From the NCBI GenBank assembly GCA_044233485.1, contig JBIIJY010000002.1, positions 8,047 through 72,046 on the forward strand: a stretch of DNA of 64,000 bases, written 5' to 3'. The notes beneath the pieces are model-generated. The model did not search any database. It was not told where the DNA came from and saw only the letters and a list, made by a program, of their open reading frames with translations. Below are positions 1 to 64,000 of the stretch, one piece after another (within the stretch, counting starts at the first letter, position 1; each line of letters opens with the position of its first letter). The stretch comes from Minisyncoccia bacterium. Lineage in GTDB: Bacteria; Patescibacteriota; Minisyncoccia; Phycocordibacterales; UBA6065. Made by a program: the position numbers and the translations under genes.

Positions 1-129
1 TGTAGTCTTACCAGCACCAGAGTGCCCGACAATGGTGATAAACTCCTTTGGGTTAACGGTAAATGAGACCTCATCAAGGGCTTTTGAGTTGTCGTTATAG
101 AGCTTCGTGACTTTATCAAAATAAATCAT
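1..129 (-). CDS. ftsE: ABC-type cell-division ATP-binding protein FtsE-like, N-terminal fragment (continues past window start)
   Basis: Reverse-strand translation from ATG at 129: MIYFDKVTKLYNDNSKALDEVSFTVNPKEFITIVGHSGAGKTT. Walker A GHSGAGKT is typical of FtsE. Confidence 0.55.
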   Translation of the reverse strand, partial: MIYFDKVTKLYNDNSKALDEVSFTVNPKEFITIVGHSGAGKTT

Positions 130-185
130 TCTTTCTATTTTATCCCCCAATGCTCCGGATGTACAGTCATTATGGTTGAGTATTT

Positions 186-725
186 TTAGGGATTAGCGAA
201 GCAACCCGCTTCTGTCCATGGGGAACCTATCGAGACACTCGATCGCCCACTGGAACCAACACAGAGATAACGTGTCGAGCCCACTCGCGCCGACTCACCA
301 GGCAAATAGACGATGATAGAAAAGAGTGAGTTGTCGGCCACCTGAGTACCACCGACGTACACGCAGTTTGTTGTACAAGCTGTACCAGTATTCGCGTACA
401 GTGAGTCACAGATTCTGACTGCCTCAGAGGCATACGTCCCAGAAAAAGCCTGTGCGGTACAGGTCGTTGATGTGCCAGCCCACCCACGTTTAAGATCGGC
501 AAAACTACCGTCATCAGCAAATTCTTGCATAAAGAGCTTTCTCATCTCGAGTATTGAGGTACGAATCGCCGCATCTCGGGCTCGACCACGAGCAGTATTA
601 AGTGAGGACAAGACTACGCTCGAGAGCATACCGATAATCGAAATGACCACGAGGAGCTCGATGAGTGTGAAGCCGGGGTAATACGGTCGGGCAATTGAGC
701 TAGTGAAAAATGACTTTAGACTCAT
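186..725 (-). CDS. type IV pilin / pseudopilin-like protein (prepilin N-terminal methylation domain)
   Basis: N-terminus GFTLIELLVVISIIGMLSSVVLSSL matches the class III signal peptide / N-methylation motif (G|FTLIE). Variable Cys-containing C-terminal domain. Confidence 0.75.
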   Translation of the reverse strand: MSLKSFFTSSIARPYYPGFTLIELLVVISIIGMLSSVVLSSLNTARGRARDAAIRTSILEMRKLFMQEFADDGSFADLKRGWAGTSTTCTAQAFSGTYASEAVRICDSLYANTGTACTTNCVYVGGTQVADNSLFSIIVYLPGESARVGSTRYLCVGSSGRSSVSIGSPWTEAGCFANP

Positions 726-783
726 ATGTACCTAAAAAGTATACCCTGACCGACTTTATTACTATCCCCACTCAAAGCTCGAG

Positions 784-1659
784 CTAGAGCCCTTTTTCTG
801 CGTCGATGAACTCCTGTATTTCACCCTCAAGCACCGCATCAGCATTAGAAGTCTCGATATTGGTCCGAACATCTTTAACAAGTTTGTACGGATGGAGAAC
901 ATAGTTGCGGATCTGATTTCCCCAGTCATTGGAAACGGTTTTTGAGATATAGAGACCTTTTTCTTGAGCTTTTTTCTCTTCCTGACGTAATTTATAGATT
1001 TTACCTTTGATGAGTTCTAATCCCTTCTCTTTGTTTTGTGCCATACTCCGCTCACTGGTCACATGGACAGAGAGCTTGGTCGGAAGGTGGACAATGCGCA
1101 CCGCCGTCTCTCGCTTGTTCACATTCTGGCCACCTGGCCCTCCTGCTTTTGCGGTAGTGATTTCAAACTCAGTCTCAGGAACTTCAATGTCAGTGTGTTT
1201 TTCAAGCTTGGGAATCACTTCTACCATAGCAAACGAAGTCTGTCGTAGCCCTTTTGCATTAAAAGGAGACTGTCGCACCAGACGATGGACTCCGGACTCG
1301 TTTTTCAAAGTACCATACACTCCTTTTCCTTGGATCTCGAGAGTGATGTTCCGATACCCTTTCTGATCATTTGGACTTTCGTCGAGCACATTGTAGCCCC
1401 ACCCGCGAGAATCAGCGTATTTAAGATACATTCGCATAAGCATTCCTACAAAGTCCTCAGCATCGTCTCCCCCCGCCCCAGCAAAAATGGTCATGACTGC
1501 ATCTCCAGAGTCATACGCCCCACCACCAGAGAGTTCAAGCTTAAGTGACTCTATTTCTTTGAGCGTGGCCTGTGCTTTAGCCTTATCAGACCAAAAGTCT
1601 GGTTGGTAGAGCAAAGCTTCGAGCTGGGCGAGTTTTTCTTCTTTAGGATTTAGTGACAC
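784..1659 (-). CDS. prfB: peptide chain release factor 2 (short N-terminus, no programmed frameshift, apparent GTG start)
   Basis: GGQ motif ([11 protein letters not shown]) and the RF2-specific SPF motif (QSPFNA). The first codon at 1659 is GTG. The upstream pilin gene stops 10 nt away, so no frameshift leader can fit. Confidence 0.85.
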
Positions 1660-1668
1660 CTACTCATC

Positions 1669-2313
1669 TTAATTGCTCACATAGCCGTCTGTCCAGTAAC
1701 CAAACGCCCAACATGATGTGGCCGGAGTAGCACCATCGAGAGTTGTGGCATTAGTGCCCCCGTCACGCGCCCGATCAATCATTGAAGCAGGTACCCCTTG
1801 GCACGCCCCATCCCCTCCTACCGCATGAACAATCAATTTGTAATTCTGATTTGCATCTGACACGTAGATATACTGAGTTGCAGCTCCATTTGTTGATCGT
1901 AGTGGATCTCTCGGTAGAGTCGGGTACAGACCACTTGAGACGAGTTCGGGGATCCAGTCAACGTGTGGACCAGCGCCAGTCGCCCCTTGGCAAGTAGGAA
2001 CTCCTCCGCGTACATACTGACGAGCAGTCAAACTATCATATGAAGTTCCACTAAAATTACTGTAGTGTCCATTCCAACCACACGAACCCGGGTAGAAACC
2101 ATTTTGAGCATAGTACGACTGGAGTGCCGTATTTATATTCCGAAGATCTTGTAATCGCACTGCTTGCCGAGCTTTTTGCCGACCAGTATTGAGAGACGAC
2201 AAGACCACACTCGAGAGCATACCGATAATCGAAATGACCACGAGGAGTTCGATGAGCGTGAAGCCAGTTAATCTTTTACAACGCACGAAACTAATTGCAG
2301 AGAACATATACAC
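1669..2313 (-). CDS. type IV pilin-like protein, paralogue 2
   Basis: GFTLIELLVVISIIGMLSSVVLSSLNTGRQKAR prepilin motif. About 70 nt of 5' coding DNA is near-identical to the other two pilin paralogues. Confidence 0.75.
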   Translation of the reverse strand: MYMFSAISFVRCKRLTGFTLIELLVVISIIGMLSSVVLSSLNTGRQKARQAVRLQDLRNINTALQSYYAQNGFYPGSCGWNGHYSNFSGTSYDSLTARQYVRGGVPTCQGATGAGPHVDWIPELVSSGLYPTLPRDPLRSTNGAATQYIYVSDANQNYKLIVHAVGGDGACQGVPASMIDRARDGGTNATTLDGATPATSCWAFGYWTDGYVSN

Positions 2314-2350
2314 CTAGTATACATGCAGAGCGGAGGGTGCTGTGGACAAG

Positions 2351-2425
2351 TGAGCCAAAGGCGAGGATCGAACTCGCGACCCCAGCTTTACGAAAGCTGT
2401 GCTCTACCAACTGAGCTACTTTGGC
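2351..2425 (-). tRNA. tRNA-Thr(CGU)
   Basis: Reverse complement GCCAAAG-TA-GCTC-AGTTGGTA-GAGC-A-CAGCT-TTCGTAA-AGCTG-GGGTC-GCGAG-TTCGATC-CTCGC-CTTTGGC-T folds as a cloverleaf with anticodon CGT. No CCA encoded. Confidence 0.85.
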
Positions 2426-2608
2426 TAAAAGTGCCACCGAGAGAGCAGCACAAGGACCGTTTATAGGTACGGCCGACGCAGAGGTAGTATCAACGCTGCA
2501 GGACAGCTACACAACCCTGGGTCTGCCACGTGCGCACTGGCAGGAAGTCAGGCGACGTTTGCTCCCTCGATAGCAGACTCATACTATCATTTTCATACTT
2601 CTAGGCAA

Positions 2609-3187
2609 TTATGGATTAGCATAACAGCCAGACTCAGACCACATATAAGCATCATTGTTATTTGAGAATCCGCTAGCTTGGGTAAGCCCTGCTCCGTCTA
2701 CTTCAGAAACTCCTCCGCTACTTCCCACACAAAGAAAACGATTGGCACCGGCTTGTTGCGATCTTCCGGGAAGATAGAATATACTTGAGTATACAGTGTC
2801 AGGATTAGAGCCAGCCCAGGCGATACTTGTATTCCCTAACCACGCGCATGTATTACTTGGGCAGGTACCGATAGTAGCAATATATGATTGACAGAGCCTT
2901 ACCATCTCACTAGCATAATTACCACTAAATCCCCCACTCGAGCACCCGCCACTAGTACCAAACCAGCCAGAGACGTCACCGTTGCCTTTAAGTTGTGTGT
3001 AACTTCCAGTATCAGCAAACTGTTGTGCGTAGAGCGTCCGTATCTGTGTTGCGATCTGCCGGACTGCTGCATCACGAGCACGCAGACGTGAAGAGTTGAG
3101 TGAAGCAAGAATGACACTCGAGAGCATACCAATGATCGCAATTACGACGAGGAGTTCAATGAGAGTAAATGCTCTGAGAGGCTTCAT
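2609..3187 (-). CDS. type IV pilin-like protein, paralogue 3
   Basis: MKPLRAFTLIELLVVIAIIGMLSSVILASL. Start placed at the internal ATG (3187) that gives a short leader before G|FTLIE. The longer ORF to 3289 would run into tRNA-flanking hairpins. Confidence 0.7.
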   Translation of the reverse strand: MKPLRAFTLIELLVVIAIIGMLSSVILASLNSSRLRARDAAVRQIATQIRTLYAQQFADTGSYTQLKGNGDVSGWFGTSGGCSSGGFSGNYASEMVRLCQSYIATIGTCPSNTCAWLGNTSIAWAGSNPDTVYSSIFYLPGRSQQAGANRFLCVGSSGGVSEVDGAGLTQASGFSNNNDAYMWSESGCYANP

Positions 3188-3297
3188 GTAAAATAAGTAT
3201 ATCTCAGTTTGAATATGTATTTTACGCACGCATGTGAACAAGGCAATGTTCCGGCTTTCAATTCCGGACGTATGCAAAGTCATTTGCATACTTCATG

Positions 3298-3603
3298 AGC
3301 CAATGACCAGAATTGAACTGGTGACCTTTCCCTTCGCTTCTACCTCAACTTCAAAGAAAATTAAACCTACTTATACTTGAGGGCTAGACTGTATCTTATA
3401 CCGCATCTTAATACGTGGTGTGGTACCCCTTGTCAGTCGTTCGGGCCCGGGTGCAATGCACTTTAGGACCACGGTCTTGTCCGGCAGGCCTGTGTGGTCG
3501 TCGGATGTTAACCGTAATTCGGGTTATCCAATCGGATTACTCCGAGAGGAGGCAACAATGAACTGTCACCATGGGAATGCTCTACCAACTGAGCTACATT
3601 GGC
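3298..3603 (-). tRNA. tRNA-Thr(GGU) interrupted by a 233-nt group-I-like intron in the anticodon loop (exons 3568-3603 and 3298-3334)
   Basis: 5' exon GCCAATGTAGCTCAGTTGGTAGAGCATTCCCATGGT, 3' exon AAGGGAAAGGTCACCAGTTCAATTCTGGTCATTGGCT. Spliced together they give a canonical 73-nt cloverleaf with anticodon loop AU-GGU-AA and T-loop TTCAATT. The 5' exon ends in U and the intron ends in G. The intron has an R-like element (GACTGACA), an S-like element (AAGATACAGTCT) and a P7-type pairing GACTG/CAGTC. Confidence 0.6.
3335..3567 (-). ncRNA. putative group I intron (self-splicing) within tRNA-Thr(GGU); no ORF inside
   Basis: See the tRNA feature above. Omega-G at the 3' end, U at the 5' splice site, R/S-like core elements. 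Confidence 0.5.
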
Positions 3604-3684
3604 TTATTAAAACTACAAAGATCTTCTTTCACTCTCAGGAAAGACTAATACTACTGTATTCTCCGCTTTTTTCAATCCACACCC

Positions 3685-6600
3685 TTACCTCCCCCTCCCC
3701 ATCACCCCCCTCGTCACCGGGCCAAAGAAGCCAAGAGCGGGAGTAATGTTGTTGGCTTTCTGGTAGCGGATGAGAGCAGCACGGGTAGCAGGGCCAAAGT
3801 AGAAGGTTTCGTTGCCAGGAGAGCCAAAGCCTGTCGTAGAGACAGTGAAGCCTTGTGAGTTCAAGAAGCGTTGGAGGAGCTGTACATCAGTACCGTATGA
3901 AGAGACGGTGAGACTACGGGTGAAGGTAGTGGGTGTAATGGGTGGTGGGAGGATGTTGGTGGTCGATGAGAGGCGTAGGAGTGTGGTGGTACCTCGGGGG
4001 GTGTTGACGACCACAGGAGCAGAGCGGCCGCCACCTCCTCCGCCGGAGCGAGAGATGGTGGTGACTACGGGAGCCGGGACAACAGTGAGAGTGAATTCTT
4101 GAGTATGGTAGAAGACTTGAGCCGCTGAGAGTGTATCAGTGATTTTGATACTGAAGGTAGAGGTGGTAGCGGTGGTTGGAGTACCACTGATGATGCCGGT
4201 GCTGGTGTTGAGAGAGAGGCCGTCGGGGAGGGTGCCAGAGGTGAGTTCATACGTAACAGTTCCCTGCTCTCCCTTAGGAGTGAGGAGGGTGAAATATGAA
4301 GTGCCGACCGTAGCCTGTGAGATGGTCGGTGAAGAGAAGGAGATCAGCTGGAAGAGGAGGAGGCGCCTTGGCGCTTGATCTGCGTAGTAGAGGATTCTAT
4401 CAGAATTATTAAACTCCATCGAGTAACCGTACTGAATGGCACTTTGCGTGACGGAATTCGTGTCGGTTATTGAAGTAAAATTAGTACTGTTAAGTATCGC
4501 CACCGCCCCTTCGTTATTTGCAATATCTGCCGTGTCATAAATTTTGACTCGGGCGACGTTGGACGCTTGTGCGTCCATGACATAGAGAAGTTTATTTTGA
4601 GAATCAAATGTAAGCGCATTTGGGCCAGTGAAGCCGGACTGTGTTGTCTCACTTACCTGTGCAGTGAAATTTACTTGCCCGAGTACATACGAAGCATCCA
4701 TACCGTTCGTAATACCACTGGAGAGATCGAAGACAAGAATGCGGTTGAACTGACCATCAGCTACAAACAAGAGTGAACGACCTTCATCAATAGCAATATC
4801 ACTAATAAAAGTACTTGATGCCGTTGGTGATGCCGGCTCTGTATCTGTCGTAAAATCCGGCTGCCCGAGCACATACGAAGCATCCATACCGTTGGTGATA
4901 CCACTGGAGAGATCGAAGACAAGAATGCGGTAATTTGACGGGTCATTTACAAAAAGTCGCTTATGAAGAGAGTCATATTCAATCCCATCGCCGTTGTAAC
5001 CAGCAAACTGATTTTCAGAAAGACCAGGAGAAAGAGTGGTGAAGTTTGTCGAACCAAGTACGTATGAAGCATTCATATTATCTACAACTCCATTTGAAAC
5101 ATCGAACACCAAGACGCGCCCGAAGTAATCGAGTACGAATAGTCGCTGCTCTTCATCATCATAAGTGATAGATTTTGAACCCAAACCAAATCTATTTGCT
5201 GTTGTAGTGGCGTTACATTCACGCTCAATGGAATCACAGCCAATTACCGCCTCTGGAGTGGTATCTACCGGACGACCACTGGCAGTGAGATTATACACTC
5301 GGACTTCACCGTTACCTCCCACAAAAAGTCTGTTGCGTGTCTCATCGACAGCAATCGCTATAGGAATAAGTCTATTGAATACCGGCTGATCATACACCTG
5401 ACTCTTAGAAAAGTTTTGATTTCCCTGCGAGTCCGTCTGGCCGAGTACTCTATATGCACTCATACCGTTTTCGATAGTTCCCGGACTCACATTAAAGACC
5501 AAAACTCGAGCGCGATCACTATCTGCCACAAACAGGTCGAGCTCACCGTTACCTCTGACATTAATCTGTAAATCTCCTGCAGAACCTACGTTATTTCCAG
5601 AGACAGATGGGTCATAGTCAGACCCTGTATAGTATGCGGAAGTAAAGTTGGGACCACCCAACACATACGTCGCATCCATACCATTGGTAATCCCCCCCGA
5701 GAGGTCGAAGATGAGGATGCGACCAAATTCAAAAACATACAGTCTGTTTTGATGAACGGTAATCGAACTAGGCGCATTAACAAAACTAGAGCCGGTCATT
5801 CCTGTAACTCCCGACTCGAAATCCGGTTGCCCGAGTACATACGACGGATCCATGCCATTCGTGATTCCACCCGAGAGATCGAAGACAAGGATACGGTAGG
5901 AATATGCATCAAGTACAAAAAGTCTCTCGCTCACCTCATCGTAAAAAACATCATTTACATCAATCGTAGAACTCGCCGTCAAACTGTCTCCAAGATTTGT
6001 TTCCAAATCTGGCTGCCCGAGTGCATACGAAGCATCCATATTGTCCATAATCCCAGCACTCATATCAAAAATAAGCACTCGATTTAAGGTTTGATCTGTC
6101 ACAAATAATCGCTCAGTTGTCGTACTGTAGTGAATTTTTCCTACTGCAGCGAAGTTGTTTGCAAGTGGTGATAATGGTGAATCCCCTGTCTCAAAATCTG
6201 GCTGCCCGAGCACATACGACGCGTCCATACCATTGGTAATTCCCCCCGAGAGGTCGAAGACGAGAATGCGATTCCAAAGGTAGTCTGCAACATAGAGGAG
6301 TTGATTCACCGAGTCAATTTCGATTCCACTTGCTGCGAACTCACGGGCATTTGCGTCAACTGGACTATTGTTAGTCACAAAATCTGGTTGCCCCAGAACA
6401 TAGTCTGCAACATTATCAATAAGTTCATTATCAGTCGTAAGATTGTAGACCAAGATACGTGTCTCACCATCGAGAACATAGAGCTTGTGATGCACTGGAT
6501 CCAGAGTAATTGAAAAAGGCCACTGGAAACCGTTGGCGCTCGCATCGATATTCCCGCCGTATGAAGTAGTAAAGCTCGGATTACCACTTACATCAAACGT

Positions 6601-6735
6601 TCCAAGAACATCGGATGCATTAAAACCCGCTTCGGCCACTTGTGGTGCCCAAACGACGAGTGAGAGTATAGAGAGAAAAACTATTGTACCGAACTTTTGC
6701 ACAACACAAATTAGTATATCACCACTATCGCACAA
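3685..6735 (-). CDS. giant secreted beta-propeller (NHL/YVTN-like) repeat protein with Gly-rich linker and C-terminal peptidoglycan-binding-like domain
   Basis: Signal-peptide-like N-terminus (KFGTIVFLSILSLVVWAPQVAEA). At least 10 repeats of the type LYV.D....RILVFDLSGGITNGMDASYVLGQPDF. The C-terminus (DVQLLQRFLNSQGF...FGPATRAALIRYQKANNI...GFFGPVT) resembles a PG_binding_1 fold. Exact start uncertain. Confidence 0.7.
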   Translation of the reverse strand: MCDSGDILICVVQKFGTIVFLSILSLVVWAPQVAEAGFNASDVLGTFDVSGNPSFTTSYGGNIDASANGFQWPFSITLDPVHHKLYVLDGETRILVYNLTTDNELIDNVADYVLGQPDFVTNNSPVDANAREFAASGIEIDSVNQLLYVADYLWNRILVFDLSGGITNGMDASYVLGQPDFETGDSPLSPLANNFAAVGKIHYSTTTERLFVTDQTLNRVLIFDMSAGIMDNMDASYALGQPDLETNLGDSLTASSTIDVNDVFYDEVSERLFVLDAYSYRILVFDLSGGITNGMDPSYVLGQPDFESGVTGMTGSSFVNAPSSITVHQNRLYVFEFGRILIFDLSGGITNGMDATYVLGGPNFTSAYYTGSDYDPSVSGNNVGSAGDLQINVRGNGELDLFVADSDRARVLVFNVSPGTIENGMSAYRVLGQTDSQGNQNFSKSQVYDQPVFNRLIPIAIAVDETRNRLFVGGNGEVRVYNLTASGRPVDTTPEAVIGCDSIERECNATTTANRFGLGSKSITYDDEEQRLFVLDYFGRVLVFDVSNGVVDNMNASYVLGSTNFTTLSPGLSENQFAGYNGDGIEYDSLHKRLFVNDPSNYRILVFDLSSGITNGMDASYVLGQPDFTTDTEPASPTASSTFISDIAIDEGRSLLFVADGQFNRILVFDLSSGITNGMDASYVLGQVNFTAQVSETTQSGFTGPNALTFDSQNKLLYVMDAQASNVARVKIYDTADIANNEGAVAILNSTNFTSITDTNSVTQSAIQYGYSMEFNNSDRILYYADQAPRRLLLFQLISFSSPTISQATVGTSYFTLLTPKGEQGTVTYELTSGTLPDGLSLNTSTGIISGTPTTATTSTFSIKITDTLSAAQVFYHTQEFTLTVVPAPVVTTISRSGGGGGGRSAPVVVNTPRGTTTLLRLSSTTNILPPPITPTTFTRSLTVSSYGTDVQLLQRFLNSQGFTVSTTGFGSPGNETFYFGPATRAALIRYQKANNITPALGFFGPVTRGVMGRGR

Positions 6736-6801
6736 CCCATTATGCTCAATGTTAAAAACTCGCCCAAAGGCGAGTTTTTAACATTCATTTTAATAAGAGA
6801 A

Positions 6802-8322
6802 TTACTTGGTCATCAAATCTTTGTTCTTTTGATACCACTGGAATACATTCACCCCTGCAAGAATTATTACCACAAGGAGAAGCCAGAGCCATGCGGGCAC
6901 TCGAGAGAGGTCGATCGAGAGTGCAGCCGCGCCGGCAAGATTTCGATTGCCACTTCGAGCAACAGGATTCGTCCCGTCACCGTCGAGCACTGCGAGTGAA
7001 CAGTTTCGTACAATGGATTGTGTACCTGAAGTAACAGTTACAAACATATCTTTAGTACCACCTTCATTGTATGAGGTCGTGATCTGTGAAGTCGAACCAT
7101 TGACCCCGTCAGTTCCTGTCCAAGCGTATGAGTACTTGCCTGTTCCACCAGTCGGCTGAACAGTCCAGTTCACTTCCTGACCGATCTCTGCCTGATTTAC
7201 ACCAGGAACACAGACCGCATCAAGCTTTCCTGTTGCAGCGGCTGTAGCGACTGTCCGTGTCACTGTCGGAGCAACATAGGTTGTCACTGGAGCGACATAT
7301 GTCTGAGCTGGTCGTGAGGCTACTGTCACTGAAGGACAGTTCACACGACTCGTACGATACTGATTTCGAACAGTAAGGACGATATCTTTCGTACCAGCAG
7401 AACTGAAACTTGTCGTAAAACGACTTCCTCGACCATTGGTATCTGCCCCTGCCCAATAATATTCAAGGTCACCACCAGCATAGTCTGTGTATGCCGTAAA
7501 CTCTACCGTCGCACCTGTGAGTACGTATCGTGGAGACACCTCACATCGTGCGGTGCCGAAATTGTATCGGTCTCGAGAGTTGTTGTATGAATAGTCGTAA
7601 TAATTGTCGTTATAATAATCAGTCTCACGAACAGTTACACTGCCACAGTTAAGATAACTTGAGTAGCCATTAGTATCGTAGAGTGTTACATATGCATATT
7701 TCGTACCTGAGAAGTCATAGGTAATATCCATTCGTGATGAATCACCGTACAAACCCTCTGAACCAGACCAGGCATATGAATAAGAACCAGTCCCTCCATT
7801 TGGGTACACTCGCCAACGCACTGTCTGACCACGGTCGACAACTGAGCGGTCTGGTGAACAAGTACCATTTACATTTGACCCAGGGAAATTATTCCCACGG
7901 TTATTTGAGGCGTTTGTCGGGAGCCCACAACGAAGCTCGAGAATTCCACTATTAAATTGCTTTGCGGGGATTGAAGTCCAGCCACTATTTGTCCAACTAA
8001 TAATAAAGTTGTCACTTGGAGAATCAAAACTAATAGGAGTATAGCCAAGTGATACTGCCTGAGGATGTGAAGCACGACACACTGCCTGAGCAGTTGCCTC
8101 GTTTGCCTGATAGCGAGCAGCGTATGCGTTCAACACTCCTTCACCGTTTGTATTCGTGAAGACACAGTACTGCGTTGATCCGAGGAGACGGATCTCAGCG
8201 CCGGTAGGACATCCATACACTCGAGGTGGATTGTAATCTGCCGCTTGAGCACTTGTCGCGCCAAACGTAAGAGCAACTGCGGTGAGTCCGAGTGCATACA
8301 AAGCTGTTTTTAGCGTTTTCAT
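6802..8322 (-). CDS. secreted PKD-repeat protein with C-terminal transmembrane anchor
   Basis: Signal peptide MKTLKTALYALGLTAVALTFGATSAQA (start at 8322). Three PKD-like modules (YSYAWSGSEG / YYWAGADTNG / YSYAWTGTDG ... NCxSVTV). C-terminal WLWLLLVVIILAGVNVF helix followed by KNKDLMTK. Confidence 0.65.
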   Translation of the reverse strand: MKTLKTALYALGLTAVALTFGATSAQAADYNPPRVYGCPTGAEIRLLGSTQYCVFTNTNGEGVLNAYAARYQANEATAQAVCRASHPQAVSLGYTPISFDSPSDNFIISWTNSGWTSIPAKQFNSGILELRCGLPTNASNNRGNNFPGSNVNGTCSPDRSVVDRGQTVRWRVYPNGGTGSYSYAWSGSEGLYGDSSRMDITYDFSGTKYAYVTLYDTNGYSSYLNCGSVTVRETDYYNDNYYDYSYNNSRDRYNFGTARCEVSPRYVLTGATVEFTAYTDYAGGDLEYYWAGADTNGRGSRFTTSFSSAGTKDIVLTVRNQYRTSRVNCPSVTVASRPAQTYVAPVTTYVAPTVTRTVATAAATGKLDAVCVPGVNQAEIGQEVNWTVQPTGGTGKYSYAWTGTDGVNGSTSQITTSYNEGGTKDMFVTVTSGTQSIVRNCSLAVLDGDGTNPVARSGNRNLAGAAALSIDLSRVPAWLWLLLVVIILAGVNVFQWYQKNKDLMTK

Positions 8323-8408
8323 AGTGGTAACTTGAATTAAGTTCATAGATAGTAATTATATCGCGTTTTAGACGCGCTGTCAATGGCACCCGAGGGCTTT
8401 CCGAGGCC

Positions 8409-10454
8409 TTATATATCGAGGTTCGCTTTGTGAGCGTTGGACTGAATGAAGGACTTTCGGGCTGGAACATCGGTACCCATGAGCATATCGAATATCTTAT
8501 CTGCTTCAACGGCATCGTCAATTGACACCTGCTTGAGCACACGACGAGCTGGATCCATGGTAGTCTCCCACAATTCATCAGCATTCATCTCACCGAGACC
8601 CTTGTATCGCTGAACATTCACTTTTGCTTTACGTGGCGTTTTACCTTCCACTTCTTCCTCTTCTTGCACTTCGGTGTCAGAACTTTCTACTTCGATTTCA
8701 GTCTTTCCGAGAACTTTTGCTTTTTCTTCTTCAGAATAAAAATAGAGAATTTCTTTTCCTCGCTTTACTTTGTAGAGTGGCGGTTGAGCAATGTAGATAA
8801 AGCCGCCATCAATGAGTGGTCGGAAATATCGATAGAGCAGAGTGAGGATCAGGGTTCGAATATGTGCACCGTCCACGTCCGCATCGGTAGCAATGATGAT
8901 TTTGTGATAACGAAGTTTTGAGAGATCAAAGGTGTCTCCAATCGCTGTCCCCATCGCGATGACGAGATTACGGATCTGCTCTGAGCCAAGCATACGATCA
9001 AGTCGTGCACGCTCGATGTTCAAGATCTTTCCTCGTAGTGGCAGCACCGCTTGTGTACGTCGATCACGTCCCTGCTTAGCCGTCCCTCCCGCTGAATCTC
9101 CCTCCACAATAAACACTTCAGACTCTTCGGCAGAGCGTGACTCACAGTCAGCGAGCTTTCCCGGCAGAGTCATACCTTCAAGCACCCCTTTTCGTAGCAC
9201 TGAATCCTTAGCTGCTTTTGCTGCTTTTCGCGCCTTCATCGCAAGGACTACTTTTCCGACAATTGCCTTTGCATCATCAGGATTTTCTTCCAAGAAAACA
9301 TTGAATGCCTCACTGAAGACCGACGCGACTGCGCCTTGCGCTTCCACAGAACCAAGCTTGGCTTTTGTCTGTCCTTCAAATTGAATCTCGCGAAGCTTGA
9401 CCGAGACTACCGCAGTGAGACCTTCGAGCACATCGTCACCAGTGAAACTATCATCTTCACCTTTTACCAAGTTATTTTTCTTGGCATAGGTGTTGAGCGT
9501 TCGAGTCAATGCGGTTTTGAAACCAGTAATATGCGTACCACCCTCAGGGTTATAGATATTGTTAGCAAAAGCAGAGATACGCGATGGAATATCATCGACA
9601 TACTGAAGGGCGATTTCCACAGACTCCACTCCTTCAACCTGCTTCTCTACATAAAATACATTCTTGTGAACTGGCTTCTGGAGATTATTATTAAAACGGA
9701 CGAGTGAAGCAAGTCCACCTTCAAAATAAAACGTATATGATGGCGCCTCGAGGCCCGCGTCAGTGAGATAGTATGAATCAACGAGGTCTGGAACTTTTGC
9801 AGCGTCTACTGTACGCGCATCAACCACTGTGATCCGCAATCCACGAACGAGATATGCCTGCTGACGAACATGGTTTACGACACGATGAAAATCGAAAACT
9901 TGATGACCGAAAATTACTTCATCAGGTTGAAAAGTAACGATTGTACCGTGCGCTTTGGATGCGCCGATTTTTTTTGTCTGAGTTTTAACCTTTCCTTGTG
10001 AGTACTCCTGGAAATAGTGCCCGCCGTCTTTATGTACATCGACTCGACAGTACACTGAAAGGGCATTGACCACCGACGCACCCACACCGTGAAGACCACC
10101 AGACACTTTATAACCACTTCCCTCACCACCGAATTTTCCTCCGGCATGAAGAACTGTCATGATGGTCTCGAGAGCTGAAACCTTTGTCTGCTTGTGCACA
10201 TCCACCGGGATACCTCGACCATTATCAACCACACGCACCTTCTCACCAGGTAAAAGCACGATCTCGATACGGTCGGCATGGTTTCCCATCGCTTCATCAC
10301 GAGAGTTGTCAAAAATTTCCCAAATAAGGTGATGAAAACCGTCTGGCCCAGTCGTACCGATGTACATTCCGGGGCGCTTTCGTACTGGCTCAAGACCCTC
10401 AAGAACTTGGATCGAATCCGCACCGTAATTACCTTTTTCTTTCTCTTTTGCCAT
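8409..10454 (-). CDS. gyrB: DNA gyrase subunit B
   Basis: N-terminus YGADSIQVLEGLEPVRKRPGMYIGTTG, GHKL ATPase, Toprim and C-terminal motifs (LYKVKRGKE, GLGEMNADELWETTMDP). Confidence 0.95.
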   Translation of the reverse strand: MAKEKEKGNYGADSIQVLEGLEPVRKRPGMYIGTTGPDGFHHLIWEIFDNSRDEAMGNHADRIEIVLLPGEKVRVVDNGRGIPVDVHKQTKVSALETIMTVLHAGGKFGGEGSGYKVSGGLHGVGASVVNALSVYCRVDVHKDGGHYFQEYSQGKVKTQTKKIGASKAHGTIVTFQPDEVIFGHQVFDFHRVVNHVRQQAYLVRGLRITVVDARTVDAAKVPDLVDSYYLTDAGLEAPSYTFYFEGGLASLVRFNNNLQKPVHKNVFYVEKQVEGVESVEIALQYVDDIPSRISAFANNIYNPEGGTHITGFKTALTRTLNTYAKKNNLVKGEDDSFTGDDVLEGLTAVVSVKLREIQFEGQTKAKLGSVEAQGAVASVFSEAFNVFLEENPDDAKAIVGKVVLAMKARKAAKAAKDSVLRKGVLEGMTLPGKLADCESRSAEESEVFIVEGDSAGGTAKQGRDRRTQAVLPLRGKILNIERARLDRMLGSEQIRNLVIAMGTAIGDTFDLSKLRYHKIIIATDADVDGAHIRTLILTLLYRYFRPLIDGGFIYIAQPPLYKVKRGKEILYFYSEEEKAKVLGKTEIEVESSDTEVQEEEEVEGKTPRKAKVNVQRYKGLGEMNADELWETTMDPARRVLKQVSIDDAVEADKIFDMLMGTDVPARKSFIQSNAHKANLDI

Positions 10455-10500
10455 AGATGTATATACATACTAGTATATCATTTTCTGAAATCTGTCGCAT

Positions 10501-10528
10501 TTGACAGTCTCGGTCCGTATCGTAATAT
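10501..10528 (+). promoter_or_regulatory. sigma70-like promoter (TTGACA-16nt-TAATAT) for the thrS leader
   Basis: Perfect -35 hexamer at 10501-10506 and a -10-like hexamer at 10523-10528, about 290 nt upstream of the thrS ATG. Confidence 0.4.
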
Positions 10529-10535
10529 ATAGATG

Positions 10536-10810
10536 AATATGAGCACTCGTGGAATTTATTCCTCGACACGACCTAGCCCCACGCTAGGTCTTTTACTTTA
10601 CGTAGCTACTCCTCTGCGCTAGTATAGTGAGTATAGAGATTGTCATGGCTACCACCCATGATTTGTATCCACAAAGCCTCGTGCCTAATCTATACTCAAG
10701 AGACGCTTGAGCATACTCAAGCTAAAAGCCCGGTGGAACCGCGCCTGAGCGCCCGAGCATGTACACGACATTTGTCGCGTATACGCTTGGGTGCTTTTTA
10801 TTTATTAATT
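10536..10810 (+). promoter_or_regulatory. T-box riboswitch leader (Thr-specific) controlling thrS by transcription attenuation
   Basis: Conserved T-box sequence AGCCCGGTGGAACCGCG (10727-10743; consensus AGGGUGGNACCGCG). Immediately downstream, a 10-bp terminator GCGCCCGAGC...GCTTGGGTGC plus T5 (10749-10799) can form the alternative antiterminator. ACCA specifier candidate at 10651-10654. Confidence 0.65.
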
Positions 10811-10817
10811 TACTTCA

Positions 10818-12557
10818 ATGAATCACGAACAATTACCACTTATACGACACTCACTTGCTCACCTTCTCGCCAGTGCTGTACTCGCTCTCTACCCTGAGAC
10901 AAAAGTAACGATCGGCCCAGCGATCGACAATGGCTTTTATTATGACTTCGATTTTGTCACACCACCAAGCGAAAAAGACTTGGGGAAAATCGAGCAAAAG
11001 ATGCGAGAGATCGGAAAGAAGTGGGACAGATTCACCGCTCGTGAAGTCAGTGCTGAGGAAGCTCGAGCTCACTTTGCTGGTAACCAGTATAAACTTGAAC
11101 TTATTGAAGAAATCATCGCCAAAGGTGAAAAAATCACTCTCTACACATCGGGTGATTTTACTGATCTCTGCCGTGGAGGACATGTCGAGTCAATGAAAGC
11201 CGTTGATTTTTCTGGCTTTAAACTCTCACGAATCGCTGGTGCGTACTGGCGCGGCGACGAGAAAAACAAAATGCTCACGCGAATTTATGGTCTCGCTTTC
11301 TTAAGTAAGGCGGACTTGGAAGCATATGAACTCATGCTCGTAGAAGCAAAGAAACGTGATCATAAAGTATTAGGCCCAGCTCTTGATTTGTTCACTTTCT
11401 CAGACCTCGTAGGCACTGGACTCCCTCTTTGGACTCCTCGAGGTACTATCGTGAGAAACCTCCTCGACCAGTACGTATGGTTACTACGGTCACGTTATGA
11501 CTATGAGCGTGTGGAGATACCCCATATCACCAAAAAAGACCTCTACATGACGAGTGGTCATTGGGATAAATACCAAGACGACCTCTTCAAAATAAAAACT
11601 CGTGAGGGACACGAATTCGTCATGAAACCAATGAATTGTCCTCACCACACACAGATCTATGCACGTAAGCAATGGAGTTATAAAGAACTTCCACAACGTT
11701 ACGCCAATACAACCACTTGTTATCGTGATGAGCAGTCGGGAGAGCTCTCAGGACTCTCGCGAGTTCGAGCATTCGCTCAAGATGACGCTCATGTCTTCTG
11801 CCGAATGCAGGACGTTAAAGCCGAGTTTATGAAAGTTTGGGATATTATTCATGAGTTCTATCCGAAATTCGGATTGAATCTACAAGTTCGCTTCTCTCGC
11901 CGCGACCCACAGACACCAGAAAAGTATCTTGGTAGTGCCGAGCGGTGGGATATCGCTGAAAATTTCCTAAAAGAAATCTTGAGTGAGAAACAAGCAGTTG
12001 CAATTGACGGCCCTGGCGAAGCAGCGTTTTACGGGCCGAAGCTCGACTTCATGGCCAAAGATTCTCTTGGCAGAGAGTGGCAGGTGGCAACCATCCAGCT
12101 CGATTTGAACATGCCAGAACGATTTAATCTCGAGTGTGTGAATGAAAAGGGTGAGAAAGAACGTATCGTTATGATACATGCGGCAATTATGGGATCGATT
12201 GAGCGCTTCCTTTCAATCATCATTGAACATTTCGGCGGTAACTTCCCTCTCTGGCTCGCTCCGGTACAGGTAAAGATTATTCCTATACGAGAGAATCACG
12301 CTGAAGCAGCACGCACAGTAGCTGACGCTCTCGAAAAAGCAGGACTACGTGTAGATCTCGATTGTAGTGATACAGGATTTGGTAAAAAAGTACGGGAAGC
12401 AAAAGATATGAAGGTGCCATACACCATCATCATTGGCGACAAAGATATTGAGGCAGGGAAAGTCACTCTTGAGAGTCGTGATGCTGGGCAGATTGGTCAA
12501 CTCAGCGTAGACGAAGTACTCGAACGAATTACCCAAGAAATACAAAAGCGTTCATAA
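10818..12557 (+). CDS. thrS: threonyl-tRNA synthetase (lacks the N-terminal TGS domain)
   Basis: HSLAHLLASAV second-additional-domain HxxxH motif. Class II core motifs. C-terminal anticodon-binding domain. Confidence 0.9.
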   Translation: MNHEQLPLIRHSLAHLLASAVLALYPETKVTIGPAIDNGFYYDFDFVTPPSEKDLGKIEQKMREIGKKWDRFTAREVSAEEARAHFAGNQYKLELIEEIIAKGEKITLYTSGDFTDLCRGGHVESMKAVDFSGFKLSRIAGAYWRGDEKNKMLTRIYGLAFLSKADLEAYELMLVEAKKRDHKVLGPALDLFTFSDLVGTGLPLWTPRGTIVRNLLDQYVWLLRSRYDYERVEIPHITKKDLYMTSGHWDKYQDDLFKIKTREGHEFVMKPMNCPHHTQIYARKQWSYKELPQRYANTTTCYRDEQSGELSGLSRVRAFAQDDAHVFCRMQDVKAEFMKVWDIIHEFYPKFGLNLQVRFSRRDPQTPEKYLGSAERWDIAENFLKEILSEKQAVAIDGPGEAAFYGPKLDFMAKDSLGREWQVATIQLDLNMPERFNLECVNEKGEKERIVMIHAAIMGSIERFLSIIIEHFGGNFPLWLAPVQVKIIPIRENHAEAARTVADALEKAGLRVDLDCSDTGFGKKVREAKDMKVPYTIIIGDKDIEAGKVTLESRDAGQIGQLSVDEVLERITQEIQKRS

Positions 12558-12576
12558 TTGCAAACTATCACAACCT

Positions 12577-12607
12577 AAAAGAGCATCACCGAGTGATGCT
12601 CTTTTTG
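12577..12607. terminator. bidirectional rho-independent terminator between convergent thrS and the ATP-cone nuclease gene
   Basis: AAAAGAGCATCAC-CGA-GTGATGCTCTTTTTG. Perfect stem with an A-run and T-run on either side. Confidence 0.7.
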
Positions 12608-12619
12608 ACGCTCGCTTCT

Positions 12620-13474
12620 CTATTTCGAATCGAGTTCGCATACCGCCCCCGCCTCATCGAGAATCTGCCCGACTTTGTCGTCTGAATGGCCAAGATTTTT
12701 CAGAGCTTCTGTCCGTTCCTTTACATCACGGCACAGTACCATACCCTCTTTCATCAGAAGCTGCTTATCTTGTCTTGAGAGACTTGAAAGAACAGTGATC
12801 GGGTGTAGTCGAGACTCTTCAATCATATGCTGAATACTTTCTTTGTGTGGGTAACTCCACCCGACAAGCTTCATCCCCTTACACTCAGCATAGGCGATCG
12901 CTTTATCAGTGAACTTTGTATTGGTAACAAGCCACCCATCAGTAAATTCCCGTCGCTTGCCACCGAATTCATACGAATTACCTTTAATATCTTCATACCG
13001 CGCCTTTACGTAGAGAGCAGTCTTGAGGTCGGACTTAAGCCAGAACTCATTATGAAATTTCGCTTCGATAAATATGAGCTCGGTATCTGACCAGGCGACC
13101 ACGTCTATCTCGTGCTCCACACAACTCCCTTTCACGATCTGATTCGTGACCACTTCATACCCAAACGTCTTGAGTATCTCTGCAAAATATTTTTCAAAGG
13201 TAAACCCTTCTGGCCCGAGTTCAGAGAGAGCGCGCTTGAGTGAGTACTTCATCGCCGCGTGTCGCTCGAGCGTGTGCAAGAGATGGAATGCTTTATCGTG
13301 GATGTCGAAAGTCTTCTCACCTCCCACAAGACCAGCCGCGATTTCCTCGACTACCTTGAGGGCAGTCGCTTCATTGGCTCCGGCCCGTGAGAGTGAACGG
13401 AGGAGTTTTGAGGGATTAAAAATTTCTTGCGTGCCGTCAGCTTTGTAAACAATAATGGGTTTCTTTTCTTCCAT
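12620..13474 (-). CDS. ATP-cone domain fused to Mrr-like PD-(D/E)xK restriction-endonuclease-fold domain
   Basis: N-terminus KPIIVYKADGTQEIFNPSKLLRSL...ALKVVEEIAAGL is ATP-cone-like. The centre has CVEHEIDVVAW...LIFIEAKF, a D...E-x-K catalytic motif. Start at ATG 13474. Confidence 0.6.
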   Translation of the reverse strand: MEEKKPIIVYKADGTQEIFNPSKLLRSLSRAGANEATALKVVEEIAAGLVGGEKTFDIHDKAFHLLHTLERHAAMKYSLKRALSELGPEGFTFEKYFAEILKTFGYEVVTNQIVKGSCVEHEIDVVAWSDTELIFIEAKFHNEFWLKSDLKTALYVKARYEDIKGNSYEFGGKRREFTDGWLVTNTKFTDKAIAYAECKGMKLVGWSYPHKESIQHMIEESRLHPITVLSSLSRQDKQLLMKEGMVLCRDVKERTEALKNLGHSDDKVGQILDEAGAVCELDSK

Positions 13475-13511
13475 TGCCACAGTATATCGAGAAGTGGCGC
13501 TTTGTAAAAAA

Positions 13512-14588
13512 TTAGGCGATGATCCCGCCACCGACGCACACCTCACCCCGATAGATCACACACGACTGCCCAGCTGTCGCGACCTCACCTTGTTCAAGGA
13601 AATGCACCTGACACGAATTGTTACCACTCATTGTGATCCGCGCTGGGACAAGCGCCTGGCGATATCGTGTACGCACTTGATACACTTCGTCTTTTGGCGT
13701 GTGGACGTCTCGCCAGACAACATCAGTCAGCGTACACTCTGACTTCATTTGCACCTGAGGTTTATCGTGACTTACGGTGATCGTGTTTGCTTCAATGTTT
13801 TTCGCACAGACAAAATACGGCGAATCCTGTGGAGTCTTTGATGTTATCCTAAACCCGTGCCGTTCGCCGAGAGTATAAAATAGTGCACCATCATGAGTAC
13901 CGATCACCCGATCTTGCACATCAAGTACATTTCCTTTTTGCCGTTCAATATAGTGAAGTAAAAATTCCTTCATATCGATTTTGCCGACGAAACACAGACC
14001 TTGACTATCTCGCTTTTCCGCTACAGGAAGCTTGAAAGATCTCGCCAACGAGCGGACTTTTTCTTTCGGAAGGTCGCCTACCGGAAAGACACAAGAAGCG
14101 AGCTGTTCTGTCGTGAGCGTCCAGAGGAAGTACGACTGATCTTTATCTTCATCGCCTTTCAAAAGAGCAGTCACACCGTCTTCGACGCGAGTCTGAGCAT
14201 AGTGGCCTGTGGCGACAAATTCCGCTCCCTGTGCGCGAGCGTATCTGAAAAAGCCACCGAATTTTACGTACTTGTTACACATCACATCAGGATTAGGAGT
14301 TCGTCCCGCTTGATACTCGCCAATCATGTAGTCGACAACATGCTTTTTATACTCCTGTTCTAGGTCAAGGGTCACAAACGGGATATCAAGAAGAGCGGCG
14401 ACTCGCATCGCATCGAGACGATCCTGCTCGGCGGTACATGGGAACCAATCCGGTTGCCACACCTTAATAAAAACCCCTGTGACCTCCGCTCCAGCACGCT
14501 TAAGGAGAGCCGCTGACACCGAAGAGTCCACCCCGCCAGACATGCCGAGATAGACTTTTTTCCCTTTCAGATGCGCCAGAGAATTCAT
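13512..14588 (-). CDS. mnmA: tRNA-specific 2-thiouridylase MnmA
   Basis: PP-loop YLGMSGGVDSSVSAALL, then QPDWFPCTAEQD, NPDVMCNKYVKFG and a C-terminal beta-barrel domain. Confidence 0.9.
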   Translation of the reverse strand: MNSLAHLKGKKVYLGMSGGVDSSVSAALLKRAGAEVTGVFIKVWQPDWFPCTAEQDRLDAMRVAALLDIPFVTLDLEQEYKKHVVDYMIGEYQAGRTPNPDVMCNKYVKFGGFFRYARAQGAEFVATGHYAQTRVEDGVTALLKGDEDKDQSYFLWTLTTEQLASCVFPVGDLPKEKVRSLARSFKLPVAEKRDSQGLCFVGKIDMKEFLLHYIERQKGNVLDVQDRVIGTHDGALFYTLGERHGFRITSKTPQDSPYFVCAKNIEANTITVSHDKPQVQMKSECTLTDVVWRDVHTPKDEVYQVRTRYRQALVPARITMSGNNSCQVHFLEQGEVATAGQSCVIYRGEVCVGGGIIA

Positions 14589-14626
14589 AAAATACACAAT
14601 ACTTATTTCTCTAACTCTTGTCAAAA

Positions 14627-15622
14627 TTAACGAAGGTACTTATTTTTGAGCACGACATGTTCCTCGAGTGTTCGAGAAAAATGAGTTGTGCCGTTTTTTT
14701 CTGAGAGGTAGAAATAATACGTTGTCTCAATCGGGTTTACTGTCGCCCGAATCGAGCCAAGGCCAGGGTTAGTGATCGGCGCCGGCGGCAGCCCGAGATT
14801 GGCATAGGTATTAAAAGGTGATGAACTGTCACGGAGCTCGGCTTTCGTAATCGTTTCAGACAAAGTCTTACCGTTCACTTTTTGAAAGGCAGCATCAACC
14901 TGTAGTGGCCACCCTTCACGCAAGCGCTTCCACAAGAGCCCAGCAATCATTTGCCGGTCACGGACAGAACGCCCCTCATCTTCAATGATTGAAGCCATGA
15001 TTATGACGTCCTTTTGTGACTTCCCAAACTTTTTTATTTCTTCCTGTACGGTAGCAATCCGTCGATCAAAATTTGCTTTCATGAGAGCGATCACGTCTTC
15101 AACACTTGCCGTCATAGGGATTCGATACGTGTCAGGAAAGAGGTAGCCTTCGTATTTTTCCGCCTTGATGATGAACTCTTCCTTTTTTATATTTGGCACG
15201 GTCGACGAAAGTATCTCTGCTATTTCTCGAACATTTAATCCTTCACGAATCGTGACCCACCGAGTCGGTATCTGTGTATCACCACGAACAAGGCGAAGCG
15301 CCATACTAAACGCACCAATTTTCTTCGGGAAATAATATTCACCCGCTTGTATTTTCCCATTACCGAGAAGATACACCCACGCTTTAAATACGTATGGGGA
15401 CTTGATGTACGACTCTTCCTCCAGACTACGAGCTGTCCAGGCAAGCCCATCACCCCGCGCTATGGTATAGGCACCCTGAACTGGAAAGTCACTGGGGACG
15501 AGCAAGAATCCGACTATCTGAACAGATATTCCAGCGATAAGCACAAATGCCGTAATGATAAAGATGCGGGCATGGTTTGGTATCAGTCGGTAATGGTCGA
15601 GCATACGGTAAAAGATATTCAT
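14627..15622 (-). CDS. mltG: endolytic murein transglycosylase MltG (YceG-like)
   Basis: N-terminal TM helix. YceG core with YFYLSEKNGTTHFSRTLEEH signature. Confidence 0.8.
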   Translation of the reverse strand: MNIFYRMLDHYRLIPNHARIFIITAFVLIAGISVQIVGFLLVPSDFPVQGAYTIARGDGLAWTARSLEEESYIKSPYVFKAWVYLLGNGKIQAGEYYFPKKIGAFSMALRLVRGDTQIPTRWVTIREGLNVREIAEILSSTVPNIKKEEFIIKAEKYEGYLFPDTYRIPMTASVEDVIALMKANFDRRIATVQEEIKKFGKSQKDVIIMASIIEDEGRSVRDRQMIAGLLWKRLREGWPLQVDAAFQKVNGKTLSETITKAELRDSSSPFNTYANLGLPPAPITNPGLGSIRATVNPIETTYYFYLSEKNGTTHFSRTLEEHVVLKNKYLR

Positions 15623-15637
15623 GGCGGATAATCGGGA

Positions 15638-16984
15638 TTATATCGGAAGATTTGCTGGAGCGGTAGACTTCTTTGAAGGAATACGCGTGAATGTTGGTGT
15701 ACGAGCCACAGATCCTGGGAAGTGGTAGATCGTCGCCAATTCTTCGGTGGTTAAGACCATTGTTCCTTCATGTCGTTCTATTTTCTCATACCAAGAACGT
15801 AAACGGTAGGCTTCATACATACCGAGCTTATTGCCATTTGACTGTACATTCTTAAAGTCTGGCCAATACCATTTACCAGCACTCACGTCAGTATCCTTGG
15901 CAAAGCCGTTCAAGTTTACGGAATTGAACTGTTTCCACATACCTGGGCCGACAAGCCCTTTGTTTTTAAACTTACTTTTTTCAGCAATATACACGACTCG
16001 TATCCCTACTTCAAAAGCGAATTTATTAACCGCACGTTCAAGCGCTTCGATCGTCTCTTGTTGAAACTTAGTCGGACTATACCCAAAATCCTTGTCTTCG
16101 TCTTTGACTTTTAACTTCAAAATTCCGGCGGTCTTCAAATCTTCGAGAGCTTTCTTGGTCGCATCTTTGAACGGATCTTCTTCCTTCCAGATCATTTTCC
16201 AAAAATCACCAGAGAGGATCTGCCCCCAGGTCTTACCTTCTTTTGCTTTCTTTTCCCAGAAAGATGTCCACCCGCCCCAAACTTTTTTCTTACCAAGTGA
16301 GCGCACCACCATCTGCACCCAGGCATGTTCGCCACTCTTGAGCGCACCAAGCGACTCGATCAGCACCGTGAGTGGATCGATCTTTTCCTCTTCCTCTGTC
16401 CCTGGCTTGTCCATACCGTAGTCTATATAGGTCTTGATCGGCAACGGATCGGCTTTCGAAAGCTTCAGCGTATACCCTTCGAGATCGTGCTCATGTATAG
16501 AAAAAGGAACCGAAGCAGTGTAGTCGGGTACCTCATTGATTTCGATGTCCGGAAACTGCGAGTAAATCTGTACCTCAATGTTATTTTTAAGTTTCTTGGG
16601 TACATACATGTAAAATTGCACCTCGCCACCATGACTCGCCATCTCGAGCGAGAACGACGGACGGAGGGTTCCTTTGATATTTCGGTCAATCCATGTCCCC
16701 TCGCCACCAGCTTGGTGAATCGCGGTCAAGACGATTTCCATAGCTTTCGGGGTTTTGAAGGTCTCTTGCGGAAGGCGTATCTGTATACAGACCCAGTCGA
16801 TCTCGGTCATCGCTTTGAGGCGTCGCCACTTCACCCAAGATTTCCAAGTCGTCGCAATAACTGTGTAGAGTAGTACATATGGAAAGAGATACATAAAAAT
16901 ATCCGCCACTTGTGGGAACAAGACGCGTAGCTGACTCAACACTCCTTCATCAAAATAGCGCACAACGGTGTCTAACATACTCAT
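15638..16984 (-). CDS. hypothetical membrane protein (N-terminal TM helices, large soluble domain)
   Basis: Long ORF in an operon-like arrangement with mltG. No recognised motifs. Confidence 0.5.
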   Translation of the reverse strand: MSMLDTVVRYFDEGVLSQLRVLFPQVADIFMYLFPYVLLYTVIATTWKSWVKWRRLKAMTEIDWVCIQIRLPQETFKTPKAMEIVLTAIHQAGGEGTWIDRNIKGTLRPSFSLEMASHGGEVQFYMYVPKKLKNNIEVQIYSQFPDIEINEVPDYTASVPFSIHEHDLEGYTLKLSKADPLPIKTYIDYGMDKPGTEEEEKIDPLTVLIESLGALKSGEHAWVQMVVRSLGKKKVWGGWTSFWEKKAKEGKTWGQILSGDFWKMIWKEEDPFKDATKKALEDLKTAGILKLKVKDEDKDFGYSPTKFQQETIEALERAVNKFAFEVGIRVVYIAEKSKFKNKGLVGPGMWKQFNSVNLNGFAKDTDVSAGKWYWPDFKNVQSNGNKLGMYEAYRLRSWYEKIERHEGTMVLTTEELATIYHFPGSVARTPTFTRIPSKKSTAPANLPI

Positions 16985-17011
16985 AGACTAGTATACACAA
17001 GAGTTATATTT

Positions 17012-17059
17012 GTATATCAACAAAAAAGGCCGCTTGCTCCTTGAGGGAGGCAAGCGGCC
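17012..17059. terminator. bidirectional rho-independent terminator
   Basis: AAAAAAGGCCGCTTGC-TCCTTGAGGGAG-GCAAGCGGCC-GTGAAAAAG. Confidence 0.65.
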
Positions 17060-17080
17060 GTGAAAAAGATCATTCCGAAA

Positions 17081-18196
17081 CTACTGTGTGAGAAGAGCCC
17101 GAGGGTCTACCACACCTTTAAATTTGAGGAACAGGTGATAAGCCTGTGCACGGGGGAATGTGAAACTGAACTTCCCATTGCTGTCTGGCAGGATAGTCTT
17201 GTCGATACCAGACAACACATCGCGAACGACGATACTGGAAGGGACCGAGAAATACCGTCCTTCCCGCCCGAATACAGTAACGCGGGGCGAGAACGTTACT
17301 TCACCGCCCACTAGAGGCGGTGTGAGCTCAACCACTGGATACACTCCGATCACCGTTCCCGGCACATCGCCAAAAACTGAATGTGACTCCCAGAAAGTAA
17401 CTTCGGGAAACTTTATTCCTTCTCGGATGATATGAATAAATCCATCCTCAGCCGAGATTTTCCGGAGATGCAGGTCGATTTTCTCGGCCTCCGCGATGAC
17501 GGTGTGACCATTGAGGTCAATCGCAACTGCGCCAGTGAATCCACGTTGATTGACCGTCAAGACAAGTGTCCCCGAATTGAGCGAACTGACGGGAACTATA
17601 GCTCTATTGTCGACGATCGGGATCTCCAAGCTAGGCACTTGCCAATTGCCCGATAACCACCCAGCGGCCGTGATACGAGTGTTTTCGTTTCCACTGATTG
17701 CGATCGACTCAGTATTCGATGTGAATATCACAGGCGTCGGTGTTGCCACCAAACGACCATCGACTTCATTGATCTGGACAGCGGAGTATCCGCGGAAGAG
17801 AACAATCCCTTCCTTGGAGAAGAGCTCGACTCTGATCTGCACATCATAGTGCCCGTTGACTGGGGCTACCTCAACCCCGCGAATGGGGTCGTTTTGAAAG
17901 ACCCCTTCAAGAGACTGCGCTGAGCCGGGAATGTATCCCCGACTCATAAGCTCCGCGACACTGAGTCTCCTCGTCCGCTCTTCTTCCCTGCCTACAGCTG
18001 ACTGGCCGTAGACTAGGAACTCCGCCGTAGCGAAGCTCTTGAAGAGATACGACTCGACACTTGCCCTCCCGCCGACGATCACATCGAAGGGAACAATGGG
18101 TGCGCTTTGGACGCTGATCTCGGCCTTCTCCTGCGAGTAGGCCGTGGTGACGAACAAGCTTGCCACAAGGGCAAACAATGCGATGATATGTTTCAT
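17081..18196 (-). CDS. hypothetical secreted protein
   Basis: Signal peptide MKHIIALFALVASLFVTTAYSQ. AGGA 5 nt upstream of ATG 18196. Confidence 0.55.
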   Translation of the reverse strand: MKHIIALFALVASLFVTTAYSQEKAEISVQSAPIVPFDVIVGGRASVESYLFKSFATAEFLVYGQSAVGREEERTRRLSVAELMSRGYIPGSAQSLEGVFQNDPIRGVEVAPVNGHYDVQIRVELFSKEGIVLFRGYSAVQINEVDGRLVATPTPVIFTSNTESIAISGNENTRITAAGWLSGNWQVPSLEIPIVDNRAIVPVSSLNSGTLVLTVNQRGFTGAVAIDLNGHTVIAEAEKIDLHLRKISAEDGFIHIIREGIKFPEVTFWESHSVFGDVPGTVIGVYPVVELTPPLVGGEVTFSPRVTVFGREGRYFSVPSSIVVRDVLSGIDKTILPDSNGKFSFTFPRAQAYHLFLKFKGVVDPRALLTQ

Positions 18197-18238
18197 TTTT
18201 CCTGCTGATGTGTTTTGTGTTTCTGTTGACTGCGACAC

Positions 18239-18436
18239 TTACTTCACCCCCATCACGGGGATCGGGGTGATGTCCACGCGCCGAGGCGCGTTGGAAAGAC
18301 TCTGGGTTGCGAGGGGTGCGGGCGTTGCCTGCACCCCAGACTGTTCTGAGACCGATCGTTTCGAGGCACTCTGAATCGAATTCAAGAGAAGCAAGATGAC
18401 GATGGCACAGACGAGTAACGATGCGATTTTGCGCAT
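18239..18436 (-). CDS. small hypothetical secreted/membrane protein (65 aa)
   Basis: Hydrophobic N-terminus LLVCAIVILLLLNSIQSA. Stop abuts the downstream gene. Confidence 0.35.
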   Translation of the reverse strand: MRKIASLLVCAIVILLLLNSIQSASKRSVSEQSGVQATPAPLATQSLSNAPRRVDITPIPVMGVK

Positions 18437-18616
18437 ATTTTAGATGAATTGTTCCTGCAATTGAGAATCAGTCTGACACATTTTCCACACCACACGGTGC
18501 AAAAGCTGTAAAAGACCTTCTATTTACTAGTATATCACATATTACTGATATGTCAATAGCTATAGACCTACTCTCCACGATGACATTCACCTGCTCAACC
18601 CAACTCACCAGCCACA

Positions 18617-18645
18617 ATAAAAAACCGGCCGAAGCCGGTTTTTTA
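18617..18645. terminator. rho-independent terminator
   Basis: AAAAAACCGGCC-GAA-GCCGGTTTTTT directly after the stop of the sigma-like gene. Confidence 0.75.
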
Positions 18646-18647
18646 TA

Positions 18648-19712
18648 CTATTTTGCGAGAGCCACTCCTTCAGCTGGATGATATTTACCATCCTTGTCCT
18701 TACGGAAGAACTTTGGGTTCTGAAGATTCACGAGAATCGTATTTTCCTTAACATATCGTTCCTTAAGTACTTTTTCGATTACCTCCTGACGTGAGAGTGG
18801 ACCATTTTTCTCGAGTACTTCTCGAATGACATCCTTGACGACACCTGAGGCATATCCCCACTCCTTAAGAGCGTAGAGTCCACGGCCGACAAGAACGAAA
18901 CGACTGTCCTTGATGAGCTCGTTATGAGTTGTTGCCACGTGAGCTTTCTTGTTAAAAATCTTTTCAATCTGTCGAGCGACTTCCTTGAAGTGAATCGGTG
19001 ATCCGTGCTTTCGAATGACGAGGAAGGCGTAGTCTCGCATCCCTTTCGCCTTGATGTTTGGTGAGTGTGCCACTCCCCATTCACCGAGCGGATTTTTGTC
19101 CATTCGCTTTGAAATCTTGAGCCATCGCTTGATGATTTCCTCTTGCTTGTACTGCTCTGCCACTTCTTTCAAATGCTCGAGGAAGTTTGTGATCATGTCT
19201 GACTCTGCTACGAGATCTTCGTCTGTGAGACTTTCATAGAGCTTGTGAAGGGCGCCGTGAATCTTTTCTGCGTGCGTCTTGTCGATGAACCATCGATGCT
19301 GGAAATGATCATCTTCCTTATGTCGTGAGAATCGGTGTCCGGCAACGAGAAGGAAATGAAAATGGTTCTGAGTACTTTTATCTTTTGCAAATTCTTCGAG
19401 GAGATCTGACTCGACAACGATACCACCGAGTTCAGTAATCACTTTTTCAAGTTCAGCAAATTCTTTTACTGAGAGTTCGTACTCTTTTGATTTACGAATA
19501 TTGGTAAGGGCGTAGTTCTCAATCTGTCGAACTCGTTCTCGAGTGATGCCATAGATAGCACCGATCGCTTCGAGTGTCATTCGATCGGTATTTTTGCCAA
19601 GTCCATAACGAGCAATCAAGACCTCACGGGCTCGTTCTGGCAGACATTTGAGAAGTTGTTTGGTGAGCTGTTTCGGTTTAAACGAGAACTCACGCGCTTT
19701 TTTGGCACCCAT
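18648..19712 (-). CDS. DNA-binding protein with N-terminal sigma-70 region-4-like HTH and C-terminal HARE-HTH-like winged helix
   Basis: LIARYGL...MTLEAIGAIYGITRERVRQIENYAL is a classic region 4.2 HTH. The C-terminus has IHFKEVARQIEKIF...FVLVGRGLYALKEWGY. Confidence 0.55.
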   Translation of the reverse strand: MGAKKAREFSFKPKQLTKQLLKCLPERAREVLIARYGLGKNTDRMTLEAIGAIYGITRERVRQIENYALTNIRKSKEYELSVKEFAELEKVITELGGIVVESDLLEEFAKDKSTQNHFHFLLVAGHRFSRHKEDDHFQHRWFIDKTHAEKIHGALHKLYESLTDEDLVAESDMITNFLEHLKEVAEQYKQEEIIKRWLKISKRMDKNPLGEWGVAHSPNIKAKGMRDYAFLVIRKHGSPIHFKEVARQIEKIFNKKAHVATTHNELIKDSRFVLVGRGLYALKEWGYASGVVKDVIREVLEKNGPLSRQEVIEKVLKERYVKENTILVNLQNPKFFRKDKDGKYHPAEGVALAK

Positions 19713-19813
19713 TATTGTATAAATTATTTATGCTTGTAAATACGATATTACCATTTACTAGTCAAATAGTCAAATTCAAAGTAAAATACTCAGACCGAGC
19801 CAACGACGACCAC

Positions 19814-22800
19814 TTATTCCTTGAGAATCACATTAATAAGCTTGTCCTGTCTGAAGATTATACGCATAACCACCTTTCCTGCAAGCCATTTCGAGAGGCC
19901 ATTCTCAGTGTGGATAACTTCCATCACCTCCTGCTCACTCATTCCCCGCTTTACTGACACCGTCCCGCGAGTTTTACCCTGCACCTGCACCACAAGCTCT
20001 ACCGTATCAGTAATAAGCTTCGTTGCGTCCGCTACTGGCCAGGACGCCACGACAACGGACCCTTTGTTGCCAAGAGCGTTCCAGAGCTCTTCAGCCATAT
20101 GTGGAGCAAATGGAGCTAGAATCTTCACGAGAAGTTCAAAATCCTTCTTAGGAATCTTAACTTCTGCCTCAAGAGCATTAGTGAAGATCATCAATGCGGA
20201 AATTGCTGTGTTGAATTTCATCTCAGCGATATCACTCGTCACTTTTACAATAGTCTGATGCAACTTCGTCTCCACTGCAGGAGAAAGTACCACCGACGAA
20301 TCTTTGTACTCGACTTTCTCAGATAATCCCCATACTCGCTCGAGAAAACGACGAACACCCACCATCCCCGAAGTATTCCAAGCAATGGTTTCGGCAAATG
20401 GCCCCATGAACATCTCATACACGCGCATTGTATCCGCTCCGTACGTCTTGACCATTTCATCGGGATTGACCACGTTTCCGAAACGCTTACTCATCTTGCG
20501 ACCATCCTCACCCATGATGAGACCAACACTTTGAAGCTTCGTGAATGGCTCTCGAGTCGAAACCACGCCGATATCATAGAGAAACTTGTGCCAGAAACGA
20601 GCATAGATGAGGTGACGTGTCGCATGCTCTGCCCCACCAACATAGAGATCAACCGCATTCCAATACTGTTCTTTCACTGGATCAACAAGTGCTTTATTAT
20701 TTTTCGGATCCATATAGCGGAGATAATACCAAGATGACCCTGCCCACTGTGGCATCGTATTGGTTTCACGATACGCTTTGCACTCGCGATTAAGTACTCG
20801 ATGTATATCTTCGAAGTTCGAAAGGATCTGCGTGTCGGGCAATACTTCATTTAATTTCTGGAAACCATGATATCCCCACGCGCAGCCGACAAGCTTCCTG
20901 CGATCGAGGAGATTTTCAAGCTCATACACATCAGCTTTAGTGTCAGTGAAGTAGTAAACGTCCCGTACACCCACCTTCCAATCACGACAGATTTGCTCTA
21001 TCTTTTCTTCTTTCGAATGATGATCTTCGTACGCAAGAATATGTGTCGGTTTTAAACCAGATTTCTTCATTGCTTCAACCACATAGATACGTGAACCGGA
21101 AGATACCACAGCAATTTTTGTATTCTTGAATTTCTTGATCTCCTTAATGAAGTCATGGAAGAGATCGAATTTAGAATTCTTCATTATTTCACCGAACTTT
21201 TTCGACCATTGAAGAGCCTCTTCAAGCCGAGTTTGAGTAAGCATCTGATCTCGTGTGTGGAAAGGTTTTTTGTCAAAATACAGCACCATATCACGAGCCG
21301 CTTCCTCTTCATTTAAAGAGTCGCCAATCTGAACTTTTGCCTTGAGTGTTGCCATCCAGGTATCGCCAAGTACACCGTCAAAGTCAAAGACAAAGTAGCG
21401 AGGCTTATTTTTCTCCGCAACACAGCGCGGACAGGTCGTCTCGACCCACTTGGTAATTGCCGCGAGTGGCGACTCTCCGGTACCAGTCGGTTCATATGAC
21501 TTCACATTTGGAAGTTCTACCGGTAGATCGGCATCGTCGATCAAAAATGTTCCATGCACCGGGCACGTTGCTACAGGAAAAGGCTCGCCCCAGTATCGCT
21601 GACGTGAGAACACCCAATCCTTGAGCCGGTACTTCACTTCCCAGGTACCACCGAGCGCTTGCGTGATTTCTTTTCGACTGGCGAATGCTTCTTTACCACT
21701 AAACGCACCCGAGTCGAGTAGATACCCGTCGCCGGTATACACTCCCTGACCACGAGTGACCAGGTTCCAACCATGGAGATAGGCACGAGTATCGCCTGCT
21801 TCTTTTCCACTCTCAATGAAAGTGTGTACCGCATCTTTTGCCACCCACTCATATGAGTGCTTCGCCAGCTCTGCAAGCTCTATCGGATCCTGAGCTCCGT
21901 CTTTGAGCTCGACCAGCACAGTATGGATCGTGCTCTTTTGATTGTGTTTTTTCCCTGGATGATAAAAATGACTGATGGATGGACTTTGGAACTCGGTGAC
22001 ACGTGCAATATTTCGGTACCCAGTTTCTTCGACGAGTTCTCGAAGTGCGGCATCACTTGGCTTCTCTCCACTTTCAATTCCGCCAGTAATAAATGTTTTC
22101 CAACCGACTTTCCAGTTCAAACACAAGTACGAATCATTGTTCCAATGCTTCGCAATCACAAGGACGACATCTCGCGTGACTTCTGGTGCATCTTGCTTTG
22201 GCGTACACTGCCCAGTCGTATCGACATAGAGCGGAGCGACTACTGTCTGAATCGGAAGTTTGCATGTTTGGGCAAATTCAAAATCACGCTCATCATGAGC
22301 TGGCACCGCCATCACTGCTCCGGTACCATAACTTCCAAGCACATAGTCAGCAACATAGACCGGCACTGGCTTTTTTGTAAATGGATTGATTGCCTGTACA
22401 CCCTTCAAGACGACGCCGGTTTTTTGCGCCACCTCTGTCCGTGTTCGCTCAGTCTTTTTTAGTGATTCCTGCACATACGCCGATACTGCTTGAGCATCTG
22501 CGCCACCACGGGCAGTATATTCTTTGACGAGAGCATGCTCTGGAGCGACCACAACATAGGTAACTCCGGCAATCGTGTCCGGACGAGTAGTGAATACGTG
22601 AAGCTCACTATGGGCACTCTCAGCTTCATGAGTAAGCGCAAAGGTGAGACGTGCTCCTTCACTGCGACCGATCCAGTTTCGCTGACTCTCCTTTATTGAC
22701 TCTGGCCAATCAAGAAGTGGCTTAGGAAACCCTCGAGATGGATCTTTGAGGCGTAGTAGCCATTCAGGAAGTTCTGAATTGACCATGTGCGGTGGAGCGA

Positions 22801-23851
22801 ACTCACTTTCAGAAACCCACAAAATTTCGTTTTGTGCATCTTCACCTGGAGCGAGGGCGACACGAGCATCACTTTGAAGTTCAAAAAGTACCGCGGTCGA
22901 GATTGAGATGCGATTTTCGCCTTTATGCTTTGCAAAATAGTGAGCTTCGACCGGCGCGCCGAGTGTACGAACAAATTTCAAATCGGTATACCCTGTCTCT
23001 TCACGAACTTCACGCTGTGCGGCTTGCACAGCATTCTCCCCTTCCTCAATTCCACCAATAATAAGCGTATCCCACGCAAACTTCTTATTTCGAATAATCA
23101 AATATTTCTTTGACTTTGGGTCAAAAACAATCGCATGAGCCGCCTGGCGAGTGACACTAGGCTTGCCTGATTGAGGTGGATTCACGTGATCTACAACCTT
23201 TGGGATCGGTGGCTCGGCAACCGCATCGAGATCAGCCAAAAGTCGATCGGCATAATCCGTGATTTTGAGTACCCACTGACGAAGTGGTTTTTGCTCCACA
23301 AGCGAGTCACAACGCTCACAGTGTCCATCGACGACGTCTTCGTTTGCCAAACCGGTCTTACATGAAGGACACCAGTTGATCGGCTCAAATGACTCATACG
23401 CAAGCCCCTTCTCGTGCATCTTCGCAAAGACCCACTGAGTCCATTTATAAAATGCTGGGTCAGTCGTATTAACCTCTCGTGACCAGTCATAGTCAAGACC
23501 GAGAATCTCGAGCTGTTTTTTATATCGCGCAACATTTTTCTTTACTGAAACCTGCGGATTAGTTTTTGTTTTGATCGCATAGTTTTCTGCCGGAAGGCCG
23601 AAAGCGTCGAACCCCATCGGGTGCAACACATTGAAACCCTGCATACGCTTCATACGAGAGATGATATCAGTGGCAATATACCCTTTTGGGTGCCCGACAT
23701 GGAGCCCCTCACCAGACGGGTATGGGAACATATCGAGAATGTAGTACTTTGGAGCCTGAGTAGCCAGTGCCTCAGCTGTTTTATATACCTTTTTTTGAGC
23801 CCACACTTTTTGCCACTTTTTTTCTATCTTGGCTGGGTCGTATTTTTTCAT
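19814..23851 (-). CDS. leuS: leucyl-tRNA synthetase with three inserted hydrolase domains (2x NUDIX, 1x HAD); 1345 aa
   Basis: LeuS signatures: MFPYPSGEGLHVGHPKGY, PMGFDAFGLPAEN, WPESIKESQRNWIGRSEG, YRLKDWVFSRQRYWGEPFP, KMSKRFGNV and a C-terminal domain. Insertions carry Nudix boxes (GGIEEGENAVQAAQREVREETGY; GGIESGEKPSDAALRELVEETGY) and HAD motif I (FVFDFDGVLGDTW). Confidence 0.85.
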   Translation of the reverse strand: MKKYDPAKIEKKWQKVWAQKKVYKTAEALATQAPKYYILDMFPYPSGEGLHVGHPKGYIATDIISRMKRMQGFNVLHPMGFDAFGLPAENYAIKTKTNPQVSVKKNVARYKKQLEILGLDYDWSREVNTTDPAFYKWTQWVFAKMHEKGLAYESFEPINWCPSCKTGLANEDVVDGHCERCDSLVEQKPLRQWVLKITDYADRLLADLDAVAEPPIPKVVDHVNPPQSGKPSVTRQAAHAIVFDPKSKKYLIIRNKKFAWDTLIIGGIEEGENAVQAAQREVREETGYTDLKFVRTLGAPVEAHYFAKHKGENRISISTAVLFELQSDARVALAPGEDAQNEILWVSESEFAPPHMVNSELPEWLLRLKDPSRGFPKPLLDWPESIKESQRNWIGRSEGARLTFALTHEAESAHSELHVFTTRPDTIAGVTYVVVAPEHALVKEYTARGGADAQAVSAYVQESLKKTERTRTEVAQKTGVVLKGVQAINPFTKKPVPVYVADYVLGSYGTGAVMAVPAHDERDFEFAQTCKLPIQTVVAPLYVDTTGQCTPKQDAPEVTRDVVLVIAKHWNNDSYLCLNWKVGWKTFITGGIESGEKPSDAALRELVEETGYRNIARVTEFQSPSISHFYHPGKKHNQKSTIHTVLVELKDGAQDPIELAELAKHSYEWVAKDAVHTFIESGKEAGDTRAYLHGWNLVTRGQGVYTGDGYLLDSGAFSGKEAFASRKEITQALGGTWEVKYRLKDWVFSRQRYWGEPFPVATCPVHGTFLIDDADLPVELPNVKSYEPTGTGESPLAAITKWVETTCPRCVAEKNKPRYFVFDFDGVLGDTWMATLKAKVQIGDSLNEEEAARDMVLYFDKKPFHTRDQMLTQTRLEEALQWSKKFGEIMKNSKFDLFHDFIKEIKKFKNTKIAVVSSGSRIYVVEAMKKSGLKPTHILAYEDHHSKEEKIEQICRDWKVGVRDVYYFTDTKADVYELENLLDRRKLVGCAWGYHGFQKLNEVLPDTQILSNFEDIHRVLNRECKAYRETNTMPQWAGSSWYYLRYMDPKNNKALVDPVKEQYWNAVDLYVGGAEHATRHLIYARFWHKFLYDIGVVSTREPFTKLQSVGLIMGEDGRKMSKRFGNVVNPDEMVKTYGADTMRVYEMFMGPFAETIAWNTSGMVGVRRFLERVWGLSEKVEYKDSSVVLSPAVETKLHQTIVKVTSDIAEMKFNTAISALMIFTNALEAEVKIPKKDFELLVKILAPFAPHMAEELWNALGNKGSVVVASWPVADATKLITDTVELVVQVQGKTRGTVSVKRGMSEQEVMEVIHTENGLSKWLAGKVVMRIIFRQDKLINVILKE

Positions 23852-23882
23852 TGTTGTAATACCAAAATATCACAGACTCGTC

Positions 23883-23918
23883 AAAAAGAAAAAGCCCCCG
23901 ACCTACGGTCGGGGGCTT
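23883..23918 (-). terminator. rho-independent terminator (minus strand) ending the trmD-side transcript before leuS
   Basis: Minus strand: AAGCCCCCGACC-GTAG-GTCGGGGGCTT followed by TTTTCTTTTT. Confidence 0.7.
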
Positions 23919-23919
23919 C

Positions 23920-24289
23920 GCGAAAGAATTTTCAGGCTTGTGCCATGACCCCTCTTGGCTCACGCCGATAGGGACGAATATGCGGCGGGCGGGCGGGTCG
24001 GGTCTGCGCCCGAGTCCGAGAGTGGCGGTCAATGCGACCAGGGTGCCGTCCGAGGCTTCGGGTATTGTTCCTCGGGGTAAACACTCTGATATAGAACGCC
24101 ATCATCGAGCCGATGTGGTGTGGCGGAGTTACAAGCGCTCTCAACGGCCCGTGATAGAGCTCGATCGAGACCGGTTCGGGAATCACAAGGATTCCGAGCG
24201 TGGAGCATGCGCCAAGGAAGGCAAGCACGGGGCAATGGGAAGCTATTCCTGCATAGTGGGTTCTCATTCAGGAAAAATCGTACTCCTTT
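23920..24289 (-). other. GC-rich (about 60%) non-coding island between trmD and the terminator; candidate structured ncRNA or decayed rplS slot
   Basis: No credible conserved ORF. The only ORF is 111 aa, Arg/Pro-rich and unrecognisable. Base composition is strongly skewed against the flanks. Ends at an intrinsic terminator. Sits where rplS normally follows trmD. Confidence 0.35.
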
Positions 24290-24970
24290 TTATGAATTTG
24301 GCAACTGCCGTCGGCGTGACTGTTTCCAGGCTTCTATTTTTGCATGATCGCCAGAGAGTAGTACTTCGGGCACCTGATACTTCTTTTTTTTATATGAAAA
24401 AACTGCCGGACGTGTATAAACATCAGGACTTGCGGTGCGATCGTCTTCCAGTGAATTAAAATTTCCAAGCACTCCTTCTACTTGCCGAGCAAGAACATCG
24501 AGTATGAGCATTGCCGGAACTTCACCACCAGTAAGGACAAAGGGTCCCACTGAGACTTCTTCGACTGGGAATACTTCTTTAACTCGGGCATCGATGCCTT
24601 CGTAGCGACCACAGATGATCACCACGTCATCTGTCTGCCCCACCACTTCACGAGCGTACTCGTTGGTAAACTGCTTTCCCTGTGGTGAAAGAAAGATAAT
24701 CCGTACATTCTTTTTTCGACCAACCGCTTTCGCGATCGCTTTTATGACCGGGAGCGCTTCAAGCACCATCCCTGGACCGCCACCATAGGGCTTGTCGTCA
24801 ATGCGACGATCATCGTAGGTGGGGTTCTTTTTGGTTTTCGCTGGGCCAAAATCTTTCGGATCGTAGAACGTTACGCGGATTTTCTTGTCTTCGCGGGCAC
24901 GTTTCAAGATAGACTCAGCGAGATATGAGTCGAAGGCATGCGGAAAAAGTGTAATGATATGAAAATTCAT
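24290..24970 (-). CDS. trmD: tRNA (guanine37-N1)-methyltransferase TrmD
   Basis: MNFHIITLFP N-terminus, SPOUT knot region, C-terminal GGYE-type motifs (VEEVSVGPFVLTGGE). Confidence 0.9.
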   Translation of the reverse strand: MNFHIITLFPHAFDSYLAESILKRAREDKKIRVTFYDPKDFGPAKTKKNPTYDDRRIDDKPYGGGPGMVLEALPVIKAIAKAVGRKKNVRIIFLSPQGKQFTNEYAREVVGQTDDVVIICGRYEGIDARVKEVFPVEEVSVGPFVLTGGEVPAMLILDVLARQVEGVLGNFNSLEDDRTASPDVYTRPAVFSYKKKKYQVPEVLLSGDHAKIEAWKQSRRRQLPNS

Positions 24971-24991
24971 GCGTAGATTACCGAAACGTAC

Positions 24992-25294
24992 TTAGAGATC
25001 GAGTCCTTCAAGCGCCTCATCGACGGTCTTGGCTGGACGAGTACTTCCCTCTGGCTCAACAATCTTAAGATTCACTCGAGCACTTGTCTTCATTCCTACT
25101 ACACGCAAGAGAGTTCGGATCGCCTTGGCAGTATTACCCTGCTTACCGATGATCTTACCCATATCGTCCTGGTGAACATCGAGCGTCAGGAGCACCCCCA
25201 TCTCATCAACGGTACGCTTTATGGTTACCTTATCGGGATTGTTTACAAGCGCTTTTACTACGTACTCGAGAAATGCTTGATCAGCGTATTCCAT
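24992..25294 (-). CDS. KH-domain RNA-binding protein (YlqC/UPF0109 family)
   Basis: IIGKQGNTAKAIRTLL is the GXXG KH loop. Typical position between rpsP and trmD. Confidence 0.8.
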   Translation of the reverse strand: MEYADQAFLEYVVKALVNNPDKVTIKRTVDEMGVLLTLDVHQDDMGKIIGKQGNTAKAIRTLLRVVGMKTSARVNLKIVEPEGSTRPAKTVDEALEGLDL

Positions 25295-25392
25295 ATATAT
25301 ATGTTAGAGCAGAATCACCACACTAAACCATCTGCGTATCTGCTTATACTTAATGCTAATAAATATCCACACCCTGTCAAGACACTTTCTAC

Positions 25393-25421
25393 AAAAAAGC
25401 CCTCATCTGAGGGCTTTTTTG
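25393..25421. terminator. rho-independent hairpin downstream of rpsP (possible attenuator within the rpsP-trmD operon)
   Basis: AAAAAAGCCCTCA-TC-TGAGGGCTTTTTTG. Confidence 0.6.
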
Positions 25422-25423
25422 TA

Positions 25424-25780
25424 TTACGCTGCTGGCGCGACTTCAGGAGTCGGTTCAGCTTTTGGTGCCTCGGCAGCTGGAGCAGCTGCTTCTACTTTCT
25501 TTGGAGCAGTCTTTTTTGGAAGAGCATTCACTTTCTTGCCTGGAATTACTTTTGAAGCAACAAGGAAGTTGTGAACGGTGTCAGAAACCTGAGCACCCTT
25601 TGAAATCCAGTACTTTACTCGGTCTGCATCGACTTTCTTGTCTTTGTCATTTCGAGGATTGTAGTGACCGACGATTTCAACATCTACTCCACGACGAGCA
25701 GCGTTCTTGTGGTCTGTCACCACGATTCGGAAGTCATTTACGTTTTTGCGACCTATGCGCTTGAGACGAATTTTTAACAT
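25424..25780 (-). CDS. rpsP: 30S ribosomal protein S16 with Lys/Ala/Pro-rich C-terminal extension
   Basis: MLKIRLKRIGRKNVNDFRIVVTDHKNAARRG...YNP. Start at ATG 25780. Confidence 0.9.
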   Translation of the reverse strand: MLKIRLKRIGRKNVNDFRIVVTDHKNAARRGVDVEIVGHYNPRNDKDKKVDADRVKYWISKGAQVSDTVHNFLVASKVIPGKKVNALPKKTAPKKVEAAAPAAEAPKAEPTPEVAPAA

Positions 25781-25972
25781 AGGCACTAGTGTAGCAGTTT
25801 TAGCGAATTTGGTCAACCAAATAAGCCTTTGTTTACGACTCTTCTCCTCTGTATATAAAGAGTGCTCGCTTTGCCCAAAAAATAGGTACACTGCTACCTA
25901 CCCGGCAATCCTTGTCAATTCTCATTTAAATGCAAAGTGCTATACTCGACTGGTAATTTATCAAACGAAACC

Positions 25973-27181
25973 ATGCCTCAAATCATCCCTGAAGTAGAAA
26001 CATTTGCGCGTATTAAAGTGATCGGCGTTGGCGGATCTGGAAAGAATGCCGTCAATCACATGGTCAACTCAAAGGTCAAAGGAGTTGAATTCGTCGCGAT
26101 CAATACTGATGCGCAAGATCTCCATCACTCGATGGCCAAGCGAAAGATTCATATTGGAAAAAATCTCACCAAAGGACTCGGTACTGGAATGAATCCAGAA
26201 TATGGACGACGAGCAGCAGAAGAGACCAAAGAAGAGATTCAGGAAGCGCTCAAGGGTTCTGATATGGTCTTCATTACCGGAGGACTTGGTGGTGGAACTT
26301 TTACCGGCTCAAGTCCAGTGATCGCAAAAATCGCAAAAGAGCTCGGTATCCTCACGGTAGCCGTGACGACAAAACCTTTTTCATTTGAAGGTCTTCAGCG
26401 AGGCAAGGTGGCCGACCAGGGACTCGCTGCTCTCCGCAGTGAAGTTGATGCGATCATCGTCATCCCAAACGACCGCATTCTCTCAATCGCTTCAAAGGAA
26501 ACCACTATCAATCAGGCATTCGCGATGTGTAATGATGTCTTGAAGCAAGCAGTCGAAGGTATTTCAGACCTCATCACGAGTCCCGGAACAATCAACACTG
26601 ACTTTGCCGACATCAAGACCGTTCTTGAATCTGCTGGTTCAGCTATCATGGGTATCGGTCTCGGTTCAGGTGAAAAACGTGCAGAGGAAGCAGCACGAAT
26701 GGCAATCAACTCTCCTCTTTTGGATATTTCTATTCACGGTGCCAAAGGAGTTCTCTTCTCAATTACTGGTGGTGATGATGTTACCATCTTTGAAGTTCAG
26801 GATGCGGCGAAGATTATTACTGAGTCTGTCGATCCAAACGCTAAGATCAAGTACGGTGTCATCCGAGACGAGCGTCTCAAGAAGGGCGAAATCAAACTCA
26901 CGGTTATCGCTGCTGGTTTTGGCGAGACCTCATCAGCGAGCAAGCGTATGACTTTTACTCAACCAGCTCAATCTCAGAGTCAGCAAAGTTCATATGTGAT
27001 TCCAGTCTCAAGTCAGGCAGAAGAGACACGACCACAAGGAGCGATCTACAACTCTCTTCCGCAGGTAGAAAAGAAACCAGACACCAAGCCTGTCGAAGAA
27101 AAGAAAGAAGTCGATATCGACGCCAACGACGAAGACTGGGGTGCAGTGCCAGCCTTCCTACGAAGATCAAAACTCAAATAA
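25973..27181 (+). CDS. ftsZ: cell division GTPase FtsZ
   Basis: [17 protein letters not shown], tubulin signature GGGTGTG-like ([14 protein letters not shown]), C-terminal DIPAFLR-like tail ([10 protein letters not shown]). An alternative upstream ATG lies at 25937. Confidence 0.9.
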
Positions 27182-27185
27182 AAAA

Positions 27186-27205
27186 GCGGCCTCTGGGCCG
27201 TTTTT
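27186..27205 (+). terminator. rho-independent terminator after ftsZ
   Basis: GCGGCC-TCTG-GGCCG followed by TTTTT. Confidence 0.65.
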
Positions 27206-27227
27206 CGTTTTATGACTATTTGACTTA

Positions 27228-27259
27228 CGAAAATAGGGCGGGCACTTTCGTGCCCGCCC
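27228..27259 (-). terminator. rho-independent terminator for the minus-strand gene ending at 27297
   Basis: GGGCGGGCAC-TTTC-GTGCCCGCCC with a T-run on the minus strand. Confidence 0.55.
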
Positions 27260-27296
27260 CGCGCGCGACTCCATCAGGAGCCGATGGCTGACTCCT

Positions 27297-27605
27297 TCAG
27301 GAGGAAAGAAAAGCTTGTTGAAAGCCTGCCCCCTTCAAGGCAGTTAGCAGCTCTGCTCGCTGTGCAGGCGATTTGATCTCAAACTCCACATCAACCACTC
27401 CATTCACCCTTACGGATTTGGCTGTGAATTTCTTCCCACCGAGCTCGATCGTCGCCTGACTTCCCTTGACCCTAAGTGCTTGCGGGAACGGATCCACTTG
27501 ACCCTGGTAGGTGATAGCGACAATTGTCGTTCGGATCACATTGGTTGGACTTGCCGATGTAACTGCCGCCTTTTTGGGGGCATCAGGTCCTGCTACTTTT
27601 GCCAT
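27297..27605 (-). CDS. hypothetical protein (about 103 aa)
   Basis: ORF from ATG 27605 (MAKVAGPDAPKK...), followed by its own terminator. No recognised motif. Confidence 0.4.
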   Translation of the reverse strand: MAKVAGPDAPKKAAVTSASPTNVIRTTIVAITYQGQVDPFPQALRVKGSQATIELGGKKFTAKSVRVNGVVDVEFEIKSPAQRAELLTALKGAGFQQAFLSS

Positions 27606-27769
27606 CTTATCGTTGTGTTTGGTGCTTGCTTCAATGTGTGGGAGAAAGCCATCTCTCCTGCGCACATTGATTTCGAAATATACTATACAATATATGTACT
27701 ATGTGTGCAAGTACTTCCCCTGTGTGCCACTTCTTTTAATTCCTCCATCATCACTTTATACTGATACAC

Positions 27770-28687
27770 ATGAACTACGATCTTGCCATTATCGGCGGTG
27801 GGCCCGCTGGAGTCTCTGCTGGTGTCTATGCATCCCGCAAGCGTATCAAGACGCTTTTCTTGACCAAAGATTTCGATGGTCAAAGCACAGTCTCTGACAA
27901 GATTGAAAACTGGATCGGCACAGTGGCGATTTCCGGACGTGACCTTTCTGCATCACTCGAGGCTCACTTGCGCGCTTATGCAGGCACGGTAGTCGACATT
28001 CACACCGGCGAGCTCGCTTCACTGGTGGAGAAAATAGATGGCGGATTCCGCGTGACGACCCTAAAGGGCACCTACACCACTAAAACAGTTCTCATCACTG
28101 CTGGCAGTAAACGACGTAAACTCGATGTGCCCGGGGCAAGTGAATTTGAACATAAAGGAATTGTCTACTGTGCGACGTGTGATGGCCCACTCTTTGCCGA
28201 TCAAGACGTGGCTGTCATCGGTGGTGGAAATGCGGCTTTTGAATCTGCCGCTCAACTTTTGGCATATTGTAAGTCGGTTACACTCATCAATCGTGGAAGT
28301 GAGTTTCGAGCAGACCCAGTGACCGTCGAGAAGCTCCTCGCTCAGCCAAAGTTCAAGGCACTCACCAATGCAAAACTCAGTGCAATCTTTGGCACAAAAT
28401 TTGTCGAAGGCCTCCGCTACACCGATGTATCTGGTACCGAGATCACTCTTCCGGTAACTGGTGTCTTTGCTGAGATCGGTTCAATGCCCAATACCGACAT
28501 GGTCAAAAATCTCGTCACCCTCGACCAGTATGGACGTATCGAAATCGACCCATGGCGACAGCGTGCAAGTATACCCGGCGTCTGGGCAGCTGGTGACTGT
28601 ACCAATATCCTCTATCATCAAAACAATATCGCCTCTGGTGATGCAGTAAAAGCTCTTGAAGATATTTACGGATATTTGCACGCGTAG
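27770..28687 (+). CDS. trxB: thioredoxin-disulfide reductase
   Basis: FAD motif AIIGGGPAGVSAG, redox-active CATCDG, NADPH motif VIGGGNAA. Confidence 0.9.
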   Translation: MNYDLAIIGGGPAGVSAGVYASRKRIKTLFLTKDFDGQSTVSDKIENWIGTVAISGRDLSASLEAHLRAYAGTVVDIHTGELASLVEKIDGGFRVTTLKGTYTTKTVLITAGSKRRKLDVPGASEFEHKGIVYCATCDGPLFADQDVAVIGGGNAAFESAAQLLAYCKSVTLINRGSEFRADPVTVEKLLAQPKFKALTNAKLSAIFGTKFVEGLRYTDVSGTEITLPVTGVFAEIGSMPNTDMVKNLVTLDQYGRIEIDPWRQRASIPGVWAAGDCTNILYHQNNIASGDAVKALEDIYGYLHA

Positions 28688-28712
28688 TCAAAAAATGGTA
28701 TAATTATATTGA

Positions 28713-28961
28713 ATGAGACCACTGCCGTTTTGCAGGAAATGCGCAGAAAGTCCGATCTGGATCAGCGTCTGTCTACCAGTCGGCGCCGCAGCGATGCTCT
28801 ACTCGAGTATCACTGTCCACAAAACCCAACAAATCCTCGGAGCGTGGATATGTTTGGGGCTCGCGATACTCTGGCTTACACTCTACTGCATTCCGCTACT
28901 GGCAGATTGCACTGAGCACATCAGGGAAATTCGAAAATTTCGCAACGGCCGGCGCCATTAA
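28713..28961 (+). CDS. small putative membrane protein (82 aa)
   Basis: Two hydrophobic segments. ORF ends inside a strong terminator. Low confidence. Confidence 0.25.
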   Translation: MRPLPFCRKCAESPIWISVCLPVGAAAMLYSSITVHKTQQILGAWICLGLAILWLTLYCIPLLADCTEHIREIRKFRNGRRH

Positions 28962-28977
28962 CGGCGCCGGTTTTTTT
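28949..28977 (+). terminator. rho-independent terminator
   Basis: CCGGCGCC-ATTAAC-GGCGCCGG followed by TTTTTTT. Confidence 0.7.
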
Positions 28978-29004
28978 GTTTATAAAATCTGCTAGTATTG
29001 CCAC

Positions 29005-29727
29005 ATGACAACCCGTATCGACATCCTCCTTACCCTTCGCGGACTGACCGACTCACGTAACCGCGCCCAGGAACTCATACGACAGAAAAAAGTTCGTGTT
29101 GGTGGACTTCTCGTCTCGAAAGCAAGTCAGACATTCGAAGATGATGCACATATCACCCTCGATGAGGATTTACTCTACGTGAGTCGAGCTGGATATAAAC
29201 TCGCCGGAGCGCTCGAGCAATTTTCAATCGACGTCACGGGCATGGTCGCTCTTGATATTGGATCTTCAACCGGTGGCTTTACCGACTGCCTCCTCAAACA
29301 CGGCGCTCGACATGTCTACGCGGTCGACGTCGGGACAGATCAATTTTCTGCAAAGCTCAAAGGGCTTCCTACTGTTTCTCTTTTTGAACAGACAGACATA
29401 CGGGATTTCAACCCCCCGCCACTCCCACTCGATATCATCACTATTGATGTCTCATTTATTTCAGTAATCCATCTGATTCCCCGCATAGCTCTTCTCTCAC
29501 GTCCGGGAACACACATTATCTGTCTCGTGAAGCCGCAATTCGAACTCTCGCGGGAGAAGCTCAACAAAAACGGAATTGTGAAGTCTGAAGCCGATGCGCT
29601 CGAGGCATGCGTACGCGTCGAGAATGCATTCGCAGAAACTGGGTTTCGTATCCTTGGTCGCGGAGTCTCTCCTCTTAAAGGTACTGAGGGTAACACTGAG
29701 TATCTTCTACATCTCTCTCGAATATAA
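29005..29727 (+). CDS. tlyA: TlyA-family rRNA 2'-O-methyltransferase (hemolysin A-like)
   Basis: S4-like N-terminus RIDILLTLRGLTDSRNRAQELI. FtsJ-like MTase VALDIGSSTGGFTDCLLKHGARHVYAVDVG. Confidence 0.85.
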   Translation: MTTRIDILLTLRGLTDSRNRAQELIRQKKVRVGGLLVSKASQTFEDDAHITLDEDLLYVSRAGYKLAGALEQFSIDVTGMVALDIGSSTGGFTDCLLKHGARHVYAVDVGTDQFSAKLKGLPTVSLFEQTDIRDFNPPPLPLDIITIDVSFISVIHLIPRIALLSRPGTHIICLVKPQFELSREKLNKNGIVKSEADALEACVRVENAFAETGFRILGRGVSPLKGTEGNTEYLLHLSRI

Positions 29728-29765
29728 AAAGGGGGCGCGTCACCTGTCGGTGATGCGCCCTCGCT

Positions 29766-30047
29766 TCAGATCCGGTAACCTGGCATCTCACAGAAAATTG
29801 CCCACTTTTGATACTGATATGCACCAAGAGCCTCTCGACTCGGTAGGGTATACAAGACAATATCGCCAACCTGAACAATGACACCAAACCCGACAATTGA
29901 TTCGTTTTTTCGAATAATGGCTACTCGATACGTTCCATCGTGGCGACAACGAGCAAATTCATCTAAAATATAATCCCCGTTGGGGAACATCTGGTTTAAA
30001 TCGGAACACATCTTTTTATATACAGATGCAAACTCTCTCTCATTCAT
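29766..30047 (-). CDS. hypothetical protein (93 aa), uncertain
   Basis: ORF only. No motif. Confidence 0.25.
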   Translation of the reverse strand: MNEREFASVYKKMCSDLNQMFPNGDYILDEFARCRHDGTYRVAIIRKNESIVGFGVIVQVGDIVLYTLPSREALGAYQYQKWAIFCEMPGYRI

Positions 30048-30265
30048 TTGTTCAACCTTTCTGTTTATTGTTATATAACAACTATCTCTATATGTAAATA
30101 GTCCGTCATCCCAGCCACGGTCTAGAGAGATTTTGCCTTACTCGACTTTCTGGCATACACTATGTGGGCATTCAGTCGCCTTCAGTAGCGGCGAGCGAAC
30201 GGTGCCCGGCATTTCCGCCCACGGAACTTTGCCCGATAAGCACCAGGAGGCGATCCTGATTGCAA

Positions 30266-30302
30266 GCCTGCCGACCCACCCGGGTTAGCAGGCTCTTTTT
30301 TT
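30266..30302 (+). terminator. orphan plus-strand rho-independent terminator (no plus-strand ORF upstream for about 500 nt)
   Basis: AGCCTGC-CGACCCACCCGGGTT-AGCAGGCT followed by CTTTTTTT. Confidence 0.55.
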
Positions 30303-30310
30303 ACACAAGC

Positions 30311-30856
30311 TTACTTCACCTCCTCGAGTAGCCCGGCACCCGAAAGCTTGAATGTTTTCGTCACGCCAATAGATGGCTGTGCCGTCATCGGTTCACCTGT
30401 GGCACGAGTGGCGAAATTCACACTTACGATACCGTCCGCGATTCGCGTATTCTGAGGCGCGATACGATCACCGAGAAAGAACGCCTCGAGACTACGATAT
30501 CCCGCATCTGTCGCTTTCAAGACAACGAGGTAGAAAAACACTCCTGTCCCGCCCGTGCTCTGTGTGATGAGGAGAGCCCGATCCACTCGCCCGTCGCCAT
30601 CGAGATCACCGGTCGCCTCATTGCCGAAATATTCAGTGATAGTCGACGAGGCACTCTCTGGTGCGGACTCCTCTTCATTCACTCCGTCGACGAGCGTCAC
30701 GGATTTCCCTTCTATCTGATAGGTAAAGTTTTGTGGATTGAAAGTAGAAAGTGGAGTCTGTGGTTTATCGAGCTTCGAGAACGAAACTCCCCCGCGAAGC
30801 ACCATCACCACAACACCAATGACGATAAGAACGATGAGTATGACTTTTTTTGACAT
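30311..30856 (-). CDS. hypothetical membrane-anchored protein
   Basis: N-terminal TM helix (KKVILIVLIVIGVVVMVL) followed by a soluble domain. Confidence 0.5.
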   Translation of the reverse strand: MSKKVILIVLIVIGVVVMVLRGGVSFSKLDKPQTPLSTFNPQNFTYQIEGKSVTLVDGVNEEESAPESASSTITEYFGNEATGDLDGDGRVDRALLITQSTGGTGVFFYLVVLKATDAGYRSLEAFFLGDRIAPQNTRIADGIVSVNFATRATGEPMTAQPSIGVTKTFKLSGAGLLEEVK

Positions 30857-30876
30857 GGGGTAAGTATAGCAAGAGC

Positions 30877-31383
30877 TTATTCCACAAATGATGCAATCTT
30901 CGGCAAAACGAGCTTGATATAATCCTCTGACTTCATGCCGACAGAATAACTTTTATCACCAGCATTAAAAACAATCTTTTCATTGGCAAGCAGCGAGTCA
31001 TCAGCGAATACTTCTAGGTTAAATAGATTGCCAAACGGCGGTACACCACCAGGTAATACTCCACCAGTAATCTCACCTACTTCTACTTCACTGGCAAAAC
31101 GAATATCAGTAAAGTTGAATAACGTAGACACTTTCTGAGAGTTGAATCGCTTGTCGCCCGGGAGAACTATCATGACAAATCGTTTACCTTTCCCCGATTC
31201 TTTCACTCGAGCAATGATTGCCTTTGCACCTTGCTGAATTGTATAGCCCACTCGTGTCTTTGCAGCTTCTTCACTTGTACGAACAGGCGGATGCTCAAAC
31301 GTTTCAAACCAGCATGAGTTTTGAGTAAGGAGAGTTTTTATTTTTTCAACAACTGGATGATATTCCATAGGGTTATGGTACAC
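30877..31383 (-). CDS. YbaK/ProX-family aminoacyl-tRNA deacylase
   Basis: GGVLPGGVPPFG matches the deacylase-domain GxxPFG signature. Confidence 0.7.
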   Translation of the reverse strand: MYHNPMEYHPVVEKIKTLLTQNSCWFETFEHPPVRTSEEAAKTRVGYTIQQGAKAIIARVKESGKGKRFVMIVLPGDKRFNSQKVSTLFNFTDIRFASEVEVGEITGGVLPGGVPPFGNLFNLEVFADDSLLANEKIVFNAGDKSYSVGMKSEDYIKLVLPKIASFVE

Positions 31384-31432
31384 CGGTTAGGGTCGAGGTT
31401 CAATTACAAGTTGAATGAAACCCTCCACCGCA

Positions 31433-31476
31433 ACGTCGCAGAATCTCAGATGAGCCTGCGACGTTTTTTATTTTTC
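31433..31476 (+). terminator. orphan plus-strand terminator hairpin upstream of the 143-aa ORF
   Basis: ACGTCGCAG-AATCTCAGATGAGC-CTGCGACGT followed by TTTTTTATTTTT. Confidence 0.5.
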
Positions 31477-31561
31477 AACTCATTACTTGACTCGGTCGAT
31501 TGCATATGAGAGATTGAGACCGAAACGTAGAGGGCAATAAAGCACTCTACAGAAAGGAAAC

Positions 31562-31993
31562 TTGGGATTACTAGAAGATGCTCTAAAGCGTGCAATTGCA
31601 AGGCGTGGCACCCCCGTTCAAGCGGATAACAATCGTGCAGAAAGGGCGCGAGAAGAGGCTACGTTGCAACAACAGCAACGGATTGATGAATTAATCGGTC
31701 AAATCCCCACCCTTCTTGAAGAGGCCATTTACAGTGGCAAACACTTCATTGAGGTGGTCACTATCGACGAGACGAGAGGAGACTACCCACCTGACTGGTG
31801 GCTGGACTACTGCCACTTCTTTGAAGCACAGAAATACATTGACGACCACCCGGTGGCGAAAGCGGTGTGTGATTTTATGGAAGAAGCACAGCGGCAGCGT
31901 TTCGTCTTCAGCTTGCACTTGAAACCACTCCCAGATGACCCGAACGAAGCCCCAAATCGGAAGGCTATCGTCGTTCACGCCGCCTGGCGATGA
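31562..31993 (+). CDS. hypothetical protein (143 aa)
   Basis: ORF followed by a strong terminator. No motif. Confidence 0.4.
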   Translation: MGLLEDALKRAIARRGTPVQADNNRAERAREEATLQQQQRIDELIGQIPTLLEEAIYSGKHFIEVVTIDETRGDYPPDWWLDYCHFFEAQKYIDDHPVAKAVCDFMEEAQRQRFVFSLHLKPLPDDPNEAPNRKAIVVHAAWR

Positions 31994-32017
31994 ACATCGG
32001 AGGTGAATATTCGAAAC

Positions 32018-32053
32018 GCCCGGACTCAGAGTAGTCCGGGCGCTTTTTGTTTT
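32018..32053. terminator. bidirectional rho-independent terminator
   Basis: GCCCGGACT-CAGA-GTAGTCCGGGC followed by GCTTTTTG. Confidence 0.7.
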
Positions 32054-32058
32054 GAACA

Positions 32059-32688
32059 TTATCCCGAAATTACTGGCAACTTGCCGACGTATGTTTTGTT
32101 GTTGATCAAATCCACGAGGACTTTCGCCACTTTCTTTCTACTGGTCAGTAGTTCGGCTGGGCCACCTTCTGTCAGGCGATATATCTTTGCTTCTGCATTA
32201 CTTTTGCTGAGCTTGAGCACGCGGACGACTGTGAAGTCTAACCCTGAGTCTTGCAATACTTTTACATGCCCAATTCCGTCATTGACCCGATCTGGATCTA
32301 CGATCGCGACAAGTACATTAAGCACCTTGTCGACAAGAGACGGAGTATCATTTTCTGCTCTCGCGCCGGTGCCGGTGAGGCTGAGGATTCTAGTAATCCC
32401 GCACTCTTTCATGGCGCGGGTAATATTGGTAATTCCCTTGGTCTGCATCAGAGGGTCGGACCCTTTAATATGCCCTAAAACACTGATCACGGCCTCACTA
32501 CCCTGGAGCGCATCGCGAACACTCTCATAGTCCATCACATTCCCTTTTTTAATAATCACATCGCCTGAGAAATATGTACTCGAAGCATCGCTAAACACAA
32601 ACGCCACAACTTCAAAGCCCAAGGCTTTGGCATAGTTCACCACCTCTACCCCTGTCCTTCCATCAGCACCGAATATGCAGATTTTCAT
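32059..32688 (-). CDS. NAD(P)H-binding (NmrA/SDR-like) oxidoreductase
   Basis: MKICIFGADGRTGVEVV Rossmann GxxGxxG. Confidence 0.7.
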   Translation of the reverse strand: MKICIFGADGRTGVEVVNYAKALGFEVVAFVFSDASSTYFSGDVIIKKGNVMDYESVRDALQGSEAVISVLGHIKGSDPLMQTKGITNITRAMKECGITRILSLTGTGARAENDTPSLVDKVLNVLVAIVDPDRVNDGIGHVKVLQDSGLDFTVVRVLKLSKSNAEAKIYRLTEGGPAELLTSRKKVAKVLVDLINNKTYVGKLPVISG

Positions 32689-32781
32689 AGATACAGTATA
32701 AAGTCGTAGAACTCTTTGTAAATCTAAGCTGTTACTCGTAGATTTTCGAGGACTGAGACATTTGAGATATCGCGAGAAAAA

Positions 32782-33372
32782 TTATAGTTGACTCTCGATT
32801 GTCTTCTTCGACTGCGCATCGATAATTCTAATAATGAAGCTGAATACACTTGTCACCATGTAAGCAATAAAAAGTGTGCAGATATTTGCCAGCAAAAATA
32901 GCAACAATATTACTGTGAAAATATACTCTTTGAGTACGAAGGTAAAGATTATCGACGAAGTGACAAAAGTAATACCGTAGAACATGCCAACAATTTTAAA
33001 AAGCTTTCTTTTAAACACTTCGTGATTAAAATCGTTTCGAAAGAAAGAGACTGCTTTGATTACAAATTCATATATAAAGGCAAAACCCACAATCATAGAG
33101 AGTATAACCCCCTTCATTTCTTCCGCATCAATGACACGACTATACGATCCATTTGAATCGAAAAAATTAAAATGAGAGTTGAAATCTGAGATAAGACTTA
33201 GCAGATTATCTATGAGGAGAAGACCTCTGTCGTTAGTTAAAAAGAGTGCACTTATTGATAGTAAGACAAAGAACACATACAGAAATAAAGATATGACGTA
33301 GGGAGTATACAGTACGTTTCTGACGATTCTTGTCCCGAATATAAGAACTTGTCTTATGGTTATGGCCAGCAT
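32782..33372 (-). CDS. hypothetical multi-pass membrane protein in AT-rich DNA
   Basis: Several hydrophobic helices. About 35% GC. Confidence 0.4.
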   Translation of the reverse strand: MLAITIRQVLIFGTRIVRNVLYTPYVISLFLYVFFVLLSISALFLTNDRGLLLIDNLLSLISDFNSHFNFFDSNGSYSRVIDAEEMKGVILSMIVGFAFIYEFVIKAVSFFRNDFNHEVFKRKLFKIVGMFYGITFVTSSIIFTFVLKEYIFTVILLLFLLANICTLFIAYMVTSVFSFIIRIIDAQSKKTIESQL

Positions 33373-33586
33373 GTTTGTACTGGATTATTTCAGTATTGTA
33401 CCGTACATATGAGTTTATATAAGCATTGTAGCACTCTCGTGCACTATCATTATCTCGATTCAGCGATGTTATAGGGATTCGGTCACATATACATTTTGTG
33501 AACCTGTAGCGCGGCTTTCAGAGCTAACAAGTACTAGGAAATAGCAACCTGTGAACTTAGACTTGAGTAAATTCTTAATGAATGAA

Positions 33587-34108
33587 TTAGAAACCTGAAC
33601 AAGTTAAGATTAGTACGGAATTTTTTTCATCTCCTTCCATATATCCATTCAACGAACTTTTATTCCAAGGAGTCTCAGAAGGAATAAATGTTTTACCGGC
33701 TTTTGTAACCGTATCTTTACACCAATTTTCTCGATTTACAGCGTCGGCCTTACCGAAAGAAATTCCTTTATTCAATTCAAACTTCTTATCAAGTACTGTT
33801 CCAGTTTCAATAACCTCTATACAACTTTTCTTATAGTCATTATTATGAGTACCAGCACTCACTCCAGGATTTAGAGAGATATTTTCACAAATTGTTACAT
33901 CATTATAATAAATAGCAACAGTCTGGATACATGCAGGCGAAAGAAAATCACTAACTTTATTACAAATTTCAACGTAAGACATTGAGGGGCTTACATTTGT
34001 AACCTTATTGGTTGATGTTTTTTTAGAAAAATAGAAAAATGCAACAACTAATACTACGACAATAATTGAGAGCATGATTCTTATGAATCCACTTTGATAG
34101 TTTCTCAT
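33587..34108 (-). CDS. hypothetical secreted/membrane-anchored Cys-containing protein in AT-rich DNA
   Basis: N-terminal TM helix IMLSIIVVVLVVAFFYF. Confidence 0.4.
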   Translation of the reverse strand: MRNYQSGFIRIMLSIIVVVLVVAFFYFSKKTSTNKVTNVSPSMSYVEICNKVSDFLSPACIQTVAIYYNDVTICENISLNPGVSAGTHNNDYKKSCIEVIETGTVLDKKFELNKGISFGKADAVNRENWCKDTVTKAGKTFIPSETPWNKSSLNGYMEGDEKNSVLILTCSGF

Positions 34109-34136
34109 ACCAAAATTATACTACACAATGTTCACT

Positions 34137-34315
34137 TGTGACCCTATCGGGATTCGGTAACTTAATTGTAAAGGCCACAATAATTTGTTCGTCGTCACTC
34201 GTAGATTTTCCAGCCCCGGACTCGACTGTTTTTCTTGCTAGAAAAACATGTCTCTGTCTTCACAAAATTTAAAAGACTGGAGCAGTCCAGATTTTTTGGA
34301 AACCTGTTTTTGTGA
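34137..34315 (+). repeat. direct repeat copy 1 (about 180 bp) beginning with a 22-nt copy of the tRNA-Glu 3' end; att-like
   Basis: TGTGACCCTATCGGGATTCGG at 34137-34157 matches the tRNA-Glu 3' end at 35358-35378 (20 of 21). About 145 bp are roughly 95% identical to copy 2. Confidence 0.7.
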
Positions 34316-34494
34316 CCTAGACGCTTGGATTTCAGAACTTTTTAAACAAAGAAATAGCATAAAGTTATCCATTCAAAATTTATCAAAGTTAGTTTGTAAA
34401 AACAGAAAACCCACCGAAGCGGATTTCCGTTGGTGAGTTATTTCTCGAGAATTTTGCAAGTTTTCTCTAACTTAGTGGACGGACCACCATTCTT

Positions 34495-34920
34495 CTATTT
34501 TTCTAAAGCGGCTTTTAAGCGGGCCTGGATAGCGTTTGCATTCCTTAAGAATTTTTGAGCTTGCTTCACAAGGTCTGATGTCTCCTGTAACAAAGATTCC
34601 AGATCTCCTGTGACGGCGTCACTCGCAGACTTTTTGTTTTGTGCATCCAAGAAATCAAGTGCCTGCTCAATCTTGATTCTTACATTTCCACCGATTTTTT
34701 CCTCCTCAAGACTTTTGGCCCACCTCACTAAAGTAGGGTGAGCCATGTTCTGAAAGGTAGGAGACGGGCGAAGCGCTAGGGCCATTGAGCGAAGGTTTTT
34801 GAAACGCTTCCGAGTCCGCAAAAAGCGCTGATGAAGGGTCTGTATTTTCATAATCGAGTCAGTTTCTACCAAGAAAATTATCATTATTTCTTTTAATAAG
34901 CAATATTTTTCAGAACTCAT
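34495..34920 (-). CDS. hypothetical protein (141 aa) between the two repeat copies
   Basis: ORF only. Confidence 0.35.
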   Translation of the reverse strand: MSSEKYCLLKEIMIIFLVETDSIMKIQTLHQRFLRTRKRFKNLRSMALALRPSPTFQNMAHPTLVRWAKSLEEEKIGGNVRIKIEQALDFLDAQNKKSASDAVTGDLESLLQETSDLVKQAQKFLRNANAIQARLKAALEK

Positions 34921-35074
34921 TAAAAACGCTGCTGTATATTATCAATTTGCAAAACCGCAAGAAAAGGAGCAGATTGTTCGTGTAATATTTTCAGAACTTT
35001 CAGTTTCCCAAAATACGTTGAATTATAAGTGCAAAAAAGAATTTGAGTGTATCGAGAACCGACTAAATACTATT

Positions 35075-35255
35075 TGTGACCCTATCGGGATTCGGTAACT
35101 TAATTGTAAAGGCCACAATAATCTACTCGTCGTCACTCGTAGATTTTCCAGCCCCGGACTCAGCTGTTTTTCTTGCTAGAAAAACATGTCTCCGTCTTCA
35201 CAAAATTTTAAAAGAGTGAAGCAGTTCACTCTTTTTAGAAACCCGCTCTTGTGGT
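35075..35255 (+). repeat. direct repeat copy 2 (about 180 bp) beginning with a tRNA-Glu 3'-end fragment; att-like
   Basis: Near-identical to copy 1 over about 145 bp. Confidence 0.7.
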
Positions 35256-35315
35256 CACGCATAATTTTTTGCTAAAATTTGCGCGACCCCGCCTCGCGCC
35301 GTCGCGCTCCGGCCG

Positions 35316-35360
35316 TCACAATAGTAAAAAGCCACGTGTAGTGGCTTTTTACTATTGTGA
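35316..35360. terminator. perfect 20-bp inverted repeat hairpin (terminator) overlapping the tRNA-Glu 3' end
   Basis: TCACAATAGTAAAAAGCCAC-GTGTA-GTGGCTTTTTACTATTGTGA. Confidence 0.6.
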
Positions 35361-35432
35361 CCCTATCGGGATTCGAACCCGAGTTTAAGGCTTGAGAAGC
35401 CTCCGTCCTAGACCAGACTAGACGATAGGGCC
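35358..35432 (-). tRNA. tRNA-Glu(CUC)
   Basis: Reverse complement GGCCCTA-TC-GTCT...GGAC-G-GAGGC-TTCTCAA-GCCTT-AAAC-TCGGG-TTCGAAT-CCCGA-TAGGGTC-A. Anticodon CTC. No CCA. Confidence 0.8.
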
Positions 35433-35637
35433 GTGGGTACGTTATAACACATTTTCTCTTTTATTTCAAAAACTTGATTTCGTTTTGGGGGAGACGTATC
35501 ATGGTGAGAGCAGGTTCCTCTGCGATGTGTTAACTCGAGCGTGGGCTGTTCATTGGTTTTTCGACCATCGCCACGCTCGGGTTTTCTTTATAATCGACTC
35601 CTTTTATTTTAGAAAAGTTGGTATACAGTTAACCTAT

Positions 35638-36831
35638 ATGCGAATACTCGCGATTGAAACAAGTTGTGATGATACATCCGTCGCCCTGCTTGAAGCGTCT
35701 GGAACGCTTGAGGCACCACACTTTAAAGTACTCTCGCATGTCACACAAAGCCAGATTGAACTTCACCGTCCTTATGGCGGTGTCTATCCAAACCTTGCAA
35801 AGCGTGAGCATGCCCGTAATCTAGTACCAGTACTCGAGACCGTCTTGACCGAGAGTTCCTCTATCACCCCGGCGTCAGGTACAGACAAATTTCTCACCAC
35901 CCTGCGTCTACACTTGAAGCGAATTCCAAAACTCTTGAGTCGAGAACCAGAGCTAGCTCAAGCAATTTCAGATTTTATTCCTCGTATTCAAAAGCCTAAA
36001 AGTATCGATACTATCGCCGTCACTGTCGGGCCTGGACTCGAGCCGGCGCTCTGGGTCGGCATCAATTTCGCCCGAACACTTGGAACACTTTGGAATCTAC
36101 CCGTCATCCCCGTCAATCACATGGAGGGGCATATCGTCTCTACACTACTTGCATCCGAAGGATCTCCAAAGCTCGCTCAAGTCGAGTTCCCCGCCCTCTC
36201 ACTCCTTGTCTCTGGCGGACACACAGAGCTTGTCCGTATTGGCGGATGGGGTAACTACACCATACTCGGAAAAACAGTCGACGACGCTGTCGGTGAAGCC
36301 TTCGACAAAATTGCTCGGATCCTCAAACTCCCCTATCCCGGTGGCCCAGAAATCTCAAAACTGGCACAAGAGTTTCGTGCAAGTGGTCGTGAACAACATG
36401 TCACTCTCCCTCGCCCGATGTTGCATTCACCTGATTTGAATTTTTCATTTTCTGGCCTGAAAACTGCGGTGCTTTATTACACCCAAAAGAAAGGTCTAAT
36501 TGACCATGAACACACAAAAGCAATTTGCGCGGAAGTAGAGGAATCAATCACTGAAGTCCTCGTCTCAAAAACAGAAGCGGCTCTACGTGCCGGCAATGCC
36601 CGTACTCTCATCATCGGTGGTGGTGTCAGTGCCAATACCTATCTGCGCGAGAAACTTGTCGCTCTCACTGACGAACTCGACGTACGACTCCTTCTTCCAG
36701 AAAAAACTCTTTCAACTGATAATGCGATCATGATCGGGATTGCCGGGTATTTCTCTCTTCTTCAGAATCGCAAAAGTGGCGTCGACCGAGCTCTTGGTAA
36801 CCTCAGTCTTGAGCACATCAAGACTCTGTAA
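35638..36831 (+). CDS. tsaD: tRNA N6-adenosine threonylcarbamoyltransferase TsaD (Kae1/YgjD family) with an internal insertion of about 50 aa
   Basis: MRILAIETSCDDTSVALL, HMEGH metal motif, LLVSGGHTEL, GEAFDKIARILKLPYPGGP. Confidence 0.85.
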   Translation: MRILAIETSCDDTSVALLEASGTLEAPHFKVLSHVTQSQIELHRPYGGVYPNLAKREHARNLVPVLETVLTESSSITPASGTDKFLTTLRLHLKRIPKLLSREPELAQAISDFIPRIQKPKSIDTIAVTVGPGLEPALWVGINFARTLGTLWNLPVIPVNHMEGHIVSTLLASEGSPKLAQVEFPALSLLVSGGHTELVRIGGWGNYTILGKTVDDAVGEAFDKIARILKLPYPGGPEISKLAQEFRASGREQHVTLPRPMLHSPDLNFSFSGLKTAVLYYTQKKGLIDHEHTKAICAEVEESITEVLVSKTEAALRAGNARTLIIGGGVSANTYLREKLVALTDELDVRLLLPEKTLSTDNAIMIGIAGYFSLLQNRKSGVDRALGNLSLEHIKTL

Positions 36832-36863
36832 CAAGTACGGCAAGATGATATACTGACCAGTAT

Positions 36864-37775
36864 ATGCTTACTCGCCACCGTTTTGGAGACGTAACCTGGA
36901 TCGACTACACAAGCCCGACAACGGACGAGCTAGCTATCCTCAAAAACGAACTCGGTCTCGACCCACTGGTCGCTGAGCATATCGCTGAACCGAACCTGCG
37001 CCAGAAAGTAATTTCATTCGGTAGTGCCACCTTTCTTACACTGTATATACCGACGAAAGTCTCAGGAAAGCTAACCTCAGAATGTGAGGTAGATTTTGTC
37101 ATCGCTCCGAACCTCCTCATCACTTCACGATTCAATGAAGTAGATTCGATTCTCGAATTCAGTCGAAAAGTGGAGATGCTTGAGACATTACACAAACACT
37201 CGCTTCACAATTCTTCACTACGACTTTTTTTCTACCTTCTTGAGCACATATACACGCGTATTCATGAACAGTTTCGCTCGAACGAACATCAGCTCAAGCG
37301 CATTGAGGATTCGATTTTCGCTGGGCGTGAGAAAGAAGTCGTGACCGAGCTTTCACGTGTCTCTCGAGAGATTCTTGCATACAAAAAATCACTCTCATTC
37401 CACGATGATGTCCTCGAGGCACTGAATGTACCTCTCCAAGCCATTGATGGTGAACATTCAAAAAAGCGAATCGCGAGTGCCATACGAACACACAACAAAC
37501 TTTTCGATGAAGTACTGGCCGGACATGAGTTACTTGTCGAACTACGTGCCACAAACGACTCCCTCCTTGAGCACAAGCAAAACACGGCCGTACAAATACT
37601 CACCTTCGTGACAGTAGTCACCTCACTTGCTTCACTCATTGGTGTTATCTTCACCATGCCATTTGCCCATGTTCCACTCCTTGAACACCCCTATGGCTTT
37701 TGGATCGTATTACTCTGTATGTGCGGTCTCGTACTCGTAGCTCTTGAAATTTTTAAACGAAATCGCTGGCTCTAA
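36864..37775 (+). CDS. CorA-like divalent cation transporter homologue with non-canonical TMP in place of the GMN motif
   Basis: Coiled soluble domain plus two C-terminal TM helices. IFTMPF sits at the position of YGMNF. Confidence 0.5.
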   Translation: MLTRHRFGDVTWIDYTSPTTDELAILKNELGLDPLVAEHIAEPNLRQKVISFGSATFLTLYIPTKVSGKLTSECEVDFVIAPNLLITSRFNEVDSILEFSRKVEMLETLHKHSLHNSSLRLFFYLLEHIYTRIHEQFRSNEHQLKRIEDSIFAGREKEVVTELSRVSREILAYKKSLSFHDDVLEALNVPLQAIDGEHSKKRIASAIRTHNKLFDEVLAGHELLVELRATNDSLLEHKQNTAVQILTFVTVVTSLASLIGVIFTMPFAHVPLLEHPYGFWIVLLCMCGLVLVALEIFKRNRWL

Positions 37776-37788
37776 TCACCCTCCTACC

Positions 37789-39129
37789 ATGCTCAAACTT
37801 ACCAACACACTCACCCGGACTCGAGAAGAGTTTCATCCTCATGACTCGAAACATGTAACCCTCTATCACTGTGGGCCGACTGTCTATGACCGTGTCCATA
37901 TCGGAAATCTCCGCACGTTCATCACCAATGACATTCTTCGTCGTGCTCTCGAAATTCTCGGATACTCAGTGACCCAAGTCATGAATATCACTGACGTCGA
38001 TGACAAAACGATTCGTCGCAGTCAAGAACAAGGAATCACACTCTCAGAACTAACAACTCGATATGAAGATATTTTTCTTGATGATCTGCGAAGTGTGAAT
38101 ATTCTCGCCCCACATCACCTTCCTCGAGCGCGGACTTACATTCCACACATGATCTCCTTCATCGAGGACTTACTCACAAAGGGGTTTGCGTACAAAGCTG
38201 AGGATGGTGTTTATTTTTCTGTGGCAAAATCGGCCGGCTACGGCGCTCTCGCTCATATACATCTTGACCACGCACAGTCTGCGGGTCGATCACGGATTGA
38301 TGAGTATGACAAAGACAGTGTCGGTGATTTTGCGCTCTGGAAATTTGTCACTCCTGAGGATGGTGCAAATTTTTGGCCTTCACCGTTTGGTGATGGTCGC
38401 CCAGGGTGGCATATTGAATGTTCAGCCATGTCACAAGCCCTCCTTGGTGAGACCATCGATATTCACACCGGTGGTACTGACTTATGCTTCCCACATCACG
38501 TGAACGAAATCGCTCAGAGTGAGGCACATACCGGAAAACCATTTGTTCGCTACTGGGTACATGGTGCTTTCTTGAATTTGAAGGACAGTAAAATGTCAAA
38601 ATCAAAAGGTAATATCCTCACTCTCGGCACTCTGGTAGAGGAAGGATACTCTCCTCTAGATTTTCGCTACCTGACCTTGGGCGCTCACTACACCAGTCTG
38701 CTTGACTTTAGTTTCGAATCACTTGCAGCAAGTCGAACCGCTCGACGACGAGTCAAGGACACTATTGTTAAACTTCCGGAAGGTGGCGCGCTCGTATCTG
38801 GATACACCGAGCGGTTTGTCGCCGCCCTTGAGGATGACATCAACGCCCCGAAAGTGCTTGCCCTTCTGCATGAACTACTCGCTGATCCAGACGTGATTGA
38901 TAAAGATAAAAAGACTACAGCACTCTATCTCGATTTCTTCCTCGGACTTGAACTGGGTATACCCGATCAGACAGAGCTTAGTGAAGAAGTACTCAAGCTG
39001 GCACATGAGCGCCACGAAGCTCGCACACGCAAAGACTGGAAAACATCTGACGAGCTCCGTGCTAAAATAGAATCATACGGCTACCATGTTCTCGATACAC
39101 CATCTGGACAACACATCACAGAAGAATAG
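37789..39129 (+). CDS. cysS: cysteinyl-tRNA synthetase
   Basis: MLKLTNTLTRTREEF, HIGNLRTF (HIGH), KMSKSKGN. Confidence 0.9.
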   Translation: MLKLTNTLTRTREEFHPHDSKHVTLYHCGPTVYDRVHIGNLRTFITNDILRRALEILGYSVTQVMNITDVDDKTIRRSQEQGITLSELTTRYEDIFLDDLRSVNILAPHHLPRARTYIPHMISFIEDLLTKGFAYKAEDGVYFSVAKSAGYGALAHIHLDHAQSAGRSRIDEYDKDSVGDFALWKFVTPEDGANFWPSPFGDGRPGWHIECSAMSQALLGETIDIHTGGTDLCFPHHVNEIAQSEAHTGKPFVRYWVHGAFLNLKDSKMSKSKGNILTLGTLVEEGYSPLDFRYLTLGAHYTSLLDFSFESLAASRTARRRVKDTIVKLPEGGALVSGYTERFVAALEDDINAPKVLALLHELLADPDVIDKDKKTTALYLDFFLGLELGIPDQTELSEEVLKLAHERHEARTRKDWKTSDELRAKIESYGYHVLDTPSGQHITEE

Positions 39130-39145
39130 CCTGGCGCGCTTCTTT

Positions 39146-40264
39146 ATGCTCACCAGTGTCGGGCTTTTCGCCTCGCTGTCATTTGTCTCCCTTGAGCTAG
39201 CCGATTCTTCTCTCGAGTCTCAAAAAGCCTCTCTGTTTGAGGCAGCCACGAGCACAGCTACCACGACAGTCAAAACCCTTCCCGCTCGTGCTTCACTGGC
39301 ATTTGTCGGCGATATTATGCTCGACCGTGGGGTACGACTCAAGATCAACACTGCAGGTGAGGCATATGTGCGTGGTGAATCAGCCAAACTCCTTGAACGC
39401 TACGATAGTGTGATTGGTAACCTCGAGGGGCCTATCACAAGCAGCCCTTCAAAAACTCTTTTTGCCGATGGCACGACTGGTAAAGCTCTAACTTTTACCT
39501 TCCCGACTTCATCACCAAAATTTCTCCGTTCTCTAGGAATCGACATAGTATCACTGGCCAACAATCACACACAGAACTTTGGCGAAAAAGGACTTCAGGA
39601 AACAAAGAAACTTCTTCTACAAGGCTCGACAACCATTCCTTATTTTGGTGACCCTGAAAACCTAACCGAAATCTCTACGACGACCTGCATTAATGCATAC
39701 TGCTTCGGACTGATTGGTTTTCATCAGTTTAGCGACTTTAGTGAGGAACGCTTCATTAAAGAAATTCAAACCCTTGGCAAAACTACTGACGCTGTATTTG
39801 TCCTGCCACACTGGGGTGAAGAGTACAAAAAAAATCCGACTGCCGAGCAACGGCGACTCGCACGGAGCTGGATCGATGCGGGAGCTGACGCAATTATCGG
39901 AAGTCATTCACATATCATCGGACAAGTAGAGATCTATAAAGAAAAACCAATTTTCTATTCACTCGGTAATTATCTCTTTGATCAGTATTTTTCATTCGAG
40001 ACACTTCACGGCCTGATTGTTAGTGCTGATTTCACTCCACGAGAGACCCGATGGCGACTGACACCGGTCTCAAGTAAGCAGGTTCGCATCAGTTCGCCAG
40101 GAGTAGCACTCAGTGAAGAAATCCTCGACGATCTCGCGCGCGCTTCTAAAGACACTGTCCCCGCTAAACTCCTGCCAGGACTGGCCGAGGGTGAGCTCAT
40201 ACTTGCTGGCCTTCCTCGTAGTACAACCACACTAAGCCTTGCCACTTCCACACCTCTAAAATAG
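39146..40264 (+). CDS. CapA/PgsA-family metallophosphatase-fold protein (poly-gamma-glutamate capsule synthesis-like), secreted
   Basis: FVGDIMLDRGV, NLEGPIT, ANNHTQNFGEKG, SHSHIIGQVE... YSLGNYLFDQ. Confidence 0.7.
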   Translation: MLTSVGLFASLSFVSLELADSSLESQKASLFEAATSTATTTVKTLPARASLAFVGDIMLDRGVRLKINTAGEAYVRGESAKLLERYDSVIGNLEGPITSSPSKTLFADGTTGKALTFTFPTSSPKFLRSLGIDIVSLANNHTQNFGEKGLQETKKLLLQGSTTIPYFGDPENLTEISTTTCINAYCFGLIGFHQFSDFSEERFIKEIQTLGKTTDAVFVLPHWGEEYKKNPTAEQRRLARSWIDAGADAIIGSHSHIIGQVEIYKEKPIFYSLGNYLFDQYFSFETLHGLIVSADFTPRETRWRLTPVSSKQVRISSPGVALSEEILDDLARASKDTVPAKLLPGLAEGELILAGLPRSTTTLSLATSTPLK

Positions 40265-40624
40265 ATCTTTAAGTTTCTGCCACCACCCTTTCTCGGTTGA
40301 AACATCTAGCACTTGTTTGTTTTGATCCTCAGGAAAGACGATAAGTACTTCGCCTGGTGCGGCAACATTGAAATTGCGACGATACTCTTCCTCGATTCCT
40401 TTTTCTGTCTTGAGGCGATCAACTCGTCGAGTCAATTCTTCTCGACGGGTACGGACAGCCTCGAGCTGGCGCTCCGCACTCTGATATTCTTGCTTTGAGC
40501 GAGTATATTTTTGAAACACCTTGTAGACACCCTGACCGACGAGAATCAGTAGTATTAAAAGAACTATCCCAGTAACTGGTGAATAAAAAAACTTCGCTGC
40601 TGGCCGTCGACGGAGGCTCTTCAT
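40256..40624 (-). CDS. septum formation initiator FtsB/DivIC-like protein
   Basis: From ATG 40624: one TM helix, then a coiled coil and IEEEYRRNFNVAAPGEVLIVF, which matches the FtsB C-terminal motif. Confidence 0.55.
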   Translation of the reverse strand: MKSLRRRPAAKFFYSPVTGIVLLILLILVGQGVYKVFQKYTRSKQEYQSAERQLEAVRTRREELTRRVDRLKTEKGIEEEYRRNFNVAAPGEVLIVFPEDQNKQVLDVSTEKGWWQKLKDLF

Positions 40625-40821
40625 ACCTTCCAAGTATACCTCATATCGATAGCCCGCCTGTGTACAGAATTCACAGAAAGCAGCTTTTTTGCTATAGTAA
40701 TCAACATGATTTTCAATCAAAATAGTCAAAAATTTATTAAATTTGTCTGGATCATTGTTGGCGTGCTCGTCGCAATTGCAATGGTTGTCCTCTACTCTTT
40801 CCCGAGTCTCTTTCAATAAGT

Positions 40822-41667
40822 ATGTATCGAGTGCTTGGTAAGACCATCCTTGCCCTCACTGCCATCATCATTGCTTCGGCTATTTTGTGGCGTACCTCGA
40901 AAACTCCCTCACTTGAGCGTACCTGGAATACTGATCAGGCGATTCTCCCTACAATTTATGAGTATGAACCTGGTGTATTTCAAATCAATTCAATTCGAAA
41001 TTTCAGTTACACCAGCACAACGACATATACTCCCGCATACTACAACAAGACTTTTGTACTTAATGACCTGCACCGCGTGTGGTTTGTTGTCGAGCCATTC
41101 GCTGCAAGTAAAGACGGAGCAGCACACACCCTTCTCTCTTTTGAGTTTGCTTCGGGAACAAGTAGTAGCGAGTTCCTAGCTATTTCGGTAGAGATCCGTA
41201 AAGAAGTCGGCGAAAGCTTTTCAGCACTCAAGGGGTTGTTCAATGAATACGAACTCATGTACGTACTTGCAGACGAACGAGATGTCTTGGGTCTGCGTGC
41301 AAACCATCGCCGTGACGACGTCTATCTCTATCCAATACGCACCACTCCCGAACAAGCCCGAGCACTCTTTACCACCATGCTCGCTCGAACAAATTCTCAA
41401 ACACGGAAACCTGTCTTCTATAATACCTTTACAAAAAATTGCACGACTGAAATCTGGAGTGCAGTAAACTCCATTCGTGATGAGCGGATTCCCTGGACAA
41501 AAGCTCTCATCCTTCCCGCCTACTCTGACAAGGTCGCCTATGATCTCGGACTTATTGACACCTCACTCACCTTTGAGGAAGCAAAGAAAGAATTTCTCAT
41601 CAATGAACGTGCATGGCTGGCTTCAACGAGCCCAGACTTCTCAGCACGTATTCGCTCGAGAGACTAA
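40822..41667 (+). CDS. DUF4105 (Lnb-like) domain protein
   Basis: YNTFTKNCTTE signature, N-terminal TM helix. Confidence 0.6.
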   Translation: MYRVLGKTILALTAIIIASAILWRTSKTPSLERTWNTDQAILPTIYEYEPGVFQINSIRNFSYTSTTTYTPAYYNKTFVLNDLHRVWFVVEPFAASKDGAAHTLLSFEFASGTSSSEFLAISVEIRKEVGESFSALKGLFNEYELMYVLADERDVLGLRANHRRDDVYLYPIRTTPEQARALFTTMLARTNSQTRKPVFYNTFTKNCTTEIWSAVNSIRDERIPWTKALILPAYSDKVAYDLGLIDTSLTFEEAKKEFLINERAWLASTSPDFSARIRSRD

Positions 41668-43502
41668 TTATCGAGTCGCATCATTTTTACAAAGACTTCC
41701 TGTGGAATTGAGACACTACCGTGTTCCTTCATACGCTTTTTACCTTCTTTCTGCTGCTCACGGAGCTTCATCTTTCGAGTAATATCACCACCATAGAGAT
41801 GCGCAGTGACGTTTTTCTTCATTCCAGAGAGTGTCTCTGAGGCGATAATACGTCCTAGGGCTTTTGCTTGAATCTTAAAAGTAAACATTTGCCGTGGGAG
41901 CACCTGGGCAAGCTTTTCTACACTCGCCTTAGCTTCCTCCTCGACTCGTCGGCGAGAGACGACACGTGTAAATGGCAAAACTGGCTCATCAGCGACGAGT
42001 ATGTCCATACGTACCACATCTGCGGGCATCAAGTCGCTCACCGTATATGAAAGTGATGCATATCCCGAAGTAACACTTTTGACCTTATCGAAAAAACCAC
42101 GCATCAGCTCTCGCAGAGGCATCTCTGCTTCTACTGACGTACGAGTCTGACTAAACTGCAATGTCTCACCTTGTAGTGCCTCGTGTTCAAAGAGAAGTGT
42201 TGAGAGCTTGCCCACATACTCATGTGGAGTCATGATCTTGAGCTTAATCCACGGCTCATGCACTTCGGCGACATTACCATCATCAGGAAAAAGTGATGGC
42301 GAATAGACGATTTCGGTTGTACCGTTTTTGAGTTTTACATGGTAGGTAATACTCGGGGTTGTGACGACCAGCTCAAGATTGAACTCACGGCGCAGACGCT
42401 CAGTAATGATCTCGAGGTGAAGCATTCCCAAACAGCCGATACGGTATCCACGACCGAGCGTACCAGAAGATTCCTCTTCGTAGGTAAACGCAGAGTCCGA
42501 GAGTGAGAGTCGTGCCAGTGCTTGGCGGAGCTGGTTGAAGTCGTCTTGATTCTCAGGGTAGATCGAAGCCCACACCATCGGCACTGGCTTCATGTATCCA
42601 GCTAGTTCCGGGCGGCGTGATGAGTCGTGTGCGACCGTATCACCCACTGAAGCAACACCTGGCTCTTTCACGCCAGTCACAATGTAACCGATCTCGCCTG
42701 GGAGCAGTCTGTCCACCTCGACTTCATCAGGAGTAAAGATTCCTGTTTCAAGAGCAATGAATGTCTTGTCGGCAATGGTGAATTTCAATTTCTCTAGACG
42801 AGAGACTTCACCAGAAACTACTCGGACGTAGACGATAACACCTTTGTGATTTGAGTATTGAAAATCAAACACCAGGGAACTCAAAGTCTTTTCTTCTGGG
42901 TACGGATCTTGAGGTGCTGGAACCTTGCGGATCATTTCATCAAGAAGAGCGAGCACTCCCGCTCCAGTCTTACCCGACACTTCAAGGATCGTGTCCGGAG
43001 TCACGCCGAGCACATCACAGATTTCAAGCTTCACTTCATCGACTTTCGCCAACGGTGAATCGATTTTTGACACAACGGGGATGATGGTGAGCCCAGCCTC
43101 TTTCGCCATTCCAAGCACCGTAAGCGTTTGCGCCTGCACACCCTGAGTAGCGTCGACGAGCAGAATACACCCCTCGACAGCTCGCATCGCCCGAGATACT
43201 TCGTATGAAAAGTCGATATGCCCTGGGGTATCGATAAGGTTTAGAAAGTATGGACGAGCTTTTCCAGATTCGTCAGTGAGCCGTAATGATTCGTCTTGTG
43301 GTGTATAGACAATGCGCACTGGTTGCATTTTGATCGTGATTCCACGCTCACGTTCGAGCTCCATCGAATCAAGAACCTGTTCCTGCATTTTACGCTTCTC
43401 GATTGTCCCCGTCAGCTCCAACATACGGTCAGCCAGGGTCGACTTTCCGTGATCGATGTGGGCGATGATGCTGAAATTTCTAATGTGAGGTATCGCTTTC
43501 AT
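41664..43502 (-). CDS. lepA: elongation factor 4 (LepA)
   Basis: IRNFSIIAHIDHGKSTLADR G1 motif, DTPGHIDF, C-terminal LepA domain. Confidence 0.9.
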   Translation of the reverse strand: MKAIPHIRNFSIIAHIDHGKSTLADRMLELTGTIEKRKMQEQVLDSMELERERGITIKMQPVRIVYTPQDESLRLTDESGKARPYFLNLIDTPGHIDFSYEVSRAMRAVEGCILLVDATQGVQAQTLTVLGMAKEAGLTIIPVVSKIDSPLAKVDEVKLEICDVLGVTPDTILEVSGKTGAGVLALLDEMIRKVPAPQDPYPEEKTLSSLVFDFQYSNHKGVIVYVRVVSGEVSRLEKLKFTIADKTFIALETGIFTPDEVEVDRLLPGEIGYIVTGVKEPGVASVGDTVAHDSSRRPELAGYMKPVPMVWASIYPENQDDFNQLRQALARLSLSDSAFTYEEESSGTLGRGYRIGCLGMLHLEIITERLRREFNLELVVTTPSITYHVKLKNGTTEIVYSPSLFPDDGNVAEVHEPWIKLKIMTPHEYVGKLSTLLFEHEALQGETLQFSQTRTSVEAEMPLRELMRGFFDKVKSVTSGYASLSYTVSDLMPADVVRMDILVADEPVLPFTRVVSRRRVEEEAKASVEKLAQVLPRQMFTFKIQAKALGRIIASETLSGMKKNVTAHLYGGDITRKMKLREQQKEGKKRMKEHGSVSIPQEVFVKMMRLDN

Positions 43503-43835
43503 GTATAGGCTCAATCATAGCAAAAAACGGCTTTTTTGCGAGCTTTTAGACGAAATCCACACAGTATGGATGGACTTTTACTTAATTTTGTGCTATTATA
43601 TAAGTATGAATAGATTCCGCCAGACAACACATATGGTTTCAAAGACATGCGGGGTGATCGTTGCATCCCTCGTCTTTTTTGCAACTCTATTTGTTTCTGG
43701 CCGTGATTTTTTGAGAATTTTCCATAAACTCTAAAATCTAACTTTCTTTTTTGAGAAATCCCGGCTGGATGCCGGGATTTTTTCGTTAGAAAAACGGCTC
43801 CAGCAAATAACAAACAACTATTCGTATAACACGTT

Positions 43836-44423
43836 ATGGATACACAAAACACACCTCCCTACTTCATGAAGGGGCCTCGGGTCGGCCTTGCTCCGACGAG
43901 CATGGACAATCTACATCTCTACATGAAGTGGGCAAATGATCCTGAAGTGCGAGAGTTTCTTGCTCATTCAACCCCGTTATCGGAAAAGAAGGAACGGGAA
44001 TGGGTCGAATCCTGCAACTCTAAGGACACTCAGATCTCTCTGACGATCTATGTGCTCGATACGCATACCCCGATCGGTAATATCACACTGGGTTACAACC
44101 CAGTGACTAAAGTGGGTAACACTGGCGCGATGATCGGCGAGAAGGATTATTGGAACAAGGGCTACGGCACGGAGGCGAAAATGCTTCTACTTAAGTATGG
44201 TTTTGATCATCTTGGCTTGCGCAAGGTTAACAGCGCTGTCTGGTCGAGCAACCCGCGTAGCCTCGCCTATCAGAAAAAACATGGAGCACAGGTGATCGGT
44301 GTTCGTAAGAAGCAATCACTTCGTGGCGGTGTATATGTGGATGAGATTCTTCTTGATACCTGGGCGAAGGACTTTAAACGAGTCTGGAAAACCTGGTCTC
44401 GGGGTAAGTCTATTACCATGTAA
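43836..44423 (+). CDS. GNAT-family N-acetyltransferase (RimJ/RimL-like)
   Basis: GNTGAMIGEKDYWNKGYGTEA acetyl-CoA binding motif. Confidence 0.7.
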   Translation: MDTQNTPPYFMKGPRVGLAPTSMDNLHLYMKWANDPEVREFLAHSTPLSEKKEREWVESCNSKDTQISLTIYVLDTHTPIGNITLGYNPVTKVGNTGAMIGEKDYWNKGYGTEAKMLLLKYGFDHLGLRKVNSAVWSSNPRSLAYQKKHGAQVIGVRKKQSLRGGVYVDEILLDTWAKDFKRVWKTWSRGKSITM

Positions 44424-44426
44424 TAC

Positions 44427-44463
44427 GAAAACTCACATCACGAGTCCGTGGTGTGAGTTTTTA
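44427..44463. terminator. bidirectional rho-independent terminator
   Basis: AAAACTCACA-TCACGAGTCCGTGG-TGTGAGTTTTTATT. Confidence 0.7.
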
Positions 44464-47400
44464 TTACTTTTTTATTGTATACCCCCACCCTTGCAATAGC
44501 AGACGGGTCTGGAGCTCGAGAAATTCAAGCAGTGCGCGCTCAGTATTTATTCCAAACGTATTTGTTTCTTTACCTGGGGCACCGACTCCTGAGGGAGCCA
44601 CTCTGAAACCGGTAGAATTTAAGAAAACTTGTAACTCTCTTACACTTGTACTCCTTTGAATAGGTGTCTGAACTGGAGGTAGCGATGTTGTCTGTCTCTG
44701 ATTTGAAGGAGGATTTACCTGAGGGATGGTGTTTACCTGAGGCACGACAGGAGTCACTGCCGTCGGCCGAAACAAGGTACTGATTGTACTGATAAATCTT
44801 CGTGTACGACTTGATCCACCAGAAGCACTCGAGGAAGTTCCAGGCGTAGAAGAGACAGTACTTACCGTACTCACCGTAACCACCGAAGAGAGCGCTGAGT
44901 AGTTCCCCGCACCATCATAGCTTCGAACGGAATAGAGGTATGAAGCTCCACTTGAGAGACCTGTATCTGTGAAAGTAATAGCTGTTGTCGTAGCAATCGG
45001 TGCTCCACCTCGATAGACGACATACCCGACAACACCAGACGCAGTTCCACCGCTAGTACCACTGTCGGTAGAGCTTGCCCACGTAAGTGTAATTTGAGTT
45101 GTAGTAACTTCACTTGAAATGAGGCCAGTAGGGACACTTGGCGCTGTAGTATCAGGAACATCTGCGACTGTATAAATAAATGACTGACTTGTTTGGTTTA
45201 CCCCATCACTCGCGGTCACTCTGATCGATGTTGTACCGACTTGCCCGTTGAGCGGACGAACCACCATCGACCATGTCCCTGTGGCAAAGTTGAAGCTAAC
45301 ATTCTGATTCGGAACTAGTGAAGTATTTGACGAAATGACAGAGAGAGTCAAATCTCCAACAAGCGTCTGGTCATCGGTCACTGAAATAGCTATTGGACTC
45401 GAGCTCGCACTGATAACCCCTTGTGCAGGTGGAAGCGCGTGCAGTACAGGAGCTGCATATACCGTGAGGCTTTGGTGAGCACCCTGACTATTGTTGTAGT
45501 AGCTACCACTAGGTGTAGTCTCAAGCAGCACTGCTCGTACCTGATACTGGGCATTGTAAGCATCAAATGTTGTTGTCGCTGAAGTACCTGTAACGAGTTG
45601 AGTAGAGACTCGCGTGTACGGGCCTGAGGTAGTATGAGCGCGGTAAATATGATACCCGAGAACAGTATCCGCTGATGCTGTCCATGCGAGCGAGACAGTC
45701 GTCGAGGATGTAGTTGCTACCACAAGACTTGTGGCTGGTTTCACCACGTCTGTGCGGAGGGTAGGGTCGCCGAGGAAAGCCATGTATGATGCACCACTTC
45801 CGCGATTACCAGAGTAGAGAATATTGTTCCCTACCTGATTGTTCTGTGACGCTAAAATACTTGCGCTCATCGGTTCTCCGATACCTGCTGGGTGGAAGTA
45901 CCAGTGTGGTCTACCTGACCAAACTGACGTCAGTGCCCCACCAGCACTTGCAAGAGGGGCTCGGAGGAAGTTGTCACTATTGTTCCAATCTCCGAAGTAG
46001 CTACCGAAGAGCATATTGAATACTCCGTATGTCGGAGCTGCCGCATAGTCACTTGAGTTCGCCACGCCACTTGCCCCTGTATATCCTGCCCCTCCAGCTC
46101 CATATACCCACTTGTAGTTAATTGTCCGTATATTGTTTAGAAAATCAGCAGATGATGTTGATACGACAATATTATCACCACCAATGAGTGGTGAAAAACT
46201 TCTCCACCCACTAGCTGCAAATGCCTCACCACCAAAGACTCCAAAGTTATCAGACAGGAATGCTCTGTCGACTGTCGTGTAGTTACCGATACGGTAATTA
46301 TGGTTTCTGTTTAGATATTGTTCATGTAGAGCATTTGCAGTACCGAATGATCCCATACTTCGTAGATCGAGTCTTCCGACTGCAATTTCAATATTGCTAT
46401 TAGCCGTGACTGCGCTAAGGCTCTGGTCAAACTTTCCATCACCTGGTACGTTGTCATTTATCGTACCGGTAGAGGATGTGTTGTTTACGGTTGAGTCAGT
46501 CCATACCGCATTCATCTCTCCATAATATGCATCTGCTGGCCACGCTCCTCTATGATCAGAGTGTCCATCTGGATTAATGTTTCCAGAATATGGCACCGGT
46601 ATTGCACCCACAAGGAACACTGCTTTGACGTTAGTTGGATCTGCATCATAGTGCCCTTCTATCAGTGTCTTTACAGATGATACGGTCGCCGTACTATCGT
46701 CTACTTCCTCATATATCACCGTCCATCCGTCTCCTGAGAGGTCTAGTACCAGCTGATTCACTTCGTCAGTCATGGCCGCTACCGTTGCATCATCTACGAC
46801 GAGTATCACTTTTCCTCTGTCGTCTACGAGGGGTACTTCGATACCAGAATACAGATATCCATATGCGAACGTTCCTCCTGTTATATTCTTTACTACCTTG
46901 TATTCATATTTGGTACCCAGAGATATATTCGTATCAACGAATCTTCTAGATCCATACAATACTGAAGCAATTGAACTTCCCCAGTTGATATCTGTAGTAG
47001 CCTTTCTGTATATTGTGTAGCTTGTAACTCCCGACTCTAGTGGCCATTCAATTGTAATCGATGGGTCACCTGAATTTACAGTTACGTTTAGTTGTAATGT
47101 GTAGTTCTGCATTCCACCACTAGGAAGATCGAAAGATATACTTGCTCCATTGTTATCAACCGTAACAAAAGATTTAATTGCACCATAACTTGTACCGATC
47201 GCATTAGTTACATATGCTCTGTAGTAGTATTTTGTATTTGCTGTAAGACCCGTTAACCCACCACTGAATGATCCAGTACCAGAATATGTTCCGAGTGATG
47301 AAGTAGCAATTACACTTGAGAGCGTCGGTGATGTGCCATATGCAAACCCATGTGTTATCGTATCACTACCTCCGGTCGAGATGATGTCTCCATGTAGGGT

Positions 47401-49197
47401 AACTGTTGTTGTACCTAGTAACGTAAGTCCATTGGTTTCAACAACCGATGTAGCTGTTGATGCTAGGGTTGTAAATGTCTTTACATCTGTACTGTATGAT
47501 GTACCGCTTCCGTTTGTTGCATATGATTTGTAGTAGTATGTGGTGTTAGCAGAGAGTCCTGTTACTGAAGCAGAGTACGCTCCAGTTTCAAATATTCCTG
47601 CTTCTGTAGTCGTAGCCCCAAATGACAGTGTGGTTCCATATACGAAACCACGGGAGGTAGCACTACTTCCATTTGTATCTTGAATACTTCCGTTTAGTGT
47701 CGCTGTTGTTATCGCAATCAGGGACGCATCTGATGGAATTGTTGTAGGGGGTGAGTACGATCTAGTTGTAAATGACTCTATAGCACTAAAGCTTGTACCT
47801 CCAGAGTTTGTTGCATATGAGCGGAAGTAGTAGGTAGTACCTGGAGAAAGACCTGATACTGCCTGTTCTAGAAATCCGGTACCTGAATATGATCCGAGTG
47901 TTGATGTTGCAATTACTGTAGAGAGATTTGCTGATGTACCGTATGCAAATCCATATTGAGTTGCATCACTACCTCCTGTTGCTGTTATCTGACTGTTTAG
48001 TGTTGCTGAAGTGTATGATACGGCTGAAGCGAACAACTGAGATACAGTTGGCGGATCAACATCTGAAGTCGTTGTAAATGAGAGTTCTGAACCATAGTTT
48101 GTTGATGTGGCGTTTAGTGCAAACGCTTTGAAGTAGTATGTTGTGTTTTGAGTTAGTCCTGTTAGGTTCTTTGAGAACGCCCCTACTCCGTATGTTCCAG
48201 TATCGCTGGTTGTTGATGTGTATATACCAGAAGTTGTTCCATATACGAAACCGCGGGAGGTGGAGGAGGCAATACCTGACTGGGAAGTAATTGATCCATT
48301 TAGGGTTGCAGTACTTGTAGAGACCAATGAGGCAACAGATGTTGTGACTGAGGCACTATAGCCTAGTTTGTAAATTTCTAGAGCATCGTTTGTAGAGAGA
48401 GCTCGGTTGTAGATGCGGAGGTCGTCGATATATCCAGAGAGAGGAAAAGTGAACCCGTTAAGATCACCTCCTATCTGAAGTGGCCAAGCTGATCTCATTA
48501 ATGCGCCAGGATCAACACCACCACTCATGGGAGTATCGAGTAGAACACCGTTACGATACATCTTGAAATGACTTTGAGGACCTGGTGAATAAGCAAGAGA
48601 CATATTCATACCACTGAAAGTGATGACATAGTTAACCCAATTTGTTCTATAGTTTGTACCAGTTGTAGGACAGTAGCTAGGTAGATTTACACCAGAGCCA
48701 GTGTCTGCAGCGATCACAAAAGAAGAGGAATCTCCAGATGGATACGAGCTACAGGTATCAAGAAAGCCGGCTTCAACCATAAAGTACCCAATGCTCCCGG
48801 TAGGATCATTATAGAAAAGTGCACTTGGGTCGGAGGCCATTACTGATTTTGTAGACTTATACCAAAGCGATATTGTAAATGTTTCGTCTCGCTCGAAATC
48901 AAAGGCTGCCACACTATTTGTCATTTCAACATACCCTGTTCCATTGAATACCAACGCCTGTCCAACTGGCCCAGCAATAGTCGAAGTAGCCATTCCGTTT
49001 TTTATAAACGCATGGTTACCTTGACCAGAACTATCGGCAACGTTTGATGTTAGACTGGCAGTATCAAATGTATAGTGTCCTATCAAACCAGTGGTGATGT
49101 CTGCGCGCACTGTGGCAGGAAAAAAGCACACGCAAAGGAAGAACAAACTACATAGTACTGAAAAAATCCTCGAGGTGTGAGAACGGAAAGTATTCAT
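44464..49197 (-). CDS. giant secreted surface protein (1577 aa): LamG-like domain, six or more FN3-like repeats, putative peptidase-like domain, C-terminal peptidoglycan-binding-like domain
   Basis: Signal peptide. LamG-type FTISLWYKS...YIDDLRIYNRAL. Repeats of about 95 aa (TATLNGSI..SRGFVYGTT..TTYYFKA). Central DGHSDHRGAWPADAYYGE region. C-terminal SVRELQVFLNSTGF...FGINTERALLEFLELQ module. Confidence 0.7.
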   Translation of the reverse strand: MNTFRSHTSRIFSVLCSLFFLCVCFFPATVRADITTGLIGHYTFDTASLTSNVADSSGQGNHAFIKNGMATSTIAGPVGQALVFNGTGYVEMTNSVAAFDFERDETFTISLWYKSTKSVMASDPSALFYNDPTGSIGYFMVEAGFLDTCSSYPSGDSSSFVIAADTGSGVNLPSYCPTTGTNYRTNWVNYVITFSGMNMSLAYSPGPQSHFKMYRNGVLLDTPMSGGVDPGALMRSAWPLQIGGDLNGFTFPLSGYIDDLRIYNRALSTNDALEIYKLGYSASVTTSVASLVSTSTATLNGSITSQSGIASSTSRGFVYGTTSGIYTSTTSDTGTYGVGAFSKNLTGLTQNTTYYFKAFALNATSTNYGSELSFTTTSDVDPPTVSQLFASAVSYTSATLNSQITATGGSDATQYGFAYGTSANLSTVIATSTLGSYSGTGFLEQAVSGLSPGTTYYFRSYATNSGGTSFSAIESFTTRSYSPPTTIPSDASLIAITTATLNGSIQDTNGSSATSRGFVYGTTLSFGATTTEAGIFETGAYSASVTGLSANTTYYYKSYATNGSGTSYSTDVKTFTTLASTATSVVETNGLTLLGTTTVTLHGDIISTGGSDTITHGFAYGTSPTLSSVIATSSLGTYSGTGSFSGGLTGLTANTKYYYRAYVTNAIGTSYGAIKSFVTVDNNGASISFDLPSGGMQNYTLQLNVTVNSGDPSITIEWPLESGVTSYTIYRKATTDINWGSSIASVLYGSRRFVDTNISLGTKYEYKVVKNITGGTFAYGYLYSGIEVPLVDDRGKVILVVDDATVAAMTDEVNQLVLDLSGDGWTVIYEEVDDSTATVSSVKTLIEGHYDADPTNVKAVFLVGAIPVPYSGNINPDGHSDHRGAWPADAYYGEMNAVWTDSTVNNTSSTGTINDNVPGDGKFDQSLSAVTANSNIEIAVGRLDLRSMGSFGTANALHEQYLNRNHNYRIGNYTTVDRAFLSDNFGVFGGEAFAASGWRSFSPLIGGDNIVVSTSSADFLNNIRTINYKWVYGAGGAGYTGASGVANSSDYAAAPTYGVFNMLFGSYFGDWNNSDNFLRAPLASAGGALTSVWSGRPHWYFHPAGIGEPMSASILASQNNQVGNNILYSGNRGSGASYMAFLGDPTLRTDVVKPATSLVVATTSSTTVSLAWTASADTVLGYHIYRAHTTSGPYTRVSTQLVTGTSATTTFDAYNAQYQVRAVLLETTPSGSYYNNSQGAHQSLTVYAAPVLHALPPAQGVISASSSPIAISVTDDQTLVGDLTLSVISSNTSLVPNQNVSFNFATGTWSMVVRPLNGQVGTTSIRVTASDGVNQTSQSFIYTVADVPDTTAPSVPTGLISSEVTTTQITLTWASSTDSGTSGGTASGVVGYVVYRGGAPIATTTAITFTDTGLSSGASYLYSVRSYDGAGNYSALSSVVTVSTVSTVSSTPGTSSSASGGSSRTRRFISTISTLFRPTAVTPVVPQVNTIPQVNPPSNQRQTTSLPPVQTPIQRSTSVRELQVFLNSTGFRVAPSGVGAPGKETNTFGINTERALLEFLELQTRLLLQGWGYTIKK

Positions 49198-49272
49198 GAA
49201 TTACAATCTAATTTTAGCACAGGATACTTTTATTTCTCTCTATTTGTGAACAACCTAGTCTATTTCTGGATC

Positions 49273-49302
49273 AAAAAACACTCCCGTTAAGGAGTGTTTT
49301 TT
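49273..49302 (-). terminator. rho-independent terminator after rplY
   Basis: AAAAAACACTCC-CGTTAA-GGAGTGTTTTTT. Confidence 0.7.
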
Positions 49303-49316
49303 GATCATCTTTCAGA

Positions 49317-49979
49317 TTATTTCTTATCTCCGTCTGCCTCTGCGGCACCTTCTTCACCTTCTTTAGCCTCTTTACCTTTCTTTGCCACTTCAATCGTTGA
49401 AAGATCGATTGGAGCTGACTCTTCTTCCTTCTCTTCTCGAGGACGAGCGATAGCCGCCACCACTTCATCATCTTTTGTGACGAGAGTAACTCCGGCTGGA
49501 AGAGTGATATTCTTTGCGTGAATTGTACTTTCGAAGTCAACAAGTGTACTGATATCAACGACAATAGAGTGTGGAATCTTTGTTGGATCAGACTCAATTT
49601 CAAGCTCATAGAGCACCTTGACGAGAGTACCGCCAAGATCCTTAACCGCCCCTGAAACTCCAGTGAATTCAACTGGGACAGCGAGCTTAATCTTCTTGTC
49701 TTTGTCGAAGGCGTAGAAGTCGATATGTCGAACTCGGCCAGTCACTGGATGAATATCCATATCATGGACAAGAGTCATGACTTCGAGACCATCACCAGAG
49801 AGGGTGATTGGAGTTGTTTCTCCGGCTTTTCGCCACACTTTTGCGAAGTCGGAATATGCGATCGTAATAGGAGTCGATGGCTGCTTCTTACCGTAGAATA
49901 CGGCTGGGATCTTACCCTCGCTTCGAAGCGCCTCTAGATCTCCCTTAGGATCGCGCTTAGTAATTGTTAGCGTGATCAT
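49317..49979 (-). CDS. rplY: 50S ribosomal protein L25 / general stress protein Ctc
   Basis: MITLTITKRDPKGDLEALRSEGKIPAVFYGK, then a long acidic/lysine-rich tail. Confidence 0.85.
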   Translation of the reverse strand: MITLTITKRDPKGDLEALRSEGKIPAVFYGKKQPSTPITIAYSDFAKVWRKAGETTPITLSGDGLEVMTLVHDMDIHPVTGRVRHIDFYAFDKDKKIKLAVPVEFTGVSGAVKDLGGTLVKVLYELEIESDPTKIPHSIVVDISTLVDFESTIHAKNITLPAGVTLVTKDDEVVAAIARPREEKEEESAPIDLSTIEVAKKGKEAKEGEEGAAEADGDKK

Positions 49980-50045
49980 ATGGTTTTATATTTATTGAAT
50001 AACAATACAACTATAACACAGACAGAAGTAAAGTCAAAACCGAGA

Positions 50046-51254
50046 TTAGCCTACGTTTTGAGCGACGTTATAGATAGGAATAAGCACTGAAGCGAGGAGT
50101 ACACCCACGCCCAAACCAAGCATCACAATCATGAGCGGTTCAATGAGATCCACAAGCGTATCGACGGCATTGACCACCTCTCGCCGGTAGAAGTTTGCCA
50201 GTGTTGCGAGGATTTTACCAAGCTGTCCCGTCTCTTCCCCCACTTTAATCATGGCAATCATAATACCTGGAATCTCCTTGTGCTCACCAAGACCTTCGGA
50301 GAGTGCTTTACCACCTTTAATCGCATCCGTCGCTCGGGTCAAAATTTCTTCGAAAATTTTGTTATCTACCACGCCAGAAGTGAGTTCAAGGGCTCGCACC
50401 ATCGGAATTCCAGAGATAAGCATTGTGTTCATGTTGTCGGCAATACGCGACAAGTATAATTTTCGAAATAGACCTTTTACAGCTGGAATCGTGATCTTGA
50501 GCTTATCAAGTACGATGCGGCCAGTTTTTGTTCTGAAGTAATAGACAATTGCCCCAATACCGACAATGAGCAGTGCAATGAACAAGAAAATATACTGAGT
50601 CATGAACTTACTCAAAGCCAAAACGACCTGTGTGTAGATAGGAACCGCCTGTCCAGAGTCTGTGATAATGGTACTGATTTTCGGAATCACCACCGTCAAC
50701 ATGAGCGCCATCACCGCAAAGAAGGTGAAGACAACGAAAGCAGGATAGATGAGAGCGTTTCGGGCTTTTGAAGCCACTTCATACGTACGGTCTAGATAGT
50801 CAGCTAGGAAATTAAAAATCTCATCGAGCTTACCAGACTCCTCACCAGACTTCACCATGTTTACGTAAAAGTCCGAAAATACATCTTTGTGTTTTGAGAG
50901 TGCTTTTGAGATAGAAAGACCACCCTGAATATCATCCGCGACTTCAGAGAGTTTTATTTGAAGTGCCTTATTCTCGACTTCACCAGAGAGCAGTCTAAAG
51001 ATACGCAAAGCCGACACTTGAGCCTCGAAGAGGGTCGCCATCTGTCGGGACAAGATGACCACGTCTTTGTTCGATATTCGATTGAAAATCGCTATATCAC
51101 CACCGAGGATTCCACCTGTTTTCTGTGGCGTGATGCTTGCGATCACCAAACCTTGACGCTGAATACTAGCAATAGCGTTCTCTATGGAGACGGCCGTGAT
51201 TGTCCCCTCTCGCTTCTGCCCTGTCTGATCAAGTGCACTATAGTTATAAATCAT
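50046..51254 (-). CDS. pilC: type IV pilus assembly platform protein PilC (GspF family)
   Basis: Duplicated GspF domains with multi-pass TM segments. Confidence 0.85.
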   Translation of the reverse strand: MIYNYSALDQTGQKREGTITAVSIENAIASIQRQGLVIASITPQKTGGILGGDIAIFNRISNKDVVILSRQMATLFEAQVSALRIFRLLSGEVENKALQIKLSEVADDIQGGLSISKALSKHKDVFSDFYVNMVKSGEESGKLDEIFNFLADYLDRTYEVASKARNALIYPAFVVFTFFAVMALMLTVVIPKISTIITDSGQAVPIYTQVVLALSKFMTQYIFLFIALLIVGIGAIVYYFRTKTGRIVLDKLKITIPAVKGLFRKLYLSRIADNMNTMLISGIPMVRALELTSGVVDNKIFEEILTRATDAIKGGKALSEGLGEHKEIPGIMIAMIKVGEETGQLGKILATLANFYRREVVNAVDTLVDLIEPLMIVMLGLGVGVLLASVLIPIYNVAQNVG

Positions 51255-51262
51255 AATTGTAA

Positions 51263-52324
51263 TTACATTAGTCGTTCAAGCACTTTTGGATTTGGTGAAT
51301 GCATGTAGGCACTCTCAATTGATATTTCACCTCGACGAACAAGGTCAACCAAGCAACGGTTCATATCAATCATCCCCTGTTCAAAACCAGTCTCAATCAC
51401 TGTCTGTATTTCGTGAATTCTATTTTCGCGTATCAAGTTTTGCACAGCAGTGTTTGATATCAAAAGTTCATATGCCGGCACAAGGCCACCGGAAATTCGT
51501 GGAATGAGTCGCTGAGAGAAAATGCCCGTCAGTGAGCCAGCAAGCTGAATACGAATCTGATCCTGTTGCTCAGCGGGGAACGAGTCAATAATACGACTGA
51601 TCGTCTGCCCGGCATTATTGGTGTGCAGCGTTGAGAGCACGAAGTGCCCAGTCTCAGCCGCTGTCACTGCTGACGACATTGTCTCGGTGTCGCGCATCTC
51701 TCCGATCAGTATTACATTCACATCTTGTCGCAGGGCAGAGACAAGAGCCGTGTGGAAATCTTTGGTATCAATACGCACCTCACGCTGATCAATGATTGAT
51801 TTTTTCTGCTTATACACGTATTCAATTGGATCCTCGATGGTGATAATATGCTCCGCTCGGCGCTCATTAATGAGGTCGATGATCGACGCCAGCGTAGTCG
51901 ACTTACCATGCCCTACCGGCCCGACCACGAGAAAGAATCCTTGCTTCCGATCAACAAACTGCTCGAGCGACTGAGGAAGGTTGAGTTCAGAAAAGGTTCT
52001 AATCTTTTCCGTAATGAGACGCAAGACGATTGAAACCGCACCTTGCTGGAAAAATGCATTTCCTCGAAATCGCCCCTTGCTCTGCACTGCGTACGAAAAG
52101 TCTATTTCTTTATTCTTAAGAAACACCTCTTTATCCTCAGGTCGGATAATCTGATTCAAGTAGGCATCTACATCTTCTTTCTTGAGAACAGGCTTTCGAA
52201 CAAGCGGAATAAGATTGCCTCCAACTCGAATCATTGGATGACGCCCTTCTGACAAGTGCATGTCTGATGCCCCTTCGTCGAAGACGATATTAAAAAGATC
52301 ACTCAGTTCTGTTGAGATATGCAT
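51263..52324 (-). CDS. pilT: type IV pilus retraction ATPase PilT
   Basis: Walker A GPVGHGKST, Asp box, His box. 353 aa. Confidence 0.85.
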   Translation of the reverse strand: MHISTELSDLFNIVFDEGASDMHLSEGRHPMIRVGGNLIPLVRKPVLKKEDVDAYLNQIIRPEDKEVFLKNKEIDFSYAVQSKGRFRGNAFFQQGAVSIVLRLITEKIRTFSELNLPQSLEQFVDRKQGFFLVVGPVGHGKSTTLASIIDLINERRAEHIITIEDPIEYVYKQKKSIIDQREVRIDTKDFHTALVSALRQDVNVILIGEMRDTETMSSAVTAAETGHFVLSTLHTNNAGQTISRIIDSFPAEQQDQIRIQLAGSLTGIFSQRLIPRISGGLVPAYELLISNTAVQNLIRENRIHEIQTVIETGFEQGMIDMNRCLVDLVRRGEISIESAYMHSPNPKVLERLM

Positions 52325-52377
52325 ACGATTAAGTATATAGGAAAAACAGCAAAACTCTTCATACCTGTGAAGAGTCT

Positions 52378-52764
52378 CTACTGAGCAAAGAGAGCGTCTA
52401 CCTTTTCCAAAAGCGCTGAGGGGATGGTTTCTGACTTTACAATATAAATACTCACACCAATCTTTGAAGCCCGAGTAATATCTGATTCTTGGTTTTGATT
52501 GGAAAGTACCCCGAGTTTTGCCTGAGGCACTAAACCCTCTTTCTTAATAGTCGAAAAAAATTCAATCCCATCCATCACCGGCAACACCACATCAGAGAGG
52601 ATAATGTCTGGCACGACGCCGTCACGGAGTTTCTTAAGTGCATCAAGCGGAGCTGGCGACTTGATCACTTCATAACGGCCACTATTACTAAACTTCACCT
52701 CCCACATCTGTAAAAGCATCGGGTCATCATCCACAAATAGTATTTTTCGCTTTGGAGTTTCCAT
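52378..52764 (-). CDS. single-domain response regulator (CheY/PilH-like receiver)
   Basis: KILFVDDDP...DIILSDVVLPVMDG. Phospho-acceptor Asp context. 128 aa. Confidence 0.75.
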   Translation of the reverse strand: METPKRKILFVDDDPMLLQMWEVKFSNSGRYEVIKSPAPLDALKKLRDGVVPDIILSDVVLPVMDGIEFFSTIKKEGLVPQAKLGVLSNQNQESDITRASKIGVSIYIVKSETIPSALLEKVDALFAQ

Positions 52765-52766
52765 GG

Positions 52767-54479
52767 CTAGAGTCTGAGCACTTCTTCAAAAGGAATTTCT
52801 TTCTTGAAGGCTTTAATATAGGCATCTTCCTTGAGGGTCAACATACCCTTCTTTCGAGCAATCTTCCAAATATCTTCTTCGGTCGGACTGTGCAGGATGG
52901 CTCGCTGTACATCTCGATCGACATCGAGAACTTCAATCACTGCTGCACGACCTTTCGTTCCGGTAGGATAATCAGCGGTTGGTTCTGCACGGAGAATTGC
53001 ATTAGTAAACGGAACATCTTTTTTAAATTCTTCAGGCAAGTCAGAAAACTGCTTCTGCATTTGACCACTATATACCTCATCAAGCACCTCCTCCTTACCA
53101 GCGCCAGGAGCAATACGCGCAACGAGACGTTGGGCAATAGCACAGATAAGTGTCGGTGCGATCAGGTACGGATCAACTCCCATATCCACCAATCGAGGAA
53201 TCACACCAATCGCACTGTTGGTGTGGATAGTTGAAAGCACCAAGTGACCAGTGAGAGCTGCCTGAATGGCAAGCTGCGCGGTCTCCTTGTCACGAATCTC
53301 TCCCACCATGATTATATCCGGGTCTTGTCGGAGAGCGGTTCGCAGACCGTTAGCAAAGGTATAGCCGATCTCTGAGTGCATCTGTGACTGATTCACCCCT
53401 TGCATTCGATATTCCACTGGATCCTCAAGCGACATGATGTTTTTCGCATCATCGTTGATCTCCCCCATCATCGCGTAGAGCGTAGTTGATTTACCGGAAC
53501 CTGTCGGACCAGAAATCAAGATCAAGCCATACGGACGGGTAATTGCGGCGCGAATTGCTTTCAAATTTCGCTCGGTCATCCCAATAGACTCGAGTGATTT
53601 CACTCCTCGGCTTGGGTCGAGAATACGCATCACCACTTTTTCTCCATCAACCGAAGGCAGTGTCGATACACGGAAGTCGACACGATCTTTGCCAAACATT
53701 GCGTAAAAACTCGCATCTTGCGGACGTCGCTTTTCATCGAGCTTCATCGTCTGCGTCATAATCTTGATTCGGGCCACGAGTGGATCAAGAAGTTTCTTTG
53801 GCAAGATAAGTGATGTCTTGAGGTCACCGTCAAGTCGAAAACGGACTCGGATACGGTCCTGCATCGGCTCGATATGCACATCAGACGCTTTACCTTCTAC
53901 TGCATAACGTAGAATCGTATTAACGATTTTTGCCACCGGCGCATCTTCGATAATCTGAGTCTTGTTGAGGTTTGCGCTTTCAGCAGAGTCACTCGTATCG
54001 ACATGAATAGCCGCCGTGGTCTCAAGCTCACTCACCGCCTTCGTCACTTCTCCTGAGAGGTTTTTATAAAGCTCGAGGATATGCGCGTGATCCTCTTCTG
54101 TAATCAAATACAGGACATAGGGCATGCCTGTCTTTACCGAGATAAACCCGAGAGCATCTCGCGCCTCGAGATTATCTGGATCAACAACTCCGACTTCGAG
54201 GGCGCCATCCTTGATGCCAATCGGTGCAATTTTATAATGTATTGCTGACTCTTCAGGGATTGTTGAGAGCACTTCAAAAGCGACCTGCGCGTCTCCGACA
54301 TGTCTTGTCTCGATTCCAGCGAGAATTGCCTTTGCATCAAAAATATCGGTCGAGGTAATACCGTACTTCACCAACACCTCCTCTACTCCTCCTTTACTTT
54401 TTTTTGCATCAGCCAAAATAGCTGGCACATCGCCTTCCGTGATAACCCCCTTTTGAATAAAGTAATCGGTAAGTCTCAT
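52767..54479 (-). CDS. pilB: type IV pilus assembly ATPase PilB (GspE family)
   Basis: N-terminal GspE_N domain, Walker A GPTGSGKST, Zn-tetracysteine-free CPR-type C-terminus. Confidence 0.85.
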   Translation of the reverse strand: MRLTDYFIQKGVITEGDVPAILADAKKSKGGVEEVLVKYGITSTDIFDAKAILAGIETRHVGDAQVAFEVLSTIPEESAIHYKIAPIGIKDGALEVGVVDPDNLEARDALGFISVKTGMPYVLYLITEEDHAHILELYKNLSGEVTKAVSELETTAAIHVDTSDSAESANLNKTQIIEDAPVAKIVNTILRYAVEGKASDVHIEPMQDRIRVRFRLDGDLKTSLILPKKLLDPLVARIKIMTQTMKLDEKRRPQDASFYAMFGKDRVDFRVSTLPSVDGEKVVMRILDPSRGVKSLESIGMTERNLKAIRAAITRPYGLILISGPTGSGKSTTLYAMMGEINDDAKNIMSLEDPVEYRMQGVNQSQMHSEIGYTFANGLRTALRQDPDIIMVGEIRDKETAQLAIQAALTGHLVLSTIHTNSAIGVIPRLVDMGVDPYLIAPTLICAIAQRLVARIAPGAGKEEVLDEVYSGQMQKQFSDLPEEFKKDVPFTNAILRAEPTADYPTGTKGRAAVIEVLDVDRDVQRAILHSPTEEDIWKIARKKGMLTLKEDAYIKAFKKEIPFEEVLRL

Positions 54480-54482
54480 GCG

Positions 54483-54974
54483 TTAAAAGTTTGGCGTGAA
54501 CGGATTTGCACTTCCACCAGCTGGTCTTGTCGTTGGCGCTGGAGTAGGTGCAGGGGTCGGAGCGACAACAGGAGCCTGACTGCGATTGAGTAGGTTTGGG
54601 TTTCTATTTATGACCGCTTCGTCAACAGGGGCAAAAGGATTTGGTCGGCCCACGGTTTCCTCAAAGATAGCCTTACTCTTATCTTTGAGACGAAGGTAGA
54701 GCGGTGAAGCAAAGAGTTCAACATCAAGACTACGTATCTCACGCATCTGGAGCACTGCCTTGATCACTTGTTCGTCCACAACACCCTCCTGCACAGAAGG
54801 AGTAGTGGCCATAGCGGAAGTATCGGTCGATGCACCCATGTTCATCGTTGGCCCCATTGCCACCTGTTGTGCACTACCTGTCGAACGTTTCTGTGTCGCG
54901 AAATAGGTGACCGTACCGATAAGGCAGACCACGAAGGCAATGAGGAGTATTTTTTGTCGTTTTTCTTCAGTCAT
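54483..54974 (-). CDS. hypothetical membrane-anchored Pro-rich protein (possible PilP-like pilus alignment component)
   Basis: N-terminal TM helix, Pro/Ala-rich C-terminus. The assignment rests on position in the cluster only. Confidence 0.4.
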   Translation of the reverse strand: MTEEKRQKILLIAFVVCLIGTVTYFATQKRSTGSAQQVAMGPTMNMGASTDTSAMATTPSVQEGVVDEQVIKAVLQMREIRSLDVELFASPLYLRLKDKSKAIFEETVGRPNPFAPVDEAVINRNPNLLNRSQAPVVAPTPAPTPAPTTRPAGGSANPFTPNF

Positions 54975-54975
54975 A

Positions 54976-55584
54976 TTATTTTAACCAGTAGGTATTAGCT
55001 GAAAGGGCAAACGTATAGATTGCCGGACCAGAAGCAGACTTCTGAGCCGAGCCATCTTCAGTAACTGGACTGATCTTAATATCAGTCACATCAAAGATAC
55101 GCAAACTCTCTTCCATTCCTTGCAAGAGACTTTTAAACGTTGCGAGATCGGTTTTGACATTGAAGCTAAACTTTACGACACCGACACCACCATTAGACTG
55201 AATTCCTTGGGCTTGCGTGCGGAGCGGGGCTTGTGATTCACTTGTCTTTGAACTATCACCACCCTCTCCTGAGATATTGACGGTATCGAGCGGAAGGCCG
55301 TAGTCTGCGGCGATTTTCTGCAAATCAACAAACAGTCGAATATTGTCGATTGAGCTTGGGAGCAATTTATCGAGCTTATCAATCTCCCCTTTACCAATTT
55401 TCTGGTCTCGCTCTTCACGAAGCTTAGCCGAAAGTGCGCGATACTCATCAGTGATTTTGAGTGCCTCCGCGAGTCGCTCTTTCTCCTGAGTGATCTCAAC
55501 ATTACGAGCCACGAGAGTACGTGTTTGGAAGAAGTAGACACCTACCGAAGCAAGTATAAGTATGACGAGGACGATATTTTTCAT
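54976..55584 (-). CDS. pilO: PilO-like pilus assembly protein
   Basis: N-terminal TM helix, coiled coil, ferredoxin-like C-terminal domain. Sits in the pilMNO position. Confidence 0.55.
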   Translation of the reverse strand: MKNIVLVILILASVGVYFFQTRTLVARNVEITQEKERLAEALKITDEYRALSAKLREERDQKIGKGEIDKLDKLLPSSIDNIRLFVDLQKIAADYGLPLDTVNISGEGGDSSKTSESQAPLRTQAQGIQSNGGVGVVKFSFNVKTDLATFKSLLQGMEESLRIFDVTDIKISPVTEDGSAQKSASGPAIYTFALSANTYWLK

Positions 55585-56246
55585 TAGTTTTGCGTTTTCT
55601 TAAGTGAATTTTCAAGTCTGTTTTTTGCATTCACCACATTTTTATTCACGCTCATTTTTATTGTGAAAGAATATTTTGTCCGACCAGCGGGCGCAGATGA
55701 CTGCCCTGAACTTGATGATGACTGTGGCTGTACCGCCACGAGGTCGCCGACCACAAGATCAGATATCTCTCCTTGTTTTACTCGTTCAGACAATACTTGT
55801 GACTGATATGCGATGGTACCTGGAGTTGGAGCGATACCTTTCAGTGAGAGACTTGTAGTGTCTTTTGAACCGACTGAATATGAAAAATCGGTGAACTGAA
55901 CACTCTCGAGCGTCAGGTCGGCAATATAGTTGAAAATAGCTGACGACTCGAGATGCGCTTCGAGCACTTTTCGTGACTCTTTGATCTTTTTATCCAAAGA
56001 AACGAATGAATTGAGCTCGGCGATTGAGAAATCGCTTTGCTGACTTTTAATGGTCGCTTTGGTCACCTCTACCTCTTGCACGAGCTTTTTGTGCTGCAAA
56101 TATACATAGCCGTAGTAGCCCAGGGAACCAAGACATATAAGGATGGCAACAATCGAAAAAATATCAACGGCACGGGCACGTGACTTAGTATTCTCAACAA
56201 GTGGTTTCTTCGGTATGAAAGATGTCTGAAATTGCTGAGGATTCAT
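55584..56246 (-). CDS. pilN: PilN-like pilus assembly protein
   Basis: Short cytoplasmic N-terminus, TM helix IVAILICLGSLGYYGYVYL, periplasmic domain. Confidence 0.55.
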   Translation of the reverse strand: MNPQQFQTSFIPKKPLVENTKSRARAVDIFSIVAILICLGSLGYYGYVYLQHKKLVQEVEVTKATIKSQQSDFSIAELNSFVSLDKKIKESRKVLEAHLESSAIFNYIADLTLESVQFTDFSYSVGSKDTTSLSLKGIAPTPGTIAYQSQVLSERVKQGEISDLVVGDLVAVQPQSSSSSGQSSAPAGRTKYSFTIKMSVNKNVVNAKNRLENSLKKTQN

Positions 56247-56296
56247 TACTTACCCAGTATACTCTGAGAGTAAGACCCTTCTTTTCTGAATGTGGA

Positions 56297-57427
56297 TTAG
56301 TTTTGACTGATTTTTCTTAGTGCAATACCAACAGCAATTGCAAAGGAAGGGCCAATAGTCGCCACCACTGGTTCCAGGAATTTTGGTACCTGCACGTGCG
56401 AAAACGGGTTGGCATAGACGACCTCAGTGTTTGGAAAACGCTCTCGGGCAAGCTCATAGAGCCCTTTTAGGAGTGATCCTCCTCCAGTCAGTGACACTCG
56501 CTTGATGTTTTTGCCATACTTTTGACCAAAATTTGAAACTGAACGTTCTGCTTCGAAAAAGAGATGGTCGAGGGTGATATGAATAATATCGTTTACCGGC
56601 TTGTACTGAGGATCATTTGAAATACCGATCGCCGTCTTGAGACGCTCTGCCTCGTCGAAAGTAATCCCCATAGACTGTGAGAGAGCGAGCGATATCTCTT
56701 GTGCTCCACGGTTGACGATATACGTCGATCGGAGTACTCCTTGCTCAAGAATATAGTATTTGGTTGAGTTGGCCCCAAAATCAATGACGAGTTGAGCAGC
56801 TTGGGCTTCGTCTGCCACTGAGCGAAGTGCACTAAATATCTCTATTTCAAAAAATGAAGAATTAATCTTTGCGAGATTAGTAATAGTCTTGTAGCTCTGC
56901 AAAGCTTCATTATGTATGACCACCATCAAGATATTCGTCATCTTCATTCCCGTGCTTTCTTTTCTAATCTCATATTCAGAATACGGATCATCGAGCTCTG
57001 GTACTTCAAGCCAGTCGAGCGTGACTTCCGAAAGCGGAACTGGGACGTACTTGCGTGCCTCCATCGGGACAATCTGTGCAAGCTGCTTTGAATCAACTTT
57101 CGGGATTTTTATAAACGTTACAAAACTCGAAGACGTCGGTATAGCCACCCCAGCATCACGAGAAGTAATCTTTGCCTCACGGAGGAGATCCGTAATTGCC
57201 TCTACGACTTTTTCCTGAGTAGTTCGAACTACTCGCCCTGGTGACTCGCCAGCATAGGGACCTAGGGCTATTTCTCCGTATGTTTCAAGGAGTACCGAGC
57301 CACCTTTTTTGCGTAACTGGACAATCTTGACTGAAGAAGAACCGATATCAATACCAATGACACTTTTTCCACTTGAGGAAAAAAGTTCTTTGAGTTGTGA
57401 GACAATCGTATCGAGGGGGCCTGCCAT
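56297..57427 (-). CDS. pilM: type IV pilus assembly ATPase-like protein PilM (actin fold)
   Basis: VIGIDIGSSSVKIVQL phosphate-1 motif. Start at ATG 57427. Confidence 0.8.
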   Translation of the reverse strand: MAGPLDTIVSQLKELFSSSGKSVIGIDIGSSSVKIVQLRKKGGSVLLETYGEIALGPYAGESPGRVVRTTQEKVVEAITDLLREAKITSRDAGVAIPTSSSFVTFIKIPKVDSKQLAQIVPMEARKYVPVPLSEVTLDWLEVPELDDPYSEYEIRKESTGMKMTNILMVVIHNEALQSYKTITNLAKINSSFFEIEIFSALRSVADEAQAAQLVIDFGANSTKYYILEQGVLRSTYIVNRGAQEISLALSQSMGITFDEAERLKTAIGISNDPQYKPVNDIIHITLDHLFFEAERSVSNFGQKYGKNIKRVSLTGGGSLLKGLYELARERFPNTEVVYANPFSHVQVPKFLEPVVATIGPSFAIAVGIALRKISQN

Positions 57428-57445
57428 ATATTTGTAGTATATCAG

Positions 57446-58075
57446 ATGAAAAACTTTTGTTATCAAGTAGTGAATATGCTCAAAATACTCGCTCTACGAA
57501 TTTTTTTTGATCATGAGGCGCGAGAACTTACGTTACATAGTGAAACTGGCTGGACACCGATCAGCCGGACGATTCAGGTCTGGGTGTATGGAGCATATCG
57601 TGACGAGCGAAATCTTGATCTGCTTCAGAGACTCAAGTACACGCACGACGTAGCCGCACAGGAGTTTTGCGCCAACCTGATAGCTAATTTCGTCAAGACG
57701 CAGTATCAAGTACCACCTTTGTGCATCGGAGTCCCTCAGAGTACACACCGAAAACTCTGGCGAGGATATGATCATATTGGTGAACTTGTCGCACTGCTTG
57801 CGACTCAAGGGAGAGTAATATCCTTATCGAAATCTCATCCATTTATACATAATTCATCCGCACCAACACAGTCTTCCCTACAGAGAAAAGAGCGCTTCGC
57901 AAACGCTCAAAGCGCTTTCTCATTGTCTCCAGACTTTGACCCAAACGATATTACAGGAAGAGAAGTACTCCTTATTGACGATATCGTAACCACTGGCGCC
58001 ACCCTCGCCTATCTTCAAGAGCTCTTGTACTCATGTGGTGCAAAGCGTGTCGTCGCCTTGGCAATTTTGGGATAG
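57446..58075 (+). CDS. ComF-family phosphoribosyltransferase-domain protein (lacks N-terminal zinc finger)
   Basis: C-terminal PRTase motif VLLIDDIVTTGATL. Confidence 0.65.
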   Translation: MKNFCYQVVNMLKILALRIFFDHEARELTLHSETGWTPISRTIQVWVYGAYRDERNLDLLQRLKYTHDVAAQEFCANLIANFVKTQYQVPPLCIGVPQSTHRKLWRGYDHIGELVALLATQGRVISLSKSHPFIHNSSAPTQSSLQRKERFANAQSAFSLSPDFDPNDITGREVLLIDDIVTTGATLAYLQELLYSCGAKRVVALAILG

Positions 58076-58099
58076 AAACACTTGTCTCATCTATACATC

Positions 58100-58207
58100 C
58101 ATGAAAGCTCCGCCTTTCAAATCCAGGCAAAAGCAAAGCAGTTTGCTTTTGCTTCTTTTACTTGAGGTTATTTCGTGTTGCGGGGGCTGGATTTGGTCAC
58201 AAGTTTT
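58100..58207 (+). repeat. repeat unit A: terminator-like hairpins plus a 22-nt duplicate of the tRNA-fMet 3' end
   Basis: CATGAAAGCTCCGCCTTTCAAATCCA...GCAAAAGCAAA-GCAG-TTTGCTTTTGC...CGTGTTGCGGGGGCTGGATTTG recurs 162 bp downstream (58263-58352). Confidence 0.6.
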
Positions 58208-58334
58208 CTCGACTCGTCAGTCTCGAAACTCGCGACCCCGGCTCGCTCATTCGCGCAACGCTCATGAAAGCTCCGCCTTTCAAATCCACATAGAAGCAAA
58301 GAAGTTTGCTTCTATTTATCGACAATCATACGTG

Positions 58335-58406
<72 letters not shown>

Positions 58407-58466
58407 ATATGTTTTTATATTACAACAGACTTATCTAATACGCAAATCGACGTATTATCCAGGACG

Positions 58467-59057
58467 TTATATTTTCGGCAGAAAATTAAACTCATCGAAC
58501 ACTCGACGGTATCGAGCGATCACTTCTCGTGCTTCGTATTCAGAAATCACAAACTCTGCACCATCGTGGGCAATACGGTTTCGCACCTTGTGCGCTTCCC
58601 ACGCATCATCAAGAGTGCGCATGTCCCCCGGATTGACTTTCTTGAGCTTGTCACCGATTGAGATTCCCTGATACCCGAGATAATCAAGTAAATCCTCAAG
58701 AAGAATATCCGCTTCAAGAATAGCAAGACGCCAATCCGAAGCATTAAGCGAGTGAATATGCTCCTCAACACGGAGCCATCGCTTTGTCTTGGCATCAGCT
58801 TTGTCGAGAATTGTCGCAGCGCGTACCTGTGTCGCTAGACGAAGGGCAATTTTGTCTGCACTTCGTGCGGTCTGCATGCGCACGTACACAAGCACTCCAA
58901 GGAGTACCAGAGCTGCGACGTACAGGCCTGGTCGTATAGTACCTATAAATGAGAGGACGGCATTGATAAGAGCAATCCAATCGATCGCACCTAAAATGCG
59001 ACCAATGTTGGTGATGATGTACTCGATATTGAGTGAAGGAGCATTGACCAAATCCAT
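58467..59057 (-). CDS. hypothetical membrane protein
   Basis: Two or three TM helices near the N-terminus. Charged C-terminal domain. Confidence 0.45.
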   Translation of the reverse strand: MDLVNAPSLNIEYIITNIGRILGAIDWIALINAVLSFIGTIRPGLYVAALVLLGVLVYVRMQTARSADKIALRLATQVRAATILDKADAKTKRWLRVEEHIHSLNASDWRLAILEADILLEDLLDYLGYQGISIGDKLKKVNPGDMRTLDDAWEAHKVRNRIAHDGAEFVISEYEAREVIARYRRVFDEFNFLPKI

Positions 59058-59075
59058 ACTCCCTATTGTACCCTG

Positions 59076-60509
59076 TTACGCAAGAGCTTCAAGGTCGGTA
59101 CCGAGGGTAAAGAGGATATCTTCTCGAGCGAAGTCAGACATGCACTGAATACCGAGTGGGAGTTTTACCCCATCAACCTCGAGTACTCCAGAGGGAACAG
59201 AGAGTGCTGGAATCCCCACGATGTTTGCCGTCACGGTAAAAATGTCTGCGAGATACATCGAGAGTGGGTCATGTGATTTTTCTCCGATCTTGAAAGCAGG
59301 GACTGGTGAGGTCGGTGTCAGGATGCAATCCACCTGGCGAAAAGCGTTCGTAAATTCTTCTCGAATCTTTTCTCGAGCCTGCAGCGCTTTGCCGTAGTAG
59401 GCATCGTAGTAACCACTCGAGAGTACATATGTCCCTAGAAGAATTCGTCGACGCACCTCAGCACCGAACCCCTGACCTCGTGAGTTCAAATACTCATCGA
59501 GCAAGTTTACACCTGGCACATGAAGTCCGTAGCGCACACCATCGAAACGAGCGAGGTTAGAAGAAACTTCAGCCGGCATCACAATATAGTACACAGCGAG
59601 TGCGTACTGCACCGAAGCGAGGGAGATCGGTTGTACCTGGTACCCTTTTTCTTCGAGTCGAGATATTGTCTCTTCGAAATTTTTAAGCACCCCAGCATCG
59701 ACTCCCTTGGTGCGGACGAAGTCCCACGGCACCCCGATTACTGGCTTCCCCTTTTGAGCTTTACGAGAATATTGCGTTGAATCAACCGAAGTGCTATCAA
59801 GTGGATCTTTAGCAGCGATAGCTTCATAGACAATCTGGGCGTCTCGAGTCGTCTTGGTGATTGGACCGATAACATCAAGTGAACTTGCCATTGCCATGAG
59901 GCCATGTCGCGAGACACTACCGTAGGTCGGCTTGAGTCCCACCACTCCACAGAAGCTGGCTGGCTGGCGTACTGAACCACCCGTATCAGAACCAAGGGCA
60001 ATCAAAGCGCCATTCATAGCGACCACCGCTGCCGAACCACCAGAAGAACCACCCGCGACTCGAGATGTGTCGTGCGGATTTTTCGTCACTCCGAACGCCG
60101 AGTTCTCAGTCGATCCACCCATCGCAAACTCATCCATATTTGTTCGACCAATGAAGACAACTCCCTGTTCCTTGAGTTTAGCAATCGCCGTCGCGTCGTA
60201 GGGAGCGACGTAGTTTTCAAGCATTTTCGATGAAGCACTTGAGATCTTTCCAGTGATCAGAATATTATCTTTAACTGCACAGGGAATACCAGTGAGTAGC
60301 GTAGCGGTCTTTGTATCAAAACGCTCCTGTGCTATGCGTGCTTGTTCCTCGATATCAGAAAATAATTCGAGATAGCCGTTTATTTCTTTATTCTTCTTGA
60401 GACCCACCTCAAGATATGCCTGGGCAAGTTCGAGTACAGAATATTCGCGCGAGGCAAGGCTTGCATGTGCTTTTTCTATCGTCAGTGAGGCGAGGTCAAT
60501 ATGTTTCAT
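59076..60509 (-). CDS. gatA: Glu-tRNA(Gln)/Asp-tRNA(Asn) amidotransferase subunit A
   Basis: Amidase signature GGSSGGSAAVVA, Ser-cisSer-Lys triad context. Confidence 0.9.
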   Translation of the reverse strand: MKHIDLASLTIEKAHASLASREYSVLELAQAYLEVGLKKNKEINGYLELFSDIEEQARIAQERFDTKTATLLTGIPCAVKDNILITGKISSASSKMLENYVAPYDATAIAKLKEQGVVFIGRTNMDEFAMGGSTENSAFGVTKNPHDTSRVAGGSSGGSAAVVAMNGALIALGSDTGGSVRQPASFCGVVGLKPTYGSVSRHGLMAMASSLDVIGPITKTTRDAQIVYEAIAAKDPLDSTSVDSTQYSRKAQKGKPVIGVPWDFVRTKGVDAGVLKNFEETISRLEEKGYQVQPISLASVQYALAVYYIVMPAEVSSNLARFDGVRYGLHVPGVNLLDEYLNSRGQGFGAEVRRRILLGTYVLSSGYYDAYYGKALQAREKIREEFTNAFRQVDCILTPTSPVPAFKIGEKSHDPLSMYLADIFTVTANIVGIPALSVPSGVLEVDGVKLPLGIQCMSDFAREDILFTLGTDLEALA

Positions 60510-60510
60510 A

Positions 60511-60795
60511 TTATAAAATCTTCTTTACCACTACATAGCCATCCTCACTTTCAGGAGCGAGCGAAAGAAGCTTTTCAGTGTAGACACCCGTCTGTGTTGT
60601 TGGCTCGTCCTGCCGGAGAGTGTTCACATTTACTCCAGTAAGCTGCTTCACCTCACCAGTAGCAATTTTAGTCACTTCTCCCACATACGCGAGAATGGCA
60701 TCCATCTCTTTGGTAAAGCGCTCCACCTCTTCAGGAGAAAGCTTGAGTCGAGCCAGTTTTGCAAGTTTTTCGGTGTCTGTATGAGTAATAGACAT
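60511..60795 (-). CDS. gatC: amidotransferase subunit C
   Basis: MSITHTDTEKLAKLARLKLSPEEVERFTKEMDAIL. Confidence 0.85.
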   Translation of the reverse strand: MSITHTDTEKLAKLARLKLSPEEVERFTKEMDAILAYVGEVTKIATGEVKQLTGVNVNTLRQDEPTTQTGVYTEKLLSLAPESEDGYVVVKKIL

Positions 60796-60834
60796 ATAGA
60801 AGTAAGTATACTGAAAAACCGCTTTGAATCTAGC

Positions 60835-62862
60835 CTATGAAGCCTTACCGAGTAATGCGAGAAATTCTGACTCACTGAGGATTGCAATGTTGAGCTTCTC
60901 TGCTTCTCTTAGTTTTGAACCCGTCTCACTCCCCGCGACCACATAATCTGTCGCTTGCGAGACACTGCTCGCCACCTTGCCTCCAGCTTGCTTGATCGCC
61001 TGCTTCGCCTCGTCACGAGAAAGACTCTCGAGTGTACCCGTAAGTACAAACACCTTACCTGAAAATAGACCCTGCTTTGATGCGGCTATTTCTTGAATCA
61101 CCTGAATATGTGAGAGGAGGGCGTCCAATAGGTGCCTGTTCTTTGAGCTCGCGAACCAAGTCACAAGAGACTCTGCGACAACTGGCCCGATGCCATCAAT
61201 CGCAGACAATTCTTCTGCAGAAGCCTCCTGGAGTCGAGCAATCGTTTTAAAATTTTCTGCCAGGAGCGTAGCCGTCTCCTCTCCTACATGATCAATCGAG
61301 AGCGCCACAATGAGGCGATCAAGTGTGACTTTCCGACGAGCGTCGATACTCTCGATCACATTGCGCGCAGATTTTTCTCCAAAACGAGGTAGTGTTTCGA
61401 GGTCGCCTTGGGTCAGGGTAAATAAATCAGCCGGCGTACTGATCCGACCATGAGCAACGAGGGCGTCGATAATTTTTGGTCCACACCCTTCGATATTAAA
61501 AGCGTGCTTCGAGACAAAATGATACAGCCGACGCTTGTTGAGCTCAAACGAGTCTCGAACGACACAACGATACGCCGCCTGACCAGGCACACGCTCGATC
61601 CGCCCATCCCCACCACACCCGTCGACCGTTTCTGGAAAGACAAACGGTTGCGCGCCGTGTGGTCGTAATTCTTGCACCACCTCAACAATATCTGGAATCA
61701 CGTCTCCAGCCTTTTGTAAAATCACTGTATCACCCACCCTCACGTCGAGCCGGGCAATCTCGTCCTCATTATGAAGCGTAGCGCGCGACACTTTCGAGCC
61801 AGCTACCGTGACTGGACGGAGCTCAGCTACCGGAGTGATCACTCCCGTCCGACCGACTTGGAGGATGATGTCCGTCACTACGGTTGTCACTTTTTCGGCT
61901 GGCCATTTGAATGCAATACCAAATCGCGGTGCTTTACCGGTATATCCAAGTACTTCTTGAAGCTCTCGCTCATCGACTTTTACTACCACCCCATCCGCTT
62001 GATAGTTGGCTTGAGAAATTTTGTTTTGCCATTTTTTCCAATACGCGATCACCTCGGCAATATCAGCCTTGTGTTCATAGTGAGGGTTTACTTTGAATCC
62101 GAGTTGCTTGAGTAGGGCAAGCTCTTCGTGCTGTGTCTTTGGTAACTCTCCTTCGAAGGCTGCTAAGTCATACATAAAGGTATCAAGCCCTCGGAGCGCT
62201 ACTACTTTCGGATCAAGCTGACGGATGGAGCCCGCCGCCACGTTTCGAGGATTTGCATACAGCGCCTCACCATTTTTCTTCTGCAAGGCATTGAGCTCTT
62301 CGAATTGTTTTTTTCCAATGTATACCTCGCCTTCTACAATACAGTTCACTGGCAGGGTGAGAAGAAGTGGTACCGACTCGATTCGTTTGACGTTTTGAGT
62401 CACATCTTCCCCCACTTCACCATTACCTCGAGTTCCCGCAGAAAAAAGTACGCCATTGCGATATTCAAGGACGATTTTTAATCCATCTATTTTATGCTCA
62501 CAGGTATAGGTCGGCGCGCGCTCAATTCCCGCTTTAGTTAGGAAGTTACGCACTCGAGTATCAAAGTCACGAATATCATCTTCGGTGAAGGCATCGTTGA
62601 ATGACCACTGCCGTACCGTGTGGGTGATTTTTTTAAACTCTTCCAGCGGCTCACCGCCCACCCGCTGACTTGGTGAATCTGGTGTGACGAGGTCTGGATA
62701 AGCCACTTCGATATCAACAAGCTCTTTTTTGAGACTATCAAGAGCCTCTGGAGCAATTGTCTCGAGGTCGAGCACGTGATAGTCGTAACGATATTTTTCA
62801 ATCGCTTTCTTGAGTGCTTCAAGTCGTTTCGTCGCCTCACGTTTCGAATCCATAGACCTCAT
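60835..62862 (-). CDS. ligA: NAD-dependent DNA ligase
   Basis: Adenylation KxDG (EHKIDGLKIV), OB, Zn finger, HhH and C-terminal BRCT. Confidence 0.9.
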   Translation of the reverse strand: MRSMDSKREATKRLEALKKAIEKYRYDYHVLDLETIAPEALDSLKKELVDIEVAYPDLVTPDSPSQRVGGEPLEEFKKITHTVRQWSFNDAFTEDDIRDFDTRVRNFLTKAGIERAPTYTCEHKIDGLKIVLEYRNGVLFSAGTRGNGEVGEDVTQNVKRIESVPLLLTLPVNCIVEGEVYIGKKQFEELNALQKKNGEALYANPRNVAAGSIRQLDPKVVALRGLDTFMYDLAAFEGELPKTQHEELALLKQLGFKVNPHYEHKADIAEVIAYWKKWQNKISQANYQADGVVVKVDERELQEVLGYTGKAPRFGIAFKWPAEKVTTVVTDIILQVGRTGVITPVAELRPVTVAGSKVSRATLHNEDEIARLDVRVGDTVILQKAGDVIPDIVEVVQELRPHGAQPFVFPETVDGCGGDGRIERVPGQAAYRCVVRDSFELNKRRLYHFVSKHAFNIEGCGPKIIDALVAHGRISTPADLFTLTQGDLETLPRFGEKSARNVIESIDARRKVTLDRLIVALSIDHVGEETATLLAENFKTIARLQEASAEELSAIDGIGPVVAESLVTWFASSKNRHLLDALLSHIQVIQEIAASKQGLFSGKVFVLTGTLESLSRDEAKQAIKQAGGKVASSVSQATDYVVAGSETGSKLREAEKLNIAILSESEFLALLGKAS

Positions 62863-62892
62863 ACTAACAAACCTCGGCTGTTTACTCTAGCG

Positions 62893-63708
62893 CTAATATG
62901 CGAGGGCGCTGTAGCCAGCGGTGGTGCAGACAGAAGAATTCTGAAGCCCTGAGACAATTGTAATCTGCCCAGACTGACTGACTTGGAGCACACGCACCTT
63001 GGTAAGATCATCTTGATTAGCGAGACAGATACGCGCAGTAGCATACGATGTATTATTGTAACGTGAACTTAAAGTGAAGCTCGGACTTGACCCTCCGAGG
63101 CTGGCAACGTATATATTTGCCTTTGTAGAGGGACGTAAGTATGAAACATAGAGACCACTAGTACCAAAAGACGTATCGCAGGTGGTCACGTTTGTTGTAC
63201 TGACCACACACCAGTTATTCACTACGATTCCCGGAGGGAGGTTTGTGACCTTGTCGAGAATGAGTTCGTAGTTTGCACCATTATTTACTGGAGTGTTTAT
63301 GTTATGGAAACAGTCATTACAAACACCATCGGTAGCATACACATCTAAAGTATTTATATCTCCTAGAGCAGGAGATATCGAGAGTCGGAAATCGTAGAAA
63401 GGTAGTGTTTTTGACTGCTTAAATCCAGTAAAATTTATAAAAGCTAGTCCTCTCCCGGCTGTGTTTGCAGTTATCTGAAAAGCTGAACCTCCAGTTACTA
63501 CATACTTTTCAGTAGTTACATTTACTGCCTCAAACTGCGACTGCCGAAACTGTAGTGCTAGGTCGTAGACCGCATTAGACAGTTGTACTGAGGCATTAAA
63601 AGAAGCGTGGCGGAAAACGACCACAGTGGTGATGAGCACGAAAATTGCAATCGAGACAAGCATTTCAACCAAGGTAAATCCTTTTATTTCGGAAACAGTA
63701 AATCTCAT
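62893..63708 (-). CDS. type IV pilin / pseudopilin-like protein
   Basis: MRFTVSEIKGFTLVEMLVSIAIFVLITTVVVF prepilin motif. Start ATG 63708. Confidence 0.65.
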   Translation of the reverse strand: MRFTVSEIKGFTLVEMLVSIAIFVLITTVVVFRHASFNASVQLSNAVYDLALQFRQSQFEAVNVTTEKYVVTGGSAFQITANTAGRGLAFINFTGFKQSKTLPFYDFRLSISPALGDINTLDVYATDGVCNDCFHNINTPVNNGANYELILDKVTNLPPGIVVNNWCVVSTTNVTTCDTSFGTSGLYVSYLRPSTKANIYVASLGGSSPSFTLSSRYNNTSYATARICLANQDDLTKVRVLQVSQSGQITIVSGLQNSSVCTTAGYSALAY

Positions 63709-63727
63709 ACATTGAAGTATATCGCAT

Positions 63728-64000
63728 TTACTGAACAACAATTATGTTTCTGGTAACAAAAAAGCCGGCCTTCGTGAGAAGACCGGCCTGAATTTCGAAC
63801 ACTTCACTTGAAGTAATAACCGGATCCCCAGAAGGGAGTAACCGGATCATTCCAGTGGAGCGTTGAGAGCATGAGGAAACTGTTACTATCGGTGCCATAC
63901 CCTGGAGGGTAGATGACTCGGCCGACTGGAACAGTTCCATCAGCTGAATCAGTGCGACCACTACCTGGAGGCTCAGAGAGTGATTCCCCAGCCCAGTAGA
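63728..64000 (-). CDS. C-terminal part of an unknown ORF that continues beyond the window end
   Basis: The reading frame is open to position 64000. No motif. Confidence 0.25.
   Translation of the reverse strand, partial: STGLGNHSLSLQVVVALIQLMELFQSAESSTLQGMAPIVTVSSCSQRSTGMIRLLPSGDPVITSSEVFEIQAGLLTKAGFFVTRNIIVVQ

What the first reader, a model, noticed from the sequence alone, without database searches (positions are those of the whole stretch)
12620..13474. ATP-cone domain fused to a PD-(D/E)xK (Mrr-like) nuclease
The N-terminal 90 aa look like the nucleotide-sensing ATP-cone of NrdR and ribonucleotide reductases. The rest has an EIDVVAW...IEAKF catalytic motif typical of restriction-endonuclease-fold nucleases. 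This would be a nuclease allosterically gated by ATP/dATP levels, and so a plausible sensor-effector defence or toxin module. It sits alone, convergent with thrS and in an operon-like arrangement with mnmA.
Basis: partly seen in the sequence, partly recalled or inferred. Interest (0 to 1): 0.55.

Follow-up and report, generated by a model that had tools for sequence, protein, structure and literature searches.

The report
ATP-cone-gated nuclease, conserved housekeeping family

Summary
ORF 12620-13474 (-) encodes a 284-aa protein with three domains: an ATP-cone, an Mrr-like PD-(D/E)xK nuclease (E94, D124, E137 and K139 invariant), and a C-terminal (HhH)2-like domain. The protein is an orthologue of the AF1548 family (PDB 1Y88). 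That crystal construct was N-terminally truncated; the full-length protein carries the cone. The family has thousands of members in Patescibacteria, many archaeal phyla, Bacteroidota and Chlamydiota, and NCBI already names them "ATP cone domain-containing protein" or "restriction endonuclease". I found no functional study. In Paceibacteria the gene sits in a conserved housekeeping row (leuS … mltG–mnmA–nuclease, 74 of 80 loci) and co-diverges with its neighbours (Mantel r 0.77). It matches no defence model, viral contig or phage record. Elsewhere it repeatedly heads or ends operons of nucleotide catabolism and salvage: a β-CASP RNase, an AMP-phosphorylase-type enzyme, a PRPP-synthetase-like protein and PPK2; ribose-1,5-bisphosphate isomerase plus AMP phosphorylase in Bathyarchaeia; ribonucleotide reductase in two loci. 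The best reading is an adenine-nucleotide-gated nuclease for nucleic-acid turnover and salvage. Substrate and direction of regulation are untested.

The parts
12620..13474 (-). Complete CDS, 284 aa plus stop: three-domain ATP-cone / PD-(D/E)xK nuclease / (HhH)2-like protein, an AF1548-family orthologue.
   Evidence: ORF list and translation. Pfam. 1y88_A at E 3e-37 over aa 87-278. 2193 homologous clusters. AlphaFold pLDDT 88.5, pTM 0.77.
13223..13453 (-). ATP-cone domain (aa 8-84): a beta-hairpin lid (aa 8-18) plus four helices. K11, E17, F19 and K23 correspond to E. coli NrdR K53, E59, F61 and K65.
13193..13219 (-). Invariant junction motif L86-G-P-x-G90-F-x-F93-E94. It links the last cone helix directly to the first nuclease helix, which carries the acidic residue E94.
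   Evidence: Invariant in the CPR alignment and in the archaea+CPR alignment (L86, G87, G90, F93, E94). A role in allosteric coupling is inferred.
12845..13207 (-). Mrr-like PD-(D/E)xK nuclease core (aa 90-210). Catalytic residues: D124 (13103-13105), E137 (13064-13066), K139 (13058-13060). Also conserved: H141, R159, D162 and N185-T186.
12635..12811 (-). C-terminal helical (HhH)2-like domain (aa 222-280), probably a non-sequence-specific nucleic-acid binder.
12577..12605 (.). Perfect 13-bp hairpin with a 3-nt loop (AAAAGAGCAUCAC-UCG-GUGAUGCUCUUUU) in the 62-nt spacer between the convergent nuclease and thrS genes. Likely a bidirectional terminator.
   Evidence: Sequence. RNA fold -19.3 kcal/mol, z -3.37, 0 of 200 shuffles as stable. 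Terminator function is inferred.
13481..13508 (-). Promoter-like TTTACA-16-TATACT in the 37-nt mnmA-nuclease spacer, ending 7 nt before the ATG. It could give a leaderless or near-leaderless transcript. Weak evidence.
   Evidence: Consensus scan, 10 of 12 matches. The region's count (6) is not above shuffles (4.1 +/- 1.9). Sequence.
13512..14624 (-). Context: mnmA (tRNA 2-thiouridylase), the conserved upstream same-strand neighbour. It is part of the conserved row leuS - sigma70_r4/HARE-HTH - orf448 - mltG - mnmA - nuclease.
   Evidence: Pfam tRNA_Me_trans at 9e-70. mnmA lies directly upstream in 74 of 80 Patescibacteria loci.

Best explanation
The gene encodes a cytoplasmic, stand-alone enzyme in which an N-terminal ATP-cone reads the adenine-nucleotide pool (ATP/dATP, possibly ADP/AMP). 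As in ribonucleotide reductases and NrdR, the cone probably acts through nucleotide-driven changes in conformation or oligomeric state. It would switch a directly attached Mrr-like PD-(D/E)xK metal-dependent nuclease that is held on nucleic acid by a C-terminal (HhH)2-like domain.

The gene is a vertically inherited chromosomal housekeeping gene of a very large family (AF1548 family: Patescibacteria, many archaea, Bacteroidota, Chlamydiota). It is not a mobile defence module.

Its most likely role is regulated nucleic-acid turnover. It would make the first cuts that let exonucleases produce nucleoside monophosphates. These feed nucleotide salvage or the AMP-phosphorylase (pentose-bisphosphate) catabolic route when the nucleotide or energy pool calls for it.

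- **Shown:** architecture, fold, conservation of catalytic and adenine-contacting residues, phyletic spread, synteny, co-divergence, and operon partners.
- **Inferred:** nucleotide binding, nuclease activity, substrate (DNA versus RNA), direction of regulation, and physiological role.
For: **Architecture and conservation.**
- Domains and fold.
- E94, D124, E137, K139 and K11, K23 are invariant across CPR and archaea.
- The cone's last helix runs straight into the invariant LGPxGFxFE segment that carries E94.

**Housekeeping character.**
- 579 clusters (50% identity) at E<=1e-30. More than 7,500 clusters (90% identity) from a Bacteroidota query.
- Conserved row leuS…mltG-mnmA-nuclease in 74 of 80 loci.
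- Mantel r 0.77 against mnmA, with 0 of 999 permutations reaching it. The figure for mnmA against the sigma-like gene is 0.81.
- Mean pairwise identity 55%, against 60% for mnmA.

**Link to nucleotide catabolism and salvage.**
- Bathyarchaeia loci L085 and L129: ribose-1,5-bisphosphate isomerase (TIGR00511, 419 bits, cut-off 314), then AMP phosphorylase (TIGR03327, 617 bits, cut-off 535), then the nuclease, overlapping by 11 nt.
- Pontibacter and Criblamydia plasmids, Cyclobacterium and another Bacteroidota contig: nuclease, then a beta-CASP/RMMBL hydrolase, then a ~500-aa AMP-phosphorylase-type enzyme, then a PRPP-synthetase-like protein, with an unknown gene and PPK2 following in some.
  - The hydrolase's best PDB hit is ribonuclease TTHA0252, E 8e-75.
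  - The phosphorylase's best PDB hits are 4GA5/4GA4, E 8e-93, against ~1e-36 for ordinary thymidine phosphorylases.
- Nuclease plus beta-CASP alone in Saprospiraceae, with overlapping stop and start. Further partners appear in L160, L162 and L164.
- A ribonucleotide reductase lies directly downstream in L098 and L127.
- In Criblamydia the operon sits among phosphoketolase, glgP and acetate kinase.
- CPR, DPANN and archaea are the known homes of the AMP pathway (PMC5113843; PMC6389311).
Against: - In the window itself, and in all 80 Paceibacteria loci, no AMP-phosphorylase, isomerase or beta-CASP gene lies within +/-6 kb. For CPR the salvage link is transferred from other phyla.
- Across 80 archaeal-type metagenome loci the neighbours are heterogeneous: 146 Pfam families, none in more than 4 of 124 neighbours. 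Some members have no informative partner (L169; Archaeoglobi).
- The partners (a beta-CASP RNase, AMP phosphorylase acting on ribonucleotides) suggest RNA. The Mrr-like fold and the (HhH)2 domain suggest DNA. The substrate is unresolved.
- A free intracellular DNase is dangerous, and no protective mechanism is evident.
- No biochemical data exist for any family member in the literature I could search.
Confidence: 0.5

Rival explanations
1. Structure-specific DNA repair or replication-fork nuclease. A PD-(D/E)xK nuclease followed by an (HhH)2 domain mirrors the layout of XPF/Mus81/Hef. The ATP-cone would couple cleavage of stalled forks, flaps or junctions to the dNTP/ATP pool, as a signal of replication stress.
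For: - A minority of members give weak Pfam Hjc or UPF0102 hits, and JGI annotators named several 'Holliday junction resolvase'.
- The gene is housekeeping-like and vertically inherited.
- RNR is adjacent in L098 and L127. DnaA, RFC, MutS-like and Hel308-like helicase genes are occasional neighbours.
- A Pur_DNA_glyco gene lies nearby in Korarchaeota.
Against: - No ERCC4 or Hjc family membership. Geoglobus has a separate Hjc 2 kb away.
- No recurrent repair-gene partner in 124 tallied neighbours.
- The only recurrent multi-gene partnership found is with nucleotide-catabolic genes.
Confidence: 0.2
2. One reading: a nucleotide-sensing defence, abortive-infection or toxin nuclease. It would be switched on when phage infection perturbs ATP/dATP levels. 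This would be a single-protein sensor-effector, like the CARF/SAVED-nuclease effectors.
For: - The logic matches ligand-gated PD-(D/E)xK effectors: Can2, Card1, Cdn1, Cap4 and NucC are structural neighbours, and there are weak PADLOC CARF_PDDEXK hits.
- The gene is single and needs no partner.
- Two plasmid-borne copies exist.
- The Ferroglobus copy lies near HicA, a transposase and a Prim-Pol gene.
Against: - No PADLOC family-level match.
- Absent from viral contigs and phage genomes.
- Fixed syntenic position among housekeeping genes in 74 of 80 Paceibacteria loci, and co-divergence with neighbours. Typical defence genes are patchy and reside in islands.
- The plasmid copies sit in metabolic operons, not defence islands.
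- No modification-reading domain and no immunity gene.
Confidence: 0.12
3. RNA-processing nuclease functionally tied to tRNA or rRNA metabolism in CPR. It would be co-expressed with MnmA and cleave tRNA or rRNA according to ATP level, for example in ribosome or tRNA turnover during starvation.
For: - mnmA lies immediately upstream in 74 of 80 loci, often with gaps under 60 nt.
- Elsewhere the partner is a beta-CASP enzyme with an RMMBL 'RNA specificity' domain whose closest solved relative is ribonuclease TTHA0252.
- The PD-(D/E)xK superfamily includes RNA-cleaving members (PMC3424549 abstract).
Against: - The mnmA link is confined to Paceibacteria and is absent in archaea and Bacteroidota. 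It may simply reflect conserved gene order.
- A promoter-like site and a hairpin at the mnmA stop hint at separate transcription, though only weakly.
- (HhH)2 and Mrr-like folds are typical of DNA enzymes.
Confidence: 0.1
4. A non-catalytic, NrdR-like nucleotide-sensing DNA-binding regulator of dNTP-supply genes, with the nuclease fold reused as a DNA-binding or oligomerisation module.
For: - ATP-cone plus DNA-binding domains is the NrdR recipe.
- RNR lies directly downstream on the same strand in two lineages (L098, L127).
- From my own knowledge, archaea lack NrdR.
Against: - All four catalytic residues are invariant across domains of life, which argues for catalysis.
- No Zn-ribbon. TIGR00244 (NrdR) scores only 14.7 bits against a cut-off of 124.65.
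- RNR adjacency is seen in only 2 of ~170 loci.
Confidence: 0.05

Closest known systems
AF1548 of Archaeoglobus fulgidus (PDB 1Y88; Pfam Mrr_cat PF04471 + AF1548-like_C PF22357; COG1787 group)
   Different: The crystallised construct lacks the cone because of a mis-annotated start, so the published descriptions (PMC1821046, PMC1874628, PMC3424549) treat it as a plain predicted restriction endonuclease. No function was ever determined. The window protein is a bacterial (Paceibacteria) orthologue at ~40% identity.
NrdR and the ATP-cones of ribonucleotide reductases (NrdA, NrdB, NrdD)
   Different: The output domain is a nuclease, not a reductase or a Zn-ribbon DNA binder. The second residue of the 'KR' motif is Ala or Ser in CPR and DPANN members (KADG/KASG), while Archaeoglobi keep KRDG. 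E. coli NrdR also has Ser there. Nucleotide specificity is untested.
Mrr-type (type IV) restriction endonucleases
   Same: The catalytic core matches Pfam Mrr_cat above threshold. MspJI and AspBHI, whose catalytic domains are of this type, are structural neighbours.
   Different: There is no Mrr_N or other modification-reading domain. The gene is not patchy or island-borne and is absent from phages. Resemblance is limited to the catalytic fold.
Ligand-gated PD-(D/E)xK effector nucleases of CRISPR type III and CBASS (Can2, Card1, Cdn1, Cap4, NucC)
   Different: The sensor is an ATP-cone that reads bulk adenine nucleotides, not a CARF/SAVED domain that reads a dedicated second messenger. There is no cyclase or CRISPR partner, and the genomic behaviour is housekeeping-like.
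XPF/Mus81/Hef structure-specific nucleases
   Same: Same domain order: a restriction-fold nuclease followed by a C-terminal (HhH)2 module.
   Different: No ERCC4 signature or Pfam match. This is an analogy of layout only.
[quoted passage not shown]
   Same: The two share a genomic association: e2b2-deoA-nuclease in Bathyarchaeia, and AMP-phosphorylase-type genes in Bacteroidota and Chlamydiota operons. The taxonomic range overlaps (PMC5113843, PMC6389311).
   Different: The nuclease has never been described as part of that pathway. In the window's own lineage the genes are not adjacent.

Membership tests
ATP-cone domain (Pfam PF03477) | Profile match at or above Pfam's gathering score | tested here: inconclusive
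   The window protein scores 23.3 bits against a cut-off of 25.8. All 121 orthologues match at E<=1e-3, best 2.1e-11. hhalign of the family profile against E. coli NrdR gives 90% probability, E 1.6e-6.
ATP-cone domain (Pfam PF03477) | Fold: beta-hairpin lid plus four-helix bundle | tested here: met
ATP-cone domain (Pfam PF03477) | Conserved adenine-contacting residues (E. coli NrdR Lys53, Glu59, Lys65) | tested here: met
   K11, E17 and K23 align to K53, E59 and K65 (residue roles from 10.1101/2025.03.28.645925). K11 and K23 are invariant and E17 is at least 90% conserved across CPR and archaea.
ATP-cone domain (Pfam PF03477) | Binds ATP/dATP and changes the activity or oligomeric state of the host protein | not testable with these tools
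   Needs ITC or SEC-MALS and activity assays.
PD-(D/E)xK nuclease, Mrr_cat family (PF04471) | Profile match above the gathering score | tested here: met
   32.7 bits against a cut-off of 21. 121 of 121 orthologues match.
PD-(D/E)xK nuclease, Mrr_cat family (PF04471) | Catalytic E...D...(D/E)xK residues present and conserved in homologues | tested here: met
   E94, D124, E137 and K139 are invariant in 121 CPR sequences and in 27 CPR plus archaeal sequences. They equal D38/E51/K53 of 1Y88.
PD-(D/E)xK nuclease, Mrr_cat family (PF04471) | Restriction-endonuclease-like alpha/beta core fold | tested here: met
Mrr-type type IV restriction enzyme (functional class) | N-terminal modification-dependent DNA-recognition domain (Mrr_N or equivalent) | tested here: not met
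   There is no such Pfam hit. The N-terminus is an ATP-cone, and the only other domain is (HhH)2-like.
AF1548 family (PF22357 C-terminal domain; PDB 1Y88) | Homology across the nuclease plus the C-terminal helical domain | tested here: met
Known anti-phage defence systems (PADLOC-DB v2) | Match to a defence protein model over most of its length | tested here: not met
   Only weak local hits to nuclease cores: ZorD at 5e-4 and CARF_PDDEXK at 1.5e-3. The operon partners are also negative.
Known anti-phage defence systems (PADLOC-DB v2) | Patchy, mobile, island-associated distribution; presence on phages or plasmids | tested here: not met
   Fixed synteny in 74 of 80 loci. Mantel r 0.77 with mnmA. 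No viral contigs and no phage records. 2 of 72,556 plasmids carry the gene, both within metabolic operons. No whole-genome defence-island census was possible.
NrdR (TIGR00244) | N-terminal Zn-ribbon plus ATP-cone; equivalog score | tested here: not met
   14.7 bits against a cut-off of 124.65, covering the cone only. No Zn-ribbon is present.
XPF/Mus81/Hef (ERCC4 + (HhH)2) | ERCC4 nuclease-domain signature | tested here: not met
AMP / pentose-bisphosphate nucleotide-catabolic gene clusters | Operonic linkage with AMP phosphorylase, R15P isomerase or related genes | tested here: inconclusive
   Met in Bathyarchaeia (L085, L129) and in several Bacteroidota and Chlamydiota loci (L162, L167, L168, L171, L174). 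Not met in the window or in 80 Paceibacteria loci within +/-6 kb.

The most novel reading that the evidence does not exclude
This family is the missing, regulated entry step of nucleotide catabolism and salvage in CPR bacteria, DPANN and other archaea, and Bacteroidota. It would be an endonuclease whose catalysis is directly gated by an ATP-cone reading the cell's ATP/dATP (energy or dNTP) status. With a beta-CASP exonuclease, it would release NMPs for AMP phosphorylase, the pentose-bisphosphate route and PRPP regeneration. That would make it the first enzyme outside ribonucleotide reduction shown to be allosterically controlled by an ATP-cone. It would also explain how organisms lacking de novo nucleotide synthesis control self- or foreign nucleic-acid recycling.
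Probability: 0.3. Interest if true: 0.7.

Novelty: new variant of a known kind. Interest (0 to 1): 0.45.

Why it matters
ATP-cones are the classic allosteric switches of ribonucleotide reductases and of the repressor NrdR. In the literature I could search, no nuclease controlled by one has been characterised.

The family is very large and conserved across two domains of life. In Paceibacteria it behaves like a core gene, and these organisms cannot make their own nucleotides.

If the cone really gates cleavage, the protein would be a direct molecular link between nucleotide or energy status and nucleic-acid degradation. The operons found here (beta-CASP RNase, AMP-phosphorylase-type enzyme, PRPP-synthetase-like protein, PPK2; e2b2-deoA) give a concrete, testable pathway context.

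It also corrects the record for a 20-year-old structural-genomics entry. 1Y88 is a truncated protein that lacks its regulatory domain.

Against this, the gene itself is not a discovery. Thousands of orthologues are already annotated with exactly these domains, and the defence reading that made it look exciting is not supported.

Tried and rejected
2. **Defence hypothesis.** PADLOC on the protein and on its operon partners, IMG/VR and the phage collection were all negative.
3. **Literature.** Searches for ATP-cone with nuclease, endonuclease, restriction endonuclease or Patescibacteria, for AF1548 and 1Y88, and for AMP phosphorylase with beta-CASP found no functional study of the fusion.
4. **Conserved partner in archaeal-type metagenome loci.** Neighbours were heterogeneous. 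Only RNR (2 loci), AMP-phosphorylase-type genes and cation transporters recur at low frequency.
5. **Metal or Fe-S site from conserved cysteines (C118, C198, C248).** Rejected as a family feature. C248 is not conserved in DPANN members, and C118 and C198 are only ~90% conserved.
6. **Promoter and terminator scan.** Counts were not above shuffles, so the internal promoter-like site is only noted.
7. **Functional coupling to MnmA.** Not supported outside Paceibacteria.
Full report
**1. The observation**

The minus strand carries an ORF 12620..13546. The ATG at 13474 gives a 284-aa protein starting MEEKKPIIVYKADG. This start matches the N-termini of its homologues.

Pfam finds three parts:
- Mrr_cat, aa 90-204: 32.7 bits, cut-off 21.
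- AF1548-like_C, aa 225-278: 31.5 bits, cut-off 23.9.
- ATP-cone, aa 8-72: 23.3 bits, just under the cut-off of 25.8.

Three further results secure the cone:
- Every one of 121 orthologues hits PF03477, best E 2e-11.
- A profile of the family's N-terminal domain aligns to E. coli NrdR with 90% probability, E 1.6e-6.

Together with E94 it is invariant in 121 CPR sequences and in a mixed CPR and archaeal alignment.

- thrS is convergent (Pfam). It is separated by 62 nt that contain a perfect 13-bp hairpin (-19.3 kcal/mol, z -3.4).
- mnmA lies 37 nt upstream on the same strand.

**2. What family it is**

The literature treats 1Y88 as a predicted restriction-type nuclease with catalytic D38/E51/K53, placed in the Mrr_cat/COG1787 group. 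Its function is unknown (PMC1821046, PMC1874628, PMC3424549).

A search with the crystallised sequence returns a 265-aa protein that is 99% identical and carries PF03477 + PF04471 + PF22357 (P0271). The deposited construct therefore lacked its ATP-cone, and the true family architecture is the three-domain one.

Family members occur in these groups:
- Archaeoglobi, Nanoarchaeota, Aenigmarchaeota, Korarchaeota, Bathyarchaeia and Altiarchaeales.
- Bacteroidota: more than 7,500 clusters from one query.
- Chlamydiota.

The 50%-identity library holds 579 clusters at E<=1e-30. NCBI already names these proteins 'ATP cone domain-containing protein', 'restriction endonuclease' or 'ATPase'. The fusion is catalogued but uncharacterised. 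Seven literature searches found no functional work on it.

**3. Are the sensor and the effector plausibly functional?**

In E. coli NrdR, Lys53 and Glu59 on the lid and Lys65 on helix 1 cover the adenine (10.1101/2025.03.28.645925). hhalign places K11, E17 and K23 of this protein at those positions. K11 and K23 are invariant, and E17 is at least 90% conserved across both domains of life.

The last cone helix runs directly into the invariant segment L86-G-P-x-G-F-x-F-E94. This segment begins the first nuclease helix and carries a catalytic-site acid. That is a short, rigidly conserved path for allosteric coupling, though the coupling itself is inferred.

Purifying selection on every catalytic residue argues for a working nuclease rather than a degenerate DNA-binding module.

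**4. Defence module or housekeeping gene?**

The window is an ordinary chromosomal stretch of a Paceibacteria-type genome. It contains gyrB, thrS, mnmA, mltG, leuS, ftsZ, tsaD, cysS, lepA, ligA, gatA and a type IV pilus ATPase.

Evidence for housekeeping behaviour in 80 Patescibacteria species-level loci:
- The upstream row leuS – sigma70_r4/HARE-HTH protein – 448-aa ORF – mltG – mnmA – nuclease is kept on one strand. mnmA is directly upstream in 74 of 80 loci, while the downstream side varies.
- Pairwise divergence of the nuclease tracks that of mnmA (Mantel r 0.77; 0 of 999 permutations reach it) and of the sigma-like gene (0.81). Those two housekeeping genes track each other at 0.81.
- Mean pairwise identity is 55%, against 60% for mnmA.

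Evidence against a defence role:
- No PADLOC model matches beyond weak nuclease-core similarity.
- No relative is found on IMG/VR viral contigs or in 50,697 phage genomes.
- Only 2 of 72,556 plasmids carry one.
- There is no adjacent methylase, antitoxin or modification-reading domain.

This is the signature of a vertically inherited core function, not of a typical defence or toxin gene.

**5. What the neighbours say elsewhere**

Archaeal contexts are mostly uninformative and variable:
- In Archaeoglobi the gene follows membrane transporter or channel genes.
- Across 80 metagenome loci the neighbours span 146 Pfam families, none in more than 4 of 124 neighbours.

One theme recurs across distant lineages.

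(a) *Bathyarchaeia (L085, L129).* Ribose-1,5-bisphosphate isomerase (TIGR00511, 419 bits, cut-off 314) is followed by AMP phosphorylase (TIGR03327, 617 bits, cut-off 535). The nuclease follows and overlaps the phosphorylase gene by 11 nt.

(b) *Pontibacter (Bacteroidota) and Criblamydia (Chlamydiota) plasmids.* The nuclease orthologues are full-length, 41.5% and 39.3% identical to the window protein, and 49% identical to each other. They head the same tightly packed operon: nuclease – MBL-fold hydrolase – 'thymidine phosphorylase family' protein – ribose-phosphate pyrophosphokinase.

(c) *Chromosomal Bacteroidota loci.* The same operon appears in Cyclobacterium (L171) and another Bacteroidota contig (L174), followed by a PPK2 polyphosphate kinase and a P-type ATPase. 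Saprospiraceae have the nuclease and the beta-CASP gene with overlapping stop and start. L160, L162 and L164 carry subsets of the partners.

The partners were identified as follows:
- The hydrolase is a beta-CASP/RMMBL enzyme. Its closest solved relative is ribonuclease TTHA0252, E 8e-75.
- The phosphorylase has a ~90-aa N-terminal extension. It matches 4GA5/4GA4 at E 8e-93, against ~1e-36 for ordinary thymidine phosphorylases. From my own knowledge these entries are T. kodakarensis AMP phosphorylase; the deposited name is 'putative thymidine phosphorylase'. It exceeds the cut-offs of NCBIfam's archaeal-type phosphorylase models and comes close to the AMP_phos equivalog (486 bits, cut-off 535).
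- In Criblamydia the operon lies among phosphoketolase, glycogen phosphorylase and acetate kinase.

(d) *Two different archaeal-type loci (L098, L127).* The nuclease is followed directly on the same strand by an ATP-cone-bearing ribonucleotide reductase.

None of the operon partners matches a defence model. AMP phosphorylase and R15P isomerase define the nucleotide-consuming AMP pathway known from archaea, CPR and DPANN (PMC5113843, PMC6389311). No nuclease has been assigned to the step upstream of that pathway.

**6. Most likely mechanism**

The cone binds adenine nucleotides. Occupancy or identity of the ligand (ATP against dATP, ADP or AMP) changes conformation or oligomeric state. That change is passed through the invariant LGPxGFxFE junction to the PD-(D/E)xK site. 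The (HhH)2 tail holds the enzyme on nucleic acid without sequence specificity.

The enzyme's cuts then allow exonucleases, such as the beta-CASP partner where present, to release NMPs for salvage or for phosphorolysis to base plus ribose-1,5-bisphosphate.

- **Shown:** domains, fold, residue conservation, distribution, synteny, co-divergence and operon partners.
- **Inferred:** ligand binding, catalysis, the substrate (the partners suggest RNA, the folds suggest DNA), the sign of regulation, and transfer of the salvage role to Paceibacteria, where no pathway gene lies within 6 kb.

I put about 0.5 on this overall reading. About 0.95 applies to the architecture and to the 'conserved housekeeping family' part.

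**7. Rivals**

| Rival | Confidence | Main point |
|---|---|---|
| Structure-specific repair or fork nuclease tuned by the dNTP pool | 0.2 | Nuclease + (HhH)2 mirrors the XPF/Mus81 layout; NucS and Hjc are structural neighbours; RNR adjacency. No repair partner recurs. |
| RNA-processing enzyme tied to MnmA | 0.1 | The linkage is confined to Paceibacteria. |
| NrdR-like non-catalytic regulator | 0.05 | Contradicted by invariant catalytic residues and the lack of a Zn-ribbon. |

**8. Comparison with known systems, and novelty**

The protein is a member of the ATP-cone, Mrr_cat and AF1548 families by sequence and fold. It is not a member of the Mrr type IV restriction class (no reader domain), NrdR, XPF/Mus81, or any PADLOC defence system.

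It would work like the ligand-gated PD-(D/E)xK effectors (Can2, Card1, Cap4, NucC) in having a sensor fused to a nuclease. The difference is that its sensor reads a bulk metabolite. It would work like RNR and NrdR in the sensor's logic.

The gene in this window is one more orthologue of a catalogued family, so the sighting itself is not new. An ATP-cone-controlled nuclease remains an uncharacterised variant of known regulatory and catalytic kinds. To my knowledge, the operon link to AMP-phosphorylase-type nucleotide catabolism has not been described.

**9. Verdict**

- Interest is moderate (0.45). This is a big, conserved, experimentally tractable family of unknown function with a clear hypothesis, but the gene is already annotated with these domains and its behaviour is housekeeping-like.

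Noticed in passing
window 19814-23851 (-): A 1345-aa leucyl-tRNA synthetase has a NUDIX domain (aa 235-362) and a HAD-type hydrolase domain (aa 821-975) inserted into it (Pfam). This is far longer than a usual LeuRS. The C-terminal part is conserved in the same position in 47 of 80 related loci.
   Followed up: no
window 18648-19712 (-): A 354-aa protein has an N-terminal Sigma70_r4 domain and a HARE-HTH domain. It is 65-70% identical across Paceibacteria loci, more conserved than mnmA. It may be an unusual, highly conserved transcription factor of this lineage.
   Followed up: partly
PDB 1Y88 / P0271 (locus L083 6001-6798): The structural-genomics protein 'AF1548' was crystallised from a mis-annotated, N-terminally truncated ORF. 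The 265-aa form, 99% identical over the crystallised part, carries an ATP-cone. In L083 its start overlaps the end of an MS-channel gene.
   Followed up: yes
L171, L173, L174, L172, L167, L168, L170, L162, L164: In Bacteroidota and Chlamydiota the nuclease sits in a larger recurrent island. Members include Ion_trans_2, a GAPDH-like protein, an SDF symporter, PFK or 2-hydroxyacid dehydrogenase, PPK2 and a P-type cation ATPase. MgtC occurs in L164; phosphoketolase, glgP and acetate kinase occur in Criblamydia. It looks like an energy-stress or fermentation island.
   Followed up: partly
L098 4836-6908 and L127 4920-7487: A ribonucleotide reductase with its own ATP-cone lies immediately downstream of the cone-nuclease on the same strand in two different archaeal-type lineages, with a 17-nt gap in L098.
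   Followed up: partly
L081, L082, L083 (Archaeoglobi): In three Archaeoglobi genera the gene abuts or overlaps the 3' end of a different membrane transport gene each time: AA_permease+Usp, CorA, and an MS channel. This may be chance or a link to ion or osmotic status.
   Followed up: no
window 13481-13533 (-): A GC-rich hairpin followed by a T-run overlaps the mnmA stop (13515-13533). A TTTACA-16-TATACT promoter-like site ends 7 nt before the nuclease ATG, with no obvious Shine-Dalgarno sequence. This hints at a separate, near-leaderless transcript. Scan counts are not above shuffles.
   Followed up: partly
P0148, P0155, P0180, P0209, P0210 (family members): Some family members are 295-403 aa long and match the profile in two stretches that break at about profile position 162-168. 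This indicates an insertion in the beta-hairpin loop after the catalytic core.
   Followed up: no
window 13121-13123 (C118) and 12881-12883 (C198), minus strand: Two cysteines are at least 90% conserved across archaea and CPR, and a third (C248) is invariant only within CPR and Archaeoglobi. No metal-site pattern is evident and their role is unknown.
   Followed up: partly
window 44464-49197 (-) and 3685-6735 (-): Two very large proteins, probably surface proteins. The 1577-aa one has only an fn3 hit. The 1016-aa one has He_PIG, arylesterase-like and peptidoglycan-binding hits.
   Followed up: no
window 15638-16984 (-) and 17081-18238 (-): ORFs of 448 aa and 385 aa have no Pfam match. The 448-aa one is conserved in the syntenic row in 63 of 80 loci at 34-43% identity. 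The 385-aa one has no counterpart in any of the 80 loci.
   Followed up: no

Follow-up and report, generated by a model that had tools for sequence, protein, structure and literature searches.

A Patescibacteria leucyl-tRNA synthetase carrying two NUDIX and one HAD hydrolase domain in its surface loops, with a possible role in clearing aminoacylation by-products

Canonical bacterial leucyl-tRNA synthetases (LeuRS), such as those of T. thermophilus (1h3n), E. coli (4aq7) and N. gonorrhoeae (7nu4), share the HIGH and KMSKS motifs, a CP1 editing domain with Thr-rich and Asp motifs, ZN-1, and the anticodon-binding and C-terminal domains. Synthetase scaffolds with acquired modules are represented by an IleRS with a GNAT domain (NF040702) and by the appended domains of eukaryotic aminoacyl-tRNA synthetases (aaRS), while in Aquifex aeolicus LeuRS is split into alpha and beta parts (PDB 3pz5, 3o0a), which shows that the LeuRS polypeptide can be interrupted. 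The leuS gene described here lies at 19814..23851 on the minus strand of the window, by which we mean the whole 64,000-nt stretch of DNA that was analysed, and encodes a bacterial-type LeuRS of 1345 aa (plus stop) with three inserted domains. It is collinear with the canonical enzymes over the whole core and has all the features listed above, but differs by about 550 extra residues in three enzyme domains. Furthermore, one of its Zn-2 knuckles is CPVH instead of CxxC, and the leucine-specific domain found in Thermus LeuRS is absent from the alignment to 1h3n. In contrast to synthetases with appended or split domains, complete unrelated hydrolases are inserted internally at several loops, are combined differently from species to species and originate from free-standing neighbours; to our knowledge, none of these three properties is known for the NF040702 IleRS, the eukaryotic aaRS or the Aquifex LeuRS.

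The assignment of the core is straightforward. The ORF scores 934.7 bits against the NCBIfam model leuS_bact (TIGR00396; cutoff 548.4), and the Pfam matches are tRNA-synt_1, the editing domain of LeuRS (aa 391-542; PF13603, 179.7 bits), two NUDIX stretches, HAD_2 and Anticodon_1. The collinear alignment to T. thermophilus (Tth) LeuRS sets the insert boundaries and divides the core into four segments, all on the minus strand. The first (aa 1-210; 23222..23851) is the N-terminal Rossmann half, with the HIGH motif as HVGH at aa 51-54 and the ZN-1 knuckles CPSC/CERC. The second (aa 380-538; 22238..22714) is the core of the CP1 editing domain, which the PF13603 match covers, with TTRPDT at aa 421-426 and AHDERD at aa 518-523. 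The third (aa 704-811; 21419..21742), recognised from the 1h3n alignment and its motifs, carries ZN-2-like knuckles, CPVH (aa 763-766) and CPRC (aa 807-810). The fourth (aa 1026-1345 plus stop; 19814..20776) comprises the second Rossmann half, with KMSKR at aa 1119-1123, followed by the anticodon-binding and C-terminal domains. Judged by these motifs, the core retains every synthetic and editing element. An AF2 model of aa 1-1200 (pLDDT 88.4, pTM 0.74) superimposes in its core on LeuRS structures with target-normalised TM values of 0.6-0.7. The ORF is best explained as the functional leucyl-tRNA synthetase, and probably the only one, of a Patescibacteria bacterium of Paceibacteria/Taylorbacteria-like type.

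Two of the inserts are NUDIX modules. Insert 1 (site 1, aa 211-379; 22715..23221, minus strand; Pfam NUDIX at aa 235-362) lies between the flanks LLADLDA and LDWPESIK, where it cleanly separates Tth residues 209 and 210. Insert 2 (site 2, aa 539-703; 21743..22237, minus strand) holds the second Pfam stretch and takes the place of Tth 363-375, towards the C-terminus of the editing domain. The NUDIX match reaches 95.9 bits (cutoff 21.1), and each insert has a canonical Nudix box, GGIEEGENAVQAAQREVREETGY at aa 266-288 (nt 22988-23056) in insert 1 and GGIESGEKPSDAALRELVEETGY at aa 590-612 (nt 22016-22084) in insert 2. Insert 1 is modelled with a pLDDT of about 90-96 (AF2). Purifying selection on both inserts is as strong as on the core, with dN/dS of 0.067 and 0.033 in inserts 1 and 2, respectively, versus 0.056. 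Across related modules the ExxEE core is present in 189 of 193, modules from different sites averaging approximately 31% identity, and R235, K310, N313, R314 and W345 are further conserved family residues; in relatives with a second tandem NUDIX at site 1, the box of that copy is degenerate in 20 of 24 cases (E->Q, R->A or T). Only 300 representatives were retrieved at E<=1e-3 among 1.84 billion, and both inserts are members of a narrow LeuRS-associated NUDIX family. With free-standing Nudix hydrolases (the Ap4A hydrolases of Lupinus, 1f3y, and Aquifex, 3i7u; the uncharacterised E. faecalis 2azw; RppH/NudH) they share the fold and the GX5EX7REUXEEXGU box, and with ApnA hydrolases the aromatic or Tyr X-loop residue about 17 residues past the box; they differ in scoring 20-30 bits to any curated subfamily, in forming their own narrow family and in being inserted in LeuRS loops. 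In a profile search of the PDB, Ap4A hydrolases rank second and third (E 2.6e-9 and 2.8e-8), and at the X-loop position that marks ApnA hydrolases, 186 of 187 modules have an aromatic residue, with Tyr in 137. No curated NUDIX subfamily threshold is reached, RppH and NudB scoring about 25-30 bits where more than 100 are needed. Ap4A-type specificity, as proposed when the sequence was read on its own, is thus weakly supported by the PDB ranking and the X-loop, and the subfamily scores speak against it.

Insert 3 (site 3, aa 812-1025; 20777..21418, minus strand) is a C1-capped HAD-IA phosphatase module located between Tth 488 and 491, directly after CPRC. Pfam HAD_2 (PF13419) matches aa 821-975 with 31.9 bits (cutoff 23.8), and TIGR01549 (HAD-SF-IA-v1) gives 26.1 (cutoff 23.3). 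Motifs I (D823-F-D825-G-V), II (S917), III (K947) and IV (D970/D974) are all recognisable, with catalytic residues that do not vary among 15 modules and are also conserved across 46 free-standing homologues, and the module modelled alone has a pLDDT of 94.7 (AF2). It resembles HAD-IA C1-capped phosphatases (PpaX, BT2127, phosphoglycolate-phosphatase-like, beta-phosphoglucomutase) in its Rossmannoid core and helical C1 cap and in the DxD nucleophile and acid-base pair, Ser, Lys and DxxxD motifs. In contrast, a distinctive conserved C-terminal motif, GCAWGY...LP..QIL, low identity to solved structures and its housing in LeuRS, LysRS or Der, or beside leuS, set it apart. Its Foldseek neighbours are generic HAD-IA proteins of mixed function at 10-19% identity, the BT2127 pyrophosphatase among them, and the best NCBIfam match, PpaX, aligns full-length yet stays below threshold (28 bits versus 218); neither search gives a specific match. 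The module belongs to a narrow Patescibacteria HAD-IA family.

With canonical motifs and confidently modelled folds, all three inserts look catalytically competent, and they are independently folding accessory hydrolases placed in LeuRS surface loops. The sequence-only reading had described this arrangement, three in-frame modules between conserved LeuS blocks with both Nudix boxes intact; the 1h3n alignment, Pfam and NCBIfam agree with it, the Pfam search returning NUDIX, HAD and tRNA-synt_1, and the nucleotide ranges first given for the two NUDIX domains and the HAD domain fall inside the mapped inserts. Chimeric assembly, a caveat raised there, is excluded because the identical 1345-aa protein, its frame uninterrupted, is found on contigs from at least three samples (JGI 3300059473, Logan SRR27335598 and JGI 3300043571).

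That reading also knew of no three-hydrolase LeuS. A literature search likewise found no description of such an enzyme or of the wider pattern to which it belongs, but the protein is not a one-off: combinations of NUDIX, HAD and alpha/beta-hydrolase modules occur in all 120 of its closest LeuRS homologues (Patescibacteria wherever the source is named), at no fewer than five sites and in more than 25 combinations. One relative (L050) has a 1795-aa LeuRS with NUDIX, HAD, Ham1p_like and nucleotidyltransferase modules, Ham1 being present also in L005. Within sites, the modules are old and have been passed on vertically, and their presence or absence is highly variable even among close relatives. 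For instance, a LeuRS 93% identical to the window protein (L089) lacks the HAD, so that this module is probably dispensable for LeuRS function; core segment 3 is divergent or replaced in the same protein.

The same families also exist outside LeuRS. Free-standing members are 160-205 aa long, and those next to leuS occupy one fixed slot abutting the gene with a spacing of 2-70 nt: a HAD lies immediately upstream of leuS in five loci (L007, L008, L038, L039 and L041), and a NUDIX is found 2 nt upstream in the same syntenic slot. Since these families abut the 5' end of leuS as separate genes, the fused form is an operon partner turned internal domain. In the window this slot is the trmD-leuS gap (23852..24289, minus strand), GC-rich and non-coding over its 438 nt, with a terminator-like hairpin at its end (fold z-score -2.5), and about 88% identical to that of L089 with a 1-nt indel; neither a module remnant nor an Rfam, tRNA or tmRNA match was found in it. 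Members of the NUDIX family occur only in LeuRS, free-standing or fused to other modules, with no large host except LeuRS among 149 representatives. HAD-family loci contain or adjoin LeuRS in 35 of 44 cases among GTDB genomes, versus 1 of 34 generic-HAD control loci; the HAD also occurs as a fusion to LysRS, within the Der/EngA GTPase, as a gene that overlaps hisS, and between ValRS-like fragments. Free-standing HAD+NUDIX fusions exist as well, and five free-standing copies have no adjacent aaRS (L009, L033, L036, L045 and L046). Locus counts, synteny and fusions together establish that these hydrolase families are genuinely and non-randomly linked with aaRS genes.

In this context, we put forward, with a probability of about 0.45, that the modules are small-molecule nucleotide/phosphate hydrolases working alongside aminoacylation and clearing its nucleotide by-products. 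For the NUDIX modules, the most likely substrates would be dinucleoside polyphosphates (Ap4A-type) or related NDP-X arising from aaRS side reactions, and the HAD module would most likely take off a phosphate or pyrophosphate product, its best match, the pyrophosphatase PpaX, being sub-threshold. As individual modules are missing from close relatives, they would be accessory and act outside the LeuRS catalytic cycle. The earlier suggestion of built-in alarmone control covers part of this and leaves the HAD domain unexplained, the same family sitting in the Der GTPase. Several observations count against a by-product role. Der/EngA produces neither Ap4A nor PPi; Ham1/ITPase and nucleotidyltransferase, present in relatives, are classical house-cleaning enzymes unrelated to aminoacylation; several free-standing copies adjoin no aaRS; and NUDIX and HAD subfamily scores fall far below curated cutoffs. 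A role general to aaRS by-products does not predict the module-free ThrRS and CysRS of the window.

In an alternative scenario, which we regard as quite possible if short of probable, the modules, with the Ham1, Ser-hydrolase and nucleotidyltransferase modules of relatives, are ordinary enzymes that sanitise or salvage the nucleotide pool through chemistry unrelated to leucylation, for example NTP or NDP-X to NMP by NUDIX and NMP to nucleoside by a HAD nucleotidase. LeuRS and a few essential translation proteins would then be hosts only through their tolerance of loop insertions, and fusion to an essential constitutive gene would secure expression and retention in a streamlined genome. The repertoire of L050 and L005 is the classical set for such work, the HAD+NUDIX fusions point to two successive reactions of a single metabolite, and the Der insertion, the copies with no aaRS nearby and the dispensable HAD fit as well; that one module type occupies several loops also argues against geometry-dependent coupling to LeuRS active sites. 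However, host choice is not random, as the NUDIX hosts and the HAD locus counts indicate, the remaining hosts and neighbours are mostly other aaRS (LysRS, ValRS-like, hisS), the free-standing genes keep to their slot beside leuS, and ThrRS, CysRS, GyrB and LepA of the window bear no modules.

It is improbable that the modules protect their hosts by breaking down inhibitors that mimic aminoacyl-adenylates, or toxic nucleotide analogues, directed against LeuRS and other enzymes of translation, much as stand-alone enzymes confer resistance to compounds of the microcin C or agrocin type, although epibiotic bacteria on antibiotic-producing hosts would benefit from such a trait. The arguments for it are indirect: hydrolases of nucleotide-linked compounds are attached to known antibiotic targets (LeuRS, LysRS, the ValRS-like gene, Der), their variability between close relatives is typical of conflict-driven traits, and the acetyltransferase appended to the NF040702 IleRS offers a parallel. 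Nevertheless, no homologue among known resistance hydrolases was found, the modules have long been inherited vertically within sites, and their low dN/dS does not speak of diversifying selection. The bond types do not match either: Nudix enzymes cleave pyrophosphate bonds, and adenylate mimics are linked through acyl-phosphate, sulfamoyl or phosphoramidate groups. We give equally little credence to the folds being mere tRNA-, ribosome- or partner-binding surfaces with hydrolysis irrelevant, which could for example compensate for the missing Thermus-type leucine-specific domain. The degenerate second tandem NUDIX at site 1 suggests that some modules may have lost full activity, but the canonical window boxes, the near-universal ExxEE and the four invariant HAD motifs, at about 30-50% overall identity, are unexpected for a purely structural role, and the same families function as free-standing proteins. 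Finally, a chimera, a frameshifted pseudogene or an intein-like or mobile insert removed post-translationally, which the unusual length and the lower GC content of the HAD segment (0.42, though not its GC3) might suggest, is effectively refuted by recovery of the ORF from independent samples, an architecture common to homologues at about 50-58% identity, the uninterrupted frame with no intein, Hint or endonuclease domain in the Pfam search, purifying selection on the inserts, and insert GC3 (0.38-0.45) near the core range (0.40-0.53).

The window LeuRS exemplifies a widespread pattern in which modules are mixed and matched. If the modules do clear aminoacylation by-products, their fusion would guarantee coupled production of hydrolases and synthetase in a genome that has very few regulators.

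The open reading frame at 19814-23851 (minus strand) is unbroken and encodes a 1345-aa protein, which scores 934.7 bits with the NCBIfam equivalog for bacterial leucyl-tRNA synthetase (LeuRS; TIGR00396, leuS_bact; cutoff 548.4), the match falling into four collinear stretches. Among the Pfam matches are the catalytic domain of class I synthetases, the editing domain of LeuRS at aa 391-542 (PF13603, 179.7 bits) and the anticodon-binding domain. The class I signatures (HVGH, aa 51-54; KMSKR, aa 1119-1123) and the CP1 editing motifs (TTRPDT, aa 421-426; AHDERD, aa 518-523) are present, and the ZN-1 knuckles are kept. Insert borders were set by residue-level alignment to the LeuRS of Thermus thermophilus (1h3n), in which query residues 1-210, 380-538, 704-811, 1026-1114 and 1120-1344 correspond to Thermus residues 1-209, 210-362, 376-488, 491-579 and 638-877, respectively. 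Three segments have no Thermus counterpart: insert 1 (aa 211-379, NUDIX), a perfectly clean insertion; insert 2 (aa 539-703, NUDIX), which takes the place of 13 loop residues where the editing domain ends; and insert 3 (aa 812-1025, HAD), immediately past the CPRC zinc knuckle. The Thermus leucine-specific domain is missing from the window LeuRS. The sequence-only reading had placed two NUDIX domains and one HAD domain between conserved LeuRS blocks, and its coordinates and flanking motifs agree with both the ORF and the alignment; a domain search of the translated ORF likewise bears out the assignments, with NUDIX, HAD_2 and synthetase domains all matched above the Pfam cutoffs.

The two NUDIX stretches match PF00293 at 95.9 bits (cutoff 21.1), and their Nudix boxes (aa 266-288, GGIEEGENAVQAAQREVREETGY; aa 590-612, GGIESGEKPSDAALRELVEETGY) fit GX5EX7REUXEEXGU exactly. 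From the 120 closest LeuRS homologues we took 193 homologous NUDIX modules; the catalytic ExxEE core is found in 189 of these and the strict box in 162, and R235, K310, N313, R314 and W345 are family-specific conserved residues. Modules at different sites share a mean pairwise identity of only ~31%. Iterated HMMs gave no split into A-type and B-type modules, a single HMM capturing all of them, and identity clustering left the types mixed across sites, with modules of different sites intermingling with one another and with free-standing genes. Where two NUDIX modules lie in tandem at the first insertion site (LeuRS homologues P0003, P0007, P0009 and others), the box of the second is usually degenerate, reading G-x5-Q where E is expected and A or T in place of the Arg of RE; it is strict in only 4/24 cases, with ExxEE in 22/24. 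This second module may represent a partly inactivated or respecialised paralogue.

The best PDB matches of the NUDIX profile are an uncharacterised Nudix protein of E. faecalis (2azw, E 1.4e-10), then two Ap4A hydrolases (1f3y, E 2.6e-9; 3i7u, E 2.8e-8), and many further Nudix classes are matched as well. In the X-loop, ~16-18 residues past the Nudix box, a Tyr is found in ApnA hydrolases (Dunn et al. 1999, reviewed in PMC5389931), a Pro in ADP-ribose enzymes and SQPWPFPQS in NADH enzymes (PMC5389931). The Tyr lies at +17 in NUDIX 1 and +18 in NUDIX 2, a single-residue marker that is weak by itself. Across the family, the position ~17 past the box is aromatic in 186/187 modules and Tyr in 137/187, and the NADH motif is absent from the X-loop of all 187 modules checked. 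No curated Nudix subfamily is reached in NCBIfam, the RppH, NudB and NudE models all scoring far under their cutoffs (23-30 bits for RppH, cutoffs 116-259).

The HAD module matches HAD_2 (PF13419) at aa 821-975 with 31.9 bits (cutoff 23.8) and passes the cutoff of the generic HAD-IA model TIGR01549 (26.1 vs. 23.3 bits). Its motifs I-IV (D823-x-D825, S917, K947, D970-x3-D974) do not vary among 15 inserted modules and are also conserved across 46 free-standing homologues. Modelled alone with AlphaFold2 (pLDDT 94.7), it consists of a Rossmannoid core and a helical C1 cap (~aa 22-96 of the module), the typical small-molecule phosphatase layout in the HAD superfamily. Its best NCBIfam match, aligned full-length, is the PpaX pyrophosphatase model (NF009804), and a PpaX-like function may be envisaged; membership in PpaX itself was rejected, at 28 bits against the 218 required. 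Sequence comparison with solved structures gave nothing significant (best E 0.07), and the Foldseek neighbours are generic HAD-IA proteins at 10-19% identity (phosphoglycolate-phosphatase-like, BT2127 pyrophosphatase and others). Judged by their sequences, the NUDIX and HAD inserts look like active enzymes. By its profile scores, the window protein is a genuine bacterial LeuRS that also qualifies for the Nudix superfamily (with two domains) and for HAD subfamily IA; it belongs to none of the curated Nudix or HAD equivalog families tested.

The three-hydrolase LeuRS had been put forward as an unfamiliar architecture. This holds for the literature searched, in which no description was found, but not for its relatives, since at least one module is carried by 120/120 of the best LeuRS homologues (932-1722 aa). 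The source-named members among these belong to Patescibacteria, Paceibacterota, Parcubacteria or Taylorbacteria, and public annotation calls the proteins just "leucine--tRNA ligase" or "class I tRNA ligase family protein". Insert lengths are quantised, and module mapping over the best 120 homologues gives more than 25 architectures. Site 1, ahead of LDWPES, holds one NUDIX (81 cases) or a tandem pair (24 cases). Site 1b, past WIGRSEGA, is occupied by an alpha/beta Ser-hydrolase in 21 cases and by a HAD in 3, GTDB genomes adding further HAD examples. Site 2, where the editing domain ends, carries a NUDIX in 88 cases, and in GTDB genomes a HAD can stand there. An alpha/beta hydrolase is found at a site preceding ZN-2 in 2 cases, and a HAD at site 3, past ZN-2, in 24 cases. 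The combination of NUDIX at sites 1 and 2 with HAD at site 3 is found only in the window protein among the top 120, its nearest HAD-bearing relatives (P0003, P0004, P0006) having one more, tandem NUDIX. In module comparisons the HAD modules group by site, consistent with a small number of ancient insertions that were then inherited vertically. The biggest mosaic found is a 1795-aa LeuRS at 4676-10063 of locus L050, with HAD (site 1b), Ham1p_like, NUDIX (site 2), a second Ham1-like stretch and a nucleotidyltransferase (PF10706/PF14907).

The record of that locus is labelled Methylomirabilis, probably through a binning error. Furthermore, many records with these typically Patescibacteria LeuRS or HAD genes (GTDB loci L018, L020, L021, L023-L027, L033, L044 and others) bear titles that name uncultured Gammaproteobacteria, Saccharibacteria, Limisphaerales or Methylomirabilis, and the taxonomy assigned to these MAGs looks unreliable.

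The module families have a restricted distribution. With NUDIX 2 as query, a full HMMER scan found only 300 proteins at E<=1e-3 among 1.84 billion representatives; the best 149 of these 300 comprise ~95 LeuRS or LeuRS fragments, ~40-45 free-standing proteins (~160 aa) and a few fusions with an alpha/beta hydrolase, with no large host other than LeuRS. The HAD profile matched 255 proteins, mostly free-standing in Patescibacteria (~205 aa, 45-52% identity to the insert), two-domain HAD+NUDIX proteins also occurring. Genomic context points to leuS as well. A free HAD gene lies directly upstream of a HAD-less leuS at five loci (L007, L008, L038, L039 and L041, from a Kaiserbacteria genome and three GTDB genomes), and a free NUDIX gene is found 2 nt upstream of leuS; the synteny is DUF5671 - X - leuS - sigma70_r4/HARE-HTH - DUF8128, of which the window shares the leuS - sigma70_r4/HARE-HTH portion. 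Among the matches listed for GTDB species representatives, LeuRS contains or adjoins the HAD in 35/44 loci of the family, against only 1/34 control loci with generic distant HADs. As far as profile searches and gene order can tell, these are narrow families with a genetic link to leuS.

In the window, the slot that holds a free-standing NUDIX or HAD gene in relatives is the 438-nt gap between trmD and leuS (23852-24289, minus strand; GC ~0.55 vs. ~47% for the genome). No convincing ORF was found in it, nor any match to Rfam, tRNA or tmRNA models; its fold z-score is -2.5, and it closes, ~40 nt ahead of the leuS start, with a strong hairpin of terminator type (GCCCCCGACCGUAGGUCGGGGGC and then a U-run). 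The gap is ~88% identical to that of L089, the locus of a close relative, on par with coding DNA, yet carries one 1-nt indel, and so it is probably an unclassified non-coding RNA. No additional module copies or remnants were found in the rest of the 64-kb window, this gap included, and the ThrRS and CysRS encoded there are of ordinary architecture. Two further large ORFs of the window, at 44464-49197 (minus strand; 1577 aa, fn3 and purple-acid-phosphatase N-terminal domains) and 3685-6735 (minus strand; 1016 aa, He_PIG, arylesterase-like and peptidoglycan-binding domains), probably encode large surface proteins typical of episymbiotic Patescibacteria, and a 514-aa ORF at 6802-8346 has no Pfam match.

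The HAD family also occurs in rarer contexts. At L044 (4270-7302) a 1010-aa LysRS has, C-terminal to its OB anticodon domain and class II core, a HAD of the leuS-linked family and then an HDIG-like tail (TIGR00277, E 7e-4, under the cutoff); LysRS is the classical Ap4A-producing synthetase. At L003 (4970-6618; also L004) a free-standing HAD gene and the end of a 344-aa hisS share 4 nt; in this hisS, Pfam matches the catalytic domain only and no anticodon-binding domain. At L005 (1476-5915; also L006) a ValRS-like gene is present as two pieces only, a 212-aa middle part ending past LDTWFSSSLWP and a 427-aa C-terminal part with KMSKS, anticodon domain and coiled coil, and between them lie three close-packed ORFs, which encode HAD+NUDIX (374 aa), HAD (203 aa) and a Ham1-like protein (207 aa). 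Neither an N-terminal nor an editing part was seen nearby, and the gene could be a multi-split synthetase or a decaying paralogue.

As the best-supported reading we put forward, tentatively and with a probability of roughly 0.45, that the NUDIX and HAD modules are small-molecule nucleotide/phosphate hydrolases which would have been recruited from leuS operon partners and would act on products of the aminoacyl-tRNA synthetase (aaRS) reaction (ApnA, PPi). The strongest rival, which we hold to be possible if rather doubtful, is that they are general house-cleaning enzymes for which LeuRS serves as a tolerant essential carrier and nothing else. NUDIX, Ham1 and HAD-nucleotidase indeed form the classical house-cleaning set, and Ham1 and nucleotidyltransferase modules occur in the relatives. 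Free module copies are also found distant from any aaRS. Moreover, a HAD is inserted in Der/EngA, a ribosome-assembly GTPase with two G domains and a KH-like domain (L047, 4498-7971; L052, 2053-3065); a 1157-aa Der/EngA has three HAD_2 stretches, two of them from the LeuRS-associated family, and thus the HAD cassette also colonises a non-synthetase translation protein. However, the extreme bias towards LeuRS and other aaRS as hosts, together with the fixed free-gene slot abutting leuS, speaks against a mere carrier and favours a functional link to the aaRS. A wider scenario, which we consider unlikely, extends the aaRS-product reading to an unrecognised modular system of Patescibacteria, in which hydrolase cassettes (LeuRS-associated NUDIX, HAD-IA, Ser-hydrolase, Ham1 and nucleotidyltransferase) may move repeatedly between the leuS-abutting slot and the LeuRS loops, with LysRS, ValRS and Der as rarer hosts; the resulting synthetase-hydrolase enzymes would destroy aaRS-made signalling or by-product nucleotides (Ap4A-type alarmones, PPi) at source.

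The close relative at L089 informs on the status of the HAD. Its LeuRS (1074-4472; P0002) has 93% protein identity on both flanks and is without the HAD and without either ZN-2 knuckle, presenting KWVEVYVGKGKTKKLFKRETNT instead (compared with window positions 21419-21742). Just upstream of the junction, at aa 761-800, DNA identity between the two falls to 0.59-0.77 and synonymous sites are saturated. This pattern suggests replacement of the ZN-2/HAD segment by recombination, and a stretch with the HAD was thus recently swapped or lost while the gene was kept. Since P0002 lacks the HAD yet the gene is retained, the HAD would not be required for LeuRS function, and is probably a dispensable accessory.

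Recent horizontal acquisition of the inserts is unsupported, given that the GC3 of the inserts (0.38-0.45) is near the core range (0.40-0.53) and that the lower GC of the HAD segment follows from its Lys-rich composition. An intein or mobile self-splicing insertion was rejected, as Pfam finds no Hint/intein splicing or homing endonuclease domain in the 1345-aa protein and the inserts are complete NUDIX and HAD folds. In the structure prediction that the sequence-only reading had suggested, an AlphaFold2 model of residues 1-1200 (73-sequence alignment; mean pLDDT 88.4, pTM 0.74), the three inserts fold confidently, ranking among the most confident regions; the modelled core superimposes on crystal structures of bacterial LeuRS, and Foldseek on the 1200-aa model returns LeuRS structures as the sole matches. 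An assembly artefact, including the chimera that had been feared, or a pseudogene is ruled out by purifying selection (dN/dS against L089, 87% DNA identity: core 0.056, NUDIX 1 0.067, NUDIX 2 0.033) and by recovery of the identical 1345-aa protein from independent samples on independently assembled contigs (JGI 3300059473, 116 kb; Logan SRR27335598; JGI 3300043571), the same protein being also recorded in the database on a 681-kb contig.

In a full-text literature search, neither NUDIX or HAD domains inside LeuRS nor modular insertions of this kind in the aaRS of Patescibacteria were seen described, and a 2026 survey of domain insertions mentions for LeuRS only the CP1 editing domain. Module-bearing LeuRS are real and widespread, and apparently undescribed. 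The aaRS are among the most conserved enzymes, and the architecture of bacterial aaRS is regarded as stable. In the present case an essential synthetase houses as many as five additional enzymes, in dozens of combinations, throughout a major lineage of uncultivated bacteria. LeuRS is also a common phylogenetic marker and a drug target, and insertions of 500-950 residues, combined with taxonomically mislabelled bins, can distort LeuRS alignments and annotation. If the modules are hitch-hikers, they would reveal an unusual route of genome streamlining, with housekeeping enzymes stored in essential genes, and would show which LeuRS loops naturally accommodate a whole inserted domain, of use in protein engineering. 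If synthetase by-products are their substrates, aminoacylation would for the first time be found covalently coupled to the clearance of Ap4A, PPi or nucleotides, and the long debate on what aaRS-made dinucleotides do physiologically would gain a tractable system. Should the wider modular system exist, translation would be coupled directly to nucleotide-alarmone homeostasis in cells without conventional regulators.
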